NCBI GenBank assembly: GCA_000002435.2
Contig: CM018789.1
From: Giardia intestinalis
Taxonomy: Eukaryota
Strand: one strand, 5' to 3'
DNA: 64,000 nt
Of this stretch, positions 1 to 64,000 are shown piece by piece. Positions within the stretch are counted from its first letter, which is position 1, and the number at the start of each line of letters is the position of its first letter. A program made the translations under genes and the position numbers. The notes below the pieces were generated by a model, which searched no databases, was not told where the DNA came from, and saw nothing but the letters and a program-made list of their open reading frames with translations.

Positions 1-1266
1 GTTCCTCAGAGTGTGGGATTGGACACTACTGGGGATGTATGGAACGGGAGAGTTCGCTGCCAATGAACAGTACGGATAAACCAAGAAGTCATATGTACGG
101 GCCAGCTCAACCACTTGTGATGGAAGAGGTCCCACCAAGCATTGATTACCCAAAGCACTCTTTCTATCTCCACTGGATTGTCTAATTGTAGAACAGTTAG
201 AGACAAGTGTGGATTTATATTTATCAATTGTTTTGACATAGTCTGCAAGAATGGTCAGTAGTTTGGTAAAGGAGATTGTCTCTGCAAAGAAACCCTCCGA
301 GATTGCATATACCTTCTGGTGATTAGAGGCTCTCAACCAGCCCATTAGATAGGAGCTCACCAAGATCTCCTCAGCGTGCACTTGAAAAGTGTACTTTGTA
401 CAGAGGTGAGAGTAGGAGCTCTTGCAAGGGACGGTGCCATGGCTAGCAGTAATGCAGGAGGAGCCGTCAAATTGAGTGTGTCTTTTACGGTAGATGGTGG
501 TAGCAGGAGACCACGTGTGGACGCCCTTGGTGAAGTTAGCTTCCGAGTATATGACTATAAGCTCGCCGATCACAAAAGGCCACCAGTGCTCCATAGAGCT
601 GTACGTGCTAGCAACCCGCTCCAAGGAATACGTGTGGAAGGGCGGTCGGCAGAAGCGGTCTCCCAGCTTCATCTGATCAACGATCTTGATGGATATACCG
701 GGCGGGGTGGTTGTGTTGTCAACAACGAGGTATGCCCGTTTCCTGGATGAGAATATATCGTGATACAACAACTGTGAGGGCAGCGCACTACAAACCAAGT
801 CCCCGTGTGCCGGAGAGTACTCGTTGCAGGCAGTTCTTCGTAACCGAGCTTTTTCCGCGCGTGCTTTTTCAAGGTAGATAGAAACGCTACTATTTAGATG
901 CGGATGCTCTACTTCAGCTTTCAATGCAGTATGTGATGCGATAACAGGCTGGGCTGGACTCAGATCACACGTTCTAAGCTCGCCAACAATGTCATGCGGT
1001 AGAGCGAAGATCATAACTCCTCCAGAGCAGATTTCCGAGTATCCCGCTTCTAGTAGAGAATTAACACGCTCGGAAGTATACGTAGCACCCTCGGAGCCCA
1101 GGACTTCGCGCTTAGATTTCTTTGAGCTGCCCGTGTTCGCCTCCTTAGAAACACGCAGCATAGCCTCAAGAAGCTCTACCCTTTTCGTATGATCTATGCG
1201 ACTTGCACTATCAGGCCCCAAAATGCTGTGGAAGCAAGAAGCAACGGGGGCGAGCTCATAAGGCAT
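1..1266 (-). CDS. Hypothetical protein, 3'-truncated by the window start (at least 422 aa: MPYELAPVASCFHSILGPDS...VQSHTLRN, continuing beyond position 1)
   Basis: I read plus-strand triplets 1-3, 4-6 ... through 1302 and found no tta/cta/tca (minus-strand stop) until tca at 1303-1305. The ATG (plus 'cat') is at 1264-1266. A 1266-nt stop-free frame is very unlikely by chance. It is absent from the ORF track because no stop lies in the window. I recognised no family. Confidence 0.6.
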   Translation of the reverse strand, partial: MPYELAPVASCFHSILGPDSASRIDHTKRVELLEAMLRVSKEANTGSSKKSKREVLGSEGATYTSERVNSLLEAGYSEICSGGVMIFALPHDIVGELRTCDLSPAQPVIASHTALKAEVEHPHLNSSVSIYLEKARAEKARLRRTACNEYSPAHGDLVCSALPSQLLYHDIFSSRKRAYLVVDNTTTPPGISIKIVDQMKLGDRFCRPPFHTYSLERVASTYSSMEHWWPFVIGELIVIYSEANFTKGVHTWSPATTIYRKRHTQFDGSSCITASHGTVPCKSSYSHLCTKYTFQVHAEEILVSSYLMGWLRASNHQKVYAISEGFFAETISFTKLLTILADYVKTIDKYKSTLVSNCSTIRQSSGDRKSALGNQCLVGPLPSQVVELARTYDFLVYPYCSLAANSPVPYIPSSVQSHTLRN

Positions 1267-1336
1267 GCATTTTCGTTTAAGCTCATGTTCAGAGTGCTTG
1301 ATTCAACGGATTGGAAAGGACAGAGTCACCCAGGGA

Positions 1337-2368
1337 TCAGTTTATTACAACATTCCACAGCTTGATACATGCATCTTTACCCCATGTTAGAAGAAGGGTG
1401 GAGGATACCTTTCCGGGGTCATAGAGGGATGTGACGTGATGGAGATCCTGATCCATAAATAGCATGCCCATCACCTCGTCCGTGTGAGTATGGAAAGATC
1501 CGATAGCGGCAGAGCAAAGGACGTCCCACACACAGACCGACATGTCTTTGCCACAGCTATAGAGTAGTTTAGAACTGTCGCTCCAGAGAACGCACCGTAT
1601 CTTGTTGCCTTTGTGACCCACGAGCTGGCCAATAGGGGGCTGAGGGACTTCATTCCCTGGCTCCCCTGCCTGAAAGATGAGAATCTTTCCAGAGTGGTCA
1701 CAGGTAAATATATACCGGGAAACAGGGTGGAAATCTATCCAGCGAATAGGAGACCCATGGTTCGGGGCCTTCTTATCATTTCCTAAGCGAAACGCGAGTA
1801 CGGGAGGCGCATTGACTACCTGTCGAGGCTCTTCCAGATTGAAGACAGGTATTCCGAGACCCTCGTGAGTACCCAAATAGAGCTTCCCCCCGACATCGTC
1901 GTAGTAAATGTGCCGTATAAACTCCGATGCAACTGTGTAGCTACAGAGAACCTTGTTAGATACACAGTCATAGAATAGTAGCCGCCGGTCGAAGCCTGCA
2001 GTGATTATCATGTCGTGATGGGGCAAATAGAGAATGGACGAGCACTCGCGGGTGTGCCATTTGTTACTCGACCGGCGCCTGAGCTCCAGAGTAGGAGTTA
2101 ACTCGAAGATGTCCACCGTTCCAAGAAAGCAACCCACATATATTCTTCGACGTGTGTAGTCGTACTCCACTGTCTTTGCCTTGTTGGTGCATGTGGCCTT
2201 AGCAATAACTTCATAGAGTTTGCTAGAGGCATTCCAGATCATGACTGCTAGCAGCTTGTCATCTCCCACAGACATCAGGTACCCGTCCCTAGTCTTGATG
2301 ACCTGGTTGACCCCCTTGCGGTGGTGCATGAGGGTGCTCCGGAGAATAAATGTACACGTCTTAGGCAT
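1337..2368 (-). CDS. WD40-repeat protein (343 aa)
   Basis: Track ORF with an ATG confirmed at 2366-2368. Repeated ...GH.....VxWS/FHP....SCG.D..VCVWD WD-repeat signatures (e.g. GHKGNKIRCVLWSDSSKLLYSCGKDMSVCVWD). Confidence 0.7.
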   Translation of the reverse strand: MPKTCTFILRSTLMHHRKGVNQVIKTRDGYLMSVGDDKLLAVMIWNASSKLYEVIAKATCTNKAKTVEYDYTRRRIYVGCFLGTVDIFELTPTLELRRRSSNKWHTRECSSILYLPHHDMIITAGFDRRLLFYDCVSNKVLCSYTVASEFIRHIYYDDVGGKLYLGTHEGLGIPVFNLEEPRQVVNAPPVLAFRLGNDKKAPNHGSPIRWIDFHPVSRYIFTCDHSGKILIFQAGEPGNEVPQPPIGQLVGHKGNKIRCVLWSDSSKLLYSCGKDMSVCVWDVLCSAAIGSFHTHTDEVMGMLFMDQDLHHVTSLYDPGKVSSTLLLTWGKDACIKLWNVVIN

Positions 2369-2479
2369 TTTATTCTCAGCTTATGCAAATGGTTATGCAG
2401 ATGGGCCAAGACGTCACTGCCTCTCGAGTGTTGCTATTTATGAAATTCAATTCAAAAAAAGCAAAATTTGACTGCCCGT

Positions 2480-5062
2480 ATGATTCAGCCCGAGGCATTG
2501 CACCAGCTGATCTATGATCATGTGTATGTGAAGTATGGGCACCAGCTGGCTTTTACGATCAGAGCATTGCTTAATGCAAAGGAGCGATGCATGAGCAAAC
2601 TTGTAGCCTCAGAGTCTGAGCCTTCTGCTCTGGAGCTCCTTGTAACATATGGTTTTACAGAAGGAGATAGCGTGCACATTAAGACATTCACACAGTGTAA
2701 CGATGCTCTTCTGGTGACAGGTTCTTCTATAGAGCCGACGGTCGATGTGCTACAAACCCACCAGGACCCGCCATTGCCCCAGGAAATTAATATCACACAA
2801 AACATCATGGGAGATCAAGCTATCAGCATGGTCGTGGAAGGCAAGAAACAACTGCGCGACACGTGTATGACGTGTGATGCTGGAGATTTTGACCGGTGCT
2901 TATCTAGTAGCAAGCACCATCCGTCTGCAGACGTGGCTGTCTCCTCCACTGCAAAAGTCGTCCCTTCTGTGAATGCAACAGAGCTAGTCCTGATGTCAGA
3001 CACTGCACAGGCACAATCACCCACAGAAGAGTTTTACCCTATCCCGGCCACTACCATCCCATGTGAGTTCAAGCCACTTAACGCTGTATACCTTGCGTAC
3101 CATGACATTGTCGCGACGGAAAACGTACTGCAGAACGGGAAGCTCGGTCCTACGCCATTCTCCTACTTCTATGACCGCACGCTGAAGGTAGATAGCAACT
3201 GCGAAAGAGTGGGGTACACTATGTACCCCGCGTGTAGCGACTACTGGGTAAAGCATAGACACTCTGGAAATGATGCCCTGGGAAACGAGAGCACAGACGA
3301 ATACAGTCAACCAGACGATCCCGGACGAATTGTGTACACGTATGATTATGACAACGACAACATCCTTAATTCCACTTTTGAGATTGAGCTACATTCCTTT
3401 GCCCAGGTCATGCAGGAAATGGGTTCCAATCCCCTGGGAACCGATGACCTTCTTCCAGTCGAGAAACCCGCCGTTGCTCTTGGCGATCAGTACACCACTG
3501 TCACCCCAACCTCTCCACAGGCACATGGTGACAACACGATAGCCGAGGTGGAGTTTACTGCTGATGATGAGGGTGCCATGGATAACAGCACAGATGAGCA
3601 GGCTCCAGGGTACGTCCCTGTCGGAGATAACATGGATCCAGGCCTGATTGACCAACAGGTACTCCATAATGCCGAAGCCCCGGGGTTAAACAGAGAGAAG
3701 GCTCCCGAACACATGCCCGAGGCCGCATTTAAATCTCATATAGCAAAGAAGATAGAGGAAACTGAGCGGGCCGTAACGCCTTATGTGGTCCGCAAGCAAT
3801 CTGCGATACGCCATCGTGATAAGGATAGACAGTACATAGTTACCGGGGACACCATGCGGGCAGATGTGCTCCAACAGATCTACAAGGGAGAGACAAGAAA
3901 CTCAAAGTTACTGGATCTTGTAGGGTTTTATAATATTCCTCTATATTATGGTTTGTATAGCGAGTTCAAGGGTCTCCATGAAATGCGCTTTAAGAAGGGC
4001 GCCGTGCTGGCTGGGAGGTACGAGATTTATAAGACAATCTTCGAGGATTCGGCCTTCAGTGTGACTCTGAAGGCTCGGGACTTAAAGGAAGGAAAAGATG
4101 TCTGCTTAAAGGTCGTAAATAATGAGAAGGACACACTGGACCAGTGTCTCAATGAGATTCGCTTGCTCACATATATTAATAAGCATGATCCAACAGGGAA
4201 ACATTTTGTGCGCATGACTGATTACTTCTACTACGGCCATCGTCTCATAATTATATTTGAGCTCCTAACCAGTAACCTCTTCTCGTACTACTCTGCGCGC
4301 GAGGCTGCCCTACCACGTACGCTCCTTAATCCGCTTGCAACAATCTTCACTATGCCGAGGCTTCAGCATATTGCCCGCCAGATTCTGGAGAGTTTGGACT
4401 TCCTTCATAGGCTCAACATCCTGCACCTTGATCTCAAACATGAAAACTTACTTCTGGTCAACGAAGACGACGACTCCTTCGATATTAGGCTTGTCGATAT
4501 AGGGTCTTCGGCCTTCTTGTATGACGAGTGTAGTACATATGTTCAATCCAGGTCCTACCGCTGTCCTGAGGTCATCCTCGGCTTGCCATATGACGGCCGT
4601 GCAGACGTGTGGTCGCTCGGTCCCATCCTCACTGAGCTCATCACTGGGAAGGTCATGTTCCCGATACCCCAAAAGGCAGATGAGGATCACAAGCCCTATG
4701 CCTCTATGCTGGCCAAGCTGATTGGCATCATAGGTCCTATCCCACGTGATATGATTTTAGCTGGGCGTGAATCACATAAGCTCTTCACGAAGGATCTGTT
4801 CCTCTTTGAAACGCGTGAGGCTATTCTTGGAAACAGGGACAAGGCTGAGGGTCTTAGACATGCAGAAATAAAGGGAGAAGACTACGTTTATGTGTTACCG
4901 AAAAAGACGACCATTAAGGCTATGCTCGGCTGGGATTCCCATCCAGAGTACTGCGACGACTTGTTCTTAGACTTTATCGAGACGATAATGAGGATTGATC
5001 CTCGAAAGAGACCCACTGCTGCGGAAGCGCTAGAACATCCGTGGCTCAAGCATGTGTACTAG
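2480..5062 (+). CDS. DYRK-family dual-specificity protein kinase with a long low-complexity N-terminal extension
   Basis: The track ORF 2468 starts on TTG; the first in-frame ATG is at 2480. The C-terminal kinase domain has VCLKVV (VAIK-like), HLDLKHENLL (catalytic loop), DIGSS (DFG-equivalent) and the DYRK-type activation loop STYVQSRSYRCPEVILGLPY. Confidence 0.8.
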   Translation: MIQPEALHQLIYDHVYVKYGHQLAFTIRALLNAKERCMSKLVASESEPSALELLVTYGFTEGDSVHIKTFTQCNDALLVTGSSIEPTVDVLQTHQDPPLPQEINITQNIMGDQAISMVVEGKKQLRDTCMTCDAGDFDRCLSSSKHHPSADVAVSSTAKVVPSVNATELVLMSDTAQAQSPTEEFYPIPATTIPCEFKPLNAVYLAYHDIVATENVLQNGKLGPTPFSYFYDRTLKVDSNCERVGYTMYPACSDYWVKHRHSGNDALGNESTDEYSQPDDPGRIVYTYDYDNDNILNSTFEIELHSFAQVMQEMGSNPLGTDDLLPVEKPAVALGDQYTTVTPTSPQAHGDNTIAEVEFTADDEGAMDNSTDEQAPGYVPVGDNMDPGLIDQQVLHNAEAPGLNREKAPEHMPEAAFKSHIAKKIEETERAVTPYVVRKQSAIRHRDKDRQYIVTGDTMRADVLQQIYKGETRNSKLLDLVGFYNIPLYYGLYSEFKGLHEMRFKKGAVLAGRYEIYKTIFEDSAFSVTLKARDLKEGKDVCLKVVNNEKDTLDQCLNEIRLLTYINKHDPTGKHFVRMTDYFYYGHRLIIIFELLTSNLFSYYSAREAALPRTLLNPLATIFTMPRLQHIARQILESLDFLHRLNILHLDLKHENLLLVNEDDDSFDIRLVDIGSSAFLYDECSTYVQSRSYRCPEVILGLPYDGRADVWSLGPILTELITGKVMFPIPQKADEDHKPYASMLAKLIGIIGPIPRDMILAGRESHKLFTKDLFLFETREAILGNRDKAEGLRHAEIKGEDYVYVLPKKTTIKAMLGWDSHPEYCDDLFLDFIETIMRIDPRKRPTAAEALEHPWLKHVY

Positions 5063-5145
5063 TCTATTTGCTGGGGTAGTAAACGTACGGTAGATTATTC
5101 ACGGTCACCTTCCTTCCTCTCTTCCCTCAGCCCAAGCAAAAATTG

Positions 5146-6054
5146 ATGCCCCTCCTCAAAGAGATCCTACGTGATGTCTCCGGTGAGCTGGCCGGAAATC
5201 CGGATGAGTGTAAAGCACTCGTTTTCAACCTGCTTACAGAGAGCTCTGCGAACCCCGATGCGCTGCAGGAGGAACTGCTTTGCTTACTTGGATACAGCAA
5301 CATAGATGTGATAGGTAGTTTATTAACAAACAGGCATCAGATATTGAGGGAGGAGCTCAACCTTACAGAAAAAGAGTATCTAGATGCACTGACTGCAGAT
5401 GTGGATGGCTCTGATGATGCATATGCGAACATGTCCGACGCGGAGCGGCTTGTCCTCTTCATTATGGAGAACACTGGACTTACAGAACACATTTCCACCC
5501 ATCTTCTACAGCTGCATGATTGGGATCCCTTGGTGGCTCTAGATGACTACACTGCCAGGACTGTAGACCAAAGTGATTGGAGCGAGCAAAGCGTGGAGCA
5601 CTCTGATACCTCTACAGAAACCTCAGCAGACCTCCAAGACAATTGGGTAATAGCTAACAAATCTTTTCAGCCATATGATAGAAAGTTTTGTGCCCCATAC
5701 TCCTTTGCAGAGCCTGATAAGCGACTATATGCTCTTAGCCCAGTTATTACGACAAAGGTCGTTGGCAAAAAAGAGTCTGATCTCCATTATATGCGAGTCT
5801 CGGAGGCAGAAGAGCACGTTAGGCGCACCATAAATCAACTGATAGACAAACTGGCTAAGCGGTCTGATAAGGATCGCTGCATTTACTATTACCACATAAT
5901 CACTGGCAGAGGCCTGCACTCTTCATCTGGCCCGGCCATAAAGAATGCAATCACTACTATGCTTTCTCAAAACGGAATACGTTACCGCATCAACAATACC
6001 AACGGGGGAGGGAGCATCAACGCCACGATAACAGGGTCCACACATTATCTTTGA
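5146..6054 (+). CDS. Smr (small MutS-related) domain-containing protein
   Basis: The track ORF starts on TTG at 5143; the ATG is at 5146. C-terminal YYYHIITGRGLHSSSGPAIKNAITTML matches the Smr signature (hhTGkG.HS...lk.aV..wL). Confidence 0.55.
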   Translation: MPLLKEILRDVSGELAGNPDECKALVFNLLTESSANPDALQEELLCLLGYSNIDVIGSLLTNRHQILREELNLTEKEYLDALTADVDGSDDAYANMSDAERLVLFIMENTGLTEHISTHLLQLHDWDPLVALDDYTARTVDQSDWSEQSVEHSDTSTETSADLQDNWVIANKSFQPYDRKFCAPYSFAEPDKRLYALSPVITTKVVGKKESDLHYMRVSEAEEHVRRTINQLIDKLAKRSDKDRCIYYYHIITGRGLHSSSGPAIKNAITTMLSQNGIRYRINNTNGGGSINATITGSTHYL

Positions 6055-6103
6055 ACTAAACCGGAATTCACTTCGTCAAAACTTCATTGAATATAGAGCG
6101 AAC

Positions 6104-6361
6104 TCACTTTCTAGATGGATCCACCGTTATCTGCGGCTTGATAAGGGGGTTTATTTGTATTGCATATGTGCAGAACCACATGAGCCAAAAGCATAGCGTC
6201 GTGCCGCATGCGGTTACGATAACGGTCGATTTGTGGCCCTTCTTAGCTGAGAAGCTAAGAAGCACTGCAATTGCTCCAAGAGCAAAAAATATTCCTGTTG
6301 TAACACCCAGCTCTGTCCACTGTATCTTCACGCTATGCGGTACTCGGTTGTCACTCGCCAT
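6104..6361 (-). CDS. V-type H+-ATPase V0 subunit e (about 85 aa, two TM helices)
   Basis: The track ORF 6104-6418 starts on TTG; the only in-frame ATG is at 6359-6361 (MASDNRV...). Two hydrophobic helices and the motif TTLCFWLMWFCTYAIQINPLIKPQI resemble V0 subunit e ([25 protein letters not shown]). The upstream sequence is A/T-rich (aaaaaattaag). Confidence 0.55.
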   Translation of the reverse strand: MASDNRVPHSVKIQWTELGVTTGIFFALGAIAVLLSFSAKKGHKSTVIVTACGTTLCFWLMWFCTYAIQINPLIKPQITVDPSRK

Positions 6362-6451
6362 GCAGACCTGCTCCTTCTTAATTTTTTGAAAATTCGTCAA
6401 ACCAAACGTAGCTATCAAAATTGCCTGGTTGTAATTCTGAGGAAGGGTCGG

Positions 6452-9400
6452 CTATTTATATATGAGCTTTGCGATGTAACCCACCTTGACCACCTCCTTG
6501 TTTAATTGCCACATAAGGATCTGGCGCAAGGTCAGTAGAATGATAACTTCAGCGACGACAATCCAAAGCGAAATCACAGTCACCTGCTGAGAAAATCCAC
6601 TATTATAATCCGTTAACAGAAGAAGGAAGTTTTGTAGCTTCCCTAGTGCACCTCCCAGCGAGGATAACCACGTTATATAATCATGATAGAATGAAGTGGA
6701 CGCTTTGACGTGGTTGCCAATCTTATAGGTGCAGTCTATGAACTGAGTAAAGGTTGGTCCGGACTCCATGATGCTGCCATAGATCCTTTCTTTAGTCTCT
6801 GTTTGTTCTACTTTCTTGGACACCACATTGATCAGCATGGAGAGGGCATTGATATCGTGTACGAGCATGTCTTTTGTTAGCTCTCCGTACTGTCCCTGAG
6901 AGAGTACAACTATATGTTTGAAAGAGCTTCCTATGGCTCTCCGGAAATAGTAGAGAAACTGTGCCATCATGGAATAAAGTTGAAGATCAATCTCGGCGGC
7001 AGAAAGACGGATAATAGAGTAGGCCATTATAAAAACTATCGTAAAGATTACGAGCGAAAATATCGACGCATATACTATGAGAGTCGACGTACTGTACTGG
7101 AATATCAGAGGCTTGGTGCTGAAGATATTGCAAAGTTTTTTCAACGAGGCCACGAAGTTCTGTGAGACATTCTTTAGTTTTTGTGCTTGCAAATGGCACC
7201 TAAAAGGTGATTGCGAGCGTGCTTTATTTATTTCAAAAACGGCTCTCATGTCCACTGGATCTTTTTCTTCAGTTTCTCTGTTTGGTGCTATCTGATTTCC
7301 ACCGGGTGTCTCAAACCAACCCTGTTGCTGCTCACTCTTCAAGTTCTCTACATTTTCCACAGTTTCCACACACTCGTGGCATCTATACAATGGTATGGCA
7401 TGCTTGCACTTATACATGTGCTTTGTATTTGCATGCAGGAAGCCCGTTGGAAGAAACTGTACCGCGTTAGGAAGATGCTTTAGATATGCTTTGCTACACT
7501 GCAAATGCTTTATTGCGTGATAGGAGCAGGACGTGCCCTTGTCATTGAGGTATACCACCTCGGATATGAGACCATCTAGGCAGCTCGCGCAAAGATGCTT
7601 TGGAAATAGCATGCGTACAAATGCAGGGTATATCTTTATCTCATTACAATGCTTGTATAGATATTTTTGCAGGATCTTCTTTGAGTTTGTGTGCAGAGAC
7701 AGTTCAGGTCCAGTGCGGCAGTAGTCCACCGCAATTTCCATGTCGCCTGCGTCGGGGTATACCAGAACAGCAGTAAAATCCGGCCGTTCTGTGATGAGCT
7801 TTTCAGGATTATAGGATATTCGCTGCTGGATCTCGCTCCGTACCAATTCTCTCATTTCCGTGGTTAGCTTAATATACTGGTAGAGGTCAGCATCTGGAAT
7901 TTCCGTGATGCTTACTACTCTGTACACATTATTACTTTTAGATAGAATTACAATAAAGGCGGGCTTGAGGTATCGCTTGCCTTCAATGATGAGGTCTGGT
8001 GTCCCCAGAGTATCGTAATAAATAAGCGATCCAGATTGCATAAAGAAAGCAATGAGCAAGAGCACAATGATAGCCATGGTATACGCTATTATCCGCACAT
8101 ATGGAGGCGTCAAGCGCATCTTTTTCTCTACCATTTGGGCTAGACTAGCAAGGGACGCATTAGTGACTATTACCTTCTTGCCATGTGTGCGTATAAAGTA
8201 TAGTTCCTCGTGCTCCTTGTTGACGCTAATCCTATCAGCAACGTTCATTACAGCGCCTTTGATCATGGCTGAATAAATATCGAAAGTGTTGGATAGACTA
8301 CTATATGTGTAGACAAGAGCTAATTTCACGTCATCGAGCCTGTGCACGTGAAGCCCCAGCGCCATTTCATTGAGTCGTAAATCCGCTTCCGGTAGATACA
8401 GCAACGAGCTTTCGGTAGATGGAAGCATACTTGAAGCAACTGAGGATCTGAGCAAGCTGTTTATAACGTGATAGTAGTATTCATAAATCATGCTACAAAG
8501 AGTTAGACTGTGTGAGCTATTGTAATGAACCAGTTCAAGAAGCTTCTCGACATGGGTGGGATTGCCTTGAGCAGAGGAAGCGATAGTGTGCAGAAGAGCT
8601 TGAACACCCTCATCTGCTATGATATTTGTGTAGACGCCGGTGTGTGGCATTATTTTGATGTCTTCAGTAGCAAATAAGGGCATGCTCAGATTCAAGTTGA
8701 GGAGGACGGAATGAAACTCAACAAATCTAGTTCTAGTTTGTGATCTGTTCGACATTGTCAGGTTGAGGAGCGTCAAAGTATTGATGTCGCCCAACAAGTT
8801 TTGATATAACTGCATTGTATCCATAAACATGACTATATCGGGTTCAGCCCGTGTGTACGTGAGATTCTTCAACGATCGGATATCTATGATAAGGAAGGCA
8901 AGGACAACAAACTCCAAGATCCAACGGAGCACGCTAATCGATCCAAAGATGTACTGGGGAAGTGTGAAGCTGTGAAAAACACGTCTTAGGAGCAATAATG
9001 TAAGAAAAATGTCACAACATATCATCGAGGACAGCATCACACACAGAACCGTCACCGTCAACAGCCTATCAGCCTTGATGATTGTTACTTGAGACGCCTT
9101 TTCATAGGTTAGTTTGTTTATTGCAGCGTAATGATCAAAGATCGGGGTGAGATACTCTAGCGCAGACATGTATTGAAATATGGTTTGCTTATTAATTTTG
9201 TCAAATTTTTTTGGACAATCTGTGTATATGAACCCTAGCGCCGTATTGGATTGAACTGTTTTTTGACAAAAAATATTAGCCATGGCGATTCTCATTTGTA
9301 TGGCCTCTGCAATCACTTTGTACGCATAACTATTGGGCGGCTGCAGTGAGTCGAAGACAGCTGCGCATGAACTAAATTCGGGATTGAAGGACAAGTAAGA

Positions 9401-12400
9401 TGACATGTTGTTATTTCCAAAATAATCAGTAATGGCATCAGACACCAATGTCTTATGCCATTGATCTTCCGGGGGCTTATTTGTGAACTTTATCGCTAGG
9501 GACTCTGCGATGTAGTCCTTTCCGTATAGAGTGAACAACTCACCAAAAGCCTGATCAAAGTAATGCTCCGTTGTTGCTCGCTGGATAAGATCGTTATAAA
9601 AGCCACCATCTGGGCACATAAAAGCTAATGTATACCCCATGGAACGCAATTCGCTATTCAAAAGCTCCATGTTATACTCTGCAAGTTTCAAGATAATGCT
9701 AGAGGACTCTGGATACAGGGTCATCATCGCTTCTATTTGAAACTGTATCCCAGTGTTAAGTTCTGCCCAATCTGAAACTGTAGTGGGGGTACCAAAGAAG
9801 GAATAACTCATAGCTTTGGATGATCTTTGTAGCAATAAAGCGTAGACATTTGCTAGGTCATATGAATATGAGTTCTGCCTCAACTTATCGTTATAGTATG
9901 CACGTTGGTTGATGTAGCGCATGTCATCCAGAAAAGCTAGCGAGATCCAGAAAATGAAGAACAGAATTCCAATCAGAAAGCGCCAGCCCCACTGCTGCTT
10001 CCAAACGACAGTTTTACACCTAGAGCAGTTTGCTACATCCTGGGTCTGCTCGTTGAAATCACGCCATTCGTTTTGTAGACAAGCCGAGATGTCTTCTGAA
10101 AACGCCCCTAACTTGAAGCTGACGGTATCTGTCATAGCATCATCAATATTGAGGTTAACTCGCTGAGAAAGCGGCTCACTTTCGACAGACAAAATGCTCT
10201 GACTAGTTTGAGAACAACATGGTGAGAGATTAGAAAGTTGTGTGGCCGCGCTGGTTGCGGGCGGGATCAGCTCGGATTGTATTTGCATTCTTGCATAATC
10301 GTTACTAACATTGGAAGAGGAGTGGCTGATGTTAGTTCCATTTAGAAGCTGCTTCATAGTGAAGAGCATGGTTGCGTGGTTGGCCAGGACGTTGTTCTTC
10401 TTGTATACTGGGTTAGTGTCCAGGTCATAGAGCCCGCCTATACCGTAATTGTCAATCACATCCATTAAATAATTAGATAAGATGCATCGAAGGCTGTTAT
10501 TTTTCCTAAAAAGCCAGTAAAGCAATCTTGTTGTGTACACACACGCAAATAATACGCACACAATCTGTGCTAAAAGAGGAATAACTACTAATGACGGGTT
10601 AAAGCCGATTACCTGCTCTTCCATGCTATGCAAGGAGAGTGTGAGGTAGTCGTCAACATCTCTGCTTGTCAAGGGCGTTTGGTAAAATGTAAAGGTGTTG
10701 ATACCTGGGAAGAATGACAGCAAGATATCCCCTATCTTCTGTTCATAAGTTAGCTTATTAGTGATCGACGATGGCACGGTGTCTTGGTCAAGCAAACTAC
10801 TATAGTACATATATTGCAGCTTGTTTAAGAGGAAGGATTGCTGTGCTTGCTCCAGGGTGTCCTTGTAGAGGCCCTTATCAGAGACAGATTGAAAGTGCAT
10901 TTCTGTTTGATAACAATTAAGCTCATTGACAAATTTGGCAAAAATGCTTTTTCCATCTGAGTCAGTGATTGTATTAAGGAGGGAGTAGGTATTCTGTTCT
11001 GTGTCCTGATAGTAGGTGATGTTCAGTTTCTTGTAGAGTCCGCTGAGGGCATAGATGATGCCGCTACCAAAATTTATTAAAATATCTGAAATGGGTGACC
11101 AAGACACAAAAACTGGCATATCTAAATGGAAAAATTGACGGAAGTACTGCCTGCTATCTAGTCTTTTTTCCATATCTTCTTGCGTTGTATCTACATATGA
11201 CTCCAATAGAGAGTAATCAACTATATTGATCAAAAACGTATTTTCCAACGTACGTGGCTGCATGCTATAAGCTATTTCACTAAATGGGTGTGCAGCAAAC
11301 GTCAAGTACCTACCTTCTGGATCGTATCGAAGGGACGGGCATGATAATAGGAGTATAGGGTCTGAAATATAGGCTTTCGGGGTGAGATTCATGTCACGTA
11401 CACCGCTGTATACGTTAGCAAACTCTGGGGACACGTTGTAGGCTGGGCATGCGGCAAGCGAAAGGTCAATGATGTGCTCCAATTCGTGGGAGACTGGAAT
11501 GTACAGCTGAAACAACACCGCAAATACTATTGTTAGGGTGGAAAGAATATGCGAGAGATAAAGCTTCATGAAGAGAAGCAGCTTAACATATGCATTTTTG
11601 ATGGTGACCAAACTAGAGTGTGTGAGCCCGTCCAGAATCAAGTTAGGTTGCCCAGCACCTGTGGAAAACTCAGTAAATGGACTAGGCGAAGAAGGCGTTG
11701 CCGCTGTCGTATTCAAGAGCGTCATCATCAACTTGGCTATATATTTCTGGTACTGATCTCCAATGATACTGAGTAGATAATCTCGGTTATAGAACCGTGT
11801 GTCTAACTTCTTAAACGCGTAAGAGACAGAGTTATTCTCAGGTTGGAACCAGATGTTATCGAACTGTGCGTTCTGTTTAGTGTCATGTTTCAGAACTGAA
11901 AACAATGCCTCCATGACAGGGTCGTCCGCTGAGACAGGGAGAACGTAATTGGGGAGAGCAGAGACAGAGGAGTATAGACCACGATAGTAGGACAGGGCCA
12001 TTAGCTGCCCCATAAGGTTAAGAATTGGCACATATCTACTGAGTTGTTTAACAAGTGCCAGGTACCACGTAAAGAAAAAGAGGATAAGCAGGATCACCAC
12101 CAGTGCAAAGACGGCAATAAAATGGCCTAGCTCTGCGTACTCTTGCCGCATTCGCTGAATCAGATTGAACTCTACCTCGCGGTCAATCCCCTTAAAGACC
12201 CCAATAGGCTTCACGTCATTATTGCGTGTTTTACCTGTGTGTGTCTCTGCAAGTGCATCATCTTCCACATCCCCCGGGGCACTGGGAAGCAGCTGGGGTG
12301 TGAGAGCAGGTGGTCCTCTGATAAAGCGGATGGGGAAGTAGCAGGGGTAGATCCTTGATGAGACGTCGTTGATTGCCTGATATATGGTGCACAGCGCTGT

Positions 12401-15400
12401 TTTGACGCTCATTCCGATAGTTCCAGTGTTTGAGCTAAGCAGTACCAGCTTGCACACAATCTGCGATACACATTTGCTATTGCGAAAGCCTGAAAACGTA
12501 GCTACGATCTTCTCAAAGTAAAAGTTGAACTCGTGCTTTGTCTTGACGGTTGTCAAAAGCTTGGTTGCCGTTTTAGCCAAATCAGAGCAGATTCTTATGA
12601 ACCGTAACTGAGACCGCTGAATCCTGTTGGTTTTGCTTGAGATGGATATAACCTGAAATAGACTGTCATCAAAAAGACGTGTTGCGACTTCAGCACGTTC
12701 ACAAGCAAGTTGTTCGGTAGACTTAGAAAGCGGGACATGTCTGTTGGGCCTTATACCGTAGTTCTCACTGGTCAGCTCGAGATTTGCTGTGTTCCTTAGA
12801 GCGTCCAATGAGCTTCCAGGCCTCTTATTAGGCCTTTTAGGCTCTGCTCTGGGCATATTAACATAGACGTTCAGGCTTGCCGTTGCACTATCGCTGAAGA
12901 GAAAGTCGTGAATAGTCAGAGGGTACCTGTGATGGTCCTTACCTTTGAGTATGTCAAAAAGCTGTGCATAGGTTCCATTTCCCTTTAGCATGAGGACTGC
13001 GATTCTTTTGTGAATAGAGCATCGGCCAAGAAGAGACTCTCGACAAAGATGGCACGCAGAGGTGAGGGATTCTGCCGAATTCCTAAGTACACCGACATAG
13101 TGATCAAGATCAGGACCATTGCGCTTGATCAAGTGCATGATGTGACGTGCATTGGTGTTCCGAAAGGCTTCGGCCACTGTTGTGAAGGATGGAGTTAACG
13201 GAGTCCCATTCTGGGCCGTGACGCTATTGCTCATATCACTCTGAGCTCTATCCTTGAAGTGTAACGAGTTAATTATAAGGTCTCGAGTTGCGTTCTTTTT
13301 CTCAATAAATGGTCTGCGATTAAGGTCGGACATTATGTAGTCTAGTAACAAGGTGCTAAGATGTATGTTTTGTGCCTTGGAATTAGGTGGGGCAGTGCTT
13401 GTGGCAAACTGTTCGCTGGTAAAGTATCCTGCTCCTAAAACCTGTAGGGCACACGCTTGCTCGTACTGAATCAGATGCTTTTTACGCCAAGAGTAGGGCA
13501 GCATATTGTAGAAGTAACTATTGTAGTCGATGCGGTGCACCAAAGTAGAGAGATACTCTGGCGTTACACGGGAGCAATTGTATTTTGATATCGGACCATA
13601 GATATCAAAGATGTTGTCAGTAGAGTAGAAGCTTAACAAGTATGTATAGATGTTCTCCAAGGCTGTTCTATTGTGAAAGTCCCGATGCTTGATAGAGTTC
13701 ATGGATGCCTTGAAATTAACCAGTGGAAGATAGAACGAAAGAGACTCCAGATGAAATTCATATCTGAGCGTCTCTAGCAAGACTAGTATCGTGGGATTGT
13801 CGAGTTCTTCTTGGAATAGAGTGAGGTAGAGCTTCAGACAGTGCTTGAGTGCTGCTTGATAAGCATTGAGTTCTATCTTTAAAAAGCGCATCACCTTGAC
13901 CGAGTCAAAGTCGGTGTACATGTGACTAATCGTAGAAAACATGGAAGAAATGACTGGGTTTGCTTTATGCTTGCTAAGACGTAGATGTGATGAGATCATG
14001 AACGCATACATTTTTATCTTGAACAAGTGCTCAATGGCTTGCTTATAAAATCCACTGGCCTGCTTGAACAGCATTCTTCCGCAAATGGTGTGGTTTTGCG
14101 AGGGACTAATAAAGTGATGCAGAGAGTTTAGCTCTGCATACAAGACCTTTAAGCGGGGGCTTTCGCGAGACAGTATTTTCATACCCTTTCTAAAGCATAG
14201 GCCATTGGTCAGTTTCGAGAAGGCAGAAGGGTCCGACATGGAGTTAGTTGATGTCACAATGTGATCCTTCATCTTTAGTTGCCTCAGATTTTCCTCTAGA
14301 AAGGCGTAACCGTATTGCCTCGTAGGATCATCATCTCCGCAAGACGGCGCCTCTTCTTCTCCGTCGCTTCCAGGCTTCCACTGAGTGGCTACCTTCACAT
14401 GCGTGGGGCTCTCGCTAAGCCTGGTTGCGCCGCCTTCCATCATTGAGTCAAGAAATTCGTAGAAATTGGTTCTACAAAAGATTTGAAATTCCTTTACCCC
14501 TTCTAGCTCAAAGTTGCTGATAAGAAAGAGAATAAATTGATAGTACAACTGGCTCACTTCGTAGAGCAGAGAGAATAGTTTGAACTGTTGTGCGATCAAG
14601 TATGCCAGATTCTCGGGGGTTGTGAACAACTCAGGGCCCATGTAAATTTGTGTTAGCTGCGACAGAACAACCTCGTATGCTTGAAACCAATTTTGCACAT
14701 CCTTACTTTTCCGCTGGAACTCCTTGTGCATGGAAAAATAGTCCAACTCTGGAGGCAGGAAATCGGTGTCATCTTTGCCAGAGCCTCCACTTCTGGAAAT
14801 AGATCTAGAGTTAGGAAAGTCTTTGCTGGCAGCCCCGGCACCAGTGCTGGCACTCCTATCAGCTGCAAATCCGGATCTAGGTTCAGATCCAAAGGGAGAC
14901 GGTTGGTCAGGGATCTTTGCATTTGGGTGGACCTGGCAAGATGCTTTAGTCTCCAGTTCCTCAATCGCCTTGAGCACCCCATAAACCTCATTTTTTGTGA
15001 TGACATCAGATAACTTTATCAGCTGAACTCTGCACTGCATCTCCAGCCGCCGTTTAACTAACTTGTTAATAAACAATGCAAAGTAGTTTGTCCTGGGCGC
15101 AATATCCACGGTGTTCAGAAGTTGGTAGCAGTCCAGCAAACGGTGGTAGGCAGTTAGGTATTGGATATAGTGAGAGCCCTGCTTACAGAAGTGGGGACGA
15201 TTCTTTATCATGAAAATGGTGCGCTTGAAAATCTCAAACAAAAAGACGTGGACAAGAAACATGCTAAAGATGATTCTTTCAAGCTGATAGTTAAGTTGAA
15301 GAAGCAGAACGTCGGTAATATGGTTAGAAGACGATGACCTGTGTAGCGAGCTACGCCCAAAATTGAGAAGGCTTTCTCTGTTCGTAAGCAGCCCTTCATA

Positions 15401-18160
15401 GCAGTGCTTGTAGAAGGCGCACATTCTAATCCACGGGAGAGCCGCCGATGACATTGTGCCCAGAGATCCTCTTAGTATTCGCATATAGATGATGTGCATC
15501 ATCTTCTTTACCGACTTAGGATTTCGCAAAGAATGGGTAAGAACGGTCGATGCCGCAGGTGGCGGAGACTTGGCTTGTTCAAAATAACTTTCATTACTAT
15601 CACTGGTAGTAGACCCATTGCTAAAAAGCTCACTGTCGACTGGGTTCTCCTGATCTACGCATGCTTGGTCGTGCCCTGACGTAGGCATCTCTGTATCACG
15701 AAGAATGTCCGGCATGTGATAACTGAAAAAATTGCGGTAATAGCTCGAGTTGGAGTATACTAAGGCAAACATAGCAGTAGAAAAACTGTACAGAAGGAAC
15801 AAGTGGTTATCCGAAAACTCCAGGTCAGTCCGCCGAAGGGCAGGAAGATGCAAATCAGTCCTAATATTTGCTTCGTCTGTAATGTTATTAACGAAAAGAG
15901 TATCCTCAATAAACTCTCGTAACTTCTGTATAACTCTGTTTTGAAAGAACTGATGCACAGAATCGGGCCCTTTGAAGTCTTCTGCCACACCTTTTAAAGC
16001 GTCTATATTGACATTACCATTAATATCCTGTGACGATACGTTGTTTGTAAGGCCTTTACCCTCATTTGCGCCTCCATCGATCTCAACCTCATCAGTGTCT
16101 AAAGGCATCGAGCTCACCTCATCTAGTACTGAATCACCCGGACCCCCACTTGTGGTACCTAAACAACTAGTATCCTCTGAATATGAAATAGTGTTCAACA
16201 TGTATGTGCATAGCACGATCTTAGTATAGTTGGACGTATAGTCTCGGAGCCAGGAAAACTGCAGCAGAGACATCACGTACTGCTGCAACTTATTAATTAC
16301 CATCATATCGATTATGTTTTGATAAACAGACCCTCTAATGGTTAATTTAGAAAGAGCCATTCCCTTTCTAGAGAAGGTTTCAATTAGATCAGAAGTGGAT
16401 TTAATACTGCTGAGACACGTCAGTATATACGCTGCAGCAGTTGGAAGATATGTGGTGGAGATGCCAAAGCTTCTAACGCTGTCAAGATAACCCTGCACAT
16501 CTAATTCGCTTATAGATAGATAGTTTGGCAAGAAGATTCGTGGCACCTTAGACATATACATATTCTTGAGTACATGGTGCATCAGAAAATCACCTGGAAT
16601 GGTGGTGAACTCTACTCTCTGGTGAAAAGACGCTGCCTCACTCTCGGAGTTAGCGGTATTATCATGGGATGAAAGGCTTATAGAAGAGCGTTTGTTGAAC
16701 GTAAATGTGTGCAGGTAGGGACTCTCTATAAGATTTGCGTCAGGATCGTATGTCATCTCTCCCAGAGCGCCATATCCTGGTCCTCTAGACATGGTCCACC
16801 TTTCGTCGTCCAACGTTGTAGCAGTTATGTCTGAGGCCAATGGAGAGCTTCTGTTTGCAGTGATGTTGGGAGTTAGGTTGGCAGAGGTGACGAGTGCGCT
16901 AGCGGTCCTAGGTTCCTGCAGGAGTGACATGCCCTCGGCAAGATCGAGTCTGCTTTCAATAAGGTCGCGTGAATACAGTATATTAGTATCTAGAAAAGTG
17001 TCACGGAACTTTGTGAAGATCTTCTCGGTGTATTTGTAGTTGTAGGTAGGGCTGTGATGAGAAAAGGTAAAGCCGTGGACTCCGAGAAGCCTTTGGATAA
17101 TTTTAACAGAAGCCAAGTTAGCTGTTGTATTTGGCAACCCACGGATTCGGAGAAAAATATTGTGATACAAGTAGGGTAAATAGAGGGTCACCCGAGAGAT
17201 GAGCTTCATTTCATGAAACACCTTTAGGAGTCTAATATTTAACCGGATATAAAAGGTAATGACGGAGATAGCTACAACAACAAAGATTAAACCAGTAGAG
17301 ACTCCCAGAGCCAACTCATAATTGGCGAACGGAAAACAAAACAATAGGGTAGGAATGGCAGCTAGAGATCCAATGAAAGTAATTAGTCCCACAAAGTACA
17401 GATCCAGACCAGTATTTCCAATGAGTGTGGGCGAACTTGCAGCTAGTGTCAAATGACAGCCCATAATAAATGCAAGCAAGAATGCCGACAGCTGTGGATA
17501 CGGCTCAGCGATAGAGCGCAATAAATGAATAAGAATAAAAGTAAACCCGTACGCTATATCTGCAAGGGGATACGTGGGTAAGAACTCCGTATTCAGCTGA
17601 AGCATTGGGAGAACAAAAATATTGAGAAAAACCTCCTGACAGAGGATAATCAAGAGGGTAAGAATATGCATATTCAAGTACACGACCTTCCAGAAGGAGG
17701 TAAAGGCTTGATAGAAGAATAGCTGATCAAGAAGGTAGGGGGCAAGGCAAATTTGCGTAAAACAGATTGACCACATAACCAGAAGACGATACTTATGCTG
17801 CACAATGCCGTGGTTCTTCTTGATGATCACTAGAATAACGATGGCAGGAAAGATGATGGCAAGAAAGACAATGAGAAGCGTCAGGATGGCGTTCCGTACC
17901 GTTACTGCAGGAATCTGAAGAAGAAAGGACACAGCATAGTAGATTAGCTTTTGAAATTTGGTGAAAGGCCTCGCGTCATCCAGGGAATAAACTATCAGAG
18001 TATAAGCCGGAATTACAAGGCGAAGAGTCGAAAAGTAAGACAAGGTATTAATGAAAGCAATTATCCATCGTGTGCTTTTAAGAGATGCAGTGCTGAAGAG
18101 CTCAATAAGCAAAGATCCGAACGTTGAATTCCAAGACGATGGAATGTTAGAAAATGGCAT
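6452..18160 (-). CDS. Giant (3902 aa) multi-pass membrane protein; the C-terminal module weakly resembles the Piezo anchor/outer-helix region (hypothesis)
   Basis: An uninterrupted 11.7 kb ORF with an ATG confirmed at 18158-18160. Clusters of hydrophobic helices lie at the N-terminus (~330 aa), mid-protein and the C-terminus. The C-terminal order is a helix hairpin, a ~280-aa Cys-rich loop, a final helix, then a short tail. Near the end, LHVHRLDDVKLALVYTYSSLSNTFDIYSAMIKG...GKKVIVTNASLASLAQ...RIIAYTMAIIVLLLIAFF loosely parallels Piezo PFLVELRAVMDWVWTDTTLSLSSWMCVEDIYANIFIIKC...KKKKIVKYGMGGLIILFLIAIIWF. Confidence 0.8.
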   Translation of the reverse strand: MPFSNIPSSWNSTFGSLLIELFSTASLKSTRWIIAFINTLSYFSTLRLVIPAYTLIVYSLDDARPFTKFQKLIYYAVSFLLQIPAVTVRNAILTLLIVFLAIIFPAIVILVIIKKNHGIVQHKYRLLVMWSICFTQICLAPYLLDQLFFYQAFTSFWKVVYLNMHILTLLIILCQEVFLNIFVLPMLQLNTEFLPTYPLADIAYGFTFILIHLLRSIAEPYPQLSAFLLAFIMGCHLTLAASSPTLIGNTGLDLYFVGLITFIGSLAAIPTLLFCFPFANYELALGVSTGLIFVVVAISVITFYIRLNIRLLKVFHEMKLISRVTLYLPYLYHNIFLRIRGLPNTTANLASVKIIQRLLGVHGFTFSHHSPTYNYKYTEKIFTKFRDTFLDTNILYSRDLIESRLDLAEGMSLLQEPRTASALVTSANLTPNITANRSSPLASDITATTLDDERWTMSRGPGYGALGEMTYDPDANLIESPYLHTFTFNKRSSISLSSHDNTANSESEAASFHQRVEFTTIPGDFLMHHVLKNMYMSKVPRIFLPNYLSISELDVQGYLDSVRSFGISTTYLPTAAAYILTCLSSIKSTSDLIETFSRKGMALSKLTIRGSVYQNIIDMMVINKLQQYVMSLLQFSWLRDYTSNYTKIVLCTYMLNTISYSEDTSCLGTTSGGPGDSVLDEVSSMPLDTDEVEIDGGANEGKGLTNNVSSQDINGNVNIDALKGVAEDFKGPDSVHQFFQNRVIQKLREFIEDTLFVNNITDEANIRTDLHLPALRRTDLEFSDNHLFLLYSFSTAMFALVYSNSSYYRNFFSYHMPDILRDTEMPTSGHDQACVDQENPVDSELFSNGSTTSDSNESYFEQAKSPPPAASTVLTHSLRNPKSVKKMMHIIYMRILRGSLGTMSSAALPWIRMCAFYKHCYEGLLTNRESLLNFGRSSLHRSSSSNHITDVLLLQLNYQLERIIFSMFLVHVFLFEIFKRTIFMIKNRPHFCKQGSHYIQYLTAYHRLLDCYQLLNTVDIAPRTNYFALFINKLVKRRLEMQCRVQLIKLSDVITKNEVYGVLKAIEELETKASCQVHPNAKIPDQPSPFGSEPRSGFAADRSASTGAGAASKDFPNSRSISRSGGSGKDDTDFLPPELDYFSMHKEFQRKSKDVQNWFQAYEVVLSQLTQIYMGPELFTTPENLAYLIAQQFKLFSLLYEVSQLYYQFILFLISNFELEGVKEFQIFCRTNFYEFLDSMMEGGATRLSESPTHVKVATQWKPGSDGEEEAPSCGDDDPTRQYGYAFLEENLRQLKMKDHIVTSTNSMSDPSAFSKLTNGLCFRKGMKILSRESPRLKVLYAELNSLHHFISPSQNHTICGRMLFKQASGFYKQAIEHLFKIKMYAFMISSHLRLSKHKANPVISSMFSTISHMYTDFDSVKVMRFLKIELNAYQAALKHCLKLYLTLFQEELDNPTILVLLETLRYEFHLESLSFYLPLVNFKASMNSIKHRDFHNRTALENIYTYLLSFYSTDNIFDIYGPISKYNCSRVTPEYLSTLVHRIDYNSYFYNMLPYSWRKKHLIQYEQACALQVLGAGYFTSEQFATSTAPPNSKAQNIHLSTLLLDYIMSDLNRRPFIEKKNATRDLIINSLHFKDRAQSDMSNSVTAQNGTPLTPSFTTVAEAFRNTNARHIMHLIKRNGPDLDHYVGVLRNSAESLTSACHLCRESLLGRCSIHKRIAVLMLKGNGTYAQLFDILKGKDHHRYPLTIHDFLFSDSATASLNVYVNMPRAEPKRPNKRPGSSLDALRNTANLELTSENYGIRPNRHVPLSKSTEQLACERAEVATRLFDDSLFQVISISSKTNRIQRSQLRFIRICSDLAKTATKLLTTVKTKHEFNFYFEKIVATFSGFRNSKCVSQIVCKLVLLSSNTGTIGMSVKTALCTIYQAINDVSSRIYPCYFPIRFIRGPPALTPQLLPSAPGDVEDDALAETHTGKTRNNDVKPIGVFKGIDREVEFNLIQRMRQEYAELGHFIAVFALVVILLILFFFTWYLALVKQLSRYVPILNLMGQLMALSYYRGLYSSVSALPNYVLPVSADDPVMEALFSVLKHDTKQNAQFDNIWFQPENNSVSYAFKKLDTRFYNRDYLLSIIGDQYQKYIAKLMMTLLNTTAATPSSPSPFTEFSTGAGQPNLILDGLTHSSLVTIKNAYVKLLLFMKLYLSHILSTLTIVFAVLFQLYIPVSHELEHIIDLSLAACPAYNVSPEFANVYSGVRDMNLTPKAYISDPILLLSCPSLRYDPEGRYLTFAAHPFSEIAYSMQPRTLENTFLINIVDYSLLESYVDTTQEDMEKRLDSRQYFRQFFHLDMPVFVSWSPISDILINFGSGIIYALSGLYKKLNITYYQDTEQNTYSLLNTITDSDGKSIFAKFVNELNCYQTEMHFQSVSDKGLYKDTLEQAQQSFLLNKLQYMYYSSLLDQDTVPSSITNKLTYEQKIGDILLSFFPGINTFTFYQTPLTSRDVDDYLTLSLHSMEEQVIGFNPSLVVIPLLAQIVCVLFACVYTTRLLYWLFRKNNSLRCILSNYLMDVIDNYGIGGLYDLDTNPVYKKNNVLANHATMLFTMKQLLNGTNISHSSSNVSNDYARMQIQSELIPPATSAATQLSNLSPCCSQTSQSILSVESEPLSQRVNLNIDDAMTDTVSFKLGAFSEDISACLQNEWRDFNEQTQDVANCSRCKTVVWKQQWGWRFLIGILFFIFWISLAFLDDMRYINQRAYYNDKLRQNSYSYDLANVYALLLQRSSKAMSYSFFGTPTTVSDWAELNTGIQFQIEAMMTLYPESSSIILKLAEYNMELLNSELRSMGYTLAFMCPDGGFYNDLIQRATTEHYFDQAFGELFTLYGKDYIAESLAIKFTNKPPEDQWHKTLVSDAITDYFGNNNMSSYLSFNPEFSSCAAVFDSLQPPNSYAYKVIAEAIQMRIAMANIFCQKTVQSNTALGFIYTDCPKKFDKINKQTIFQYMSALEYLTPIFDHYAAINKLTYEKASQVTIIKADRLLTVTVLCVMLSSMICCDIFLTLLLLRRVFHSFTLPQYIFGSISVLRWILEFVVLAFLIIDIRSLKNLTYTRAEPDIVMFMDTMQLYQNLLGDINTLTLLNLTMSNRSQTRTRFVEFHSVLLNLNLSMPLFATEDIKIMPHTGVYTNIIADEGVQALLHTIASSAQGNPTHVEKLLELVHYNSSHSLTLCSMIYEYYYHVINSLLRSSVASSMLPSTESSLLYLPEADLRLNEMALGLHVHRLDDVKLALVYTYSSLSNTFDIYSAMIKGAVMNVADRISVNKEHEELYFIRTHGKKVIVTNASLASLAQMVEKKMRLTPPYVRIIAYTMAIIVLLLIAFFMQSGSLIYYDTLGTPDLIIEGKRYLKPAFIVILSKSNNVYRVVSITEIPDADLYQYIKLTTEMRELVRSEIQQRISYNPEKLITERPDFTAVLVYPDAGDMEIAVDYCRTGPELSLHTNSKKILQKYLYKHCNEIKIYPAFVRMLFPKHLCASCLDGLISEVVYLNDKGTSCSYHAIKHLQCSKAYLKHLPNAVQFLPTGFLHANTKHMYKCKHAIPLYRCHECVETVENVENLKSEQQQGWFETPGGNQIAPNRETEEKDPVDMRAVFEINKARSQSPFRCHLQAQKLKNVSQNFVASLKKLCNIFSTKPLIFQYSTSTLIVYASIFSLVIFTIVFIMAYSIIRLSAAEIDLQLYSMMAQFLYYFRRAIGSSFKHIVVLSQGQYGELTKDMLVHDINALSMLINVVSKKVEQTETKERIYGSIMESGPTFTQFIDCTYKIGNHVKASTSFYHDYITWLSSLGGALGKLQNFLLLLTDYNSGFSQQVTVISLWIVVAEVIILLTLRQILMWQLNKEVVKVGYIAKLIYK

Positions 18161-18286
18161 ATACTAAGTGCAACGAAACTCTAGGTGGCACGAACACCTT
18201 TAGAAACAGTATGGCTTGTGGAAACGCCGGTTACAGAGCAACGGCACACTCCGGAACTTTCTTTTACAAAAAAGGTTTGTTAGAGC

Positions 18287-19603
18287 ATGGGTTGTGCCGC
18301 ATCAACTCCCGATGTTGCTGATGCCACGGCAGTAATGGGAAACCACGGCCCGGAAAAGCATCGTGCTAAGGGTATGTCTAATAAAGGCATATCTCTGAAG
18401 TCTATGGAGAGCATTAGATCTGCCATTGAATCTCTCTTGATTAACGAGCCTGAACTGACCAAGCTGATGACGTCTTTCAGCAAGGAACATCTGTTTATGT
18501 TTGCAAAGGATTATCAGACTCAAACGGGGACAGACCTGCTATCCCTTCTGCGCGAAAAACTAAATGGTCCTCTGGAGAAGCTCATTCTTTCTTCTTTCAA
18601 GCCAGACGTTACTCTGCGGACAGAGCTGATCAGAGAGTCTCTTCAGGGAAAGGCAACAGATATTGAACAACTCACAGACGTTGTCCTTACTCTAAGTGAG
18701 TCTAGGGCCTGTGAAATAGTTCAGAACTACGATTTACTGTACGGTGGCTCTGTCATTACAGACATCAGACACGACTACAACGGCGATAAGCTCTGGCAGA
18801 GGCTGATTACCCGGATTCTATCTTCTAAACGTGTGTCCAGGTCGTCCCTTGCTATGCAGAGCACTACTTTGGCCTCCGATGGTGATGTCGATACACATGC
18901 AGTGGGTGCGGAGGCCAACACTGGTACTCTGGGAAAGTTACTGGTGGCGGACGCAGAAAGGCTTGTGATGGACATTCGCGAACGCAACTTTGAACATCTC
19001 CTGCTCCTCATGGCCACTGCGCTCCCCGCAGAGTACGTCTCTATCTGCAAGAAGTACTTTGAAATGAAGGGAACTGTACTACGCCAGGATATTGCAGATG
19101 CGCTTGAGCATCGTCCTGAAGAACGGTATGCACTGCTTCTTGCACACGATTACCTGCATAGTCCTGCCGCTGCCTATGCATTCATGGCCCACACGGCCCT
19201 GGTGGCAGGGATCTCCAGAGACGATGCTCGGCTGACTCGGGCTGCCATATTGAGCTACGAAGAACACCCCGATGTTCCAGCGGTTTATCGTGAGCTATAT
19301 GGCGTTACCCTAGAGGATGCAATTGAGAAGACAGGGACTGGGAGCTACGAATCCACGCTTCTAATACTTTGGAAGATAGACAGACCAAAGGATCCTGCGG
19401 CAGGACCCGAGGCCGAGAACGGTCCCGCAGAGACCGCTGCGCACGCTGGAAATAAGGCAAAGCAATCGTCAAAGGGAAACAAGAAGAGCGACAGCAAGGC
19501 GGACAAAGAGGGTGCGGCGACGCCCGTTCTGCAGAATGACACGGTGGAGGAGAGGCTGCCTACGCCTGCAGCGAGCGAATCCTCGACTCCCCGCGGCGAC
19601 TGA
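18287..19603 (+). CDS. Annexin-like alpha-giardin (438 aa; likely alpha-19 giardin) with N-terminal MGC dual-acylation motif and a Lys/Ser-rich C-terminal tail
   Basis: ATG confirmed at 18287. The N-terminus is MGCAASTP (Gly2 myristoylation / Cys3 palmitoylation context). Annexin-repeat-like helices are present (DLLSLLREKL..., ELIRESLQGKATDIEQLTDVVLTLSESRACEIVQNYDLLYGGS). The size matches what I recall for alpha-19 giardin. Confidence 0.75.
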   Translation: MGCAASTPDVADATAVMGNHGPEKHRAKGMSNKGISLKSMESIRSAIESLLINEPELTKLMTSFSKEHLFMFAKDYQTQTGTDLLSLLREKLNGPLEKLILSSFKPDVTLRTELIRESLQGKATDIEQLTDVVLTLSESRACEIVQNYDLLYGGSVITDIRHDYNGDKLWQRLITRILSSKRVSRSSLAMQSTTLASDGDVDTHAVGAEANTGTLGKLLVADAERLVMDIRERNFEHLLLLMATALPAEYVSICKKYFEMKGTVLRQDIADALEHRPEERYALLLAHDYLHSPAAAYAFMAHTALVAGISRDDARLTRAAILSYEEHPDVPAVYRELYGVTLEDAIEKTGTGSYESTLLILWKIDRPKDPAAGPEAENGPAETAAHAGNKAKQSSKGNKKSDSKADKEGAATPVLQNDTVEERLPTPAASESSTPRGD

Positions 19604-20050
19604 CAAGTGAACTCGATGGACGGAGAGCGGGGAGGAGGCGCTCAAGTAAGCTTGAGTAAAGGACTGTGCGGGCCCGGATTGAGGATGGACGGGATCCGCT
19701 CCCCACCTATGACCCTGGATGTAGGCCTGTGCACGCTCGCAAGCGCCAGCGGGCAGCTGCACCGGCCACGCGTTTAGAAAAGGACTATAGGGGCGGTGAT
19801 TAGGCTGCGTGGCGCAGCCGTGCCTTCCGCTCCGCCTGTGTCCTGGGGATTGCTCAGTGCCCCGGATCCTCACCACGAGTAAACCCGCGGCTCAAAGAAG
19901 CGCATTATCCCAGGAGGTCTAGAAACTGACCTCCATTTTTGTCTTTCGCAAGAAATGGTTTTTAAATAATTTACTATTGGCTAAAGTCCTGCACAACCTA
20001 TTTGCCCATGAGCTTTGGGAATCCCTTACTTTGGTTAATATTCGAGTCCT

Positions 20051-23000
20051 TTAAAACGGCAATAAGTCAAATAGTGCTAGCAAGCGATATTCAGCCCCGG
20101 CAAGCACTCCAAAGTCAATACACACGGACCACCCGTGAATGTTAGCATCGATTGCTCTACTCGATATTCTTGCAATATGCTTGTGGTCTTGAGATTTGGA
20201 GGAGAGCTTTAAGGCTATCTTTTTGTCCACGTATGTAAAAAGATTGTTTGCCTCACTTTCTACCTCAAGCCATGACCGAAAGTAGTTCCGCAAAGAAACT
20301 GGGAGCGTTGACAAAGCTGCTGAAGAGGATATGACCTCTTTTAACTTTGCAATATCATTAGTGATTGCCTGCTCCTTCATGCGTGCCAAGCAGCTTTGCA
20401 GATGTACAGAGGACGTACTTTTTTCACCATGCTTTTGTACTGTGTGCTCGGTTGTTCGAGCTACTGTTCTTTTTAACCTTCTGTTGATTGTTTTGTATGC
20501 AGTGTAGCGCAATTTAACCAGGTCACTTAAGGTTGCATCAGCACCGGTTAAGGCATCTATAAATCTTGACCGAAACTCAGCTATTTCTCGCCGAATAGCA
20601 GGTAGCTCTGTATCTCCACTGGGGAAGTCCTTAATTGTTTGCTCATATGCTTGTTTGAGCTCAGCTGCACGTTTGGCTAATTCGCGTTGACAAAGAGCAG
20701 ACTTAATCGACCTACGCTTTTTCAACACACCGCTTTGAGGCCTTTCAGACTCGGTTATCGAACTAGTGGTTATATTCGAAGCCTTGTTGCAAGCGAAAGG
20801 CAAGGATAGTCCTGGTACGCTTTTTGGCCTAGGAGGAAGGCCAAGCATAGGTGGATGAGGGAGAATGGCGGATTGTTGCTCCTTTATATCGTTTTCGCTA
20901 TGCACAATAGTGCTATTTATATCCTTCTCCTCCTGTTCTTTAACCACAAGGAACTGTGTAGCACGGAACTCATTCTCTGCAGTGAAGACATCGATATTGA
21001 TTGGACGTCTGCAAGCATGCTCTATCCCGGAAACAAATTCATCGTACGCCAATGCTCTTGTCAAACTCGGGTACAGAATGTTCAACTCACACGTGTATTT
21101 CTCTAGGTCGTCACGTGCGCCAATAATACCTCTTTGGATAAGTAGTTGGGACGTATCATATACACCATTGTTTGGTACGGAAGAAGCAGGAGAGGACGCC
21201 GTTTTCCAGGTGCTTTGGTTGGTATCATACATATTGGAGCAGATTGTTTCATCTACTTGCGCAGAAATGCTTTGTATATTATATAACGCATTAGAGCTAT
21301 TTTCTGAGTCTTTGGGGGGATGTGGACACGGCCGCGCAGATGCCGGTGAGGGCAGCTTGTCTACTCGCTTCCTTGTCAGCTTTTGCCGGAGCACCTGTTC
21401 TGCATACTGTGTGAGAGGTGCACCTTTACTATGATCACTGTTTAAAGGAAATCGCCCATATGGCTGTCCGGCTTTGTGCTTGGGCGTGAGGAATCCCGTT
21501 TGCGGCGTACTGGCCTGACCTTCCAGATAGTTGTCGGCTTCTTTGTTAAGGTTGATAGCTATACTATTTCTGCGTGCTCTACTCTTCTGTTCTTGCCGAG
21601 ATGACAGCGCCGCCTGGGAATGGGGGTAGAATATTCCATTGCGGATGTACACCGAAAGGATGTGTTGACACTTTCCAGATGCAGCCAAGAACAACAGCGA
21701 ATGTTTTCTGCACACATATGTGCCACAGACCTCTTTCAACTCTTTAATTTTTTCTTGTGGAAGAAGCGTCATTATGCGGTCTGCCTGTCTAGATGAAACT
21801 GACAATATATCTTGGATTAGATAGTTAGTTAGGCGTGCATATCCAGATCCAACAGATTTTGCGCTTGTTTGACGCAAGTCGAGGGGGAGACTGGGTAGCT
21901 GTAAGTACTGATTCTGCCTTGCTCCATTGCGGCGATCAATCTGACCCACAAAGCTTTCATTTTTTGCCACAATCTGATTAAATTCAGATTTAAACTGCTT
22001 AAGTTGCTTGGTTTTCCCGCCGATCTTGGCCTGGATTGCACGCGACTCGTTTGTGATGGCGTCCAGCAAGTCAGACATCTGTGATAGCTTTGCTTCCAAA
22101 AATGCAGCTACATCATATGCATTACTCATTTGTTCTTCTGTAACAGAGAACTTCACAGGCATCAAAGGCCAATCTCTTATACTATCCTTGTATATCGGAC
22201 ACAGGGCATTAATTCCGTGAGGGCAATACACCCTAAGTTCGCCCAACATTGTCTGCATTTCCTTCATGGCTTCACAGTAGGAGATGAAGTTTTCCTTGGG
22301 AAATTGCTTCTCCTCTATTCCCAATGCACTAAGGTCAGTACTTCTCTTTATTGTCGACCCTTTAAATTGCAACATGCCGATACTCTGCACCTCGCTCAAT
22401 AACTGAAGGATCTGAGGCTTAATAGCCAACGACTTCAGATGCCGTACTTCAATCTGTTTCATCTGTGAGTTCTTCAAATTATTTGTGCATTGACTCGTTG
22501 CTCCTTCCTCTGTGGTTGCCTTGTCAATCCTGTCGAACTCATGTCGTACAATAGAAACCGCAGAGTCGGTTAACTCTATGAACATTTCCTGGAGAGAGGT
22601 ATCGCTGGTATGCTGCACGCTTTCGTTTATGTCGCCTGGTTGTGCACATATAGTACGCCCATCTTCAGAGATAAACGCCTGTTCTACCACTGTTTGGGTT
22701 TCTAGAAAGGATGGAAGAGCCCTGAGCGGCAAGGAGCGCAATAGATTGACAAAGGTAGAAACACACTCAATGAACTCAAATCGATGAACTTGGTCTTGAT
22801 AGTCCATGGACAGTATCTCCTCTTCCACCTCCATAATCTTCTCTTTCAAAAGCATCAATTGCTCCATGTAGGCATACCTCATGCGCGAGATCATTTCTGT
22901 AAATATTTCTGGAAAGATTGATTTATTGTCGAGAAGAAATTCCAGGATTGCCCGTACATTTTCGTCCTCATCACCAACATTTTCTACTAAAAAGTCTCGC

Positions 23001-24598
23001 ACAGCGTCAGAGCTTTCTTTTATCCGTGCGATCCCTTCGTGAACATCTATGACACTCTTCCTTTCCTTGATATTTAACATTATATCCTTGAGATTGTTTG
23101 CAGTTACATACAGCCGTTTGGAGCCGGTTTCCGGCCAATAGGTTGATTTGACCTTTGCACAGTCCAGATTATGGTGCTCTTTTTTAATATCTTGGTTGTC
23201 TATACTTGTTTCAGGATACTGATTGCTTTGTTGTCCTGAGACTAGATATCGTTCCAGTTTGCAAACGGCAGCACTTGCGTCCTCAAGAAGAACAGCTACT
23301 GCGCATCTGCTTTCATTCCATGTCTCGAAAATCATCTCCGCTTCTATAGTTGTCTTAGAACCAATGCTTTGTAATTGATCGAAAAGAGCCCTGTTACCCT
23401 GCTCTATAGCGTCTACAAGATCATCTGAGGAGAGTGTTTGGAAGATAGCGACGGGGAACAACATATCACACTCTGCCTTATGCAGTGCAGAGTAGCTACG
23501 GGCACAGTCGGTGCAGCAGCCAATTGCGCAGCCGCAGCGATGGCAGATAGTGTAGCTTTCCACAGACATCGAACTGCATACAGGACACGCGATGGGTGTC
23601 ACCACATCGCGGCATGCTTTCGTAATGACAGAAATCTGAGCTTGAAGCGGCATGTCAATCCACATAAGAAGATCGTGTCTGAGAGTGTCCAAAAGTAGAC
23701 TGTATGCTTTGATAACAGCATAATGATCTTGTGCATACTCATAGCAGTTATGTGTAGACTGGTTGGGTGGAAGAGGTACACCATAGTCACCAACACCCAT
23801 ACTCGTGAGCTGCTCCTCTGACCAGCCAATTGGCATTCTATTGTCTTTATGCTGTCGCTTAGCCCTCTGTGCTATGGGGAGCCTAGCATTTTGATACGCA
23901 GGAGGTAGTCTAAGACTTTTTAGCTCACCAATCCTAGTATCACATTCCTGTCCAATCTGTTCAAGAATTAAATCTGAGCCTTCCTCATCAGTGTACTCCC
24001 TCTTGGTGCGTGGATCAATGGAGTGCTTAAGGCTCACTGCCAACAGAAGTGAGCGATTGGCAAGAGAGGTGTAAATATTAGTGAGCGCTTTAAACGGACA
24101 AAGTGCGTTTCTGTGTGCTGCTCGATGCTGCAAGGTGCTTTCGTTAACACGACTAGTAACAAGAATATCTGAAATGCTCAAACAGTAAGGATCATCGGCC
24201 AGTTTCCGGGGAAGAATAAAGATTTGAAAAGCTTTGGTCTGAACCATGTTTAGAAGGGATTCGATAGCCATGTCATGCATAACTGTCCTGAATTGATTGC
24301 TATTCAGAAAGGCAACTTCCAACTTAAGTATCACCGGTTGAAAAAGGTCGTTAAATGTCAGTCCACTGGAAAGCAGACATGTTATTTGGGTACTAATTGA
24401 CTTATCTGTTATTCCAATAGCAGGACTGGCTGTGCACTTGATTTTAGGAGTTGCCTCTGTTCTAATTCTAAACGCCACTCCTGACCGTTTAACAGTGGTC
24501 TTGAAAGAGCAGGATATCGTGTTTCTGATTGTCTCAATGGAAAGAAAGCGGCCATATTCGCTGTCAAATACAAATATTACACGCTCATTGTGGAGCAT
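20051..24598 (-). CDS. Large (1515 aa) MYND-type zinc-finger protein, otherwise hypothetical
   Basis: ATG confirmed at 24596-24598. CPVCSSMSVESYTICHRCGCAIGCCTDCARSYSALHKAEC fits the MYND C4-C2HC spacing. The rest has coiled-coil segments and no recognised domain. Confidence 0.7.
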   Translation of the reverse strand: MLHNERVIFVFDSEYGRFLSIETIRNTISCSFKTTVKRSGVAFRIRTEATPKIKCTASPAIGITDKSISTQITCLLSSGLTFNDLFQPVILKLEVAFLNSNQFRTVMHDMAIESLLNMVQTKAFQIFILPRKLADDPYCLSISDILVTSRVNESTLQHRAAHRNALCPFKALTNIYTSLANRSLLLAVSLKHSIDPRTKREYTDEEGSDLILEQIGQECDTRIGELKSLRLPPAYQNARLPIAQRAKRQHKDNRMPIGWSEEQLTSMGVGDYGVPLPPNQSTHNCYEYAQDHYAVIKAYSLLLDTLRHDLLMWIDMPLQAQISVITKACRDVVTPIACPVCSSMSVESYTICHRCGCAIGCCTDCARSYSALHKAECDMLFPVAIFQTLSSDDLVDAIEQGNRALFDQLQSIGSKTTIEAEMIFETWNESRCAVAVLLEDASAAVCKLERYLVSGQQSNQYPETSIDNQDIKKEHHNLDCAKVKSTYWPETGSKRLYVTANNLKDIMLNIKERKSVIDVHEGIARIKESSDAVRDFLVENVGDEDENVRAILEFLLDNKSIFPEIFTEMISRMRYAYMEQLMLLKEKIMEVEEEILSMDYQDQVHRFEFIECVSTFVNLLRSLPLRALPSFLETQTVVEQAFISEDGRTICAQPGDINESVQHTSDTSLQEMFIELTDSAVSIVRHEFDRIDKATTEEGATSQCTNNLKNSQMKQIEVRHLKSLAIKPQILQLLSEVQSIGMLQFKGSTIKRSTDLSALGIEEKQFPKENFISYCEAMKEMQTMLGELRVYCPHGINALCPIYKDSIRDWPLMPVKFSVTEEQMSNAYDVAAFLEAKLSQMSDLLDAITNESRAIQAKIGGKTKQLKQFKSEFNQIVAKNESFVGQIDRRNGARQNQYLQLPSLPLDLRQTSAKSVGSGYARLTNYLIQDILSVSSRQADRIMTLLPQEKIKELKEVCGTYVCRKHSLLFLAASGKCQHILSVYIRNGIFYPHSQAALSSRQEQKSRARRNSIAINLNKEADNYLEGQASTPQTGFLTPKHKAGQPYGRFPLNSDHSKGAPLTQYAEQVLRQKLTRKRVDKLPSPASARPCPHPPKDSENSSNALYNIQSISAQVDETICSNMYDTNQSTWKTASSPASSVPNNGVYDTSQLLIQRGIIGARDDLEKYTCELNILYPSLTRALAYDEFVSGIEHACRRPINIDVFTAENEFRATQFLVVKEQEEKDINSTIVHSENDIKEQQSAILPHPPMLGLPPRPKSVPGLSLPFACNKASNITTSSITESERPQSGVLKKRRSIKSALCQRELAKRAAELKQAYEQTIKDFPSGDTELPAIRREIAEFRSRFIDALTGADATLSDLVKLRYTAYKTINRRLKRTVARTTEHTVQKHGEKSTSSVHLQSCLARMKEQAITNDIAKLKEVISSSAALSTLPVSLRNYFRSWLEVESEANNLFTYVDKKIALKLSSKSQDHKHIARISSRAIDANIHGWSVCIDFGVLAGAEYRLLALFDLLPF

Positions 24599-25847
24599 TC
24601 AGTTTTACTTCCGGAATCTTTACTGCGGTTTGCTACTCTCTTTAGTGAGATACCCGTTTACTCGTCGTTTCACTGGGGTGAGGTTGTCCCCTGCTACCTG
24701 ACCAGGTCCTCCATGCGAGCCACCGCCGCCCTAGGCTGACAACCTCTCGCTCGTTCACTAGCTGAGACCCAGAATCCGAAAGTCGGATGTCGTCCAGTTC
24801 TGACGGGGAAGATTTATGCCCCCTCCCTCGAGGTGATAGCGAATGCAGATGAGCGTTCGAGGCTGGTAATGGCACCAATCACTCGCCCCGCTTGTCGAGA
24901 TGGACCCGCACGTGACCCATGTGAATCCCTCGGCAAGAGATGGGAGCCCTGGGGTGCTTGGCTAACAGAGGCGGATTGATCCTGACCGTACCGAAGAGTG
25001 GTGACCTGGGCCACCTGCCGGGTGTCTGCTGCAGCAACTGGCAGTGCCTGACATCCTTGAGTGGACAGGCGCCGGTTGTAGAGAGACGACCAAGCGGTGA
25101 ACCGGCCCTGATCGCTCCTGGTGCCTCGGATGACGCCTCTTAGAGAGGTGACCCTGGACCGACGCCTCGGTGGACCGACGCATCACCCCAAGTGTGCTGT
25201 GCAGATGGACCAGCCCACAGGTCAGCTAAGCCAGACACGCTGCACAGGGTGAGCGTCGATGTGATCTCGTGCTGGGTGACGGAGCACCTCTGCGATCCAT
25301 GAACAGAGGACTGGACCTCTCCCCTGATACCAGCGCATGGGAGTACTCCGCCGGCATCTACGAACGCGTACTATGACTCCAGGATAGAGGCATACGGGGA
25401 GCGCACCCTCCCGGTCATACTCGGGACTGATGGTGCCCTCCACGAAGAGACGAAGAGGCACCCCGAGGAACGGGGTAGACACCCGGGGTCGTGGCGTGGG
25501 ATCTTCGTCATGGAGCACCAGGGTCCCGGGCCACGTGGAGGCCAGACTGCTGTGACCGACGCAAGGCCCGAGACAGCAAGTGCTCACTAGATGCCAGACA
25601 GTAGCTGATCTCATGGGATCTGAGTGAAGAAGTGAAAGGCCCAAACCAATATCGCGAAGGACAGAATAATGACTTCCAGACCGAGGGAGCAGATACTTCC
25701 CCTTTTCCCCAGAACTACATCATTCAGATCTTGGATTCTGAATGCAATGAACAAGGATACAGTTAAATGTGGTGGCTTGCGGATGAATTTACTGGCGTAA
25801 ATTCCTTGAAAAACCAAATTTAAGATAAAATCCGAAAAATCTCGAGA

Positions 25848-27350
25848 ATGTTTCTAGGATGCAACAAATACGACCCTACCATAAGCCATGAGCTGAACAT
25901 GCGCCGACGAGATGAATCTCAACGGCAATTCTACGAAGCGACCGTCAAAGAGGATTTTAACAATCGCTGTCTAGCAGAGTTTGAACACCGCTCAATTATT
26001 AAGGGCAAGATAGCGTATGTGAATATGCGTATGGCAGACCTTATACAGAAGAACAAAATGGCTATCGAGGGGCGTCGTGCAGCCCTTAAGAAACTTTACG
26101 ACGCAGAATTTCGTGCCTATCAGGATGCTGTAAAGGCCTCTATTCCAACAGAAGAAGATAAAATACGGGCTATGGAAGCAGAATATGCGTCCGTCATTCA
26201 GAGAAATACTGCTGTGAAGAATCAAAGAGTTGACGTGGCTCGCGAGAGGCAATGGGAGATCAATTGTGATGAGCTCCGATCAGCAGCCTCTATGCTAAAT
26301 GCCCGTGCTTGCAAGCTAGCATGGGACGTTGCGAACTGCGAACGTGTGCAGAAGCGCCAGCGTGACCGAGAAGAGAAAGCTGCATGGCAAAAACAGGTGA
26401 ATGACAACCATGCTAATTTCCTCAAGGATGAGGAAAGCAGGATCGCTGGCGAACACGAGCGCATGATGAAGAACAGACAAGAGCTAGAGCAGCAGTTGAC
26501 AGAACGGGAGAGACAGAAGGCAGAGGAAGCGTATCAACGGGCTCTTGAAAATGAGAAGTGGAACGAAAACCGCAGACTTGGGGACGAGATAGACAAGCTT
26601 GAGCGCGAAAAACAGGAGCAGGAGAAGTTCTATAATCAGCAACAGCTCCTAATGCGTATGCACATCGAAAACCTCCAACGTGCGCACAACAAAGAAGTGA
26701 GTAGAAATGATGGAAAAGAGATGATGGCTAAAATAGAGGCCGAGATACGTGAGGAAGCTGAACGAGACCGCAAAAATAAGGAAAACCTTAGAAATGAGCA
26801 ACTCCTCTACTTAGAAATCTTGAGAGCCAGAAAGGAAAAGGCCTTAATGGAATCCAAAGCCAGGGATGACTACTTAATGGGCTTAATGCTCGATGCAGAA
26901 AAGAGACTGTCTCAGCGGGAGCACGACGATTTGCAGCGCCGTAAGCGCATGGCAGAAGATTGTAAGGACTTCAATTATAGCCGCATGAACTCTGGGGCAG
27001 AGGTGAAGGAGGCAGCGAAGCGTGAAAAGGAAGCTGAGCTGGCTGCTGCATTGGCTGACTTGGAGGCCTTTGAAAAAGAAAAGCTGGAAGAGCTAAAGAA
27101 GCAATATGACGAGGCAAAGCGCTTTGAAGAGTTTCTGCTGATGCAGTCAGACGAACACAAACAGCGGATCCAGGCAGAAAAGGATGCAGAAGCTAAATAT
27201 CAACAAAGAAAGAAGGATGAAGCTGCTGCAGACATGCAGAGAATTAATGCAAGACTAGGGTCACTAGAATCAAAGATAAGAGAAGTCAATGAGGTCCAAT
27301 TCTGGGACAATGAACGCCCAAGGCCAAAGAAACAGTGGTACAACGTGTGA
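25848..27350 (+). CDS. Coiled-coil protein rich in E/R/K/Q (trichohyalin-plectin-like; MNS1/CFAP45-type axonemal protein is plausible)
   Basis: ATG confirmed at 25848, preceded by an A/T-rich stretch (aaaatctcgagaATG). Highly charged heptad-like composition throughout (ERERQKAEEAYQRALENEKWNENRRL...). Confidence 0.65.
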   Translation: MFLGCNKYDPTISHELNMRRRDESQRQFYEATVKEDFNNRCLAEFEHRSIIKGKIAYVNMRMADLIQKNKMAIEGRRAALKKLYDAEFRAYQDAVKASIPTEEDKIRAMEAEYASVIQRNTAVKNQRVDVARERQWEINCDELRSAASMLNARACKLAWDVANCERVQKRQRDREEKAAWQKQVNDNHANFLKDEESRIAGEHERMMKNRQELEQQLTERERQKAEEAYQRALENEKWNENRRLGDEIDKLEREKQEQEKFYNQQQLLMRMHIENLQRAHNKEVSRNDGKEMMAKIEAEIREEAERDRKNKENLRNEQLLYLEILRARKEKALMESKARDDYLMGLMLDAEKRLSQREHDDLQRRKRMAEDCKDFNYSRMNSGAEVKEAAKREKEAELAAALADLEAFEKEKLEELKKQYDEAKRFEEFLLMQSDEHKQRIQAEKDAEAKYQQRKKDEAAADMQRINARLGSLESKIREVNEVQFWDNERPRPKKQWYNV

Positions 27351-27368
27351 ATTCAGGACAATCACTCC

Positions 27369-29246
27369 TTATTTTAATCGGCGACTCTCAACTCTGGTTT
27401 CAAAGATTAGGAGTTGAAGTTCGAAAATAACCAGCGGAAGCAATACAACGCCACAAATGCACAAGATTATGTCGGCTATTAATAAAGGATAAGAAAAGTC
27501 AGAGAACTGCTTTTGGAGCTCCCATATGTAAACAAGTGCGACACACCCTGCTGTTAGTGAGATGAACTTCACTGTAGAGCCAATCAATATACGCCCACGT
27601 TGCTCCAAAAATGCATCTACCATATAGAAAAGGCTAAGGAGCGGTGATAACAAGGCTTCCAGTCGGAGAATTGTAGTATTATCCGACAGTTCGGACTTTG
27701 TGAGTTGCAGACCAAGCTCTAAATAATATTTAGTAAATTGTGGAGACAATAGAAGGTAAAAGATTGCACCAAGTAGACTAGAGATAGTAAGTGCTATAAA
27801 GAGGTAGTAGTAAAATGCAATGGCTATCTTTCTATAGTGCTTATCACGCGAGTTAAAAAAGTAGATCTGCTTGAAGATATACGAAATGGGGATAGTAAGA
27901 GAAAGAAGGGCTTGCCTCACAAAGACGTAGACTCCACAAATATTAATGTTGAGAAGAAAAAGATTGATATCCTTAATATTTATATAAAGAAACACGATAA
28001 TAAAAAGGGCCAAACCAACATGACCGAGCCTACTCAACCAGCGATAAAATAAATCTATCATAAGAGTAATAAGCAACTTAGTATTTTTGGGAAATAGCTT
28101 GCCATACCTGAACATTAGAAGAAACGGAAGATCATGCTGGTAAGGGGTATCAGAGTATGGTCTTCGGGTGAGGATGGTCGATCTCTGAAACGCACGCAAA
28201 ACTTGGAGGTGAGATGCAGTCTCCTGAGATGGGAGAGCCGCAACATCGTGCTTCCTAATGAGAGAGACAGTAGTAAGCTTTTCTGAGGCAGCAGAATGAA
28301 AGCTTCCAGAGGTGCTAGCGAATTGAAGATCATATGGGAAATGTTGCTCTTGGGGCGGTGTGATGACAGTATTCAGTTCTATCGGAAATCTATGATTATA
28401 GCACTCTTTGTAAGATTCATAAGAAAACATGCGCAGAACGTTTAAGCACAGAAAGATCGAATCTGGAATTAATATGGCTATGATAATCGGGTAGAGAAAC
28501 ACTGAGCCGCTGAAGTATTTCGGCACGATGGTGAGTAGAGAATGCTGATCATCACTCGAGTCGTCTATAAGAGTACTGTACAGAAGTGGAAACAGATACC
28601 CCAAGCTAAGAAGTACGGCTGTACCAAAGTAGCTGATAAGGCGCTGGATTGTTATCACAAAGAAAAAACCTGTCCTTTCCAGAAGGGCATTTGATAGATG
28701 AAGGAAAGGGGAAACAAACGGAGCGATAGTAAGATAGATAGACAAATCCTTGAACGAGTACTCATACTTAGATCTAAAGTATGGGGTAATATAAACTTGC
28801 TTAAAGAGAAGACCGACAATGAACATGACCAATGAATAGTATAACGTCATGAATATGGAGAGAGAATAGAAGCGGTGCACATCTTCAATATCATTATGCT
28901 CGTGCATTAGTCCCTCGGTTATCTGCAGAACGATATTATCCCCCAGAAGCTCTAACGGTAAGGTCAGGAAAGAATAGTGGAAAAGAAGTAAGGTGTCTAG
29001 TGCCCCTACAGTTGCATACGGGGCCATCTGGACAGTGCTGATGTGTACATATATGGTGAGAAGACTGGAGAGAAGAGACGTGAGACCAAGTATGGGGAAT
29101 TTGTACCAAAGCAGGCGATGAAGTGACTGCTTGAGAAATGTCTGCCTCGTCTCTTCCCCGCGGAGAATCATCAAGCTTCCTGTTTCCATAATCCACTCCT
29201 GGAGGAACTTTGCATCAAATCCCGCTCCAGATTCTAATTTGGCCAT
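27369..29246 (-). CDS. Polytopic membrane protein (625 aa, roughly 12-14 predicted helices); MOP-flippase/Rft1-like is a guess only
   Basis: ATG confirmed at 29244-29246. Many hydrophobic helices are separated by short loops. No diagnostic motif recognised. Confidence 0.65.
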   Translation of the reverse strand: MAKLESGAGFDAKFLQEWIMETGSLMILRGEETRQTFLKQSLHRLLWYKFPILGLTSLLSSLLTIYVHISTVQMAPYATVGALDTLLLFHYSFLTLPLELLGDNIVLQITEGLMHEHNDIEDVHRFYSLSIFMTLYYSLVMFIVGLLFKQVYITPYFRSKYEYSFKDLSIYLTIAPFVSPFLHLSNALLERTGFFFVITIQRLISYFGTAVLLSLGYLFPLLYSTLIDDSSDDQHSLLTIVPKYFSGSVFLYPIIIAILIPDSIFLCLNVLRMFSYESYKECYNHRFPIELNTVITPPQEQHFPYDLQFASTSGSFHSAASEKLTTVSLIRKHDVAALPSQETASHLQVLRAFQRSTILTRRPYSDTPYQHDLPFLLMFRYGKLFPKNTKLLITLMIDLFYRWLSRLGHVGLALFIIVFLYINIKDINLFLLNINICGVYVFVRQALLSLTIPISYIFKQIYFFNSRDKHYRKIAIAFYYYLFIALTISSLLGAIFYLLLSPQFTKYYLELGLQLTKSELSDNTTILRLEALLSPLLSLFYMVDAFLEQRGRILIGSTVKFISLTAGCVALVYIWELQKQFSDFSYPLLIADIILCICGVVLLPLVIFELQLLIFETRVESRRLK

Positions 29247-29426
29247 AGATAAAAAGTCTGGATTTATTTCTGAAAGGCACGGCTAGTGTTGGCAGCCTAG
29301 AAAGTGGTCCAACATAAATCAGTATTTGTGGCCTATAAAAGGGATCGATTGATGAACCCATTAAGTATTCAGATTTATGACGAAGGCTAGACAAAAATAA
29401 AAGTATAACTGGTTAATCGAGGAATC

Positions 29427-31283
29427 CTAGCACTTACTCTTAGTCACGGATTGTTCTAGCTCATCAATCTGCCTTGCCATGTCCAGTAGCTCCTTTTCTG
29501 TCGGTGTCGAGTCTCCCAGCTTAGCAAGGAGCTGAGAGACAAGTTCTTTCGAAGGGCCTTCTTCGATGACAGAGTTGGCGATTTTATACAGTTTCTCCTC
29601 TAATGAGTTACGCATCTGACTACGCCGTAGAGCAGTTCTTTCTAATGTTACAAGATTATTATTTATGTGTTCTAGATCCTTTCTGAAGGCCTCAAAGTAA
29701 CCAATGTCCGGTTGTGTACGTGTTATCTCCTTAATATGCTTATCATCAACACAGATAGATTCTAGGGTAATCTCACGGGAAAACGATAGTTGAAACACCA
29801 AAGCTACAGTAACAAGTTTCGACCCATGGAAGCTACTCAATCGTGGAACAACGATTTTAAATTCTGCTAGGATCTCTTTACTATCACTATGGATACGAGC
29901 CAAGAAAGCAGCATCACTGGCAACTTTAACCATTACTGACTTTTGGTCTGGGAAGTGATCTCCTGCGGAAAACACATATGTTCCCATACAATATTGCTGA
30001 GTCTCATCAGCAGACACACAATCTAAGAGAATGTTATGGAAGCAAACGTCCCGTATAGTGTAGCTAACTTTTCTAGGGAATTTGTCTAGCGTTAGTATCG
30101 CAAGCCAAGCAGCTCCCTCAGCTAAAGCAGTATCTGGATTAACTGTTTTGTCTATCTGAATGGTGTAACCTGGCCTTGCCTTCTCCTCGACTACCCGCAT
30201 TACTGCAGATCTAAGGCATGGAATGCGGCTCCCGCCGCCGGTGAACTGCAACATGGACACGTCTCTGAATATGTTTGTCGAGGCTAGGTGTGCTATTTCT
30301 GCACATAAATGCTTTGCAGAATCCTCAAACTCCGCAAGGCTTACCCCAAACGAGATTGTCTCGGCCATCTCTCCAACACCCTCCACGGTCATTACCGCAG
30401 ATCTGTTCACTGTAAGGATTTTCTTGGCTTCTCTAGCAGCTAAGAAAAGGCGGAGGGCGAGCTTTTTCGCAGGACCACTGGGGTTTTCAAACTGGAATTC
30501 GCTGTAAAGATGCCGTTGCGGTGAATTCAATAACCGCTTGAGAAAAATGTCGCAAAGACAGATGTCAAAGTCTCGTGCACCAAGCTCTGTCTGGTAATTA
30601 ATGTAGATTGTTTCCAACAACGTAGGCCCGAGTCTATAAATAGCACAGAATGAAGAGAATTCCCCGACATCTATGAGGCCCACAAGGATATTTTCGTTAT
30701 TCAAGCGATCCTTATTCTTTTGCATAAGCGTAATCAGACTGTTAGCACCCAAGGCCAAATGGGAGGAAAACATCCCAAGACATTTCTTTCCAAGGGCTTC
30801 TGTTGTTACAATAAGGCGACGAAGCTTGTGAAGCCGCCAATATGGCTGATATGTGAGAACAATGCTGTCTGAATTGTGGGATTCTTCTGCAACGAGGTCC
30901 AAAGCATGGGACAATAATGACAGAAGGAGAAACTCAGAGGGACAAGTGAGCTTATTAATGGCTATTCCAAGTGTATGATCTGAGGCTTCAGTAAAGGTTC
31001 CCCCAATATATGAACAAAAACGCAAAAATCGGGACGTACGTAAAAAAGAAGCGTCTTCAGCGGCCACGAAAGGCGCAGCTGTATACACTGACTCGTGGTG
31101 ATGAACCAATGCAGCAGCGGCCTCACTGCCATAAACTCTACCATTATCAGTGAATCTTACTGCAGTTTGCAAGAGGCGACCAGCAGTACCTAGTTGACAC
31201 AGCGACGGTCCTGTGTTACGAGCCAATACTAACCTTAGATTGCTGTTTCCCATGTCGACACAGACAATGGATGGATTAAGCAT
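29427..31283 (-). CDS. Divergent Hsp70-family (actin-like ATPase fold) protein, Hsp110/HSPA14-like
   Basis: ATG confirmed at 31281-31283. IVCVDMGNSNLRLVLAR resembles the Hsp70 phosphate-1 motif (IGIDLGTTNS.VAV). LIDVGEFSSFCAIY resembles the connect-1 motif (DLGGGTFDVSIL). LQFTGGGSRIPCLRSAV resembles the adenosine motif (VLVGGSTRIPKVQ). Confidence 0.65.
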   Translation of the reverse strand: MLNPSIVCVDMGNSNLRLVLARNTGPSLCQLGTAGRLLQTAVRFTDNGRVYGSEAAAALVHHHESVYTAAPFVAAEDASFLRTSRFLRFCSYIGGTFTEASDHTLGIAINKLTCPSEFLLLSLLSHALDLVAEESHNSDSIVLTYQPYWRLHKLRRLIVTTEALGKKCLGMFSSHLALGANSLITLMQKNKDRLNNENILVGLIDVGEFSSFCAIYRLGPTLLETIYINYQTELGARDFDICLCDIFLKRLLNSPQRHLYSEFQFENPSGPAKKLALRLFLAAREAKKILTVNRSAVMTVEGVGEMAETISFGVSLAEFEDSAKHLCAEIAHLASTNIFRDVSMLQFTGGGSRIPCLRSAVMRVVEEKARPGYTIQIDKTVNPDTALAEGAAWLAILTLDKFPRKVSYTIRDVCFHNILLDCVSADETQQYCMGTYVFSAGDHFPDQKSVMVKVASDAAFLARIHSDSKEILAEFKIVVPRLSSFHGSKLVTVALVFQLSFSREITLESICVDDKHIKEITRTQPDIGYFEAFRKDLEHINNNLVTLERTALRRSQMRNSLEEKLYKIANSVIEEGPSKELVSQLLAKLGDSTPTEKELLDMARQIDELEQSVTKSKC

Positions 31284-31292
31284 TTTAAAAGT
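31284..31292. promoter_or_regulatory. 9-bp A/T-rich bidirectional intergenic spacer (TTTAAAAGT) between the divergent Hsp70-like and Prp8 start codons
   Basis: Both ATGs confirmed (31281-31283 on minus, 31293-31295 on plus). Giardia promoters are known to be very short A/T-rich initiator elements. Confidence 0.5.
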
Positions 31293-34200
31293 ATGCAGTC
31301 GCTAAAGCCGCGGCTTCTACAGTCTGTACAACCAACATTAGTGGGGTCCACCGAAAACTCCTCTTTTCCTAGTCAGCCTCGCTCTATGGCTAGAAAACTA
31401 GCTGCCATGGGGTCTCTCAAATTCTTAGTTTATGCTATTCGGAAGGCTCTGGAAACTATGCCACAGCCTTGGGAGGCGGTCAGGTATGTGACTGTAGCAC
31501 ACCAGAAGGCGGGGGCACTGACATATATTTTGAGCAAAAGTACTTCAAGCGAACACGACCTCATTAGGCAATGGACACGTGTTTGTGACTCTATCCCAAA
31601 AGATGCTGCCCCTCCGTCTTATCCTATATTTGATGGTACAGCCCCATATATGTGCTACAGGGACAATCTGGCCTTTGCACGACCCTTGCCACTCTTCAAG
31701 ACAAATGCCATCATCAGATTTCATCGACTAAAAAATCTATGTGCTGATCTAAGTGCTACGCAGAAAATATTGCTGAGTGATTCACGTAGAAGTTTAAAGA
31801 GTCGAGATAAATTTTCGTTCGAGCAACACCTACCATCAGTATTTACTAACCTCTCCTCTTTCCATGGTGATGACAACTTTTTAATGTACCAGCACGTTTA
31901 CCTTTATCATGCTTATACAGAAGATCAGTTGCTCACTTATCCAGCCCTATACTACCCCATCTCCATGCATCCTCCAGCTAATCTCCCTATCTTTCTTTCA
32001 CCGTCTCCTTCTGCCTTTTGCGGTACGTTTCTTGATCGAAGAAAAAGCAATCTCATGCACATTAATAGCTCTGCTATGCTTTCTCGCTCGGCTCAAATTA
32101 ACGAGTATAGTGATGCAATTCAGTCCTCTTTACAAACATCTACTTATAGATCACCATCCTTACTTAGTCCTCCTCTCAGTTCCGCTAGAAAATCTTTTCA
32201 TAAGAGAGAGATAAAGAGCAAATCTGTTACAACGATACTTCGCACCTCACCACAATTCTCTATCATATCTAATGTTGACTGGCTTGAGGCAGCTCAACAT
32301 CTCCTTGCACAAGCACACGATGCCATGACTCTTATGCTGCATCGCAAAAATATCACATTCCTCTCTCTCGATTATAACTTTAACCTGACTCACACGAAGG
32401 TCCTGTCTACAAAGGAACGTAAACAAAGCCGCTTCGGCAAGGCATTCCACTTGGTGCGCGAGCTCACGAAATTTCTTAAATACATGGTTGACACCCATAT
32501 TGCCCATAGATTGCTTCTAATAGACTATCCAACTTTTTTAACTGGCATCCATCATTTGTTTTTAAATATTGGAACTGTGACATCTGTATACCGTTATAAG
32601 TATAAGATTTCAAACCAAATAAGACAGCTAAAAGCCCTTGGAATGCTTTGTGGAGATGTACCTTTTTATCACCCGCTGCAGTGCGTAATGAACAGCTACT
32701 TAAGAGGCCTTAGTCCCTTGCTGGAGGCATATCTAAGTCGACTCTTGGCGAGAACCGCAGGAATTATTGACAAGGACTCTGGAAACTCGTCTAGACGAGT
32801 CACCCACCAACGATCCCTAGCAAACCAAATTGTGGAGCAGCGAAATAGATACGCCGGGCGATTTGTTTCAATGTATCCTCAGTTCACCACAAGATCTGCC
32901 ATGACAAAACTATTTTTGGCCCATTTGGCAGAGGCCTGGCTTTGTTGGCGGGCTGGCATGGCCTACGATCAAGTATATTCACAAATGTCCCCTGAAGTAG
33001 CAGATCTTGTTCAAGCTTATGTTTCTGAACGGGCAGATTTATACACAGCTTCTATTGCATGTACAAAGAAACGCATTGCAAGCAATAAGTGGATTGCAAA
33101 ATCAGAGCATTACAAATATTGCGGTAGAGCTGGAAGGCAAGATATGCGAGAGCTGATCGTTGCTAATGCAGCATACCTTTGTGAGCCTATTCAAAAGGAT
33201 CTCAGAGTCTCTCTTGGGACCGTTTATAGTCTTGCTTATCTTTGCATAACTGTTGCAGCACGAGTGTGTGCGTGTGGATCACATATTCCCTTCCCATCCC
33301 AAGAGTTTGAGTATGACGGAAAACTTCTGGAACTGGCGCTCAGGGATTTACGTGAAGATGTGCTCTCCGGCTCTATTCTTACAGTTGCTGATCGCCAGCT
33401 CCTAACACTTATTGAAAAGGCGACTTCTCTTCCTCATGAGTTTCTCATACGGATCAAGGAGATTCTTCTCAAGAAGCGTACATTTGATGCAGTACAAATA
33501 GAGTATGCCGAAGCACGAACATGTGTCTATCCCATATACCTCACCACTGGACTCACTCGGGTTGTTGATGTTTATTTCACATATTACCTAAGCTACCAGA
33601 TCACATCCAGCCCCCTGCACTATTTACTTTTTAAGCGAGGATTCAGCTCCATCGATCTAAGTAATCCATATTCTATGGAGCTCCCCGCAGAGCTCACCAT
33701 CAGATACTGCAAGCATGTTCACAGTACGTGCTCGGGCCTCCCTGCAACGGATGGTGAGGGGTGCTTTCTAGTCCACATGCATCTTAATACTGATAGCTAC
33801 TTTCGCGGCTTTAATCTGCACGTCATTGGTAAAGTCATTAGCCTACTCTTTGATCCTGTCATCTCTTCTTTCCTGATAACTCGCCTTTCCTCAAGTTTTT
33901 ACTTTAAAGATATGACATATACAGCAGTGCGTGGTGTTGCTCCTTCTTTCCAATTTTCTCATTTTTTGTTAACACTTCTATTATCAATCCTTGACTTAAC
34001 TATTCTACTACATTATGATGAGCAGCCCTTTTCTCCGACGATTATTCTGAGAGTGGTCACCTTCATTATTGCGTTCGCAAAGGATTATCGGCAATCAGGG
34101 GTGCCTCTCAGTCAACTCTGGCTTCGTAAAGCATGTCTTGAGAAGGGGATTGATCTATCCCGGCTTTCTATTTTTTACGGGACGTATAAGCTTCTGAGCT

Positions 34201-37200
34201 ATGTTCGTCAAGGAGAGAGCCTATACTTAGTTCTTCAAGAAGATAGGCAAGCTAATATTGAGAGTTCTAAAACCACTATCATGGAACAAGTCATGAAATC
34301 TATCCCCCAATCTATTGCATGCTACATTTCACGGCAATCTTCTTTCTGTGACAATCAGACATTCTACTTCGTGTCTCTCGTGAACCAGCCCATCAGATTT
34401 GAATTTATGGGATATATCATTTTGGCTAAAAGTATTAAGGATTTGGGCATGTCTACTAATATATTGCACTCTGTTTCGGCTACATTTATTGCCAATTTTA
34501 TTTATCATGCAAATCAATTAATTTCTAGCGCCGTGTCTACGTCCTTTTCAAAGATCATTGCTAAATGGAACTCCTTGCTACTTAATTGCGTTATTTACTA
34601 TCGCGAGGCACTGCTACAATCACCTAGGTTCTTACGCATCCTTATGGCTTATGAAGAGAAAGTCTGCAACAAAATCAAGCAAGGACTTAATTCAAAGATG
34701 CCAAACCGCTTTCCAAACGTCATCTTTTATTCGCCCAGAGAGTTAGGCGGGCTAGGTATGCTATCCGTTGGATCTGCAGGCGTATACCCTTCTAGCGAAG
34801 AGCTAAATCCAAAATATCCCGTTGCAGAGCGGTCTCGTCGTTGGGATCAGAAACACCAGGAGGTGCTACTTCCAAGTGTCATTCACTTTATTTCTCCGTG
34901 GGCTGATGAGCTTAATCGTAGCTTCCTTGGGTACCAGCGTCTTCTGTCTATCTTCTGTGAGTTTTACAATGGGCGGTCCCCTCTCTTCGGCGCACAAACT
35001 GGGTTTTACGTGTATGAATATGATGCGTGTGGGGCAGAGCAGCAGTATAGTTTCAAAGAAATTAGCGAATGCTTATCCAGTCAATGGACTGGATTTGCAG
35101 TCAGTACCTTCCGTGAAGCAGTTTTTCAAGCACTCTCCCAAGGGTCTAATAGTATTGAGCAGCAATCTCCTCTTGAGATTGCATGGGCCAATGGATGCAT
35201 ACCGCGGCTAACAACTCTGATACATTACGCCAAAGACCTTTATTGTCTGTTGTACCGCAATCCGTTTCTACATCACTTGGCTAAGGGCATCAGTATAGGC
35301 AACGCGCTAACTCTTAAAAGTTGGTACAACAAAAAGCTTCTGGGATCACTGTATGATCTTCAAGGATACAAGAAGATTATCACGGCAATATTTGGTGGGG
35401 TAGAAGAAATATTGCACCACACACTCTACCCAGCAACAGATTTTAGTGATTATAAATCCGTGGTGTGGAGCACAGCAACCGAACATGAGACTGGATTGGC
35501 AAAAAGAACAAACCTAACACGTGCAAGGAGACAGGGGCTTTCGCAAATTCCGAACCGACGCTTTGCTCTCTGGTGGAGTCCCACGATCAATCGTAGTTCT
35601 GTCTACATCGGATATCGTTCACAAATAGACTTAACCGGAGTGTACATGTGTGGGAAATTGGCCACTTTAAAAACAGCATATGTTTCTCTGTTCAGGGGCC
35701 ATGCTTGGCCAATGATTCACTCCTCATTGGTCAAAACCCTTCTTGCAATCTTACAAGACGCTTTTCGGGGCCTTCCGCTTGATACCATCAAGGCAGAGTC
35801 CGTACATCCCCGAAAGTCATATCATTACCATACAAGCTGTGCAGACATTTCTGTAACATGGACACGTTCATTGACTGTTCAGCAGGATTATTCCATTCAG
35901 ATACAAAAGGGTTCATCAGAGCCGCACCATAATTCACAAGAAGAGAGTAGTGGCGCACACGCGTCTTCAGGAGAACAAGTCGATAGCTGCACACATTTAT
36001 GGTGGATAGACCTCCATCTCACGTGGGGAAACGTCGATACATGTACTTCTCTCGCGAAGTACTCTAAAGACCGTCACAAATATTATACATCTGATCGTTC
36101 ACGAGGGATATACAGGAGCCCACACGGAATTATTATTTGTATTGACTTACTATATCGTGAAATTGCAGCCTATGGATCTGTCCCAACTATAGCGATTCCA
36201 GCCATAAACAAGGCCATTTCAGAACTGTTGGAATCCTTACACAGTAATACTATGATGAACATGCTTGCAGACAGAATCAGGACGCAACTGGGACTAAGTT
36301 CTTCAAGTGTGCACAAGCTCACAGACATCACTCCATCCTCCATCGGAGATCTGTTCACTGGCAAGGTAATAATAGTCGATGACTCCTTGGCATATAACTT
36401 CAGGATGCTGAACAGAGATGATACGCGTGCATCTCGTGTTATCATCAATGGGTTCATTTCGATCTTCAATCCCCAGACTGGCCGCTTGGTACTTTCGGTC
36501 GTCCATGCAGATACGTATGCAGGCCAGAGTCGCCGGGCTTCTCTAAGCCGCTGGCGTACGGCAGACTTACTAACGGGGTACATCTCTTCGCTTCCACAGG
36601 CCTTACGACCCACGACAGTGGTTGTATGTTCCAGGCAATCTATTGATCCAATTAGGACCCTGCTTAGTGTGCTTAATCCACCTATTGTTGTACGCGGAAC
36701 TAGTTTGCACTGGCAATTTCAAAATATACGTAGCATGGTTATCTGCGCAGAAGGGCAAGAAGGGCATATTCGAGGAACTGTGAATGAGGTGATTCAGCTT
36801 CAGCAAACCAGTATCTCTTTAAGCATTGATTTATATGCTCAGTTTCGAGGCACGGATGAGCAGACGGGGTTAATTTTGGAAGGTACTCCCATCCAACATT
36901 TTATTGCTGTCCTACTTATGTTGCAACTTGCTAATCTTTCACCACTCACCATATACAAAATAATATCTCAATCAAATCTGGAGTTGAAAAAATCCCTACC
37001 AGAAGCGGAACTAGCTTACAGACCCACGTATGCATCACTGACTACTAAGTCTATGGAGCGACTCTCAACCATAGGCAACCTCACAGACTTTGTCCTGCAT
37101 CTTCCTCGGGCGCCTTATCAACAATGGTGCCCAGTGATCTCCGCGATGACCGAGCGCGTAATAAATGAATCTGCTAAAAAGCTAGGAGTACGTTCAGACT

Positions 37201-38222
37201 GTTTATCTCCAGCTGAAAAGAAGGACCTTGTATTAGGCGCAGAGCTGGTAATATCTAATGCTCCCGAACGCAGAACAAGCATCTTCTCACGACTTGTGTT
37301 ATCTGCCAACACTCTGGGCGAACGGATGCTTTCATCGACACAACCAAAAGAAGTCACTGACGTTAGATCACAAAGCCGACTCAGCAATTTGCATTTCGGT
37401 GAGCAATGGTTATGCCTCCAAAGAAACGCTATTTTCTGCAAACTATTTGCGGCATCACAACCCAAAGCAGATGCAGACACAGACTCATCTTTTTGTAGAT
37501 CGATTATTGACCAAGCTGTTGGTGCTACTACAGATAACAGTTCACGACTTTGTGTTATAATTGGGCAGGTCACAAAATCGCAACCAATCTTACCATGCTC
37601 AGGCCTGCAAGCACCAGTTGCTCTGACATTTGGATTGCAACATAGTGTTACTATGAATGGGAAGCCCCGAACACTTATTGAGCTACGACATATACGTGCT
37701 TATCTGGGAGGATGGGACTTCTTCTCGTACGCCGCGATACCAATAACGGAGTTATTACAAGATGTTAAGTTCACAGAGGAGAAAACAGGGATGAAGTTTT
37801 ACGGGGTACTGGTGGATTTTTCACGGGCAAAGCTTTTCCCAGATAAGCTACTAGAAAGTTCTACATTGAAAAAATCCAGTGTCGATATAATTTCTCTGGT
37901 AGGAAGAACAACCTCCGTATGCTTACTAACCTTCTATTTTGGGGCCGATAGAATAGAGAAGCAATCCAATTTTTGCACGTATTACCTAAAGCAATCAAAC
38001 ACTGACAAGACTGTGGATCAAAAGGAGTTCAGTCGTGTGCGAGTACACGTGGCATCTAATTACAGTCTAGAGTTTTATTGCATTGATCCCATTACCCAAT
38101 GCGAAAAGCCAGGTGGCATCGATCAATCAGTATCGTATCAATCATGTATTCAGTTCTCCAAGCTTTTTGCCTCAACGCAGATAGAATGGGAAGAATTGGA
38201 ATGCCATGTGGATCGAATATGA
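31293..38222 (+). CDS. PRP8: Pre-mRNA-processing-splicing factor 8 (Prp8), 2309 aa
   Basis: ATG at 31293. STKERKQSRFGKAFHLVRELTKFLKYMVDTHIAHRL...SVYRYKYKISNQIRQLK matches the highly conserved Prp8 stretch TTKERKKSRFGNAFHL.RE...D.H.QYRL...G.YRYKYKLM.QIR. The length is typical of Prp8. Confidence 0.9.
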   Translation: MQSLKPRLLQSVQPTLVGSTENSSFPSQPRSMARKLAAMGSLKFLVYAIRKALETMPQPWEAVRYVTVAHQKAGALTYILSKSTSSEHDLIRQWTRVCDSIPKDAAPPSYPIFDGTAPYMCYRDNLAFARPLPLFKTNAIIRFHRLKNLCADLSATQKILLSDSRRSLKSRDKFSFEQHLPSVFTNLSSFHGDDNFLMYQHVYLYHAYTEDQLLTYPALYYPISMHPPANLPIFLSPSPSAFCGTFLDRRKSNLMHINSSAMLSRSAQINEYSDAIQSSLQTSTYRSPSLLSPPLSSARKSFHKREIKSKSVTTILRTSPQFSIISNVDWLEAAQHLLAQAHDAMTLMLHRKNITFLSLDYNFNLTHTKVLSTKERKQSRFGKAFHLVRELTKFLKYMVDTHIAHRLLLIDYPTFLTGIHHLFLNIGTVTSVYRYKYKISNQIRQLKALGMLCGDVPFYHPLQCVMNSYLRGLSPLLEAYLSRLLARTAGIIDKDSGNSSRRVTHQRSLANQIVEQRNRYAGRFVSMYPQFTTRSAMTKLFLAHLAEAWLCWRAGMAYDQVYSQMSPEVADLVQAYVSERADLYTASIACTKKRIASNKWIAKSEHYKYCGRAGRQDMRELIVANAAYLCEPIQKDLRVSLGTVYSLAYLCITVAARVCACGSHIPFPSQEFEYDGKLLELALRDLREDVLSGSILTVADRQLLTLIEKATSLPHEFLIRIKEILLKKRTFDAVQIEYAEARTCVYPIYLTTGLTRVVDVYFTYYLSYQITSSPLHYLLFKRGFSSIDLSNPYSMELPAELTIRYCKHVHSTCSGLPATDGEGCFLVHMHLNTDSYFRGFNLHVIGKVISLLFDPVISSFLITRLSSSFYFKDMTYTAVRGVAPSFQFSHFLLTLLLSILDLTILLHYDEQPFSPTIILRVVTFIIAFAKDYRQSGVPLSQLWLRKACLEKGIDLSRLSIFYGTYKLLSYVRQGESLYLVLQEDRQANIESSKTTIMEQVMKSIPQSIACYISRQSSFCDNQTFYFVSLVNQPIRFEFMGYIILAKSIKDLGMSTNILHSVSATFIANFIYHANQLISSAVSTSFSKIIAKWNSLLLNCVIYYREALLQSPRFLRILMAYEEKVCNKIKQGLNSKMPNRFPNVIFYSPRELGGLGMLSVGSAGVYPSSEELNPKYPVAERSRRWDQKHQEVLLPSVIHFISPWADELNRSFLGYQRLLSIFCEFYNGRSPLFGAQTGFYVYEYDACGAEQQYSFKEISECLSSQWTGFAVSTFREAVFQALSQGSNSIEQQSPLEIAWANGCIPRLTTLIHYAKDLYCLLYRNPFLHHLAKGISIGNALTLKSWYNKKLLGSLYDLQGYKKIITAIFGGVEEILHHTLYPATDFSDYKSVVWSTATEHETGLAKRTNLTRARRQGLSQIPNRRFALWWSPTINRSSVYIGYRSQIDLTGVYMCGKLATLKTAYVSLFRGHAWPMIHSSLVKTLLAILQDAFRGLPLDTIKAESVHPRKSYHYHTSCADISVTWTRSLTVQQDYSIQIQKGSSEPHHNSQEESSGAHASSGEQVDSCTHLWWIDLHLTWGNVDTCTSLAKYSKDRHKYYTSDRSRGIYRSPHGIIICIDLLYREIAAYGSVPTIAIPAINKAISELLESLHSNTMMNMLADRIRTQLGLSSSSVHKLTDITPSSIGDLFTGKVIIVDDSLAYNFRMLNRDDTRASRVIINGFISIFNPQTGRLVLSVVHADTYAGQSRRASLSRWRTADLLTGYISSLPQALRPTTVVVCSRQSIDPIRTLLSVLNPPIVVRGTSLHWQFQNIRSMVICAEGQEGHIRGTVNEVIQLQQTSISLSIDLYAQFRGTDEQTGLILEGTPIQHFIAVLLMLQLANLSPLTIYKIISQSNLELKKSLPEAELAYRPTYASLTTKSMERLSTIGNLTDFVLHLPRAPYQQWCPVISAMTERVINESAKKLGVRSDCLSPAEKKDLVLGAELVISNAPERRTSIFSRLVLSANTLGERMLSSTQPKEVTDVRSQSRLSNLHFGEQWLCLQRNAIFCKLFAASQPKADADTDSSFCRSIIDQAVGATTDNSSRLCVIIGQVTKSQPILPCSGLQAPVALTFGLQHSVTMNGKPRTLIELRHIRAYLGGWDFFSYAAIPITELLQDVKFTEEKTGMKFYGVLVDFSRAKLFPDKLLESSTLKKSSVDIISLVGRTTSVCLLTFYFGADRIEKQSNFCTYYLKQSNTDKTVDQKEFSRVRVHVASNYSLEFYCIDPITQCEKPGGIDQSVSYQSCIQFSKLFASTQIEWEELECHVDRI

Positions 38223-39769
38223 GTAGAACAGTCATATTTGGCAAATCTAATGGACGAATCGTAGTTTGGCCTCAAGAGAACGGAATGCTGTGCCGCTGAA
38301 GCTCGGCGTCGGCGGAACCCAGCAGCCCAGAGTAAACCCCTCATCTTCCTCACACGCTCCGGGACACCAGACTGATCCGCAAGCCGCTGGCCACGCTGGA
38401 GTGCCCCGAGGCGGCCCAGGAGAGTGCGCGTGCTGAGGCCTGTCCATTAGACCCTCCTAGCAGCAGAGCGCCGTCGTGGCAGGAGAGCATGCCCCTTGCA
38501 TCGGTCGGTCGGTTGCTGAGACCCCTGGTGCTCTGTCTGTGAGAGGAGACTGCCCATGAGGGCCCTGTACGCTGCTCCCCTGCACCGACTGGCACAGCAG
38601 GGGGCCGGATGCCGAGGGACACCTCCAGAGTCTCGGGTCTCTACAGGACAGGACACACGGCAGAGACATCTGCATGCGGGCCGGGAGTCCTGCTCGGCCC
38701 CGTCCCTCGTCTGACGCCTTGGTCTCTCGGGAGCCCTGTCAGCACCACTGGAGGCAGGGGCTCTCCAGGAGCGCCGCACCGGGCCCGCATGGAGTGGATG
38801 GCCCCACAGCCACTGCACGGGCCTCTCGGGCAGGGGGTCTCTCTGCCACTGCAAGCTGCAGCAGCGTAAGGGTCGCCCCGTGTGCTGCCCTCTTGCCGTG
38901 GCGGGGCTTCAGGCATGCCATCGGGACTGTCCGACGGTCACCGGTTGAGCCCTGTGTGACAGCAACAGACGAGAAGACTGCCCCACAACGACATGCCCTC
39001 GCTGGAGGACTGTCAGCAGAGCGGAGGAAGCTACGGCCACTGGGGGAGTGAACGATCTCCGTGGGTCCAGGGGCGCTGCACTGCGGGCCTGTCGGCTCGG
39101 CCTCTGATGGGTACCACGATCACTCTGCCCGGTCTGGCAGATCACGAGGGGTCTGAGGCCGGCCTATTGGGAGGAGGACCGGGACCCTCGCTGATGGTTG
39201 AGCAGAATCACTACAGGGGGGCACGAGCTCGAGTAAGTGGGAGCCTTCTAGCAGGGTGCATGTCAACCGAGCGAGGAGAACGACATGGCAGTCATCAAGG
39301 AGCCATGACCTCTGAGCCTTCTGGGCTCTGCGCCGGGCCGGACATCAGCACAGCCCGCCTGCCGGTAGCACTGCCGCGGGGGTCTCCGTCGTGTGAATGC
39401 CTGGGGTGAGCCGCTTGGGCACGGAGACGGGCTGTGCGGCGCCCAAGAGTGGAAGATCGCCACGCTCTGGTGCTGTGGGCCGAGTCGAGACAGGGGCTCC
39501 AAGGTAGGGGTGGAACAGCGCTCCCCCCGTGTGCCGTGCTGGGTGGCCACAGACGGGCAGGGGCCGCTGGGGGCAGGCGTCGCCGTCGAGACAGAGGAAG
39601 GCCAGCCTCGAGCATGCCAGTGCCAGAGCGCATGGCAAGTGCACAAGGACACGGCTCCCCCCTCTTCCATCGGGGACGGCGGGCCGGGGGCTGAGAGGTG
39701 GCTCGGCACAGACGGTGGCATCAGGGTGCGTCCATGGCCGGCGCAGGGGCCACCGCAGAGGACCCTCTA

Positions 39770-41815
39770 ATGTTCCAACTGATACCCCTGTTCATGGCAA
39801 GCGCGCTCATGGCGCCTTGTCAGCCAGATGGGAATCACCTGACCACTTGCGCACACGAAAAGTGCGAGACGGTCGGGTCAGCCGAGATTTGTACCGAGTG
39901 CAAGGTCGGAGGCGTCCCGGTCGACGGCTTCTGCCGACCCTTCGGCTCCATCCAGGCCGCGGCGGCCGGGTGCACCAAAGCAGACGGGGCTGCTCTCGAC
40001 AAGATGACAGCAACCTGCGAGAAGTGCGGCGACGGGTACTTCCTCTTCATGGGCGGGTGCTACAAGACGAGCCTGTGGTCTGAAGTCTGCACAGCAGCCA
40101 GTAATGGAGTATGTACTACTTGTAATACAAAGAACGGCCTGTTCAAGAACCCGGCTGCAACAGTGACTCCTGGTAACGAGTGCATCCTGTGCTCCGATGC
40201 TACAGATAGAAACGGGGTCATGGGAGTGGAGAATTGTCTCAAGTGCACGGCGCCAGGTGGCAATACAGGAGCAGCCGCGTGCACTGCCTGCAAGGCTGGC
40301 TTTTATGGGTCCGGTCCATGCACAAAGTGTCATGACGATTGTGCTACTTGCAGTGGCGCAGCAAATAATCAGTGCACATCTTGTAAGGCTGGAAAGTACC
40401 TGAAGACCGATACTAACACTTGCGTAGATGCTGGTAGTTGTAATGGAAACACTTATGCTGATCCAGTGACAAGGACATGCAAGGATTCTGCAATAACTGA
40501 TTGCACCACGTGTGAGTACAACCCGGCAACTGGGGGCCCAAAGTGCACAGCCTGTGGTAACAGTAAGAAGGTGAAGACAGCCATCGACGGCGCCACAACG
40601 TGCGTGACGGTTGCATCCGAATGTGTGGATGAGAATCACTTTAAAGATGACGGTAACACTATGTGTGTGCTATGCAGTGATACCAGCGGGTCAGACCCAA
40701 ATAAAGGGGTAGCGCAGTGCAAGACATGTACTAAGAATGGAGCTAACAAGCCTGAATGCAAGACATGCCTCGAAGGGTATGTTCTGAAGGGGTCTGGTGC
40801 TGACGCCATTTGTGAGTCTTGTGGAAACAACTGTGCAGTGTGTACCGCAGCCAATGATATATCGACTTGTACAGGGTGCCTTCCCGGGTACTTCCTAAAA
40901 GCCGAGGGTGGAACAAAAGAGTGCGTCCCGTGTGATGACACAGCCAAAGGTGGTCGTGAAGGCTGTAGTCTATGTTCTAGCAACGGTGGATTTAAGTGCA
41001 CAGATTGTAAAGCGAACTACAGGAAGCAGTCTAATGGAGATGCAGGCGATGACTATACATGTGTGAAGACCTGCGAGGACCCTACTGTGTGTGGGGGGAC
41101 GTCTGGAGCCTGCGATGCCATAGTGATCGATGCTAATGGAAAGGAGCATTATTACTGTTCATACTGTGGAGAGACCAATAAGTTCCCCATTGATGGACTA
41201 TGTACTGATAACAAGGGAACAAATGCTGGGTGTACTGATCATACTTGCAGCTACTGTGCTGCCGGGTTCTTCCTGTACATGGGTGGCTGCTACAAGATTG
41301 ATACAGTACCAGGAAGCTATATGTGCTCCAAATCAACAACAGCAGGTGTCTGTGATACACCCAATGCCAACAATAGATTCTTCGTTGTCCCAAAGGCAAT
41401 AAGTGCCGAACAATCTGTGCTGGCTTGTGGCAACCCATTGGGCACAATTGCAGGCGGTAATGCCTACGTCGGAGTGGAGGGGTGCTCCCAGTGCACGGCC
41501 CCCGACGCTCGAGCTGATGGCGGCATGGCGGTTGCCACGTGCACGGCCTGCGAGGACGGCAAGAAGCCCGGCAAGAGCGGCACCGGGTGTGTGGCGTGCC
41601 CTGATGCTAACTGCAAGAGCTGCACGATGGATGACGTATGTGAAGAGTGTGCTGATGGGTTCAGTCTAGACAATGGTAAGTGTGTGTCTTCTGGCACTAA
41701 TAAGAGCGGCCTTTCTACCGGCGCCATCGCTGGCATCTCCGTCGCAGCCATCGTCGTCGTCGGGGGCCTCGTCGGCTTCCTCTGCTGGTGGTTCATCTGT
41801 CGGGGGAAGGCGTAA
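39770..41815 (+). CDS. Variant-specific surface protein (VSP), left copy of an inverted pair
   Basis: Cys-rich with many CXXC motifs, GGCY motifs, a single C-terminal TM and the ...GGLVGFLCWWFICRGKA tail. The track ORF starts on GTG at 39698. In-frame ATGs are at 39734 (MAGAG...) and 39770 (MFQLIPLFMASALMAPC, signal-peptide-like). I chose 39770. Confidence 0.85.
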   Translation: MFQLIPLFMASALMAPCQPDGNHLTTCAHEKCETVGSAEICTECKVGGVPVDGFCRPFGSIQAAAAGCTKADGAALDKMTATCEKCGDGYFLFMGGCYKTSLWSEVCTAASNGVCTTCNTKNGLFKNPAATVTPGNECILCSDATDRNGVMGVENCLKCTAPGGNTGAAACTACKAGFYGSGPCTKCHDDCATCSGAANNQCTSCKAGKYLKTDTNTCVDAGSCNGNTYADPVTRTCKDSAITDCTTCEYNPATGGPKCTACGNSKKVKTAIDGATTCVTVASECVDENHFKDDGNTMCVLCSDTSGSDPNKGVAQCKTCTKNGANKPECKTCLEGYVLKGSGADAICESCGNNCAVCTAANDISTCTGCLPGYFLKAEGGTKECVPCDDTAKGGREGCSLCSSNGGFKCTDCKANYRKQSNGDAGDDYTCVKTCEDPTVCGGTSGACDAIVIDANGKEHYYCSYCGETNKFPIDGLCTDNKGTNAGCTDHTCSYCAAGFFLYMGGCYKIDTVPGSYMCSKSTTAGVCDTPNANNRFFVVPKAISAEQSVLACGNPLGTIAGGNAYVGVEGCSQCTAPDARADGGMAVATCTACEDGKKPGKSGTGCVACPDANCKSCTMDDVCEECADGFSLDNGKCVSSGTNKSGLSTGAIAGISVAAIVVVGGLVGFLCWWFICRGKA

Positions 41816-42935
41816 GTAGCATCCACTTAGGTAGTAAACGCGTCACTGTACAGCCTACTGCTCTTTCACGATGCCAGTAGACCCTCAAAGCCCGGTTTTT
41901 CCTAAGATCTCACCCCTTCTATGCAGCGTGAAAGAGTAGAAAATCCAAAAATAAGCAGCGGGACCGCCCGGCATGTCTACCGCTCTTCTGCCCTGGAGCC
42001 AGCAGACGACGGCCCAGATGCCCCCGTTGTGATCGGGACCTGTGTGAGCCTTCCCGGCGGCGCCCCGGCCTGGCTGGCGCTCTAGTCTCCTCAACCAGCT
42101 CTGCGCGATCCGGCCCCCCGCCGAACCCTGTGGGCCACCGTACTTCTCCGTGCCTCAATAGCGTCCTCGTCGCCCGAGACCGGCCGGGACGCCCTGGCCG
42201 CTGCAGGAGAGGCGCGTCGAGCGATGATCCTCGACCGAGGCCGCCCCCAGCTCCATGGCCATCTGAACGTGCCCGCAGTGGCCGTGCCGCGGCAGTGGAT
42301 TAGCCCGAGGGCGACCCGTGCCGCCCGATCTACGACCCCTGTTTTTGGATTTCTGCGAAGCAAGGCCTAGTTCTGTCATAGGGCGGCTATAGTAATGGTT
42401 AGCATAGCCCGATGGATACAGAGCCGGAGAAGACGCGGACCGGATCTTGTGCTAACTGATGGCGTGCCGTCTACTGTCTACAGCGCAGAGGTGATGCGTA
42501 GACGCACCTGCCCCCGCTATAGGTGGTCCTTGCAGTACCAGACCCGGTAGAGTGGGCTGCCGTCAGGAGCCAGCACAGCGGAGGGCGCCATGTGCCGATA
42601 GGAGCGTGCCCGGTCGCCCCTGGTTACACCGTAAGCGACGCAAGGGCGGGTAGGCGCGGGTCCCACTGTAGCGACACGTGCAAGACACAGCCGCGCGTCA
42701 TCAGGGCCTCAGAGAGCACTGGCTATGATACGGAAGGGCTACAGCCAGCCCGTTCCAAAGAAGGGGAGCCACACAGGCCCGAGGATCACGTCTCCGGAGA
42801 AGGGAAGTTCTGTCCCGGTGGCCGAGATAATGAAAGGGCGATAACTGGAGTGCCCGCTGACCTGAGCCTGAACAGCTCGTGGCACGCATGCAAGGCGCTC
42901 ACTCTGGGACACAAGCGGACATCCGGTTCACGGCC
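39859..42935. repeat. Left arm of a large inverted duplication (~3.07 kb: VSP coding sequence from codon ~30 onward plus ~1.1 kb of 3' flank)
   Basis: The VSP proteins are identical from ...KCETVGSAEICTECK to CRGKA. Flanking junk ORFs in the track are identical between 41885-42951 and 45853-46878 on opposite strands. Manual reverse-complement comparison places identity between ~39859 and ~42935. Confidence 0.8.
41825..41839 (+). promoter_or_regulatory. VSP-type extended polyadenylation signal ACTTAGGTAGTAAAC
   Basis: It lies 10 nt after the stop of the VSP at 41815 and matches the known Giardia VSP 3' motif (ACTYAGRTAGTRAAY containing AGTRAAY). Confidence 0.7.
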
Positions 42936-45838
42936 TCGTGTGCTCCGCTAGCGGTGGCCTCCCCTTTGGTCCTGCTTCATAGCGGGCGAGGGCGGGCCTT
43001 TGTGTTCGTTTTACAAGGCTTCCACCTGACTCGACGGCAGTAGCCGTTGGCGCTCTGGCTCCACTGGCGGTCCTGATTCGGTGAGAGTCTATCTTGGCAA
43101 TAGGAAGTGGATGAGGCCGTGGCTCGCTATGAGGGAGCGTCGTTATTTGTCTTTGGTCGCTGCTTCCCCTGGGAGCGGATATGTCTTCTGTCACTGTGGC
43201 TCTCTGGAACTAGTGATAGTCGCCTCTGTTGCCCCTCGGTGTCCGTCCAACCGTGGTTCTGGGGTAGCACGCCTTCTCAGTCGCAGTCACTCTGGTCCCA
43301 CAGTGGGTCCAGTTGGTGATTGGAAATAGGCTGACAGGCGGCAGTTGCTGGGTATTCATTGGCTGCCACAGGACAGCGAGGGCCGGACAGAACTCTCGGT
43401 GCCCGCGGGGCCCTCCTGGCGTCTCTGGAGTGGGGAGCCGTCCATCCCATAGGTGGTTGAGAACGTCCTTGTGTCCCTGTCTTCTCACTGTGGTATCCCT
43501 CTGGTTGCTGGATGACACCCACGCCCACCGCCTTGCACTTGTGACGGGCTCTGCTCTGGTCGCCGGGCTGGTCTGATCTCCAGCCTGCGTTGCACTCCCC
43601 GAGACACGGAGGCAACGATCACACAGGGCCCCTAGTTGTCCCTCTGCACCAGTGGAGGAGAGCCCCTGTCTGTTGTCTACAATCATCCCATCCTCAGAGA
43701 GCCTGGCCTGGGCGGGCTGCCGTGCGGGCTCTGAGTGCGCCCAGCAGCACAGCCCTAAAGGTAGCCGGGTGGAGTGAATCATCGTGGGATGCACGTAAGG
43801 AGCGCACAGGTCCGGGGCGCCCGAACAGGCTCAGCCCTCGCACCGGCTCCTCCCCGGCCGCCTCAGTCGCGGCGCTAACAGGAAGACGCGTGTCCTGTTC
43901 GACGACCCGGCACACGGACCGACGGCCGGCGAATGCACATGGCAAGGTGGAATAAAAAGTTTGGAACGTCGGCGCTCGCGCGGATCGGGATGCGGCGTTC
44001 TCCAGGCTGGGAGGCCGTGCGTGCGGGCATTACCTTTAACATGTTCCTCACCACGGCCCCAGGCTGATGGGCGGCCGAGGCCTTGCCAGCGTCACGCACG
44101 CCTCTTGCCGGCATTGGGCCGCTCGGGATCGTACATAGGCAGGGCTGCAGAGGCCTTCCGCGGCTCCTGCGGGCAATAGTCTGCCACGGAGAGCACGCCC
44201 AGCTTGGGAGCTCCTCAGGATCACCGTGCAGATCATCGAGACCGGTTCGACGGGCCCCACGTTGAAGGAGGCGCACGGACCGGCGAGCGTGCCGTCTTTG
44301 CAGGCAGGCCCTCGCTGGCCGGGGTGGCGGGGCTCTCCTGTATCTCCGCCGGAGGACGCCCTATCTACTGGCAGCATTTCCACAGTTGCAACGCTACAGG
44401 GACGGGCTGCAGCTCTTCCGCAGGATCTCGTCGGACAGGCAGTTCGGCGTACTCTCACGTGCACTCGCAGGAGCTCCAGGGGCTGCTCCCCGCCCTCGTA
44501 GAATAGCACCCCGCACGCCCCAAAGCCAAATCGAAATGCAGCAGGTGCAGTCGACTCTTCTCGGGTTGTGGCGCTGATCCAATCAGACGCCGCGGCACGC
44601 CCCGAGCAGGCCTCGTCCAGCAGCGGGTGCTCTAGCCGCGCCCCTGAGGCAAGTCTGCTTCTGACCCCGTCCCTGTGCCGACCCCAGCGAGCCCCCGACG
44701 GCTCCGGAGAAGGAGCGCCTTGCGGAGCCCCCTACTGATCCCTCGGTGCAGGAGGATCCCCGGATTACCGACTTGCGTGCGGCAGGCGGCGGAGCACCCC
44801 AGGCCATCCTTACATCTACATGCCCAGCGAGCGCTGTAGCGGGCCGAGATGAAGCCGCGGGCGCCGATGCCGGGGCGCTGGCCACGGAGGCTGCGGCCCT
44901 ACAACCATGCGACCCCTTGGTTCGCGTTTTAGTTTTTGGGGTCCCAAGTTAGCGCCCCCGGAGCAGCACCGGCTGTACACTGTTCACTGCACTCGGTCGG
45001 TCGCATGGTGTAGCAGCTACGGCTCCTCTAATTACGGCGCTTGATGTGTTTACTACTGGGGGTGCTGCTCTCCGTTCTACGGGGTGGCAGGAGTGCTCCC
45101 GCGTGCACGGTAGTACCAGTGGACGCCCCTCAGCTGCCGGGCCGGAGCAGCTCTTGGATGGGTGGACCTATCTTCCTCCGTGCAGCCGTTCCTCGGGCCT
45201 AGTAGACGTGCTTTGCTGTGTCCCGCAGCCCGGATCCTTGCCTTCAGACGCCAGCACGGAACTCTCTAAATTTGTCCTCCTGCGGCGTCCTATGCTACCA
45301 TGCACACTTCGTTTTCATTAAGCCCTTAGGGTTGCAGTCCAGGACTACCGGCCCCCGCATCATCAGATATGGTTGCTGACTGCGGCCGCTTACGCAGTCG
45401 CAGCTGGTTCCGCACTGCCCCTGTATCGGTAGCCTTGGCCTGCATCGCCGGTGTGCGGCCCACTTTGCTCTGCGGGCATACCACACACAGTTACTAGCCT
45501 CGTGATGTGGTGCACCGCTGGGGCAGATAATAGCAGCAGCAATCCTGCAGCCCCGTGTGGTCGTCTGGCAGTGGATGCGAAGGTTTGCAGGCGGGAGCGG
45601 AGGGCCGGGGCTGCTCTTGCTCACGTCACCGGGCGCCGTGGTCAAGGGCTCCGGAGGCACGCCCAGCCCTCTGCTGGACGAGGATCGATGGGCCGCTCAG
45701 AGCCCCGCAAGCTGCGTCCAGGCTGGTATTAGGTGGCCCAATGACGTGGCGACGGGAGCTGTGAGGCGAGACCTGTCGCGCGCCGAGCGTCGGGCCATTG
45801 CTACACCGACTCCCCGAAGGGACACACTCAGCCCGGGG

Positions 45839-48800
45839 CCGGATGTCCGCTTGTGCCCCAGCGTGAGCGCCTCATGCGTGCCACGAGCTGTTCAGGCTCA
45901 GGTCAGCGGGCACTCCAGTTATCGCCCTTTCATTATCTCGGCCACCGGGACAGAACTTCCCTTCTCCGGAGACGTGATCCTCGGGCCTGTGTGGCTCCCC
46001 TTCTTTGGAACGGGCTGGCTGTAGCCCTTCCGTATCATAGCCAGTGCTCTCTGAGGCCCTGATGACGCGCGGCTGTGTCTTGCACGTGTCGCTACAGTGG
46101 GACCCGCGCCTACCCGCCCTTGCGTCGCTTACGGTGTAACCAGGGGCGACCGGGCACGCTCCTATCGGCACATGGCGCCCTCCGCTGTGCTGGCTCCTGA
46201 CGGCAGCCCACTCTACCGGGTCTGGTACTGCAAGGACCACCTATAGCGGGGGCAGGTGCGTCTACGCATCACCTCTGCGCTGTAGACAGTAGACGGCACG
46301 CCATCAGTTAGCACAAGATCCGGTCCGCGTCTTCTCCGGCTCTGTATCCATCGGGCTATGCTAACCATTACTATAGCCGCCCTATGACAGAACTAGGCCT
46401 TGCTTCGCAGAAATCCAAAAACAGGGGTCGTAGATCGGGCGGCACGGGTCGCCCTCGGGCTAATCCACTGCCGCGGCACGGCCACTGCGGGCACGTTCAG
46501 ATGGCCATGGAGCTGGGGGCGGCCTCGGTCGAGGATCATCGCTCGACGCGCCTCTCCTGCAGCGGCCAGGGCGTCCCGGCCGGTCTCGGGCGACGAGGAC
46601 GCTATTGAGGCACGGAGAAGTACGGTGGCCCACAGGGTTCGGCGGGGGGCCGGATCGCGCAGAGCTGGTTGAGGAGACTAGAGCGCCAGCCAGGCCGGGG
46701 CGCCGCCGGGAAGGCTCACACAGGTCCCGATCACAACGGGGGCATCTGGGCCGTCGTCTGCTGGCTCCAGGGCAGAAGAGCGGTAGACATGCCGGGCGGT
46801 CCCGCTGCTTATTTTTGGATTTTCTACTCTTTCACGCTGCATAGAAGGGGTGAGATCTTAGGAAAAACCGGGCTTTGAGGGTCTACTGGCATCGTGAAAG
46901 AGCAGTAGGCTGTACAGTGACGCGTTTACTACCTAAGTGGATGCTACTTACGCCTTCCCCCGACAGATGAACCACCAGCAGAGGAAGCCGACGAGGCCCC
47001 CGACGACGACGATGGCTGCGACGGAGATGCCAGCGATGGCGCCGGTAGAAAGGCCGCTCTTATTAGTGCCAGAAGACACACACTTACCATTGTCTAGACT
47101 GAACCCATCAGCACACTCTTCACATACGTCATCCATCGTGCAGCTCTTGCAGTTAGCATCAGGGCACGCCACACACCCGGTGCCGCTCTTGCCGGGCTTC
47201 TTGCCGTCCTCGCAGGCCGTGCACGTGGCAACCGCCATGCCGCCATCAGCTCGAGCGTCGGGGGCCGTGCACTGGGAGCACCCCTCCACTCCGACGTAGG
47301 CATTACCGCCTGCAATTGTGCCCAATGGGTTGCCACAAGCCAGCACAGATTGTTCGGCACTTATTGCCTTTGGGACAACGAAGAATCTATTGTTGGCATT
47401 GGGTGTATCACAGACACCTGCTGTTGTTGATTTGGAGCACATATAGCTTCCTGGTACTGTATCAATCTTGTAGCAGCCACCCATGTACAGGAAGAACCCG
47501 GCAGCACAGTAGCTGCAAGTATGATCAGTACACCCAGCATTTGTTCCCTTGTTATCAGTACATAGTCCATCAATGGGGAACTTATTGGTCTCTCCACAGT
47601 ATGAACAGTAATAATGCTCCTTTCCATTAGCATCGATCACTATGGCATCGCAGGCTCCAGACGTCCCCCCACACACAGTAGGGTCCTCGCAGGTCTTCAC
47701 ACATGTATAGTCATCGCCTGCATCTCCATTAGACTGCTTCCTGTAGTTCGCTTTACAATCTGTGCACTTAAATCCACCGTTGCTAGAACATAGACTACAG
47801 CCTTCACGACCACCTTTGGCTGTGTCATCACACGGGACGCACTCTTTTGTTCCACCCTCGGCTTTTAGGAAGTACCCGGGAAGGCACCCTGTACAAGTCG
47901 ATATATCATTGGCTGCGGTACACACTGCACAGTTGTTTCCACAAGACTCACAAATGGCGTCAGCACCAGACCCCTTCAGAACATACCCTTCGAGGCATGT
48001 CTTGCATTCAGGCTTGTTAGCTCCATTCTTAGTACATGTCTTGCACTGCGCTACCCCTTTATTTGGGTCTGACCCGCTGGTATCACTGCATAGCACACAC
48101 ATAGTGTTACCGTCATCTTTAAAGTGATTCTCATCCACACATTCGGATGCAACCGTCACGCACGTTGTGGCGCCGTCGATGGCTGTCTTCACCTTCTTAC
48201 TGTTACCACAGGCTGTGCACTTTGGGCCCCCAGTTGCCGGGTTGTACTCACACGTGGTGCAATCAGTTATTGCAGAATCCTTGCATGTCCTTGTCACTGG
48301 ATCAGCATAAGTGTTTCCATTACAACTACCAGCATCTACGCAAGTGTTAGTATCGGTCTTCAGGTACTTTCCAGCCTTACAAGATGTGCACTGATTATTT
48401 GCTGCGCCACTGCAAGTAGCACAATCGTCATGACACTTTGTGCATGGACCGGACCCATAAAAGCCAGCCTTGCAGGCAGTGCACGCGGCTGCTCCTGTAT
48501 TGCCACCTGGCGCCGTGCACTTGAGACAATTCTCCACTCCCATGACCCCGTTTCTATCTGTAGCATCGGAGCACAGGATGCACTCGTTACCAGGAGTCAC
48601 TGTTGCAGCCGGGTTCTTGAACAGGCCGTTCTTTGTATTACAAGTAGTACATACTCCATTACTGGCTGCTGTGCAGACTTCAGACCACAGGCTCGTCTTG
48701 TAGCACCCGCCCATGAAGAGGAAGTACCCGTCGCCGCACTTCTCGCAGGTTGCTGTCATCTTGTCGAGAGCAGCCCCGTCTGCTTTGGTGCACCCGGCCG

Positions 48801-48903
48801 CCGCGGCCTGGATGGAGCCGAAGGGTCGGCAGAAGCCGTCGACCGGGACGCCTCCGACCTTGCACTCGGTACAAATCTCGGCTGACCCGACCGTCTCGCA
48901 CTT
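45839..48903. repeat. Right arm of the inverted duplication (reverse complement of the left arm)
   Basis: As for the left arm. The inner boundary was mapped by hand to ~45839 (shared ...ccggatgtccgcttgtg...), with small indel differences near the inner edges. Confidence 0.8.
46924..46938 (-). promoter_or_regulatory. VSP extended polyadenylation signal (ACTTAGGTAGTAAAC on the minus strand)
   Basis: Reverse complement of gtttactacctaagt, immediately 3' of the right-copy VSP stop. It is part of the duplicated arm. Confidence 0.7.
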
Positions 48904-48993
48904 ATTGACCTGACAGGTCACTATGTGGTCTCCGTCTTGCTGACAAGGTGCTGCAAAAGAACTCACCACAATATAAAAGGCTGTTAATAACAT
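46948..48993 (-). CDS. Variant-specific surface protein (VSP), right copy of the inverted pair (681 aa from the first ATG)
   Basis: The track ORF 46948-49035 starts on GTG. The first in-frame ATG is at 48991-48993, giving the signal peptide MLLTAFYIVVSSFAAPC. The sequence is identical to the left copy from residue ~30 to the CRGKA terminus. The N-terminal ~30 aa is related but diverged (APCQQDGDHIVTCQVNKCE versus APCQPDGNHLTTCAHEKCE). Confidence 0.85.
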   Translation of the reverse strand: MLLTAFYIVVSSFAAPCQQDGDHIVTCQVNKCETVGSAEICTECKVGGVPVDGFCRPFGSIQAAAAGCTKADGAALDKMTATCEKCGDGYFLFMGGCYKTSLWSEVCTAASNGVCTTCNTKNGLFKNPAATVTPGNECILCSDATDRNGVMGVENCLKCTAPGGNTGAAACTACKAGFYGSGPCTKCHDDCATCSGAANNQCTSCKAGKYLKTDTNTCVDAGSCNGNTYADPVTRTCKDSAITDCTTCEYNPATGGPKCTACGNSKKVKTAIDGATTCVTVASECVDENHFKDDGNTMCVLCSDTSGSDPNKGVAQCKTCTKNGANKPECKTCLEGYVLKGSGADAICESCGNNCAVCTAANDISTCTGCLPGYFLKAEGGTKECVPCDDTAKGGREGCSLCSSNGGFKCTDCKANYRKQSNGDAGDDYTCVKTCEDPTVCGGTSGACDAIVIDANGKEHYYCSYCGETNKFPIDGLCTDNKGTNAGCTDHTCSYCAAGFFLYMGGCYKIDTVPGSYMCSKSTTAGVCDTPNANNRFFVVPKAISAEQSVLACGNPLGTIAGGNAYVGVEGCSQCTAPDARADGGMAVATCTACEDGKKPGKSGTGCVACPDANCKSCTMDDVCEECADGFSLDNGKCVSSGTNKSGLSTGAIAGISVAAIVVVGGLVGFLCWWFICRGKA

Positions 48994-50271
48994 TGAGGCC
49001 CATCGAGGCACTGCTAGCGTAAGCAGACATTTCACCAGTGACTCTATTCTCTAAGTAGCCATTCAGTAACGCACTTGTTAGATATCGCGTCAAAGATGCC
49101 AAAGACCCAAAGAGCTGATCCGGTGCCAACCTTCCCGTTACGACAAAACATAGATTTAGCTATCCTCTCAGATAGCACGTAGCCCGCCCTCTGGCCAGCT
49201 AGTTGAGGACTAGCCTTGCTAGGAGAGTTTCGCGCACAAGAGCATTTCATTGATGGCAGTATCAGTGGCCGCCCTGCGTATCGGCTGGATGATCACCCTC
49301 GGCCACGACTCGAGGAACCGGGCACCCGACCAGAGGCATAGCAACGGTTTGGTTTGTCTACGGCCCTACTACCCCTCGCCAGCAGGGAGCGGGCAGCCCG
49401 AATAGCATCAAGCCTCCCCAGTGTTGCCTCTTCTCTAGTGCGCGGAGGTACCCCTCGTGTCTGGGAGACGCTGTGGTGCGGCTGGCTAGAGCCGGTCAAG
49501 TGGGGAACCACCATTTTAGGGGTGCTGGGACATCATTGCGTGCCCGAAGGCTGTCCACCGTAGCGGAACCATCCCAGATAGGAACAGGTGAGGCACCAGT
49601 TCCTTTAGAGGGGCCTGCGACCGGCGAAGGACGGTCTCTAAAGTGGTCAGTAGGGCCCTTCAGTGCGTGGGAGTCGACAGGGGGCGGGTTCACCAATAGT
49701 CTGTGGTGCAAGCGGGTTGGGTCGTATGACAGACGGCGTCCCTGAGCAGGGGGACAGTCACAGTGCGTCGCGATAGAACGTAGCCATCCTCCACGGGGCA
49801 TCGCTCCTGCCGGGCTTCAACAGTGGAATCTCGGGGGGACAGTGTTCGAGGCATGCACTGGTGACCCGTGGCTCGGGGCTGCTGGACATTGCACGGCTGG
49901 CTCCATCGGGTCGCTGGTCAGGCATTCAGGAGAATCTAGGAGTCCCTTGGCAGACCTTGTGACTGGCACAGCAGGAGAGCTGGTCGCCAGGAAACCCTCA
50001 CATCACAGCGAAGAGCGAAACATGACCGCCGTGTAGCCGTTACTATGGTATGCCTTGCAACACAAGGGAGGAAGCTTACATCGATCGGTCCGTTTCACAG
50101 CCGGCCAGTCACACGAAGGTGGAATCAGCACGGCCCCACCTCTCAACGCAGGCCCACATGAAGGGTAATCTCTGTCAGTGTGTCATACAGCATAGGCAAG
50201 CGTCATGAAAGGGTATAAGCGCGGTAAGTGGAGCTGCCATAACCTTGCGTGACAGGGCTGCGCGGGCCGCA

Positions 50272-51894
50272 ATGTTCTATGCATTTTTGCTGACCGGTCT
50301 CGCACTCGAGCTAGTACGGGCAGCGCAAGCCGGAGACGAATGCGAAGAGGTAGCTAGCAGTGAGCCCAACACTTGCAAGGCCTGTAGCGCCGTCGTCAAC
50401 GGCAAGAAATACTGCTCGCAGTGCAACGGCGGTGGGTCTCAATCTGCCCCAACGGACGGAGTGTGCTCAGCAGACAATAACGAGTGTACCCGGAAGCAAG
50501 ATGGGAAGTGCACACAGTGCGCTAATAAGTCCTTCATGTACAAGGGCGGATGCTACAAGGATAGCCAGGCACCTGGCAACACGATGTGTGAAACAGCAAA
50601 TGCTGGAGTGTGCACACAGGCTAAGGAAGGATACTTCCTGCCGCCGGGCACTGATAACGCACACGACTCGGTTGTTTCGTGCGGGGATACAACGGGCGTG
50701 ACGCTTACTGGCGATAAGAAGTACACGGGCGTGGCCGAGTGCGTCACCTGTACTCAGCCAGGGCAACTATCAATTGGTGGCACTAAGGCCGCCATATGCA
50801 CCAAATGTGCCGCAGACCTCTACTTGAAAATAGATAGAGGCGTTATGGAGTGCGTCGCGGAATCAGGATGCGGCGAGGGCTTCTTCCCGACAATCGTCGA
50901 CGGTGTTAAGAAGTGTGCTGGCTGTAGTGAAGCTGGAAGCGGTGGCATAGAAGACTGCGAACTATGCATACCTAGAGCACCTGCTCCTGAAGCAGGAGTC
51001 AAGGTCACCTGCTCTAAGTGTCATGCTAGTAAGAAGGTCAGCCCCCTCAAGGACGAGTGCATGGACAACTGCCCCGCCGGGACATACGACAAGCAAAACG
51101 TCTGCACCCCCTGCCACTCGTCGTGTGCCAGCTGCCAGACCGACGACAAGGAGACCTCCTGCACGGCCTGCTACCCTGGACACTCCCTTCTGTATGAGGC
51201 CAACGGAGCGACTGGGAGGTGCGTCAAGGAATGCACTGGTGCGTTCATTACCAACTGTGCAGACGGGCAGTGCACGGCTGACGTGGGGGGCGCGAAGTAC
51301 TGTGCCCAGTGCAAGGAGGGATATGCCCCAATCGACGGAGTGTGCACAGCAGTAAAAATTGGGAGAGACGCGAGTGTATGCACAGCTGCAAGCGGGAAGT
51401 GCACGGCGTGCACAGGAGCATACGCCCTCATTTCTGGTGGATGCTATGGTGTGGCGAAGCTTCCTGGAAAGGCTGTCTGCACGGCAGCTAACAATGGAGA
51501 GTGCACTACTTGCGCGAACGGACAACAGCCCAGTGGAAAGGTCTGTCCGACATGTCCAGCTGGCTGCTCAAAATGTACAGGAAGTGCTCCTTCACAGCAG
51601 TGTTCGGAGTGCTTCCCGGGATACTATAAGTCCGGAACAAAGTGCGTAGCATGCGACAAGGATGATGGAAGCATTAAAGGCGTACCAAACTGTCTGAGCT
51701 GCAAGGAGCCAGCCAGTTCTTCCGGGGCTGTTACTTGCTATGTCAAGACAGACGGCACTAACAATGGCGGAAGCATGAACAAGAGCGGCCTTTCTACCGG
51801 CGCCATCGCGGGCATCTCCGTCGCTGTCATCGCTGTCGTGGGGGGTCTCGTGGGCTTCCTCTGCTGGTGGTTCATATGTAGAGGGAAGGCATAG
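50272..51894 (+). CDS. Variant-specific surface protein (VSP), 540 aa from the first ATG
   Basis: The track ORF starts on TTG at 50245; the ATG at 50272 gives MFYAFLLTGLALELVRAAQA (signal peptide). Cys-rich CXXC repeats, GGCY motifs, a C-terminal TM and ...GFLCWWFICRGKA. It is followed at 51897-51911 by ACTTAGGTAGTGAATAC. Confidence 0.85.
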   Translation: MFYAFLLTGLALELVRAAQAGDECEEVASSEPNTCKACSAVVNGKKYCSQCNGGGSQSAPTDGVCSADNNECTRKQDGKCTQCANKSFMYKGGCYKDSQAPGNTMCETANAGVCTQAKEGYFLPPGTDNAHDSVVSCGDTTGVTLTGDKKYTGVAECVTCTQPGQLSIGGTKAAICTKCAADLYLKIDRGVMECVAESGCGEGFFPTIVDGVKKCAGCSEAGSGGIEDCELCIPRAPAPEAGVKVTCSKCHASKKVSPLKDECMDNCPAGTYDKQNVCTPCHSSCASCQTDDKETSCTACYPGHSLLYEANGATGRCVKECTGAFITNCADGQCTADVGGAKYCAQCKEGYAPIDGVCTAVKIGRDASVCTAASGKCTACTGAYALISGGCYGVAKLPGKAVCTAANNGECTTCANGQQPSGKVCPTCPAGCSKCTGSAPSQQCSECFPGYYKSGTKCVACDKDDGSIKGVPNCLSCKEPASSSGAVTCYVKTDGTNNGGSMNKSGLSTGAIAGISVAVIAVVGGLVGFLCWWFICRGKA

Positions 51895-51896
51895 GT

Positions 51897-51911
51897 ACTT
51901 AGGTAGTGAAT
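51897..51911 (+). promoter_or_regulatory. VSP extended polyadenylation signal ACTTAGGTAGTGAAT
   Basis: It starts 3 nt after the TAG stop of the VSP at 51894 and has the same motif as the other two VSPs. Confidence 0.7.
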
Positions 51912-51951
51912 ACTATGAGTGATGATAGTGGGGTGATAGTGTGATGATAGT

Positions 51952-53046
51952 GTGATATGCACAAAGGCTAGTGATGGAGTATGCACTACTTGTAAGACAG
52001 ATAACGGCCTGTTCAAGAACCCGGCTGCACCTCAGAAGCCTGGTAATGAGTGCATCCTCTGTCATGATGCCACGGGAGCAGATGGATATATGGGAGTCGA
52101 GGGCTGCGCTACATGCACCAAGTCAGACAGTAATAAGGGGGCAGCCACGTGTACTGCCTGTCAAGCAGGGTACTACAAGGACTCTCAGGCATGTAGCAAG
52201 TGTGATGGTACTTGTCTGACCTGCGATGGAAGTGGTCAGAATCAGTGTACATCGTGCCCAGAGGGGAAGTACTTGAAGGGTGATAAGACTTGCGTAACTA
52301 GTGATCAATGCACGAGCACCGTTTATCCAGACCCAGAGTCTGGAACGTGCAAGGAATGCAGTACGATAGATCAAGCATGTACTACCTGTAAGTACAATGC
52401 GACTGTCAGTAAGCCCCAGTGCACTGCCTGTAATAACAATAAGAAGGTGAAGACGGCCATCGATGGCATCACAACATGCGTCGATATAAGCTCTGGCTGC
52501 GAGGATGCTGATCACTTCAAGGCAGATGGTGATGCTGCGTGTGTCTTGTGCAGCGATACCAGCGGATCAGACCCAAAGAACAAAGGCATTGCTGGCTGTA
52601 AGGCTTGCACGAAGACAGCAAGTGCCAATCCAACCTGCTCGGAGTGCCTGGAGGGATACAAAAGTACCGGAGTTGGTTCAGTAACATGCACCCCCTGTCA
52701 CGCCAACTGTGCCACATGCTCAGCTGAAACTGCCGAGGATAAGTGTCTGACCTGCAAGACTGGGTTCTTCCTCGTTGAAGTTACACAACCGGCAGGAAAG
52801 TGTGTCTCATGTAGTGACACAAACAATGGGGGCATCGATGGATGTGTGGATACCTTACAGCATCACACCCGTCCAACTCAGCCATGCACAGGAGTCCCAT
52901 TCTTCCCCCAGGATCTGGTCCAGTGCTCAGCTGGTTCGGATGCCCTACCGCACCTTGTTGGAGACTGCATTGAAGCTACTGATCCGGCGGTGCTCTGGAC
53001 TCACTACCTACCATCAGATTGTCTTTGTTTTCGCATATTTACATAG
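51952..53046 (+). pseudogene. Truncated VSP fragment (internal Cys-rich region only: no ATG, no signal peptide, no TM or CRGKA tail)
   Basis: The frame opens on GTG directly after an in-frame TAG and has no in-frame ATG before residue ~46. It aligns to the middle of the 39770 VSP (CTTCNTKNGLFKNPAATVTPGNECILCSDAT... versus CTTCKTDNGLFKNPAAPQKPGNECILCHDAT...). It ends in non-VSP sequence (...LPSDCLCFRIFT) without the conserved tail. Confidence 0.6.
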
Positions 53047-53247
53047 TTGATGGCCATGGTCTTTCTCCGTTGTCCATTGAGGAATGAGACAATCAAATGA
53101 TACTTGATATGAACCTTAAAGTGTTTCATGTGAATTTCTGAATGGTTGTCTTGTTCTGCTATTAGCGAGTATATCATCTAATGCCCTTCAAAGAGCTCTT
53201 CGCATACAACAGCTGATAGGAAGTGTATACCAAAATACAAAGTTTAC

Positions 53248-54597
53248 ATGTCTGAACGCTACACCTCTTTGGCTCCAGCATATGCTGTGTATTACGAGAA
53301 CTATTACCCATATGAAGAAATTGTTGAGTGGCTCACGTACCATGGAAGCGTCCTCACTCAAAGGCGTGAATGGTCTTATGAAATAATCACAGCCACCGAT
53401 GAGACCTTTGTCACCAGATTTCGCGAGATCTCAGATGCAGAACAGCTCAGATCTATACTTCGCTTTTCCTCGAAGACATTAGAGGACTTTAAGCTCAAGC
53501 TTGACATCGGACCCGTTTATACGAGTGATATGAGTCAACGCAAAACGCAACCGGAGTTTGCACCATGTGAGCGAGAGCTTGTGTTCGATATTGACGCAGG
53601 TGACTATGATAGAATTCGTACCTGTTGTGCCGGACCAGCCATGTGTGACAAGTGCTGGCGCTTCATGGAACTGGCAGTCCCTCTCCTTATCCTCTTTTGT
53701 CGTGTTCACGGTTTCAACGACTACTTCTTTGTCTTTTCTGGACGGCGGGGATTGCATTGCTGGATATGCGATGCTCGTGCACGGAAGCTTTCTAAGGACT
53801 CTCGCAAAAGCATGGTCGACGCATTCAATATCATTAGCATAGATACAGGAAGTGTTCTTCGGGAGTCATACGATCACTCCAATTGGCTTTGTCGCTTAAT
53901 TCACGATCACATTTGTATACGTTTCTTTTCCCAAATGCTTGAAGAACAGAATTGGCTTGGTGGAGGTGTTGAAGAGCACTTAGCTAAGTACTCTAAGGAA
54001 AGCCTTCTGACAGAGCTACGACGGGCTGATTCTGCGCTGTTTTCGTCAGCGCCGATCTTTTTCTTTCTTCATATTACCTTATGCATTTACTCTTGCTTAG
54101 TTGCAGGAGGGTATCCTGTTACAACTGGTTCTGCCAAAAATTCAGACGGGCGATTTGCATCTCTTCTTACTACATTCATCGGAAAACTGACTATGATAAC
54201 ATCATCTGCCGCTCGCTGGACTGAGCTTGAGCTACTAATTAAGGATTATGATCCAATTCTTGCTGCCATCAGGGTGTACTACACATATCCCCGATTTGAT
54301 GTAGAGGTCACTCGCGGGATGAACCATCTTCTAAAGATTCCATTCTCGGTTCACTCCAAGTCTCGTAAAATATCAGTCCCCTTTCCACCCGCACCAATCC
54401 TCAAAACCTATTCCATTGATACAGGAGTTCTTCAACTGGGACCCTTAGACACCGATGACTCCTTGCCAAGGTTTCTGCCATCTGATGCACCCACTGTGGA
54501 CGATCTTTTGAGCGGACACACAGAGCACTACTTCAAGTACCGCACATATTTCTCCCGAATTGTTCATCAGGTGACAGCGCCATATGATGGAACTTAA
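53248..54597 (+). CDS. PRI1: DNA primase small (catalytic) subunit, eukaryotic p48/Pri1 type
   Basis: ATG confirmed. RELVFDIDAGDYDRIRTCCAGPAMCDKCWRFM...FFVFSGRRGLHCWICDARARKLS matches the conserved primase catalytic core (ELVFDIDMTDYD..R.CC....IC.KCW........SGRRGVHCWVCD...R.L). There is a Giardia-specific insertion in the C-terminal half. Confidence 0.85.
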   Translation: MSERYTSLAPAYAVYYENYYPYEEIVEWLTYHGSVLTQRREWSYEIITATDETFVTRFREISDAEQLRSILRFSSKTLEDFKLKLDIGPVYTSDMSQRKTQPEFAPCERELVFDIDAGDYDRIRTCCAGPAMCDKCWRFMELAVPLLILFCRVHGFNDYFFVFSGRRGLHCWICDARARKLSKDSRKSMVDAFNIISIDTGSVLRESYDHSNWLCRLIHDHICIRFFSQMLEEQNWLGGGVEEHLAKYSKESLLTELRRADSALFSSAPIFFFLHITLCIYSCLVAGGYPVTTGSAKNSDGRFASLLTTFIGKLTMITSSAARWTELELLIKDYDPILAAIRVYYTYPRFDVEVTRGMNHLLKIPFSVHSKSRKISVPFPPAPILKTYSIDTGVLQLGPLDTDDSLPRFLPSDAPTVDDLLSGHTEHYFKYRTYFSRIVHQVTAPYDGT

Positions 54598-54911
54598 AGG
54601 AAGACACACTGGTATATTCCAGCTCTTTTGATTCACAGGAAATCTATTTTCATAAGGTAGCTAACAATAACATTGCCAGTCGAGCACTCTGTTAAATATG
54701 TAACTAATATCAAGTAATAACTTCTACAAACCGCCATGAAAAAAGAGTTGTAAATAGAACGTCTCAAAACAATTATACTAGACTCCTGCAGCACTACAAA
54801 ACATACTCATACAACTAATCGTACGGCTCAAGGTTGACAACGAAGTATTCGCAGTAGTGTGCAAATATGATAGCATATAGTTTATTTGGCCGATGAACCC
54901 TGAGTGAGCGC

Positions 54912-56660
54912 TTACTTCTTCTTTCCGTTCTTAGCTTTGCCTTGAGCTGGTGCAGTGCCTTGCTTTTTCGAGCTCTGTTTTGGAAACAGGGGCGGCAATT
55001 TCTCACCCAGCGTCAATCCTGGCGCAATGTAGCCAATGGTCAAGACTTCCCTTTTAATAACTCGGTCTTCACTCGAAACTCCAAGTTGGTCTAAGATGAG
55101 CGGGGCCTTCTGTGGTATAAACGGAAGCAAGAGGGTTGCACAGACACGTAAAAGTTCATTAGCGCAGTACATGACGAATTCATGGCCATTCTTGGTTTCC
55201 GCCTTCTTGATCAGGACCCACGGCATCGTCAGTTGAATATAATTATTAATCCCAACTAAAATCTCAAATATCTTGGAAAGAGCTCCTGGAATGTCGATAT
55301 TGTCCATAAGGTTGGTCACTTCCTCACAAATCGCAAGTCCTTTATCCAGAAGATCAGAGATATCGTTGATTTTTATTATAGAAGAAATATTTTCACGCTC
55401 ACCCGCGTCAGCTGGCAATAGTTCTGCTATAGAGCTCCTTCTACTTTTCATCCAAAGAGACCGGATCTGTGCAAAGCTTACGCCTTCAAATAGCTTCGAC
55501 GGATCTGTCCAGGCTCTGTCCGGTAGTAACGAATCTGCGGTGCAACGCATGGTCAGGTTGCCTAGAACATTCGCTAAGTCTGATTCTGTACGCATCGAGA
55601 TAAGTTCCTCCGTAATACCGGGGTCATTTGCTGGAGAACCTTCACGCAACATGAAGTATTTAACGCCGTCCAAGCCATATGCCTCCACCAGGGACATTGG
55701 ATCGAGGGCATTACCGAGACTTTTCCCGATTTTCTGGTGATTTATTGTCCACCACCCATGGATGAAAAAGCGTCGAGGACACGGTATGCTTGCGCCCATT
55801 AGAAACGCAAGCCAATAGACACAGTGGAATCTGGCAATATCTTTCCCCAAAAACTGGACATCGGCAGGCCACAACCTACTGCTAAATGTTCCATCTGGAT
55901 TGATTGTAGAATCAGCAGCGGTTAGGTATATAGCTAGTGCGTCAATCCAGACGTACATAACGTGGTCACTGTCCCCTGGCACAGGGATCCCCCATGAGAT
56001 CTTGTCTTTGGAACGGGAAATGGAGATATCGTGAAGCCCCGAGTGAATGAAGGAGACTATTTCGGCCTGTCGAAAGGCGGGTATGATGATCTCAGGATTG
56101 TCCTGGTAAAATTTGAGCAAGGGCTCCTGAAATGACGAGAGTCTGAACTTATAGTTTTCCTCGCTCAAAAACACACAAGGTTGGCCAGACTCTGCAGACA
56201 CTTTGCATGGCTTCCCTTGAGCATCAACACCATCCTTGAGATTTGTCTCTGTTACAAAAGCTTCGTCGGCAACACAATACCAACCTTCATACTTATCTTT
56301 ATAGATCAGTCCAGCAGTACGCAGCTTCTCCCAAAGTTTGGTAGCCATCTCAACATGCTTAGGCATCGTCGTGCGCATAAAGACATCCGGGCACAGACCA
56401 AAGTTCTCCAGAAAGTACGTTTCAAATGTCTTAGCCATGTTATCACACCATTGCTGCGGTTGCAGTCCCATTTTCTCGGCAGACTGCTGGACTTTCTGGC
56501 CGTGCTCATCGGTTCCAGTCATGAGGTAAGTCTCAAAACCTTGGAGTTTTCTAAAGCGCTTCAAAGTGTCTGCAAGCAGCGTTGTGAAGACATGACCGAT
56601 GTGAGGCTTTCCATTAACATAGTAAATAGGCGTGGTAAGATATACCTTTCTTGCCTCCAT
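54912..56660 (-). CDS. Methionyl-tRNA synthetase (class I, bacterial/organellar-type core) with a Lys-rich C-terminal tail
   Basis: N-terminal YLTTPIYYVNGKPHIGH (HIGH motif in MetRS context) and KIGKSLGNALDP (KMSKS-type motif, as MetRS KMSKSLGNV.DP). The track coordinates are used; my own count of the start was off by one, so the ends are trusted to +/-1. Confidence 0.75.
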   Translation of the reverse strand: MEARKVYLTTPIYYVNGKPHIGHVFTTLLADTLKRFRKLQGFETYLMTGTDEHGQKVQQSAEKMGLQPQQWCDNMAKTFETYFLENFGLCPDVFMRTTMPKHVEMATKLWEKLRTAGLIYKDKYEGWYCVADEAFVTETNLKDGVDAQGKPCKVSAESGQPCVFLSEENYKFRLSSFQEPLLKFYQDNPEIIIPAFRQAEIVSFIHSGLHDISISRSKDKISWGIPVPGDSDHVMYVWIDALAIYLTAADSTINPDGTFSSRLWPADVQFLGKDIARFHCVYWLAFLMGASIPCPRRFFIHGWWTINHQKIGKSLGNALDPMSLVEAYGLDGVKYFMLREGSPANDPGITEELISMRTESDLANVLGNLTMRCTADSLLPDRAWTDPSKLFEGVSFAQIRSLWMKSRRSSIAELLPADAGERENISSIIKINDISDLLDKGLAICEEVTNLMDNIDIPGALSKIFEILVGINNYIQLTMPWVLIKKAETKNGHEFVMYCANELLRVCATLLLPFIPQKAPLILDQLGVSSEDRVIKREVLTIGYIAPGLTLGEKLPPLFPKQSSKKQGTAPAQGKAKNGKKK

Positions 56661-56684
56661 TTTATTTAAATCATTAAATTCACC

Positions 56685-57458
56685 ATGTCACCTTATCAGC
56701 AAACAGACTCTCTGCAAGACGTGATTAGGCGCTATATAGCCGACATGCAAGCACGGGGGCATCCTCCAAAAGATATTCTGAGTCAGGTCCTCCATCTTAC
56801 TTTGGATGTTATCTTTCCAAGTGGGCCATGCTCTACAAGCTCATCAACTGTAGCAGCCCCACAGGCACCTCCACCCACTGCAGAAGAGGCAAAAAAGGCT
56901 TCAGGTCAAGAGGAAGGAACCTCGTCTTCTTTTTATTCTTCCTTTTCTTCTTCTTCGTCTCATCAGCCTACTCCTAGGCCACAGTCTCCCTCGTCTTCCT
57001 CCTCTTCTTCGTCTTCTTCATCCTCCTCATCTTCATCTTCATCTTCATCTTCATCCTCATCTTCCTCGTCCTCGTCCTCATCATCTTCTTCCTCTTCCTC
57101 TTCTTCGTCGAGTTCTCGCTCTAGCTCTCACTCCAGCTCTAGCCACTCTACTACTGATTCTGAAGAGTCTTCTGGGTCTCTAAGTGTGCCATCTCCGGAA
57201 ACATCATCGTCTTCGTCCTCATCGAAGTCCTCACCCAATGAGGTTATAGAGCCATCCATAAAAAGGCAAGAGAGACCGTACTCACACAGTGAGAAGACTA
57301 GTTCGACAGAGCCTCGTCGCGTAACAGAGATGTATCGTGACATGCACAATTCCACTGGTAATAGTTATCGCCAAGCAAAGGCCAAAAGAAAGAGCGGATC
57401 TTTTTCAGGGGGTTCAGTGATAGATCCCAGTGTGCGCTATAGCAAGAGCTTAAGTTGA
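56685..57458 (+). CDS. Serine-rich low-complexity protein (257 aa) with an ~60-residue uninterrupted poly-Ser tract
   Basis: ATG present (atgtcaccttatcag). The composition is dominated by S/P/T, so the coding status is less certain than for conserved genes. Confidence 0.5.
   Translation: MSPYQQTDSLQDVIRRYIADMQARGHPPKDILSQVLHLTLDVIFPSGPCSTSSSTVAAPQAPPPTAEEAKKASGQEEGTSSSFYSSFSSSSSHQPTPRPQSPSSSSSSSSSSSSSSSSSSSSSSSSSSSSSSSSSSSSSSSSSSRSSSHSSSSHSTTDSEESSGSLSVPSPETSSSSSSSKSSPNEVIEPSIKRQERPYSHSEKTSSTEPRRVTEMYRDMHNSTGNSYRQAKAKRKSGSFSGGSVIDPSVRYSKSLS
56990..57120 (+). repeat. Imperfect TCN trinucleotide (poly-serine codon) repeat inside the Ser-rich ORF
   Basis: tcttcctcctcttcttcgtcttcttcatcctcctcatcttcatcttcatcttca... 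read directly from the sequence. Confidence 0.8.
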
Positions 57459-57467
57459 TACAAGCAG

Positions 57468-58475
57468 CTATGTAAATTTACCTTTGTTGTGCAAGACTTC
57501 AGCTTTGGTCTCTTCCTGGATCAATGCGCGCACGGTACCCCTTATCTCATCAACTTGCTTGAGCGTCACTGTTAGATCTTTGAGTGCTAACTTAAGAGAT
57601 CTGACCTCTCGTTCCTTCTTATCTAGCATGTCTTCTGCGATACGACAGTTTTCTCTAACCTTCAAAAGCATGTCCTCTTGCCTTCTGTAGGCCTGCTCCT
57701 TATCTTCCAACTGAGCCATCAAAAGCTTCATACTTGGTGCCATTAACCCCTGCTCTGTTACTTTCTGTGTTAAGCTCTCCAATCGTACAATTCTGTCTTG
57801 CAGAATTCTTCGCTCATCTTTCAAACTGCTGTTCTCCCGTTTGGTAGTATCCAACTCCCTGGCCAGTGAGGCAATTCTTCCGAGCAATAGATCGTTATCC
57901 TCACGTCGCAACGGGACGCCAGGTTCCGCATACTGCATGTTGCCGGTGTATACCTGGAGAAGAGTATCGACCACAGCGTCGTAGCCTGGATCTGTTGCAC
58001 CGTCATGGCCCCTAGTTAAGGCCATTATAGAAGACGCCCCTGTCATTGCCTTTCTGATCTTTAAAACCTCCTCTTCATGAAGAGACTTTTGGCGTGCTTG
58101 CTTTGTCTCTAGCTCGATGATACGCTCGCGGCTCTGCGCATTCATCCGTTGCATGTTTAAATACTCTTCCCGAGCTGCGTCAAGCCTCTTGACCAGCTCT
58201 CCTTTCTCGCTGCGTATATCCATTAGCTCTGACCGCATATCGTGAACTAGAGCAGAGAGCTGTTCAACACGTAGCTGAGATGCAGCAAGAGCGCTCTGGG
58301 CATGCAACTCTCGTGCAGACATCTCCTTCAACTCCTGCTCACGATTGAGCTGCATCTGCTGCACAAGAGTTCGCTCGTGGGCTAGCTCAGCCCGTAGGCG
58401 CGCTAAATCTTGAGCTAGGGACGCTTCTTTCGCTTGTTGAAGACCGTGGACTATCTCCCATTCTTGAGGGTTCAT
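57468..58475 (-). CDS. Coiled-coil protein (335 aa)
   Basis: Long ORF with heptad-rich charged composition (LARLRAELAHERTLVQQMQLNREQELKEMSARELHAQSALAASQLRVEQL...). No specific family recognised. Confidence 0.6.
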   Translation of the reverse strand: MNPQEWEIVHGLQQAKEASLAQDLARLRAELAHERTLVQQMQLNREQELKEMSARELHAQSALAASQLRVEQLSALVHDMRSELMDIRSEKGELVKRLDAAREEYLNMQRMNAQSRERIIELETKQARQKSLHEEEVLKIRKAMTGASSIMALTRGHDGATDPGYDAVVDTLLQVYTGNMQYAEPGVPLRREDNDLLLGRIASLARELDTTKRENSSLKDERRILQDRIVRLESLTQKVTEQGLMAPSMKLLMAQLEDKEQAYRRQEDMLLKVRENCRIAEDMLDKKEREVRSLKLALKDLTVTLKQVDEIRGTVRALIQEETKAEVLHNKGKFT

Positions 58476-58583
58476 TTTATTGACACGCTACAGTCCTAAC
58501 AGACATTATTGAACGGAAAGCCAATCCATTGGCCGGCAGATTGAGGTAGGGCAGGCTTTAATCACAAGTGAATCAAAAAAATC

Positions 58584-60485
58584 ATGATTATCTCTCCCAT
58601 TCCGCGAGGATTGACGGAGCAGTTAAAGGTAATACCACTGTCTGTAATATTCTTAGGTAGTAAGGAGTATGCGAATGGAGTTAATTTGAGGGCATCTCTG
58701 CTATTTGTGTACAGTGCAACGGCCTATCTCTTGGTTTCATCAAATTTGAATATAAATGCTCTTCCCTTTTTCCTTCGTGCCTTGGTTGTCTCCACACTTT
58801 CTCTTTTCCCTGCAGCGGTCGTCTGCACGCTCTGGGTTGTTCGCTATCACGTAGAACTGGACTTTCTGCATAGCATCTCTCAGATTGTCATTCTTTCTAC
58901 TGCTTTGTTGCTGCTGCCCCCATTCCCTGGCACCACCAATGTAGTCGACTCTATAATGGTGATTCAGTATATAATTTTTATTTATAGTGTATTGATACTA
59001 TTAGATAACATACTGCTTTCTAGATTGCTCGGAGCAATCGGCTGGAATCGCTCCTTACAAGCAAGCGCACCTTACTACTGGGCTGCCCTCTCTTCTGCGC
59101 GATGCTGTCTCCAGTCTGTTTACTTGTCCCTGTGCTCTCTATATTTTATTAAATTTCGAAATGCATCTACCAAGGGCCAAAACGTGCGGTTAAGACGCTT
59201 TTTAGCCCATAAGAAAGCGCAGACCTTGCCAGCGGAGCGTTTAACTATTCTATCAACCCGTATAGACATCGACAGACAGACGAGGTCGTTCGATTTATTA
59301 TATATCGTTCTGATACTGGTTATTTATGGCCATATATGGTATACTAGTGTCTGGAAGGGAAATGCCATAGCCAAGTACCTGCCACAGTACTATGGAGTAG
59401 GAGACCTTATCCCTTTATATTTCGACCGAACGTCATCATATAAGATTGCAGGTTGTGATAATTTAACACAGTATATGTTATACTTAGTCCTATTCTTTAT
59501 TATAGGCTGGCTCTACTACCATCTTTGTCAGACAAAATTGCACCGCTTGAAGCTACAACATGCCTCCAGAGACCTTACCCAGGCATTCTGTCGTAAGGGT
59601 TTCCATCTCCTCTACATAATAGTGCTTCTATCTCTATTCTCTGATCCAATCGCCTTCTTCGTTCTTTCTTCAATAGCCGTGGGTTGCTTCTGTATATTGG
59701 AGGCCGTGCGTGGTCAGGTGCAGACCCCCTTTCACACGTATACACAGTGCTTTGTTGTAGATAAGCGCAGAAACGTGGAGCTATCCCATATCTTTCTATT
59801 ACTTAATGGGAGTGTCTTTCCTGCTGTCTACTTTCTCCTTTGGCTAGCTGCTGGCCCTCCTGTGCATACACCGGATGCTCATGGCGATACACACCATTCA
59901 TCCAATATTTGGTCCAAAACTCTTTATTTTATTCGTGCTAGAGACACTAAGCTGCAAAGCTATGACTCGTTTTTGTCGGCTGGCGTTGTGACAACTATCT
60001 GCGCGGATGCGTGCGCTGTATACGCATCTATTATTTTCACCTACATTACTGGCTTTCCTCCCCGTCGCTATAAAGATATATTCTATATTAAATTTAAATC
60101 TAATCTGATTGTAGTATCCGATTCATCAGAAAAAAAAGATTCGACGACTAAACAGTTATCACCCAAGTGCCGCTATTTTTCATCTCACTACAGAAACAGC
60201 ATTCCGGTCACCTTAGTCTCAACCAAAACGACGTGTACCGGGCTGTCTCCATTCAGTAGAGGATGTCACAACGCCTGTTTAAATAAAAACAGAACATTTG
60301 TGGGCAGCATTGGATTCTGGATATCGTCCACCCTTATTTGCGCCCTACTGTATGGGTACTCTATTGGGCAGAGCTTACTTCTAAGCATGATTACTGCCCT
60401 TGCAGAGACTGTCTCGTCCATGGATAATTTAATTCTTCCATTCATATTTATATGTTTCCGTGGACTTGTGTATCATCTACTCTGA
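58584..60485 (+). CDS. Polytopic membrane protein (633 aa), hypothetical
   Basis: Long ORF with more than 10 hydrophobic helices. No diagnostic motifs recognised. Confidence 0.6.
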   Translation: MIISPIPRGLTEQLKVIPLSVIFLGSKEYANGVNLRASLLFVYSATAYLLVSSNLNINALPFFLRALVVSTLSLFPAAVVCTLWVVRYHVELDFLHSISQIVILSTALLLLPPFPGTTNVVDSIMVIQYIIFIYSVLILLDNILLSRLLGAIGWNRSLQASAPYYWAALSSARCCLQSVYLSLCSLYFIKFRNASTKGQNVRLRRFLAHKKAQTLPAERLTILSTRIDIDRQTRSFDLLYIVLILVIYGHIWYTSVWKGNAIAKYLPQYYGVGDLIPLYFDRTSSYKIAGCDNLTQYMLYLVLFFIIGWLYYHLCQTKLHRLKLQHASRDLTQAFCRKGFHLLYIIVLLSLFSDPIAFFVLSSIAVGCFCILEAVRGQVQTPFHTYTQCFVVDKRRNVELSHIFLLLNGSVFPAVYFLLWLAAGPPVHTPDAHGDTHHSSNIWSKTLYFIRARDTKLQSYDSFLSAGVVTTICADACAVYASIIFTYITGFPPRRYKDIFYIKFKSNLIVVSDSSEKKDSTTKQLSPKCRYFSSHYRNSIPVTLVSTKTTCTGLSPFSRGCHNACLNKNRTFVGSIGFWISSTLICALLYGYSIGQSLLLSMITALAETVSSMDNLILPFIFICFRGLVYHLL

Positions 60486-60512
60486 TTTATCAGATAGTCT
60501 ATGATATAAGAG

Positions 60513-62123
60513 CTACTCTTTAACCTCCTGTATCACTCTCTTCAGAGAATCTAGTTTATATTGCATAGCTGCTTGCGCCTTATACGCATTGTCGCGCTCC
60601 TTCTCAAGTGCAGTGCATGCTTCTGCTAGTTTCAGCAGCTCAGCATCGCGAATGCTTAGCTCTCCTGTTAGGCGAGTAGTATCTGCTTTACACTTTTCGA
60701 GCGCTTCGTCGGCAGCCCTAGCACGATCTTGCTGTTCTTTTAGTGCCTCCTTCAGAGACTTTAGTTCTTTATCTAGTGCTGTACAGCGCGCTTTTCTTTC
60801 GGAACACTTCTTTTCTAGAGCAGCTAGCTCACAGTCAGCCTTATCTCTCTCTTCTTCAGTCAATTTTAAATCATGCAAGAGGCTTCCTGCCCGTGCTTCC
60901 AGCTCTACTATTCGTCGATTCAACTTTGTGCATTTATCACATTCTATTGAGCCACCGTTTTTCTGGACTGCTTCCTCTTCTGCTGTCAGCACAACAGGCT
61001 GTGTCTGGGAGCACATGTCCTTACTTTTTAGGGCTAGCGGTGGACATATAAGGCCATCTGTGTCCCGTACGTCATATTGTTGGTCACAGTCTCTCAACTT
61101 CCGCTGCTTAGTTTGACTTCCCTTAGTTCTTTCGTCGACACTGCTTTGGCTATGGATATCATCCATTGCAGTGCCCTTAGATAAGAGCTCCTTCTTGGGA
61201 CCAATACAGGAATTGTTAGCATCAAGGTCCGTGATAAGCTCACGTGTGTTTGTGTAAACCATATTGTCTTCACTGCTGCATGTTGCTTTTTCAGCTAGTA
61301 CTATTTGTGGATGCAGTTGCATAAGTGTGGATATTTGCTCATGCGCCCGTTGAAGATCTTCCTGTAGCCGTACTGCAATAATATCCTTTTGTTCTACCTC
61401 CAGCATGAGTCGTTCTTTATCCTGTATGACTGTGCGAAGATTATCTGTTAATACGTCATTTGTGCACTGGAGTTCCTTCAAGCTGGGAAGAAGCTTTTGC
61501 TCCACCCCGTCCTTATACTGACTTAGCACCTCTGCCTCCTTTTTATATTCAAGTGCCCGCTGCTCTGCAGCAGTATATTCTTTCACTAGCTCTTCATTGA
61601 GTTTTCTGGCCTCGGCAAATCTTTCCTTAAGCTGCGCATATTTTTCTGTTTTCTTTGCTAACGTGTGCGTGCATGCGTCGAGCTTTGTTGCAAGAAAAGC
61701 TGCTGCATGGTCGTCCGTTGGGCTTTGGCTAGTTGACTCCTTGTTCCGGCGCTTGTGCGTGTCAGTCTGTGAAGAGCAATACTCTTCTGTTTGTACGTAA
61801 GAGAATACTGTTGATACTGTGCATTGAACTTCATTACTTTTAGTAGAAACATAGCATTGTGACACTGCATCAGAAGTCTCGACCGAAAGTATTTCTAGAT
61901 GCCTTACTGGCTCGTACTCTAGAGTCTTCCTTGATAAAATTCTAGTTGGTGAGCGGGGAGACGATAAAAGCTGGGGTGACTGAGGAACATTGCGTGTTTC
62001 TTTGTTAAGCTTTTCCTGCCGCAGATCATACTGAGTTGTAACGTCAGTGCATTCATGGATCAATTTGTGAATGTTCTGCAGAATATTGTCGTCCGTGTAA
62101 AGAGACGACAAAGACAGGTTCAT
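60513..62123 (-). CDS. Coiled-coil protein (536 aa), hypothetical
   Basis: Long ORF with an extended heptad-rich C-terminal half (ELEARAGSLLHDLKLTEEERDKADCELAALEKKCSERKARCTALDKELKSLKEALKEQQDRARAADEALEKCK...). Confidence 0.6.
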   Translation of the reverse strand: MNLSLSSLYTDDNILQNIHKLIHECTDVTTQYDLRQEKLNKETRNVPQSPQLLSSPRSPTRILSRKTLEYEPVRHLEILSVETSDAVSQCYVSTKSNEVQCTVSTVFSYVQTEEYCSSQTDTHKRRNKESTSQSPTDDHAAAFLATKLDACTHTLAKKTEKYAQLKERFAEARKLNEELVKEYTAAEQRALEYKKEAEVLSQYKDGVEQKLLPSLKELQCTNDVLTDNLRTVIQDKERLMLEVEQKDIIAVRLQEDLQRAHEQISTLMQLHPQIVLAEKATCSSEDNMVYTNTRELITDLDANNSCIGPKKELLSKGTAMDDIHSQSSVDERTKGSQTKQRKLRDCDQQYDVRDTDGLICPPLALKSKDMCSQTQPVVLTAEEEAVQKNGGSIECDKCTKLNRRIVELEARAGSLLHDLKLTEEERDKADCELAALEKKCSERKARCTALDKELKSLKEALKEQQDRARAADEALEKCKADTTRLTGELSIRDAELLKLAEACTALEKERDNAYKAQAAMQYKLDSLKRVIQEVKE

Positions 62124-62204
62124 GTCCTCTGAGCCTTAGCTTTTTGAATTCTCAACTGAGTAAACGACAGACAGGGATGAGTAGTGGTAAAAAAGTTTAC
62201 ACCA

Positions 62205-64000
62205 TCACCACTCAGCATAATCGTTGTTATCGTCCTCATGATTGTCTCGAAGCTCTCCACTTTGACCTGAGTCTGCAGCACTGGCATCAATGTTTGTTGC
62301 GCTTTGCGAGCGCACAGAGGATGCGCTTCCGGATCTACTGGCAAACATTCCTCCACTATTTCGAATAGAAGCAGCTGTGTTCTCATAGCTCATATTAGTG
62401 GAGTGGGTAAAGATTCCATATCTACCTGCTCCTTTCACATCAACAAGATCGGACGTATCATATTGATTGCTATGCGTGCTTGCCTTAGATGCCAGTGCTG
62501 AACGGAAGCTGTTGATGCTGTTACAAGAAGTCATAGAGAATGCACTCATCTTGCTATTAACTGCACTTGTAATGGATGCTATTCTAGAGTCCCTGCCGTC
62601 AACGATGTTACTCAGTCCTCGGGACCTACTAGTGATGGTTAGCTGTGTGGGAAGACTGGACTTTGCTGAAGTCAAGGTATTGGCCGTGTAGCTTGAGAAA
62701 ATACGTGAAGCGTTTTCGGCTTGTCTTGAGCGGTTGCACCCAGGGCTGAATAGTGGATTCATATTAGCATCCACACGTCCACCTGCAGACACGACACTCC
62801 TTACAGATGAGTGTGAAGTGTACGTGGAAGTTGGTGTCACCATTGCAGTGGCAGTTGGAGAGATAAAGGTTGTTGAAAACGGCATTCCCATGCTATCGAC
62901 TGGTGTTTCTTCTGCTCCGGCTGTGGGCCTGACTTCTGTAGTCGCATTATGGACCTTAAGATAATAGGAGTTCGGGAAAAGTTCATCCTCGTTAATACTT
63001 GGAAGTTCTGCACAATTGAGCAGAAGATCAAAACAACCAGTTCCAAAGTCACCTTGCTTCCCCATAACAACACAAGAAGAGACAGACTTGAGAGGATCCA
63101 CAACACCAAACGCAGCTGCCTTGAGGACGGTTGCCCCGGGGCGCTCGAAGGTAGCTTGTGCCAGCACACCAGTATTGGTTGCTTGCATACCATATCGATT
63201 TATAGATATCATCTTGTTATTTTGGGGCCGCGAGGACATAATATCGGCCAAAATTAAGTAGTGGTGAATATTGAGGTCTACCTTGTCAAGGGTCGCTCTG
63301 ATCTGTTTTATAAATAAGGCTCGTGCTGCTTCTATTCCCAAGATTTCATAGATCTCTCGCACGTTTGTAGTCCACGTCCTGGTAAAGTCCACCTCTGGCT
63401 GCGTCAAAATCCAAAGGAGATCAGAACCGTCTGTCTGTAAATAGAGCTCGCTAATATCGCTGTTGGGTTGAGTAAATTTCCCTATCGAACCTATCTTGCT
63501 TAGATCTCCTTCTGACATTTTGTGCATAGAGAGCCCGTCACTGGAGCCCTGAGAGAAGACGTCTACGTTAGATGTGAAGCCATCATAACCATAATGAACC
63601 AGCGGATTGGACGACGCCATGAAAACCTTTCTGATTGACTCATTGCCCGATATGTGAACATTCCTGAGAAATGCATCAACGCCATCATATCGCTCCGCTA
63701 GCAATCTGCTCTTTTCCATGTCTGGCGCCCCACTACCAATGGCGCTCCCCTTGACGGCGTTATACTCATCCTCAGTGAGGCTGGGTCTAACTCGTATAAC
63801 AGTTTTGCCCAAGCCGGTATAGTAATTTATTATTGGCATTTCACGGCCAATCATGGCTTTTTGCTTAATGTTAATGTCATCTTCATCGTCCTCATCGTCG
63901 TCTTCAGACTTTGGGCGACCCGCTCTTGATGTGTATATTTGTTGCAGCATCAGTATCAACCTACTCACAAGTGTCTGAATGGTAATCCCAGCTTCGATCT
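62205..64000 (-). CDS. RPB1: RNA polymerase II largest subunit (RPB1), C-terminal ~598 aa, 5'-truncated by the window end; conserved clamp/cleft end followed by a non-heptad S/T-rich tail
   Basis: NVREIYEILGIEAARALFIKQIRATLDKVDLNIHHYLILADIMSSRPQNNKMISINRYGMQATNTGVLAQATFERPGATVLKAAAFGVVDPLKSVSSCVVMGKQGDFGTGCFDLLLN matches the Rpb1 C-terminal conserved block (...EIFEVLGIEA.R...E...V.....YVNYRHLALLCD.MT..G.LMAITRHG.NR.DTG.LM.CSFEETV..L..AA..GE.D...GVSENIM.GQLAP.GTG.FDLLLD). The track start at 63968 is a GTG. The frame stays open to position 64000, so the gene continues beyond the window. The ~250-aa Ser/Thr-rich tail without YSPTSPS heptads fits the reported non-canonical Giardia RPB1 CTD. Confidence 0.75.
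   Translation of the reverse strand, partial: IEAGITIQTLVSRLILMLQQIYTSRAGRPKSEDDDEDDEDDINIKQKAMIGREMPIINYYTGLGKTVIRVRPSLTEDEYNAVKGSAIGSGAPDMEKSRLLAERYDGVDAFLRNVHISGNESIRKVFMASSNPLVHYGYDGFTSNVDVFSQGSSDGLSMHKMSEGDLSKIGSIGKFTQPNSDISELYLQTDGSDLLWILTQPEVDFTRTWTTNVREIYEILGIEAARALFIKQIRATLDKVDLNIHHYLILADIMSSRPQNNKMISINRYGMQATNTGVLAQATFERPGATVLKAAAFGVVDPLKSVSSCVVMGKQGDFGTGCFDLLLNCAELPSINEDELFPNSYYLKVHNATTEVRPTAGAEETPVDSMGMPFSTTFISPTATAMVTPTSTYTSHSSVRSVVSAGGRVDANMNPLFSPGCNRSRQAENASRIFSSYTANTLTSAKSSLPTQLTITSRSRGLSNIVDGRDSRIASITSAVNSKMSAFSMTSCNSINSFRSALASKASTHSNQYDTSDLVDVKGAGRYGIFTHSTNMSYENTAASIRNSGGMFASRSGSASSVRSQSATNIDASAADSGQSGELRDNHEDDNNDYAEW

What the first reader, a model, noticed from the sequence alone, without database searches (positions are those of the whole stretch)
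39734..39900. The 5' boundary of the duplication falls inside the VSP coding region, giving two copies with different promoters, signal peptides and first ~30 residues
Identity between the copies begins at ~39859 (left) and ~48903 (right), inside the mature N-terminus. Upstream of that the two genes are only ~70% identical at nucleotide level (APCQPDGNHLTTCAHEKCE versus APCQQDGDHIVTCQVNKCE) and have unrelated signal peptides (MFQLIPLFMASALMA versus MLLTAFYIVVSSFAA). The left copy's upstream sequence is strongly G+C-rich and has no A/T-rich initiator immediately 5' of the candidate ATGs at 39734 or 39770. The right copy and the third VSP also sit after G+C-rich DNA. A sharp homology breakpoint inside a coding region is a footprint of gene conversion. 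The two otherwise identical VSPs could be regulated differently.
Basis: seen in the sequence. Interest (0 to 1): 0.5.

Follow-up and report, generated by a model that had tools for sequence, protein, structure and literature searches.

The report
Chimeric inverted Giardia VSP gene pair
Two convergent surface-antigen (VSP) genes of Giardia intestinalis WB are identical from codon 31 onward but keep different starts and upstream DNA, because the left gene kept its own 5' end and acquired its neighbour's body by recombination; this is an atypical example of a known kind of gene pair.

Summary
The window is Giardia intestinalis WB chromosome 1. The two genes are GL50803_00112113 (39770..41815, +) and GL50803_0050375 (48993..46948, -).

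They lie in an inverted repeat, 39860-42926 versus 48903-45839. It is perfect for 3031 bp. Identity then drops in one step at codon 30/31: 28/48 for codons 15-30, 14/42 for the signal peptide, and none upstream.

The gene-conversion reading is broadly right and can be sharpened:
- The left gene is a chimera.
- Its G+C-rich flank, TAATGTT initiator and MFQLIPLF start are ancestral at this locus. They sit next to PRP8 in assemblage A2 genomes, which lack the pair.
- From nt 91 its body belongs to the right-hand lineage. Nt 91-297 are identical to GL50803_00137614, which has the right-type start.
- The crossover falls in a 17-nt block (KCETVG) shared by all four genes compared.

Two points in the finding are wrong or imprecise. 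Both copies carry the VSP initiator PyAATGTT. The pre-breakpoint identity is 58%, not about 70%.

Inverted VSP pairs, mosaic VSPs and this pair itself are already in the literature, but the breakpoint is not described in the papers I read. Which copy is expressed remains untested. Interest is modest.

The parts
38322..39769 (+). G+C-rich 5' flank of the left VSP. It is a recurrent VSP upstream flank and is ancestral at this locus.
   Evidence: GC is 0.66 overall and 0.705 in the last 200 nt. It aligns to the syntenic DH (A2) locus L014 at 93-98% per 100 nt. It also aligns to a non-syntenic DH VSP locus, L001, at 89%. No Pfam or Rfam hit. Short-read contigs break where it begins.
39768..39774 (+). 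VSP initiator / Kozak-like element TAATGTT of the left gene
   Evidence: Sequence confirmed. The PyAATGTT consensus is defined in PMC2996952 and in bioRxiv 10.1101/2022.03.07.483299.
39770..41815 (+). Left VSP gene, GL50803_00112113 (VSP159; XP_001704836.2), 681 aa
   Evidence: Exact protein match. Pfam VSP PF03302, E = 3.9e-43. Gene ID from the preprint's S1 table and from PMC5192507.
39770..39859 (+). Left-specific first 30 codons (MFQLIPLFMASALMAPCQPDGNHLTTCAHE)
   Evidence: 42/90 identical to the right copy, 80/90 to GL50803_00114674, and 62/90 to the syntenic DH gene, with the first 24 nt identical.
39860..39876 (+). Crossover interval, AAGTGCGAGACGGTCGG (KCETVG). It is bounded by the last left-lineage site (39859) and the first right-lineage site (39877).
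   Evidence: Four-gene alignment: the block is identical in all four genes.
39860..42926 (+). Left arm of the inverted repeat: the VSP body from codon 31 plus 1111 nt beyond the stop codon
41824..41843 (+). Extended VSP poly(A) signal CACTTAGGTAGTAAACGCGT (mirror copy at 46920-46939 on the minus strand)
   Evidence: The motif is listed for both genes in the preprint's S6 table.
42891..42942 (.). Imperfect inner edge of the left arm. It holds a 2-bp indel and 2 mismatches, then decays. Its partner is 45823-45872.
   Evidence: and (I2: 50 nt, 82% complementary).
42927..45838 (.). Unique 2912-bp G+C-rich spacer with no recognisable gene
   Evidence: GC 0.64. No VSP remnant by tblastn. No Pfam or Rfam hit. 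The preprint describes the region between the two genes as homologous to gene-free subtelomeric DNA.
45839..48903 (-). Right arm of the inverted repeat
46948..48993 (-). Right VSP gene, GL50803_0050375 (VSP181; XP_037901545.1), 681 aa
   Evidence: Exact protein match. Pfam VSP. Gene ID. Its length, mass, Cys and CXXC counts match VSP181.
48904..48993 (-). Right-specific first 30 codons (MLLTAFYIVVSSFAAPCQQDGDHIVTCQVN), with the CAATGTT initiator at 48989-48995
   Evidence: 85/90 identical to GL50803_00137614. Initiator confirmed.
48994..50271 (.). 1278-nt head-to-head intergenic region between the right VSP and the third VSP
   Evidence: The spacing equals that between GL50803_0050370 and GL50803_00137614 at chr1 22266/23545 (coordinates).
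50272..51894 (+). Third VSP, GL50803_0013727, 540 aa, with a CAATGTT initiator
51952..53046 (+). Truncated pseudo-VSP, also present at the syntenic A2 locus

Best explanation
The left gene, GL50803_00112113, is a recombinant.

Its upstream flank, TAATGTT initiator and first 30 codons are the resident 5' end of a VSP gene that has sat next to PRP8 since before assemblages A1 and A2 split.

In the WB (A1) lineage, a head-to-head VSP unit came to lie downstream. This unit is the right VSP plus GL50803_0013727, and it is related to the chr-1 unit GL50803_0050370/00137614.

The resident gene was then rebuilt from codon 31 through 1.1 kb beyond its stop codon as an inverted copy of the right gene. 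The outer junction was resolved by homologous recombination at the first block shared by the two 5' types, the 17-nt KCETVG-coding sequence. That explains why it is abrupt, in frame and in register.

The inner junction lies in a short imperfect inverted repeat. This fits either fold-back or template-switch priming of repair synthesis, or the edge of a conversion tract.

The result is two convergent genes. Their mature products differ at 7 of the first 16 residues only. Each has its own initiator, signal peptide and 5' flank.

Shown here: the chimeric structure, the ancestral status of the left 5' end, the right-lineage origin of nt 91-297, and the absence of the pair in A2.

Inferred: the order of events and the enzymatic mechanism (gene conversion, break-induced replication, or fold-back synthesis).
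For: 1. There is a step from 3031/3031 identity to 28/48, 14/42 and then 34/200.
2. The four-gene comparison shows segments with different relatives:
   - nt 1-90: left versus 114674 is 80/90; right versus 137614 is 85/90; left versus right is 42/90.
   - nt 91-297: left = right = 137614 (207/207), against 187/207 for 114674.
3. 137614 has the right-type start and the same 1278-nt head-to-head spacing to an AS12-like VSP. The segment spanning the breakpoint is therefore contiguous in the right lineage.
4. At the syntenic DH locus L014 the order is PRP8, the same G+C-rich flank, an MFQLIPLF-type VSP, a pVSP, then primase. The PRP8-primase gap is 3.7 kb, against 15 kb here. There is no right copy, spacer or head-to-head region. 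Two independent ENA assemblies reproduce this layout.
5. All differences between the arms cluster in the inner 36 bp. The chance of that under random mutation is (36/3067)^3 = 1.6e-6.
6. The chimeric left protein is identical in the 2007 Sanger-based annotation, so the junction is not peculiar to the PacBio assembly.
7. Sharp mosaic borders inside VSP ORFs are general. VSP4A1 is identical over the last 231 residues but only 30-60% identical in the middle. Recombination among VSPs is reported in PMC2996952.
Against: - The direction of transfer rests on one paralogue (137614), for which I had only the first 399 nt, taken from a supplementary table. If 137614 were itself converted, the argument weakens.
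- The right copy and 137614 differ at 5 sites in nt 1-90 and at none in nt 91-297 (P = 0.0026). This hints at further exchanges among the three genes.
- The A2 locus is itself diverged (76-88% identity) in the VSP part, so it is not a clean picture of the ancestor.
- The A2 assemblies are not long-read assemblies (inferred from the ENA contig names and the Logan source, plus my recollection for DH), and could in principle have collapsed a repeat.
- No WB sequence outside this window was available, so I could not test whether the spacer continues the 3' flank of a donor locus.
Confidence: 0.72

Rival explanations
1. Reverse direction. The shared body was originally the left gene's. It was copied in inverted orientation onto a resident right-type VSP, overwriting that gene from codon 31.
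For: The step pattern is symmetrical and does not by itself give a direction. The left-type paralogue 114674 is still 90% identical in nt 91-297.
Against: Nt 91-297 are 207/207 identical to 137614, which has the right-type start and the same head-to-head spacing. Left-type genes differ at 20-30 of those 207 sites. The A2 locus has no right-type gene to be overwritten.
Confidence: 0.12
2. An older complete inverted duplication, with the right-type start on both copies and arms kept identical by continuing arm-to-arm gene conversion. The 5' end and flank of the left copy were later replaced by a left-type cassette from another locus.
For: The imperfect inner edge is what continuing conversion in a palindrome would leave. 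The left flank belongs to a multi-copy family, seen in L001 and in the contig breaks.
Against: The left flank and the left-type start occupy the same position next to PRP8 in A2 genomes. They are therefore resident, not imported. This history also needs two events where one suffices.
Confidence: 0.1
3. An assembly or polishing artefact. The two bodies differ in reality and were homogenised, or a 5' end was mis-joined at the shared N-terminal block.
For: VSP pairs were once questioned as assembly artefacts. Repeats did end contigs in the 2007 assembly. Short-read assemblies break at both edges of the block.
Against: The left chimera is identical in the 2007 Sanger annotation and in the 2020 PacBio assembly. 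A gene with the right copy's length, mass, Cys and CXXC counts and CAATGTT initiator was catalogued in 2010 as VSP181. The arms carry their own differences at the inner edge and have unique flanks. The PacBio assembly is stated to resolve duplications up to 20 kb.
Confidence: 0.04

Closest known systems
Identical inverted VSP gene pairs of G. intestinalis WB, with vsp1267 as the prototype. There are 14 pairs in Adam et al. 2010 (PMC2996952), 19 in Xu et al. 2020 (PMC7000408) and 20 in bioRxiv 10.1101/2022.03.07.483299.
   Same: Two VSP genes in convergent orientation. The arms are perfectly identical and extend beyond the stop codon. There is a unique G+C-rich spacer, and the pair sits in a gene-poor VSP neighbourhood.
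   Different: In those pairs the ORFs are identical. Divergence points lie 139-729 bp outside the ORFs. Convergent pairs are 2.5-2.8 kb apart. Here the outer boundary is inside the ORF at codon 30/31, the arm runs 1111 nt past the stop codon, and the ORFs are 5132 nt apart. The pair is absent from both published pair lists. The preprint mentions it only as an example of partial duplication.
[quoted passage not shown]
   Same: The 5' flank, initiator and signal peptide behave as a cassette found in front of different bodies. Examples are 112113, 114674 and the DH genes for the left type, and 50375, 137614 and VSP4A1 for the right type. Mosaic borders are sharp.
   Different: Here the exchanged partner is the neighbouring inverted gene, and the tract covers the rest of the gene plus 1.1 kb of flank. 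I did not read the 1995 paper. I know its content only from the citation.
Palindrome or inverted-repeat arms homogenised by gene conversion (for example human Y-chromosome ampliconic palindromes), and fold-back inverted duplications. This comparison is from general knowledge.
   Same: Long, near-perfect inverted arms around a unique spacer. Differences are confined to one arm edge.
   Different: The outer edge here is a junction with a different paralogue lineage rather than an eroded arm end. No mechanism has been demonstrated in Giardia.

Membership tests
Giardia variant-specific surface protein (VSP, PF03302) | Pfam VSP domain above the gathering score | tested here: met
   148.3 and 146.8 bits against a cut-off of 31.4.
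Giardia variant-specific surface protein (VSP, PF03302) | C-terminal transmembrane domain followed by CRGKA | tested here: met
   Both translations end ...GFLCWWFICRGKA.
Giardia variant-specific surface protein (VSP, PF03302) | Cys-rich ectodomain with many CXXC motifs | tested here: met
   79 Cys (11.6%) and 27 CXXC motifs in each copy.
Giardia variant-specific surface protein (VSP, PF03302) | PyAATGTT initiator at the start codon, and the extended poly(A) signal | tested here: met
   TAATGTT at 39768-39774 and CAATGTT at 48989-48995. The poly(A) signal is at 41824-41843 and 46920-46939.
Giardia variant-specific surface protein (VSP, PF03302) | N-terminal signal peptide | not tested
   No predictor was run here. 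The preprint's S1 table lists a signal peptide for the right copy, MLLTAFYIVVSSFA. Xu et al. say they kept as VSPs only genes with a predicted signal peptide.
Identical inverted VSP pairs (Adam 2010; Xu 2020) | Two VSP genes in inverted orientation with identical flanking arms | tested here: met
   Convergent genes in 3067-bp arms at 99.87% identity.
Identical inverted VSP pairs (Adam 2010; Xu 2020) | Identical ORFs | tested here: not met
   19 of the first 30 residues differ. 'duplicated_with' is '-' for both genes in the S1 table. The pair is absent from Table 2 of PMC7000408.
Identical inverted VSP pairs (Adam 2010; Xu 2020) | Divergence points outside the ORFs (139-729 bp), with convergent pairs 2.4-3.2 kb apart | tested here: not met
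   The outer point is inside the ORF. The inner point is 1111 nt past the stop codon. The ORFs are 5132 nt apart.
Non-allelic gene conversion or recombination tract between paralogues | Adjacent segments have different closest relatives | tested here: met
   For nt 1-90 the left copy groups with 114674. For nt 91-297 it is identical to the right copy and to 137614.
Non-allelic gene conversion or recombination tract between paralogues | The junction lies within sequence shared by donor and recipient | tested here: met
   The 17-nt block 39860-39876 is identical in all four genes and is followed by 90% identity between lineages.
Non-allelic gene conversion or recombination tract between paralogues | Non-reciprocal transfer, with the donor unchanged | not testable with these tools
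   This needs the pre-event haplotype, or population or long-read data from related A1 isolates.
Fold-back or template-switch inverted duplication | A short inverted repeat or microhomology at the inner junction next to a unique spacer | tested here: inconclusive
   A 36-50-nt imperfect inverted repeat sits at the arm ends. It fits priming, but it equally fits the edge of a conversion tract.

The most novel reading that the evidence does not exclude
The pair could serve as a natural reporter for how Giardia chooses a VSP. The two genes share the same body, 3' end and poly(A) signal. They differ in 5' flank, initiator variant and a 90-nt unique tag.

If only one copy is ever switched on, selection acts through the 5' flank or chromatin, not through the mRNA sequence as the RNAi model implies.

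A second possibility is that the perfect arms ending in an imperfect 36-50-nt inverted repeat are the signature of fold-back repair synthesis. That mechanism might then have generated all of Giardia's inverted VSP pairs.
Probability: 0.2. Interest if true: 0.55.

Novelty: new member of a known kind. Interest (0 to 1): 0.3.

Why it matters
VSP switching underlies antigenic variation in a major human parasite, and its control is still disputed between 5'-flank or epigenetic models and RNAi models.

This locus gives a dated, anatomically resolved example of how a new VSP gene arrangement arises. A resident promoter and signal peptide were joined to a neighbour's body at a conserved 17-nt motif, after the A1/A2 split.

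It also provides two nearly identical antigens behind different 5' flanks, which can be told apart by a 90-nt tag. That makes copy-specific expression directly measurable.

There is a practical consequence too. RNA-seq and proteomic signals reported for 'GL50803_112113' cannot be assigned to one copy unless reads or peptides from the first 30 codons are used.

Tried and rejected
- Retrieving WB DNA for the paralogues failed. GL50803_00137614, 00114674, 00116477 (P0010-P0012) and GL50803_0013727 are 'not on record'. I therefore used only the first 399 nt printed in a supplementary table.
- Short-read (Logan) contigs carrying WB-identical PRP8 or primase end at the edges of the VSP block. They cannot confirm either junction.
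- The P15 (assemblage E) primase contig ends in a differently oriented VSP, so it is not informative about the ancestral state.
- I looked for genes, retro-element remnants and RNAs in the left flank and spacer. There was no Pfam hit except a sub-threshold Sortilin_C match (E = 0.055, well below the gathering score), no Rfam hit, and no VSP remnant by tblastn.
- A poly(A)-signal-like 15-mer in the spacer (45042-45056) has no coding remnant beside it, so I did not treat it as a pseudogene.
- Divergence of the 5' ends by point mutation after a simple duplication is rejected. Both 5' ends match other paralogues at 89-94%.
- P0009 (L001) is not the orthologous locus. Its neighbours are different, and L014 is the syntenic one.
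- The bacterial promoter/terminator scan was not used, because the organism is a eukaryote.
Full report
**What the window is.** Both VSP ORFs match annotated proteins of Giardia intestinalis WB clone C6 exactly. These are KAE8301282.1/XP_001704836.2 and KAE8301283.1/XP_037901545.1, on a 1,485,438-bp record. A preprint's S1 table names them GL50803_00112113 (left, 39770..41815, +) and GL50803_0050375 (right, 48993..46948, -), on chromosome 1, NC_051856.1.

By length, mass, Cys and CXXC counts they are VSP159 and VSP181 in the catalogue of Adam et al. 2010. PMC5192507 confirms the first of these assignments. In 2010 the two genes were numbered far apart and were not recognised as a pair.

Both proteins are clear VSPs:
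- Pfam PF03302 well above threshold.
- A CRGKA tail.
- 79 Cys and 27 CXXC motifs.
- The extended poly(A) signal.

PRP8 lies upstream at 31293..38222. A third VSP (GL50803_0013727, 50272..51894), a truncated pseudo-VSP (51952..53046) and DNA primase (53248..54597) lie downstream.

**Checking the observation.** Self-BLAST finds one inverted repeat, 39860-42926 against 48903-45839, 3067 bp at 99.87% identity. In the ungapped register the identities are:
- 3031/3031 from 39860 to 42890.
- 28/48 over codons 15-30.
- 14/42 over the signal-peptide codons.
- 34/200 in the 200 nt upstream of the ATG.

Both ATGs lie exactly 90 nt from the junction, so the join is in frame and in register. The proteins differ at 19 of the first 30 residues and nowhere else. 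After signal-peptide removal that leaves 7 differences among the first 16 mature residues.

The inner end of the repeat behaves differently. All four differing bases (a 2-bp indel and two mismatches) lie in the last 36 bp, and weak complementarity continues for another 16 nt. The chance that three random events all fall in those 36 of 3067 nt is 1.6e-6.

**Corrections to the finding.**
- The left copy does have an initiator. VSP genes use PyAATGTT around the start codon (PMC2996952), and a later survey found it in 135 of 136 WB VSPs.
- TAATGTT is at 39768-39774. The right copy and the third VSP have CAATGTT.
- ATG 39734 lacks the motif. It was the start only in the 2007 annotation, where the protein is 693 aa, that is, MAGAGATAEDPL plus the present protein.
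- Only the left flank is strongly G+C-rich: 0.705 over 200 nt, against 0.49 for the right copy and 0.57 for the third VSP.
- Identity just before the breakpoint is 58%, not about 70%.

**What the two 5' ends are.** Each belongs to a recurrent VSP 5' type.
- The right type (MLLTAFY...QVN) also heads GL50803_00137614 (P0010) and the published VSP4A1 (P0004).
- The left type (MFQLIPLF...AHE) also heads GL50803_00114674 (P0011), P0012 and several DH-isolate genes.

I took the first 399 nt of 137614 and 114674 from the preprint's S1 table and aligned four genes:
- Nt 1-90: left versus 114674 is 80/90; right versus 137614 is 85/90; left versus right is 42/90.
- Nt 91-297: left, right and 137614 are identical (207/207), while 114674 matches at 187/207.
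- After nt 297, 137614 diverges.

The left gene is therefore a chimera of a left-type start and a right-lineage body. The crossover is bracketed by the last left-lineage site (39859) and the first right-lineage site (39877). This interval is the 17-nt block AAGTGCGAGACGGTCGG (KCETVG), identical in all four genes. It is also where homology between the two 5' types begins, which is the simplest reason for the sharp step.

137614 lies head to head with an AS12-like VSP (GL50803_0050370) at a spacing of 1278 nt. That is the same spacing as between the right copy and GL50803_0013727 in the window. The right gene and its head-to-head partner therefore look like a copy of that unit. This is an inference from published coordinates and partial sequences.

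**Which part is resident.** The syntenic locus in isolate DH (the assembly GCA_000498715.1, taken to be DH, assemblage A2; locus L014) runs as follows: PRP8, the same G+C-rich flank, an MFQLIPLF-type VSP with TAATGTT, a truncated pVSP, then primase. Only 3.7 kb separate PRP8 from primase, against 15 kb in the window.

Identity to the window across that locus is:
- 97.6% up to 39111.
- 93-96% per 100 nt across most of the rest of the flank.
- 88% from 39181 to 40064.
- 98.6% from 52799 onward.

DH has no counterpart of the right copy, the spacer or the head-to-head intergenic region. Two independent ENA assemblies show the same short layout (L020 at 99.7% and L021 at 100% identity to L014).

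The left flank, initiator and start are therefore ancestral next to PRP8. The right gene and the inverted arm arose in the lineage leading to WB. The same flank family also precedes a VSP at a non-syntenic DH locus (L001, 89% identity). Short-read contigs of WB-like samples end where the flank begins, so it is multi-copy.

**Mechanism.** The best-supported account is that the resident left-type gene was rebuilt from codon 31 through 1.1 kb of 3' flank, using the neighbouring inverted right gene as template. The outer junction was resolved by homology at KCETVG.

The inner junction lies in a 36-50-nt imperfect inverted repeat. I can see two readings of this, and I cannot separate them:
- It is a pre-existing short inverted repeat that primed fold-back or template-switch synthesis. 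Everything newly made would then be perfect.
- It is the edge that arm-to-arm conversion fails to reach.

The reverse direction of transfer, and a two-step history with later import of the left 5' cassette, are less likely because of the 137614 identity and the A2 synteny. An assembly artefact is unlikely for three reasons. The chimeric left protein is identical in the Sanger-era annotation. A gene with the right copy's properties was catalogued in 2010. The arms also have private differences and unique flanks.

Sharp mosaic borders are normal for VSPs. VSP4A1 is identical to this protein over its last 231 residues but 30-60% identical in the middle, and another isolate's VSP matches residues 201-300 at 98%.

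**Comparison with what is known.** Inverted pairs of identical VSP genes have been described repeatedly:
- 14 pairs in 2010, 19 in 2020 and 20 in 2022.
- Divergence points 139-729 bp outside the ORFs.
- Convergent pairs 2.5-2.8 kb apart.

This pair fails three of those criteria. The ORFs are not identical, the outer boundary is inside the ORF, and the ORFs are 5132 nt apart with a 1111-nt 3' arm. It is absent from both published pair lists.

[quoted passage not shown] The preprint text I searched does not place the breakpoint, identify the chimera or compare the A2 locus. The distance the preprint gives differs from mine by 40 nt, and it calls the orientation head to head; the genes in the window are convergent.

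Recombination among VSPs, and VSPs with shared 5' regions and divergent bodies, are also established. I therefore class this as a further, atypical member of a known kind.

**Regulation.** This remains open.
- In the preprint's S9 table, 112113 has 0 unique sense TPM and 2-4 TPM when two-fold multi-mapping reads are shared out, in clones expressing VSP417 or VSP1267. Antisense signal is much higher. The row for 50375 was cut off in the stored file.
[quoted passage not shown] Those studies cite the gene by its old-format identifier, so the two copies are probably not told apart there.
- The same preprint reports that a VSP's own 100-nt 5' region restricts expression in cells already expressing another VSP, while 3' regions seemed irrelevant.

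That last result makes this pair a useful natural test: same body and 3' end, different 5' flanks, and a 90-nt unique tag. That potential, rather than the structure itself, is the main reason for a non-trivial interest score.

Noticed in passing
window 51952-53046 (+); L014 19376-20290: This is a truncated pseudo-VSP with no initiator and no TM/CRGKA tail. It ends its VSP-like part with ...DTNNGGIDGCVDTL in both WB and DH, so the same truncated pseudogene is present in both A1 and A2.
   Followed up: partly
window 41858-41874 / 41923-41939, mirrored at 46824-46840 / 46889-46905: A 17-nt inverted repeat (88% complementary, 48-nt loop) lies about 15 nt downstream of the extended VSP poly(A) signal in both arms.
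   Followed up: no
window 48943-48966 (nt 28-51 of the right gene) versus GL50803_00137614: The right copy and 137614 differ at 5 sites, all within nt 28-51 (signal peptide), and at none in nt 91-297. The chance of such clustering is 0.0026. It suggests a further short homogenised tract, or selection on the signal peptide.
   Followed up: partly
window about 38280-38375; loci L004-L013: Every short-read contig carrying a WB-identical PRP8 stops 57-152 nt after its stop codon, where the recurrent G+C-rich VSP 5' flank begins. Contigs carrying primase stop 190-545 nt before that gene. The whole VSP block is bounded by repeats.
   Followed up: partly
window about 39100-39180 versus L014: An indel of about 60 nt separates WB and DH inside the otherwise 93-98% identical left flank.
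   Followed up: no
window 45042-45056 (-): GTAGTAAACACATCA resembles the core of the VSP poly(A) signal inside the spacer. tblastn finds no VSP coding remnant beside it.
   Followed up: partly
P0004 (VSP4A1) versus window 46951-48993: The published VSP4A1 protein shares the right-type N-terminus (89/100 residues) and an identical C-terminal 231 residues with this gene, but is only 30-60% identical in between. It is a clear three-part mosaic.
   Followed up: partly
window 48994-50271 and 50272-51894: The head-to-head unit of the right VSP and GL50803_0013727 has the same 1278-nt spacing as GL50803_00137614 and GL50803_0050370 near the start of chromosome 1. The two AS12-like proteins look near-identical in the published table. 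This suggests a segmental duplication of the whole unit.
   Followed up: partly

Follow-up and report, generated by a model that had tools for sequence, protein, structure and literature searches.

Genes for VSPs and HCMPs create islands of higher G+C content and atypical signature in the genome of Giardia intestinalis, which lie at non-syntenic positions, and a few are positionally conserved (Jerlstrom-Hultqvist et al., 2010; PMC3091692). The surroundings of VSPs are gene-poor, and 19 duplicated VSP pairs have been reported (Xu et al., 2020; PMC7000408). Adam et al. (2010; PMC2996952) had already described linear arrays, 14 pairs of identical inverted copies, 5' regions that are shared and a non-coding upstream region of extended length. 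Where gene conversion has acted between AI and AII, the tracts show an enrichment of G+C and of VSPs (PMC12669663). The region analysed here, positions 38223-53247 between the Prp8 and DNA primase genes of isolate WB (assemblage A1), is of an ordinary kind that has already been described for G. intestinalis: the literature covers G+C-rich VSP/HCMP islands, the gene-poor surroundings of VSPs, their inverted pairs and linear arrays, and the sharing of 5' regions. Most probably it is a G+C-rich, gene-poor island of variable genes, the contents of which are remodelled in each lineage.

The window, i.e. the whole stretch of 64,000 nt, changes its composition at this island: G+C is 0.584 inside, compared to 0.454 on the left (1-38222) and 0.453 on the right (53248-64000). 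In 1-kb windows the mean is 0.586 (maximum 0.674) inside and 0.455 (sd 0.032, maximum 0.588) outside. A sequence-only reading of this DNA had proposed an abrupt switch, and sliding 1-kb G+C confirms it as sharp steps, from 0.41 to 0.59 at ~38200 and from 0.53 to 0.44 at ~52900; its hand count of 41 G+C among 60 letters at 38401-38460 proved exact on recount. It was also right to call the non-coding stretches unusually long. The three ORF-poor stretches (Table 1) contrast with remaining intergenic gaps of 9-447 nt in the window, the sole exception being a patch of 1249 nt at 24599-25847. These gaps are mostly A+T-rich (G+C 0.11-0.44), except for that patch and 19604-20050 (0.55-0.56). Within the island the G+C maximum falls on the non-coding DNA (0.58-0.66) and the VSP genes are lower (0.51-0.56).

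Table 1. Features of the Prp8-primase interval and its flanks (coordinates of the window)
Feature	Position	Strand	Length	G+C	Basis and remarks
Prp8, left housekeeping flank	31293..38222	+		0.44	Six Prp8 Pfam domains
ORF-poor stretch	38223-39769		1547 nt	0.663	
Unique Prp8 3' flank	38223..38321				G+C rise starts; outside the L011 cassette homology, which begins at 38322
Upstream segment of VSP-1 cassette	38322..39769	+		~0.66	Non-coding; DH orthologue and paralogue
VSP-1	39770..41815	+	681 aa		KAE8301282.1 / XP_001704836.2; Pfam VSP 4e-43; initiator TAatgTT; 27 CXXC motifs; CRGKA tail
Left arm	39860..42911				VSP-1 from codon 31 onward and 1096 nt of 3' flank
ORF-poor stretch	41816-46947		5132 nt	0.634	
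VSP 3' flank within arm	41816..42911				AGTAAAC, then G+C-rich non-coding DNA
Central unique spacer	42912..45851		2940 nt		No internal inverted similarity
Right arm	45852..48903				Repeat search
VSP-2	46948..48993	-	681 aa		KAE8301283.1 / XP_037901545.1; Pfam; initiator CAatgTT; CRGKA tail
Head-to-head spacer VSP-2 / VSP-3 (ORF-poor stretch)	48994..50271		1278 nt	0.581	Non-coding
VSP-3	50272..51894	+	540 aa		KAE8301284.1 / XP_001704227.1; Pfam VSP 2e-85; initiator CAatgTT; CRGKA tail
Truncated VSP (pseudo-VSP or cassette)	51952..53046	+			Pfam VSP 6e-9
A+T-rich stretch 5' of primase, island right edge	53047..53247			0.37	
DNA primase small subunit, right housekeeping flank	53248..54597	+			Pfam

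The gene content is also as it had been read from the sequence: Pfam agrees on three VSPs and one VSP fragment, flanked by Prp8 and primase, and it confirms Met-tRNA synthetase in the window. The primase is an exact match to XP_001704225.1 / KAE8301286.1 of WB, and the stretch just 5' of it is conserved at 75-78% in assemblages E and B. Prp8 (GC1-3 of 0.49/0.42/0.41) is 97-100% identical to its counterpart in the assemblage A2 isolate DH over the compared part, 37000-38222. The implied starts of the complete VSPs at 39770, 48993 and 50272 each lie within the VSP initiator consensus PyAatgTT, and all three proteins end in CRGKA. VSP-3 shares a 90%-identity cluster with VSP AS9/AS11/AS12. In the truncated VSP the VSP-like sequence stops at ...GGIDGCVDTL, the same endpoint as in the fragment of DH; 51778-53199, which comprises the VSP 3' end and the fragment, is only 77% identical to DH, compared to 96.3% for the right-hand block 51778-64000 as a whole.

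The same interval is differently filled in other lineages. In DH it measures 3.7 kb and contains one VSP and the same truncated VSP fragment; about 11.7 kb of WB (~40064-51778), including the 3052-nt inverted repeat with its tail-to-tail VSP pair, has no counterpart there, a difference that is unpolarised. In assemblage B the interval is 7.2 kb long and is filled by a 6.2-kb HCMP-like gene (2081 aa, G+C 0.64, GC3 0.88-0.91). The DNA just 5' of primase in assemblage E (P15) carries a VSP, the 3' remnant of a VSP and G+C-rich DNA over ~0.9 kb; as the P15 contig stops within the interval at a distance of 3 kb from primase, the evidence from E concerns the primase side. G. muris is uninformative because its primase has different neighbours. 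The DH, P15 and GS assemblies used in these comparisons are older drafts, in which repeats may have been collapsed or may have caused breaks; 454 sequencing was used for P15 and for the original draft of GS (PMC3091692, PMC2723961). Thus the Prp8-primase site holds differing cysteine-rich surface-protein genes, along with G+C-rich DNA, in A1, A2, B and on the primase side of E, and this G+C-rich DNA shows no sequence conservation among assemblages A, B and E. Of the lineage-specific insertion into a syntenic housekeeping block that the sequence-only reading had suggested, the lineage-specific part stands for the ~11.7 kb and the short interval of DH; an otherwise tight block does not, as the A2 and B intervals and the primase side of E hold surface-protein genes too.

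One could argue that mobile or foreign DNA was inserted here in the WB lineage, e.g. a remnant of a GilM/GilT/GilD retrotransposon, a spacer of rDNA or a segment gained by horizontal transfer. The DNA missing from DH would fit, and reverse-transcriptase remnants have been found inside four WB head-to-head VSP pairs (PMC7000408). However, A2 and B, and E on the primase side, already have surface-protein genes at this site. A six-frame Pfam search of all non-coding segments at E<=1 returned no domain, reverse transcriptase and endonuclease included, and an Rfam search of the G+C-rich DNA returned no RNA family, rRNA included. The longest ORF, 44051-44731 on the minus strand, has no match among 1.84 billion proteins; telomere repeats were looked for and not found, and no tandem repeats or retrotransposon remnants were seen in the G+C-rich stretches. 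Such an origin is therefore very improbable.

The short R/P/G/A-rich ORFs of the G+C-rich DNA had been taken for composition noise, and the tests bear this out. The longest of them (150-227 aa) do not exceed the ORF lengths seen in dinucleotide shuffles, G+C is the same at all three codon positions, and the period-3 signal is absent (median power 0.5-0.9, compared to 20.5 in the positive control, the GC3-rich gene of assemblage B). The accessions KAE8301282/83/84/86 are consecutive and allow at most one extra protein-coding gene, presumably the VSP fragment; therefore there is no annotated gene between VSP-1, VSP-2 and VSP-3. The inter-VSP G+C-rich DNA is non-coding by every test run. These data also bear on the notion that it consists of decayed GC3-rich, cysteine-rich genes of HCMP type, broken up by insertion or duplication of VSP cassettes. 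The turnover of surface-protein genes at the site speaks for this, as does the HCMP-like ORF in B, which has the same overall G+C as the non-coding DNA of WB. Against it stand the missing period-3 signal and Pfam matches, and a tblastn search of the G+C-rich segments, queried with the HCMP-like protein of B as well as 120 proteins of the VSP family, in which scores did not exceed those of shuffled sequences, the sole exception being a read-through frame 5' of VSP-1. Nor does the substitution spectrum given below imply a relaxation of G+C toward 0.45. We consider gene decay improbable.

Upstream of VSP-1, the segment 38322..39769 has an orthologue in DH (L002; 94.6% and 91% identical) and a paralogue at a second DH locus, 5' of another VSP (L011:8924-10372; 87-90.8% identical). 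It was asked earlier whether the G+C-rich DNA matches a known repeat or rDNA spacer: this left segment, having a paralogue, is not unique, and the rDNA or element side received no support from rRNA matches or from reverse transcriptase or endonuclease domains. At least this segment, 1.45 kb long, is one component of a VSP cassette that has been duplicated. Across WB and its orthologue and paralogue in DH, the differences form a mosaic, as gene conversion would give. Polarised by parsimony among these three sequences, 124 changes in 38379-39769, in which point substitutions and imported conversion tracts are mixed, comprise 53 W>S changes on 426 W sites and 71 S>W changes on 891 S sites; the spectrum implies an equilibrium G+C of ~0.61, compared to 0.45 in the surrounding genome. 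Long G+C-rich non-coding flanks were present at all three other VSP loci examined (0.61-0.65 over 3 kb in L009, 0.63-0.70 in L011 and 0.71-0.76 in the 3' flank of L010). GC-biased gene conversion is the likeliest cause of the high G+C. The GC3 of the VSP coding sequences in the island (0.55-0.61) is below the G+C of the non-coding DNA around them; regional GC-biased conversion alone would be expected to raise GC3 at least as high, and this observation counts against it.

VSP-1 and VSP-2 form a tail-to-tail pair on a perfect inverted repeat of 3052 nt, the arms of which are 100% complementary (Table 1). Beyond the arms there is a 2-nt indel, then ~50 nt at ~82%, after which similarity is lost. 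The arms end within the N-terminal coding region, hence the signal peptides and upstream DNA of the two genes differ; the ORFs are 97% identical. In the arm flank only the first 20-26 nt past the stop codon are common to other VSP loci; together with the central spacer (41816-45851) this flank has a G+C of 0.636. No copies of the arm flank, the central spacer or the head-to-head spacer were found elsewhere in a search that covered the WB genome in part. It could be suspected that the repeat is an assembly artefact, e.g. a chimeric long read, and that WB has one VSP copy: the accession of VSP-2 dates from the long-read assembly of 2020, contigs built from short reads are interrupted close to the island, and the distance between the ORFs falls outside that of the 12 listed tail-to-tail pairs. 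However, the copies differ in their 5' ends and 2.9 kb of unique DNA parts the arms, a structure that a fold-back chimera would not yield, and such pairs are documented in WB, including the cloned vsp1267 pair (PMC2996952). An artefact is thus extremely improbable.

The flanks and the repeat could instead be functional non-coding elements, controlling VSP expression or silencing or serving as a promoter-free insulator, and a 3-kb hairpin dsRNA for RNAi-type VSP silencing would arise if transcription read through the tail-to-tail pair. Consistent with this, the upstream non-coding DNA is 90.8% identical between the paralogues, compared to 75.5% for the VSP coding sequence next to it, long G+C-rich flanks of unrelated sequence are seen again at independent VSP loci, the perfect arms could give dsRNA if transcribed across, and the initiator element is retained in all three complete VSPs though they lack an A+T-rich upstream region. 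However, the upstream conservation is equally explained by diversifying selection and conversion acting on the coding part, and the G+C-rich DNA of the interval is not conserved in sequence between assemblages A, B and E. RNA fold z-scores of +0.4 (central spacer) and +2.5 (38322..39769) indicate no excess structure, Rfam is silent, and the poly(A)-signal-like AGTAAAC at 41833-41839, 18 nt past the VSP-1 stop codon, makes routine read-through less likely. A regulatory role is conceivable, and we consider it unlikely.

The reading that we prefer is that of a remodelled variable-gene island. Its WB version is made up of the VSP-1 cassette with 1.45 kb of G+C-rich upstream DNA, the inverted near-duplicate VSP-2 and the array of VSP-3 and the truncated VSP. 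The island may grow, shrink and be remodelled as entire VSP cassettes are duplicated along with the DNA that flanks them and as VSP loci undergo ectopic gene conversion with one another, and conversion from arm to arm would keep the inverted repeat identical. The high non-coding G+C would then be maintained by a local substitution or conversion process rather than being a fading relic, and the island may both store antigenic-variation genes and be a site from which they are expressed.

Arm-to-arm gene conversion is known from large palindromes, e.g. the ampliconic ones of the human Y chromosome, and the perfect arms found here, compared to 5% divergence of orthologous A1/A2 flanking DNA, resemble them. 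The W>S-favouring substitution balance likewise recalls GC-biased gene conversion; both resemblances are in mechanism only, and conversion is inferred here. As in the shared VSP 5' regions, upstream non-coding DNA and the 5' coding end are common to different loci and divergence sets in further into the coding sequence; the shared non-coding part of the VSP-1 cassette extends over 1.45 kb at 66% G+C. VSP-3 and the truncated VSP resemble the published linear arrays and pseudo-VSPs (Adam et al., 2010; Xu et al., 2020): the first gene has an initiator and, upstream of it, non-coding DNA of extended length, and the next one follows after 57 nt without ATG or signal peptide. Unlike those, the array has two members only and the downstream one also lacks a transmembrane segment and the CRGKA tail.

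With the inverted identical WB pairs (PMC2996952; PMC7000408, Table 2; vsp1267, Mowatt et al., 1991) the locus shares the tail-to-tail orientation, the 100% identical arms including 3' flank, the sudden drop in identity where the arms end and the unique non-coding spacer. Contrastingly, the ORFs here fall short of 100% identity, they lie 5132 nt apart compared to 2190-3847 nt (Adam) and 2526-2813 nt (Xu, tail-to-tail), and the identical 3' flank is 1096 nt long compared to 139-729 nt. The likeness to the VSP/HCMP islands lies in a G+C above 50% over kilobases, the VSPs, the low coding density, the broken order of housekeeping genes and the assemblage-specific contents. Two differences remain: the published islands are ascribed to genes and here G+C peaks in non-coding DNA, and the position itself is common to A1, A2 and B (in E, on the primase side) while the contents differ.

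Our data indicate that the island between the Prp8 gene and the gene of the DNA primase small subunit (window 38223-53247) is a real compositional unit of the WB genome (assemblage A1). Its G+C content is 0.584 compared with 0.454 and 0.453 on its two sides, and the change occurs in sharp steps at about 38200 and about 52900. The abrupt switch at the edges that had been noticed from the sequence was therefore borne out, and the earlier hand count of 41 G+C in 60 nucleotides (38401-38460) was exact. Pfam agrees on Prp8 and primase and on the three VSP genes and the VSP fragment placed between them, and a Met-tRNA synthetase gene was found as well. The gene-free stretches of the island (see the table) are also as unusual as claimed: most of the other intergenic gaps in the window measure 9-447 nt, and the majority of these are A+T-rich.

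Features of the Prp8-primase island and of the loci compared with it (window positions unless a locus is named)
Feature	Position	Length (nt)	G+C	Remarks
Gene-free stretch, left	38223-39769	1547	0.66	
VSP-1	39770-41815(+)			start 39770, TAatgTT; 27 CXXC; ...CWWFICRGKA tail; hydrophobic N-terminus; PF03302 148 bits
Gene-free stretch, central	41816-46947	5132	0.63	
VSP-2	46948-48993(-)			start 48993(-), CAatgTT; 27 CXXC; ...CWWFICRGKA tail; hydrophobic N-terminus; PF03302 147 bits
Gene-free stretch, right	48994-50271	1278	0.58	
VSP-3	50272-51894(+)			start 50272, CAatgTT; 19 CXXC; ...CWWFICRGKA tail; hydrophobic N-terminus; PF03302 288 bits
VSP-3/fragment gap	51895-51951	57		
VSP fragment	51952-53046(+)			17 CXXC; PF03302 35.7 bits
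Inverted repeat arms	39860-42911 / 45852-48903	3052		
Three-way block 1	38379-38774			all three copies about equidistant
Three-way block 2	38775-39070			paralogue stands apart
Three-way block 3	39170 into signal peptide			two DH copies agree against WB
DH locus L009	3 kb upstream of three-VSP array		0.61-0.65	
DH locus L011	flank		0.63-0.70	
P15 locus L010	3' flank at contig end		0.71-0.76	
Second G+C-rich patch	24599-25847	1249	0.56	peak 0.62-0.63

The ORF at 53248-54597 exactly matches the primase of Giardia intestinalis WB clone C6 (assemblage A1; XP_001704225.1 / KAE8301286.1). The complete VSPs have the accessions KAE8301282.1, KAE8301283.1 and KAE8301284.1, and the locus is part of the annotated WB reference genome. 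The single number missing from these consecutive accessions presumably belongs to the VSP fragment. Because the numbering is consecutive with one gap, VSP-1, VSP-2 and VSP-3 follow one another in the annotation with no intervening protein-coding gene, and there is room for no more than one between VSP-3 and primase.

All four VSP ORFs score above the PF03302 gathering cut-off of 31.4 bits, and the three complete genes have putative signal peptides, as read from their hydrophobic N-termini. The candidate initiator PyAatgTT, which is found in 41% of WB vsp genes (PMC2996952), is present at the start codon of each of the three. VSP-1 and VSP-2 lie tail to tail in a perfect inverted repeat, the arms of which include 1096 nt of 3' flank and are 100% identical up to an abrupt divergence, as is the case for inverted VSP pairs. 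Past the inner arm ends there is an indel of 2 nt, then about 50 nt at about 82% identity, after which similarity is gone; at the outer ends identity breaks off within the N-terminal coding region. Therefore VSP-1 and VSP-2 represent one mature antigen with different signal peptides and upstream DNA. The pair is nevertheless atypical in two respects: the full-length ORFs are 97% identical, with different first 30 codons and upstream DNA, and the distance between them exceeds the 2-4 kb expected from ORF to ORF (2940 nt separate the arms). The tail-to-tail pairs in Table 2 of Xu et al. (2020; PMC7000408) have ORF-to-ORF distances of 2526-2813 nt, and the nearest entry (chromosome 1, 682 aa, 2649 bp) was rejected as the same pair because it does not fit the 5132 nt between VSP-1 and VSP-2. 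The 12 WB tail-to-tail pairs of that table are themselves very uniform in spacing (2526-2813 bp), which hints at a common spacer structure.

VSP-2 and VSP-3 are arranged head to head with 1.28 kb between them; RT remnants have been reported in some head-to-head pairs only (Xu et al., 2020). Together with the fragment, VSP-3 makes up a linear array of two members: the gap is 57 nt, close to the 60 bp or so of such arrays, the initiator and the 1.28 kb of upstream DNA belong to VSP-3, and the fragment has no ATG, as is often so for downstream members. The fragment also lacks a signal peptide, a transmembrane segment and the CRGKA tail and is therefore a pseudo-VSP, the term by which array members without a start codon are annotated (Xu et al., 2020). 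The gap between the two contains an 11-nt tandem repeat, GATGATAGTGG, in 3.3 copies (51921-51956), and its counterpart in DH (assemblage A2) holds related GTGATAGA-rich sequence.

The G+C-rich DNA around these genes had been described as ORF-poor, with short frames that are noise, and every test that we applied argues against coding. None of its stop-to-stop ORFs shows a G+C difference among the three codon positions, the period-3 power has a median of 0.5-0.9, like random sequence (a GC3-rich gene used as positive control gave 20.5), and both the longest ORFs and the count of ORFs of at least 100 aa equal those of dinucleotide shuffles. A search of 1.84 billion representative proteins gave no relative for the longest G+C-rich ORF (227 aa), and not even a match to itself. 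The proposed check against the retrotransposons GilM, GilT and GilD was made at the domain level: a six-frame Pfam search at E<=1 over 38223-39769, 41816-45851 and 48994-50271 found no RT or endonuclease remnant, and gave one chance low-complexity match (E=0.057) far under the cut-off. Rfam at E<=1 over 37500-54000 found no rRNA and only two matches at chance level. The G+C-rich DNA contains neither tandem nor telomere repeats, its segments share no similarity with each other or with other G+C-rich patches of the window (E<1e-3), and its RNA folding is no more stable than that of shuffles (z-scores +0.4 and +2.5).

It is improbable that such DNA is the decayed remainder of surface-protein genes. 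When 121 VSP-family and HCMP-like proteins (HCMP being a cysteine-rich surface-protein class) were searched against real and shuffled DNA, an excess of matches was present only just upstream of VSP-1; in the tblastn control, the frame at this place matched a DH VSP model in its N-terminus, which had been extended too far. The deposited DH models at L002:7411-8700 (429 aa) and L011:10001-12547 (848 aa, 'partial') begin far upstream of the real ATG (MFQLIPLF...) and read through G+C-rich non-coding DNA, an annotation artefact of stop-poor sequence in GCA_000498715.1. A decayed orthologue of the HCMP-like gene of assemblage B was rejected as well, as blastn and tblastn match VSP genes only.

Long G+C-rich non-coding flanks are also found at three further VSP loci reached through VSP homologues, two in DH (L009 and L011) and one in P15, assemblage E (L010). 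With the exception of a cassette in L011, these have in common with the window only about 20 nt past the stop codon. The gene-free part of the DH three-VSP locus (L009:7000-10000) reaches 8.3 in period-3 power in a single window of 300 nt (median 1.8), which is above the WB non-coding segments, and it may therefore contain a decayed coding remnant. Within the window, a second gene-free G+C-rich patch (24599-25847) is flanked by two divergently oriented ORFs, 20051-24598(-) and 25848-27350(+, TPH domain), and no VSP lies near it. Thus the long G+C-rich non-coding DNA of the genome is not confined to VSP loci. This patch gave no six-frame Pfam match, has ORFs not longer than those of shuffles and shows no similarity to the island. 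G+C also rises to 0.63 at the 3' end of an annexin-domain gene (18287-19603) and is 0.55 in the 447-nt gap after it (window 19500-20050).

The cassette in L011, on another DH contig, comprises 2162 nt with 87% identity to window 38322-40448, that is, to essentially the entire left non-coding segment and the 5' third of VSP-1. Between WB and this paralogue identity is 90.8% in the non-coding part and 75.5% in the coding part, so the 1.45-kb upstream segment is more conserved than the VSP coding sequence when paralogous loci are compared. In a three-way alignment of WB, the DH orthologue and the DH paralogue the informative sites fall in blocks, a pattern that would be expected from gene conversion between loci. 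A 2025 study has linked gene-conversion tracts of AI and AII with G+C enrichment and VSPs (PMC12669663). Parsimony-polarised changes over 38379-39769 comprise 53 from A/T to G/C and 71 in the reverse direction, at 426 A/T and 891 G/C sites; the implied equilibrium G+C is about 0.61, a value that rests on small numbers and on changes that include imported conversion tracts. It indicates that the G+C richness is maintained and is not decaying to the surrounding 0.45 of the genome.

The comparison of the Prp8-primase interval across lineages, which the sequence-only reading had called for, modifies its proposal of a lineage-specific insertion. The contents of the island are lineage-specific: nothing in DH corresponds to the WB sequence from about 40064 to 51778. 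The site itself is occupied elsewhere too. In DH the interval measures 3.7 kb. Its upstream G+C-rich DNA is that of WB (94.6% and 91% identity, compared with 97-100% for the final 1.2 kb of Prp8), and a short VSP and the truncated fragment known from WB make up the remainder. The short VSP has 304 aa from its ATG, and its first approximately 95 residues are orthologous to VSP-1. A simple deletion by recombination between VSP-1 and VSP-3 was rejected as the origin of the DH arrangement, given that the 3' half of the DH protein is 33% identical to VSP-3 and 50% to VSP-1. The VSP 3' end and fragment (51778-53199 vs L002:8584-10000) show 77% identity between WB and DH, compared with 96-98% for the adjoining housekeeping DNA. 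The VSP-like part stops at ...GGIDGCVDTL in both; the WB ORF continues for about 60 residues and the DH fragment ends there. This suggests an old truncation that may have been followed by rapid change or conversion.

In assemblage B the interval measures 7.2 kb and is filled by a single cysteine-rich ORF of 2081 aa in BAH15c1 (L006:3637-9882), called as 1473 aa in GS (L008:2134-6555). Its G+C is 0.64 and its GC3 0.88-0.91, whereas the neighbours have a GC3 of 0.34-0.38, an extreme local contrast in codon composition. Pfam labels it VSP and it has a VSP-like C-terminal domain; the tail reads ...WWFLIRGKKGSQ... followed by about 45 residues and is not CRGKA, therefore we regard the ORF as HCMP-like. 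The P15 contig ends 3 kb upstream of primase, and these 3 kb contain an opposite-strand VSP, the 3' remnant of another VSP gene and roughly 0.9 kb with a G+C of 0.61-0.70. Since the intervals of A and B are both occupied, the site is older than the A/B split, and E is alike on the primase side. Between A, B and E the G+C-rich DNA shows no similarity in sequence. Synteny with G. muris was uninformative, as its primase has unrelated neighbours (CM016927.1: a kinase and unannotated genes, neither Prp8 nor Met-tRNA synthetase). Of the genomes compared, G. intestinalis alone showed the order Prp8, variable site, primase, Met-tRNA synthetase. Overall, the description as a G+C-rich, ORF-poor and VSP-bearing island stands, and the idea of an insertion into an otherwise tight housekeeping block does not, as the A2 and B intervals are occupied.

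We consider it improbable that the G+C-rich non-coding VSP DNA, including the 1.45-kb upstream segment, is a selectively maintained part of the antigenic-variation system and not a by-product; in that case its role could be that of a promoter-free insulator, or of a chromatin domain, by which VSPs are kept silent or switchable, and the perfect repeat could yield hairpin dsRNA that silences VSPs. As a discovery the locus matters little, and its use is modest and for specialists only. Such use lies in a G+C maximum in non-coding DNA that is apparently near compositional equilibrium, and in a positionally conserved site that carries different surface-protein genes in A1, A2 and B (in E, on the primase side). 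The shared site with differing contents is therefore a convenient natural experiment on VSP/HCMP turnover. With its atypical spacing and different 5' ends, the inverted pair may be a case of two promoters and signal peptides driving the same antigen.

Regions of this kind are already known from the Giardia genome, and every structural theme of the island is published. According to Jerlstrom-Hultqvist et al. (2010; PMC3091692), VSP and HCMP genes give rise to chromosomal islands that stand out by raised G+C and an atypical nucleotide signature and that separate segments of conserved gene order, and a few of these genes are conserved in position; as in those islands, G+C here is above 50% in 1.5-kb windows, VSP genes are present and conserved gene order is interrupted. 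Gene-poor VSP surroundings and 19 duplicated VSP pairs were described by Xu et al. (2020), together with the arrays that hold pseudo-VSPs. Adam et al. (2010; PMC2996952) reported linear arrays, 14 inverted pairs of identical sequence, the initiator element and the extended non-coding region upstream, and they refer to Yang and Adam (1995) for VSPs whose 5' regions are nearly identical. Contrastingly to the published islands, G+C peaks here in non-coding DNA and not in the genes. Compared with the published inverted pairs, the ORFs are 5132 nt apart instead of 2.2-3.8 kb, the identical 3' flank measures 1096 nt instead of 139-729 nt, and the 5' ends of VSP-1 and VSP-2 are not identical. These departures from the published descriptions are matters of detail only.

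Follow-up and report, generated by a model that had tools for sequence, protein, structure and literature searches.

The two convergent VSP copies described here form, together with about 1.1 kb of DNA downstream of each, a genuine, near-perfect 3.07-kb inverted repeat on chromosome 1 of Giardia intestinalis WB C6, the source of the 64,000-nt stretch analysed (the window; features are listed in Table 1). A repeat search of this sequence returned one inverted pair (39860-42911 / 45852-48903). Base-by-base comparison found 0 mismatches over 3,031 nt, with 39860-42890 the exact reverse complement of 45873-48903, and a perfect match of 3 kb makes a chance origin impossible. At the inner edge the left arm contains two extra nucleotides (TG) at 42891, followed by a short zone in which 42893-42926 and 45839-45872 are 94% identical (32/34; blastn E=2e-8); all three differences between the arms fall within these innermost 36 nt. 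Beyond the 34-nt zone similarity ends abruptly at background level, and the outer edge is also abrupt, identity dropping from 100% to 13/30 within 30 nt. Past the stop codons the arms share 1,075 perfect nucleotides, or 1,111 nt including the 36-nt degraded zone, and the distance from stop to stop is 5,132 nt. The initial annotation had proposed apparently identical arms of ~3.07 kb around a 2.9-kb spacer, with a duplicated unit that comprises the gene body and ~1.1 kb of 3′ flank, more than the CDS. The lengths measured (3,067 and 3,065 nt for the arms, 2,912 nt for the spacer) and the arm comparison agree with this description.

Table 1 Features of the inverted repeat and its surroundings (positions in the window)
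Feature	Position	Strand	Description
VSP copy 1 = GL50803_00112113 (XP_001704836.2)	39770-41815	+	681 aa; codons 1-30 MFQ-lineage, codons 31-681 as copy 2
Copy-1-specific 5′ coding segment	39770-39859	+	putative signal peptide and first ~15 mature residues
Left arm	39860-42926	+	3,067 nt; putative derived copy
Non-coding 3′ flank, left arm	41816-42890	+	duplicated; 62% G+C; polyadenylation signal 41824-41843
Left-arm degraded inner edge	42891-42926	+	2-nt TG insertion and 2 substitutions
Unique spacer	42927-45838	.	2,912 nt, non-coding
Dispersed repeat 'S'	43130-43672	-	inside spacer
DH-colinear block	43435-46741	.	AHGT01000149.1 (assemblage A2), 90.4% identity over 3.37 kb
Right arm	45839-48903	-	3,065 nt; perfect over 45873-48903; putative ancestral or source copy
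Non-coding 3′ flank, right arm	45873-46947	-	duplicated; polyadenylation signal 46920-46939
VSP copy 2 = GL50803_0050375 (XP_037901545.1)	46948-48993	-	681 aa; native MLL-lineage gene
Copy-2-specific 5′ coding segment	48904-48993	-	85/90 nt to GL50803_00137614

Both copies are Giardia VSPs, as had been recognized from the letters. Each matches Pfam family PF03302 (E=3.9e-43 and 1.1e-42; 148 and 147 bits against a cut-off of 31.4) and contains 79 cysteines in 681 aa, 27 CXXC motifs, and GGCY motifs at residues 95 and 505. The C-terminus of both proteins (...AIAGISVAAIVVVGGLVGFLCWWFICRGKA) consists of a transmembrane segment and then the CRGKA tail, and the hydrophobic N-termini, MFQLIPLFMASALMA and MLLTAFYIVVSSFAA, are putative signal peptides. 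An initiator motif, (T/C)AATGTT, spans each ATG (TAATGTT at 39768-39774 in copy 1; CAATGTT at 48989-48995 in copy 2), and the extended polyadenylation signal CACTTAGGTAGTAAACGCGT lies 9-28 nt past the stop in both. With copy 1 on the plus strand and copy 2 on the minus strand, the genes are arranged tail-to-tail. Their products share 662/681 residues and all 19 differences lie within the first 30, the identity first reported from KCETVGSAEIC to CRGKA holding from K31 onward. The open reading frames originally listed from 39698 and 49035 are GTG-extended and do not mark the gene starts; the true ATGs lie at 39770 and 48993.

Copy 1 is a chimera, in which the 5′ end of a different VSP lineage is joined in frame at codon 31 (39859|39860) to the body that it shares with copy 2. 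Diverged 5′ ends had been noted at the outset; codons 1-30 of the two copies agree at only 42/90 nt, and their upstream sequences are unrelated. In a four-way DNA comparison, nucleotides 1-90 of the copy 1 CDS matched GL50803_00114674 at 80/90 positions and 137614 at 40/90; nucleotides 91-299, common to both copies, matched 137614 at 209/209 and 114674 at 189/209. At the protein level, the N-terminal 30 residues of copy 1 agree with P0011 at 27/30 positions, and those of copy 2 with VSP4A1 at 27/30 and with P0010 at 28/30. The perfect tract between copy 2 and 137614 (CDS nucleotides 52-299) overruns the arm edge by 39 nt, and because homology to this paralogue is unbroken across the edge, copy 2 is identified as the native gene. 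VSP4A1, P0005 and 137614 have other perfect segments in common with the copy genes.

The right-hand context of the repeat is contiguous in a relative. Contig AHGT01000149.1 of isolate DH is colinear with the window without interruption across the right inner boundary (45838/45839 and 45872/45873), and its match to the left arm ends at 42926. The VSP-like gene on this contig is another one, with a GRRKA tail and a different orientation, and the contig is therefore evidence on the contiguity of the ancestral block and not on the WB locus itself. Since copy 2 is native and the right inner boundary is the only one that the DH colinearity crosses, the left arm would be the derived copy, with the duplication running from right to left. 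An orthologue of this VSP was not found in other isolates, where the best non-WB relatives are mosaics of 62-68% identity (VSP4A1, DH, P15), and no matches were obtained in other assemblies when both VSPs, P0010, P0011, P0123 or the spacer ORF were looked up exactly. The native status of copy 2, the chimeric status of copy 1 and the one-sided colinearity with DH are new detail over the prior literature.

The spacer and flank are non-coding. No Pfam domain was detected at E<=1 in the six frames of either, and stop codons occur at chance frequency (27-43 per frame, with 35.6 expected). The spacer has a G+C content of 64.0%, against 48.5% for the whole window; no tandem repeats were found in it and it has no Rfam match, the only hit being a chance serC match outside the spacer. 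Apart from the 34-nt edge zone it lacks self-complementarity, and a degenerate larger palindrome was rejected. In DH, the two ends of AHGT01000149.1 carry the dispersed repeat S as inverted copies (400 nt, 99.5% identical), and it also occurs on AHGT01000160.1, some 600 nt 3′ of reverse-transcriptase remnants (82-83% identity). Relics of reverse transcriptase in the spacer were likewise rejected: tblastx with the DH contig bearing these remnants matched segment S only, not the reverse transcriptase.

The best overall explanation of the locus, in which we have reasonable confidence, is an inverted palindromic segmental duplication that overwrote a resident VSP and was followed by arm-to-arm gene conversion. 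A 3.07-kb unit consisting of the body of GL50803_0050375 (codon 31 to the stop) and ~1.1 kb of 3′ flank would have been copied, inverted, to the other side of a non-coding, repeat-derived block of ~2.9 kb. A convergent VSP of a different 5′ lineage resident there would have had its body and 3′ flank replaced, with only its promoter and initiator, its signal peptide and its first ~15 mature residues surviving to give GL50803_00112113. Later conversion between the arms may then have kept them identical, while the innermost 36 nt escaped. The outcome would be two independently promoted genes with products differing only in the first 30 residues (of the 19 positions, seven follow an assumed signal-peptide cleavage at residue 15). 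Such a pair may carry a selective benefit, for example by doubling the chance of expression or by providing each gene with a repair template.

Either a very recent duplication or continuing gene conversion had been suggested at first, and the arms fit that description. Because all three arm differences fall in the innermost 36 nt (for three differences in the last 36/3067 positions, chance gives (36/3067)^3 = 1.6e-6), homogenisation of an older duplication is favoured. The arms are thus probably held identical by gene conversion, and the pattern points to a history of two steps, an old duplication and then homogenisation. If instead a single inverted duplication had occurred very recently, through a process such as fold-back or template-switch replication in which one breakpoint fell within a resident VSP, the arms would be identical simply because they are young, with no ongoing conversion. 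The 0 mismatches are equally expected from such an event, little change is to be anticipated in a young duplicate given the very low allelic and strain divergence of WB, the abrupt outer edge is in keeping with it, and the clustered inner-edge changes could be break-repair scars or junction-associated repair errors unrelated to age. However, one of the three edge differences is apparently derived in the source arm, a call that relies on one site judged against DH as a paralogous (non-orthologous) outgroup, and this is not what mutagenesis at the junction of the new copy would give. Moreover, identical inverted pairs occur at many loci and in G. muris, which maintenance explains more easily than many coincidentally young duplications; their presence in both G. 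intestinalis and G. muris is as expected from continual generation or homogenisation. We regard a single recent duplication as possible, but unlikely.

Less credible still is the proposal that the locus is a caught example of how such pairs arise, through directional conversion of a neighbouring convergent VSP by its partner and not through duplication and transposition. If true, one antigen body would have gained a second promoter and signal peptide unrelated to its own, and if such conversions were appreciably frequent in growing populations they would provide a DNA-level route to change the antigen of a VSP expression site. Giardia VSP switching is thought to need no DNA rearrangement and is regarded as epigenetic or post-transcriptional. 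The initial annotation had presented the palindrome as a candidate substrate for recombination-based VSP diversification. This does not extend to reciprocal recombination between the arms, which would only invert a silent spacer; diversification is visible at the chimeric 5′ junction of copy 1.

A functional role as a hairpin or antisense generator, in which read-through would yield long dsRNA feeding the RNAi-type silencing proposed for VSPs, appears very improbable. Convergent identical genes 5.1 kb apart have a geometry that permits dsRNA, and the multi-mapping table of a 2022 preprint (Rodriguez-Walker et al.) lists low sense (1.9-4.0 TPM) and fairly high antisense (173-290 TPM) signal for this pair. 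Against this, both copies have the strong extended polyadenylation signal immediately downstream of the stop, and silent single-copy VSPs show similar antisense levels (137613, 125-238 TPM; 137614, 98-223 TPM). In clone 2, where the VSP1267 convergent pair is on (sense 17,987 TPM), antisense is 68.7 TPM, compared with 117-148 TPM when the pair is silent. Published strand-specific RNA-seq thus gives no support to a hairpin or antisense role.

That a long-read assembler wrongly duplicated one VSP locus in inverted orientation is hardly believable: although doubt was once cast on identical VSP pairs as possible artefacts and no short-read contigs crossing the region were found, the two copies have distinct 5′ ends joined to different unique flanks (Prp8 on the left, VSP GL50803_0013727 on the right), both genes were probably present already, on different contigs, in the 2007 Sanger assembly as VSP159 (GL50803_112113) and VSP181, the inner edges are degraded differently in each arm around a 2.9-kb unique spacer, which missed-adapter palindromes do not produce, and the reference assembly was built at ~200x PacBio coverage. 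The match to the 2007 genes was made by length, mass, Cys count, CXXC count and initiator type; on this basis copy 2 is probably Adam's VSP181 and the neighbouring gene VSP183. Look-ups of the Prp8 and primase genes returned only short-read Logan contigs, which stop short of the G+C-rich/VSP block (left side, 38339; right side, 52704 or 53058); contigs with identical Prp8 end at window position 38339 in 8/10 assemblies. Support for the 9-kb structure comes from the PacBio reference and the literature.

The locus is real, ordinary and already known. Inverted VSP pairs are a documented feature of WB, as the initial annotation had stated: identical pairs were described in 1991, 2010 and 2020, with 14 reported by Adam et al. 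2010 (BMC Genomics 11:424) and 19 by Xu et al. 2020 (Sci Data 7:38), and seven are described in G. muris. The present pair is itself annotated, and the 2022 preprint names GL50803_00112113/GL50803_0050375 as a 'partially duplicated' example, giving 5,172 nt and terming it head to head. Practical consequences are limited and the current view of VSP biology is unchanged. RNA-seq and proteomic reads multi-map across ~96% of the CDS, and pipelines that use unique mapping call the pair silent; in the preprint table, sense TPM is 0 with unique mapping and 2-4 when two-locus reads are counted. The copies can be distinguished only by their first 90 nt (30 residues). Because the outer breakpoint lies inside the gene, as in few such pairs, donor and recipient can be told apart, which makes the pair a helpful natural marker of the mechanism that underlies Giardia VSP palindromes.

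The ampliconic palindromes P1-P8 of the human Y chromosome are reportedly maintained by arm-to-arm gene conversion (Rozen et al. 2003). The present repeat resembles them in its kilobase inverted arms of >99.9% identity, its unique spacer, the genes in its arms and its sharp edges. It differs in scale (3 kb, compared with 9 kb to 1.45 Mb) and in residing in an asexual or para-sexual tetraploid protist, and conversion here is deduced from the edge pattern and not from cross-species or population data. The nearer comparison is within the same genome. Like the identical pairs of WB, such as the vsp1267 pair, this locus has tail-to-tail VSPs, identity that carries on past the gene into the 3′ flank and then breaks off abruptly, and non-coding, G+C-rich DNA between the genes. 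Unlike those pairs, its ORFs are not identical, codons 1-30 and the initiator variants being different. The stop-to-stop distance also lies outside the class, exceeding the 2,526-2,813 nt of all 12 convergent pairs in Table 2 of Xu et al. and the 2,393-3,222 nt given for convergent pairs under the Adam 2010 / Xu 2020 definition, which sets 2-4 kb of intervening DNA (2.4-3.2 kb if convergent). The identical 3′ flank of 1,075 nt compares with 318-559 nt in known pairs, and the divergence point (1,075 nt past the stop, or 1,111 nt with the degraded zone) with a class range of 139-729 nt from the ORF. Its long spacing, long 3′ flank and non-identical 5′ ends explain why neither published table of identical pairs lists it. 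No evidence links the event here to programmed switching; its likeness is to the mosaic gene conversion described for Giardia VSPs (Adam 2010; Xu et al. 2020, G. muris) and for Trypanosoma VSG, with copy 1 as the mosaic.

The palindromic VSP pair on chromosome 1 of Giardia intestinalis WB is a real inverted repeat. A repeat search of the window returned one long inverted pair (39860-42911 / 45852-48903), and a base-by-base register check found zero mismatches over 3,031 nt between 39860-42890 and the reverse complement of 45873-48903. Two extra bases are present in the left arm at 42891; beyond them 42893-42926 and 45839-45872 are 94% identical after a register shift (blastn E=2e-8), and inward of 42926 and 45839 the two sides are without relation. 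The ~3.07-kb arms and 2.9-kb G+C-rich spacer of the initial annotation agree with the measured values, as does its duplicated unit, the gene with ~1.1 kb of flank, since identity continues 1,075 nt past the stop. Its gene pair with identical arms also stands; its ORF limits were GTG-extended, and the real start codons lie within VSP initiator motifs.

Features of the palindromic VSP locus and its surroundings
Feature	Coordinates	Strand	Size	Remarks
Prp8	31293-38222			upstream of the palindromic pair
Copy 1 (GL50803_00112113)	39770-41815	+	681 aa	ATG 39770 inside TAATGTT
Left arm	39860-42926	+	3,067 nt
Unique spacer	42927-45838		2,912 nt	64% G+C vs 48.5% for the window
Segment S	43130-43672		~540 nt	dispersed repeat inside spacer
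Right arm	45839-48903	-	3,065 nt
Copy 2 (GL50803_0050375)	46948-48993	-	681 aa	ATG 48993 inside CAATGTT
540-aa VSP	50272-51894			past copy 2, head to head with it
VSP fragment	51952-53046	+		Pfam VSP E=6e-9

Both copies encode variant-specific surface proteins that match Pfam PF03302 (E~1e-42), with a transmembrane segment, a CRGKA tail, 79 Cys, 27 CXXC motifs and two GGCY motifs each. They exactly match KAE8301282.1/XP_001704836.2 and KAE8301283.1/XP_037901545.1 (WB clone C6; exact look-up), and by the sequences in Table S1 of a preprint (Rodriguez-Walker et al. 2022, 10.1101/2022.03.07.483299) they are GL50803_00112113 and GL50803_0050375, both from chromosome 1 (NC_051856.1). The neighbouring fragment begins 58 nt past the stop of the 540-aa VSP, is without signal peptide, transmembrane segment or CRGKA tail, and is a pseudo-VSP in a head-to-tail array; in places it matches the palindromic VSP's 5' third at 72-86% identity.

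Comparison with the 5' coding sequences of the WB paralogues GL50803_00114674 and GL50803_00137614 (preprint Table S1) separated the two genes. Over coding nucleotides 1-90, copy 1 matched 114674 at 80/90 positions and 137614 at only 40/90, and copy 2 matched 137614 at 85/90 and 114674 at 44/90. Over nucleotides 91-299 both copies were identical to 137614 (209/209; 189/209 vs 114674), and the tract in which copy 2 and 137614 agree perfectly (nt 52-299) crosses the arm edge by 39 nt. Because of these match counts and this tract, copy 2 is a contiguous MLL-lineage gene and copy 1 a fusion in which an MFQ-lineage 5' end is joined in frame at 39859|39860 to an MLL-lineage body. The outer junction is a recombination breakpoint within a VSP gene. 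The MFQ-lineage part comprises the promoter region, TAATGTT initiator, signal peptide and ~15 mature residues. Protein comparisons were concordant with a chimeric copy 1 and uncovered more mosaicism: VSP4A1 has the N-terminus and last ~240 residues of copy 2, and residues ~180-320 are common to P0005.

Copy 2 and the 540-aa AS12-like VSP (MFYAFLLTGLALELVRA...) form a head-to-head unit with 1,278 nt between them (48994-50271). Near the left end of chromosome 1, GL50803_0050370 (20623-22266, -) and GL50803_00137614 (23545-25614, +; coordinates from the preprint's method file) are also exactly 1,278 nt apart. These matching units suggest a bigger segmental duplication taking in the promoter side of copy 2, which could also account for the 'subtelomeric' homology in the preprint and for the ambiguity in the VSP180/181/183 numbering from 2010.

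At the inner junction, relatives of the spacer's longest junk ORF occur in old annotation of WB and also in DH, an assemblage A2 isolate. DH contig AHGT01000149.1 is 90.4% identical to window 43435-46741 in an alignment of 3.37 kb, which takes in most of the spacer and the 3' flank of the right arm and is unbroken at 45838/45839 and 45872/45873; the contig's match to the left arm ends at 42926. This contig represents a paralogous locus, since it bears a different, GRRKA-tailed VSP-like gene in opposite orientation. In a three-way alignment DH tracked the right-hand context into the spacer and the left-hand context was unrelated. The contig thus shows spacer plus right flank to be a single ancestral block. 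Because DH is contiguous with the right-hand context only, the left arm is the likely derived copy, a polarity agreeing with that of the outer junction.

The arms differ at three sites (two substitutions and one 2-nt indel), all within the innermost 36 of 3,067 positions, a clustering with a chance of (36/3067)^3 = 1.6e-6. Most simply, an older inverted duplication would have had its arms homogenised afterwards by gene conversion, running from arm to arm as far as 42890/45873. One recent event with error-prone repair at the junction is less likely: relative to DH, the left arm has two of the derived changes and the right arm one. Of the earlier alternatives, very recent duplication or ongoing conversion, the first is therefore less favoured, all differences lying at the inner edge, while conversion of an older duplication is retained. 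An assembly artefact is very unlikely, as the copies have distinct 5' ends that adjoin different unique neighbours, the inner edges are degraded differently, a unique spacer sets the arms apart, the 2007 Sanger assembly apparently had both genes already, on separate contigs, and the reference was built from ~200x PacBio coverage.

Among Logan short-read contigs with identical Prp8, 8/10 independent assemblies end exactly at 38339, so block 38340-39769 (66% G+C, up to the copy 1 ATG) behaves as repeated or poorly assembling. Position 38339, where this G+C-rich block starts, lies 117 nt beyond the Prp8 stop and directly follows an AGTAAAC poly(A)-like signal.

Within the spacer and flanks, six-frame searches found no Pfam domains, stop codons occurred at chance frequency, and neither credible Rfam matches nor tandem repeats were found; the spacer had no internal symmetry. 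Spacer intervals 43000-43499 and 45000-45499 have a strong T-over-A skew on the + strand (AT skew -0.31 and -0.26), of equal sign, and hence do not reflect the palindromic symmetry. In DH, both ends of AHGT01000149.1 (6-405, 6102-6500) carry segment S, as a 400-nt inverted repeat with 99.5% identity, a different palindromic arrangement of the same repeat family; these repeats enclose the remaining block and the GRRKA-tailed gene. On a second DH contig (AHGT01000160.1, 4047-5594), two frameshifted reverse transcriptase (RVT_1) remnants precede S by ~600 nt and share its orientation. Segment S may represent the 3' portion of a dead non-LTR retrotransposon; the window itself showed no detectable reverse transcriptase homology. 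The dispersed repeat S fits what the preprint says of retrotransposon relics and repeated gene-free DNA near VSP pairs (10.1101/2022.03.07.483299).

Both genes are apparently intact (initiator, signal-peptide-like N-terminus, poly(A) signal) and nearly silent in the preprint's clones, with sense levels of 0 TPM by unique mapping and 1.9-4.0 TPM when two-locus reads are counted (10.1101/2022.03.07.483299). Double-stranded RNA from read-through of convergent identical genes was not supported by the same expression table: antisense of the convergent VSP1267 pair was 68.7 TPM when expressed (17,987 TPM) vs 117-148 when silent, and that of the copy 1/copy 2 pair (173-290) was matched by silent single-copy VSPs. 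Since antisense is no higher with VSP1267 on, and silent single-copy VSPs match, we take the palindrome to be structural, a result of recombination, and not to serve regulation. It provides another copy, under its own promoter, of an almost identical antigen, as well as a nearby template for repair by conversion; an arm-to-arm crossover would merely flip the gene-free spacer.

Such arrangements are known in WB, as the initial annotation stated. Adam et al. (2010, PMC2996952) listed 14 identical inverted VSP pairs, 10/14 tail to tail, separated by 2,190-3,847 bp and with flank identity stopping abruptly 139-729 nt from the ORF; contigs were terminated by such pairs, and the authors thought some probably missed. 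By length, mass, Cys and CXXC counts, initiator type and chromosome, copy 1 is their VSP159 (GL50803_112113, 693-aa model) and copy 2 probably VSP181; the two were placed on different contigs and their pairing went unrecognised. The PacBio reference has 19 identical pairs, 12/12 convergent ones being 2,526-2,813 bp apart; the copy 1/copy 2 pair is absent from that table (Xu et al. 2020, PMC7000408). Seven identical pairs also occur in G. muris. Section 1.5 of the preprint gives the present pair a distance of 5,172 nt, 'head to head' (10.1101/2022.03.07.483299); in the window it is convergent, with 5,132 nt from stop to stop. The VSP1267 pair is likewise termed head to head, so that paragraph seems to have its orientation terms reversed. 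Given these records, both the arrangement and this specific pair, annotated and mentioned in the literature, were already on record.

Taken together, the earlier observation was accurate and correctly interpreted, and concerns a known feature of Giardia WB. Our additions are modest: exact anatomy, chimeric copy 1, donor/recipient polarity with support from both junctions, and a negative antisense test. Compared with canonical identical WB pairs, the ORFs here are non-identical, codons 1-30 agreeing at 42/90 nt and 11/30 aa, and the DNA upstream of the two copies is unrelated, bearing out the diverged 5' end noted earlier. Furthermore, the inter-ORF distance is ~2x the usual, and identity past the stop extends 1,075 nt, vs 0.3-0.56 kb in canonical pairs.
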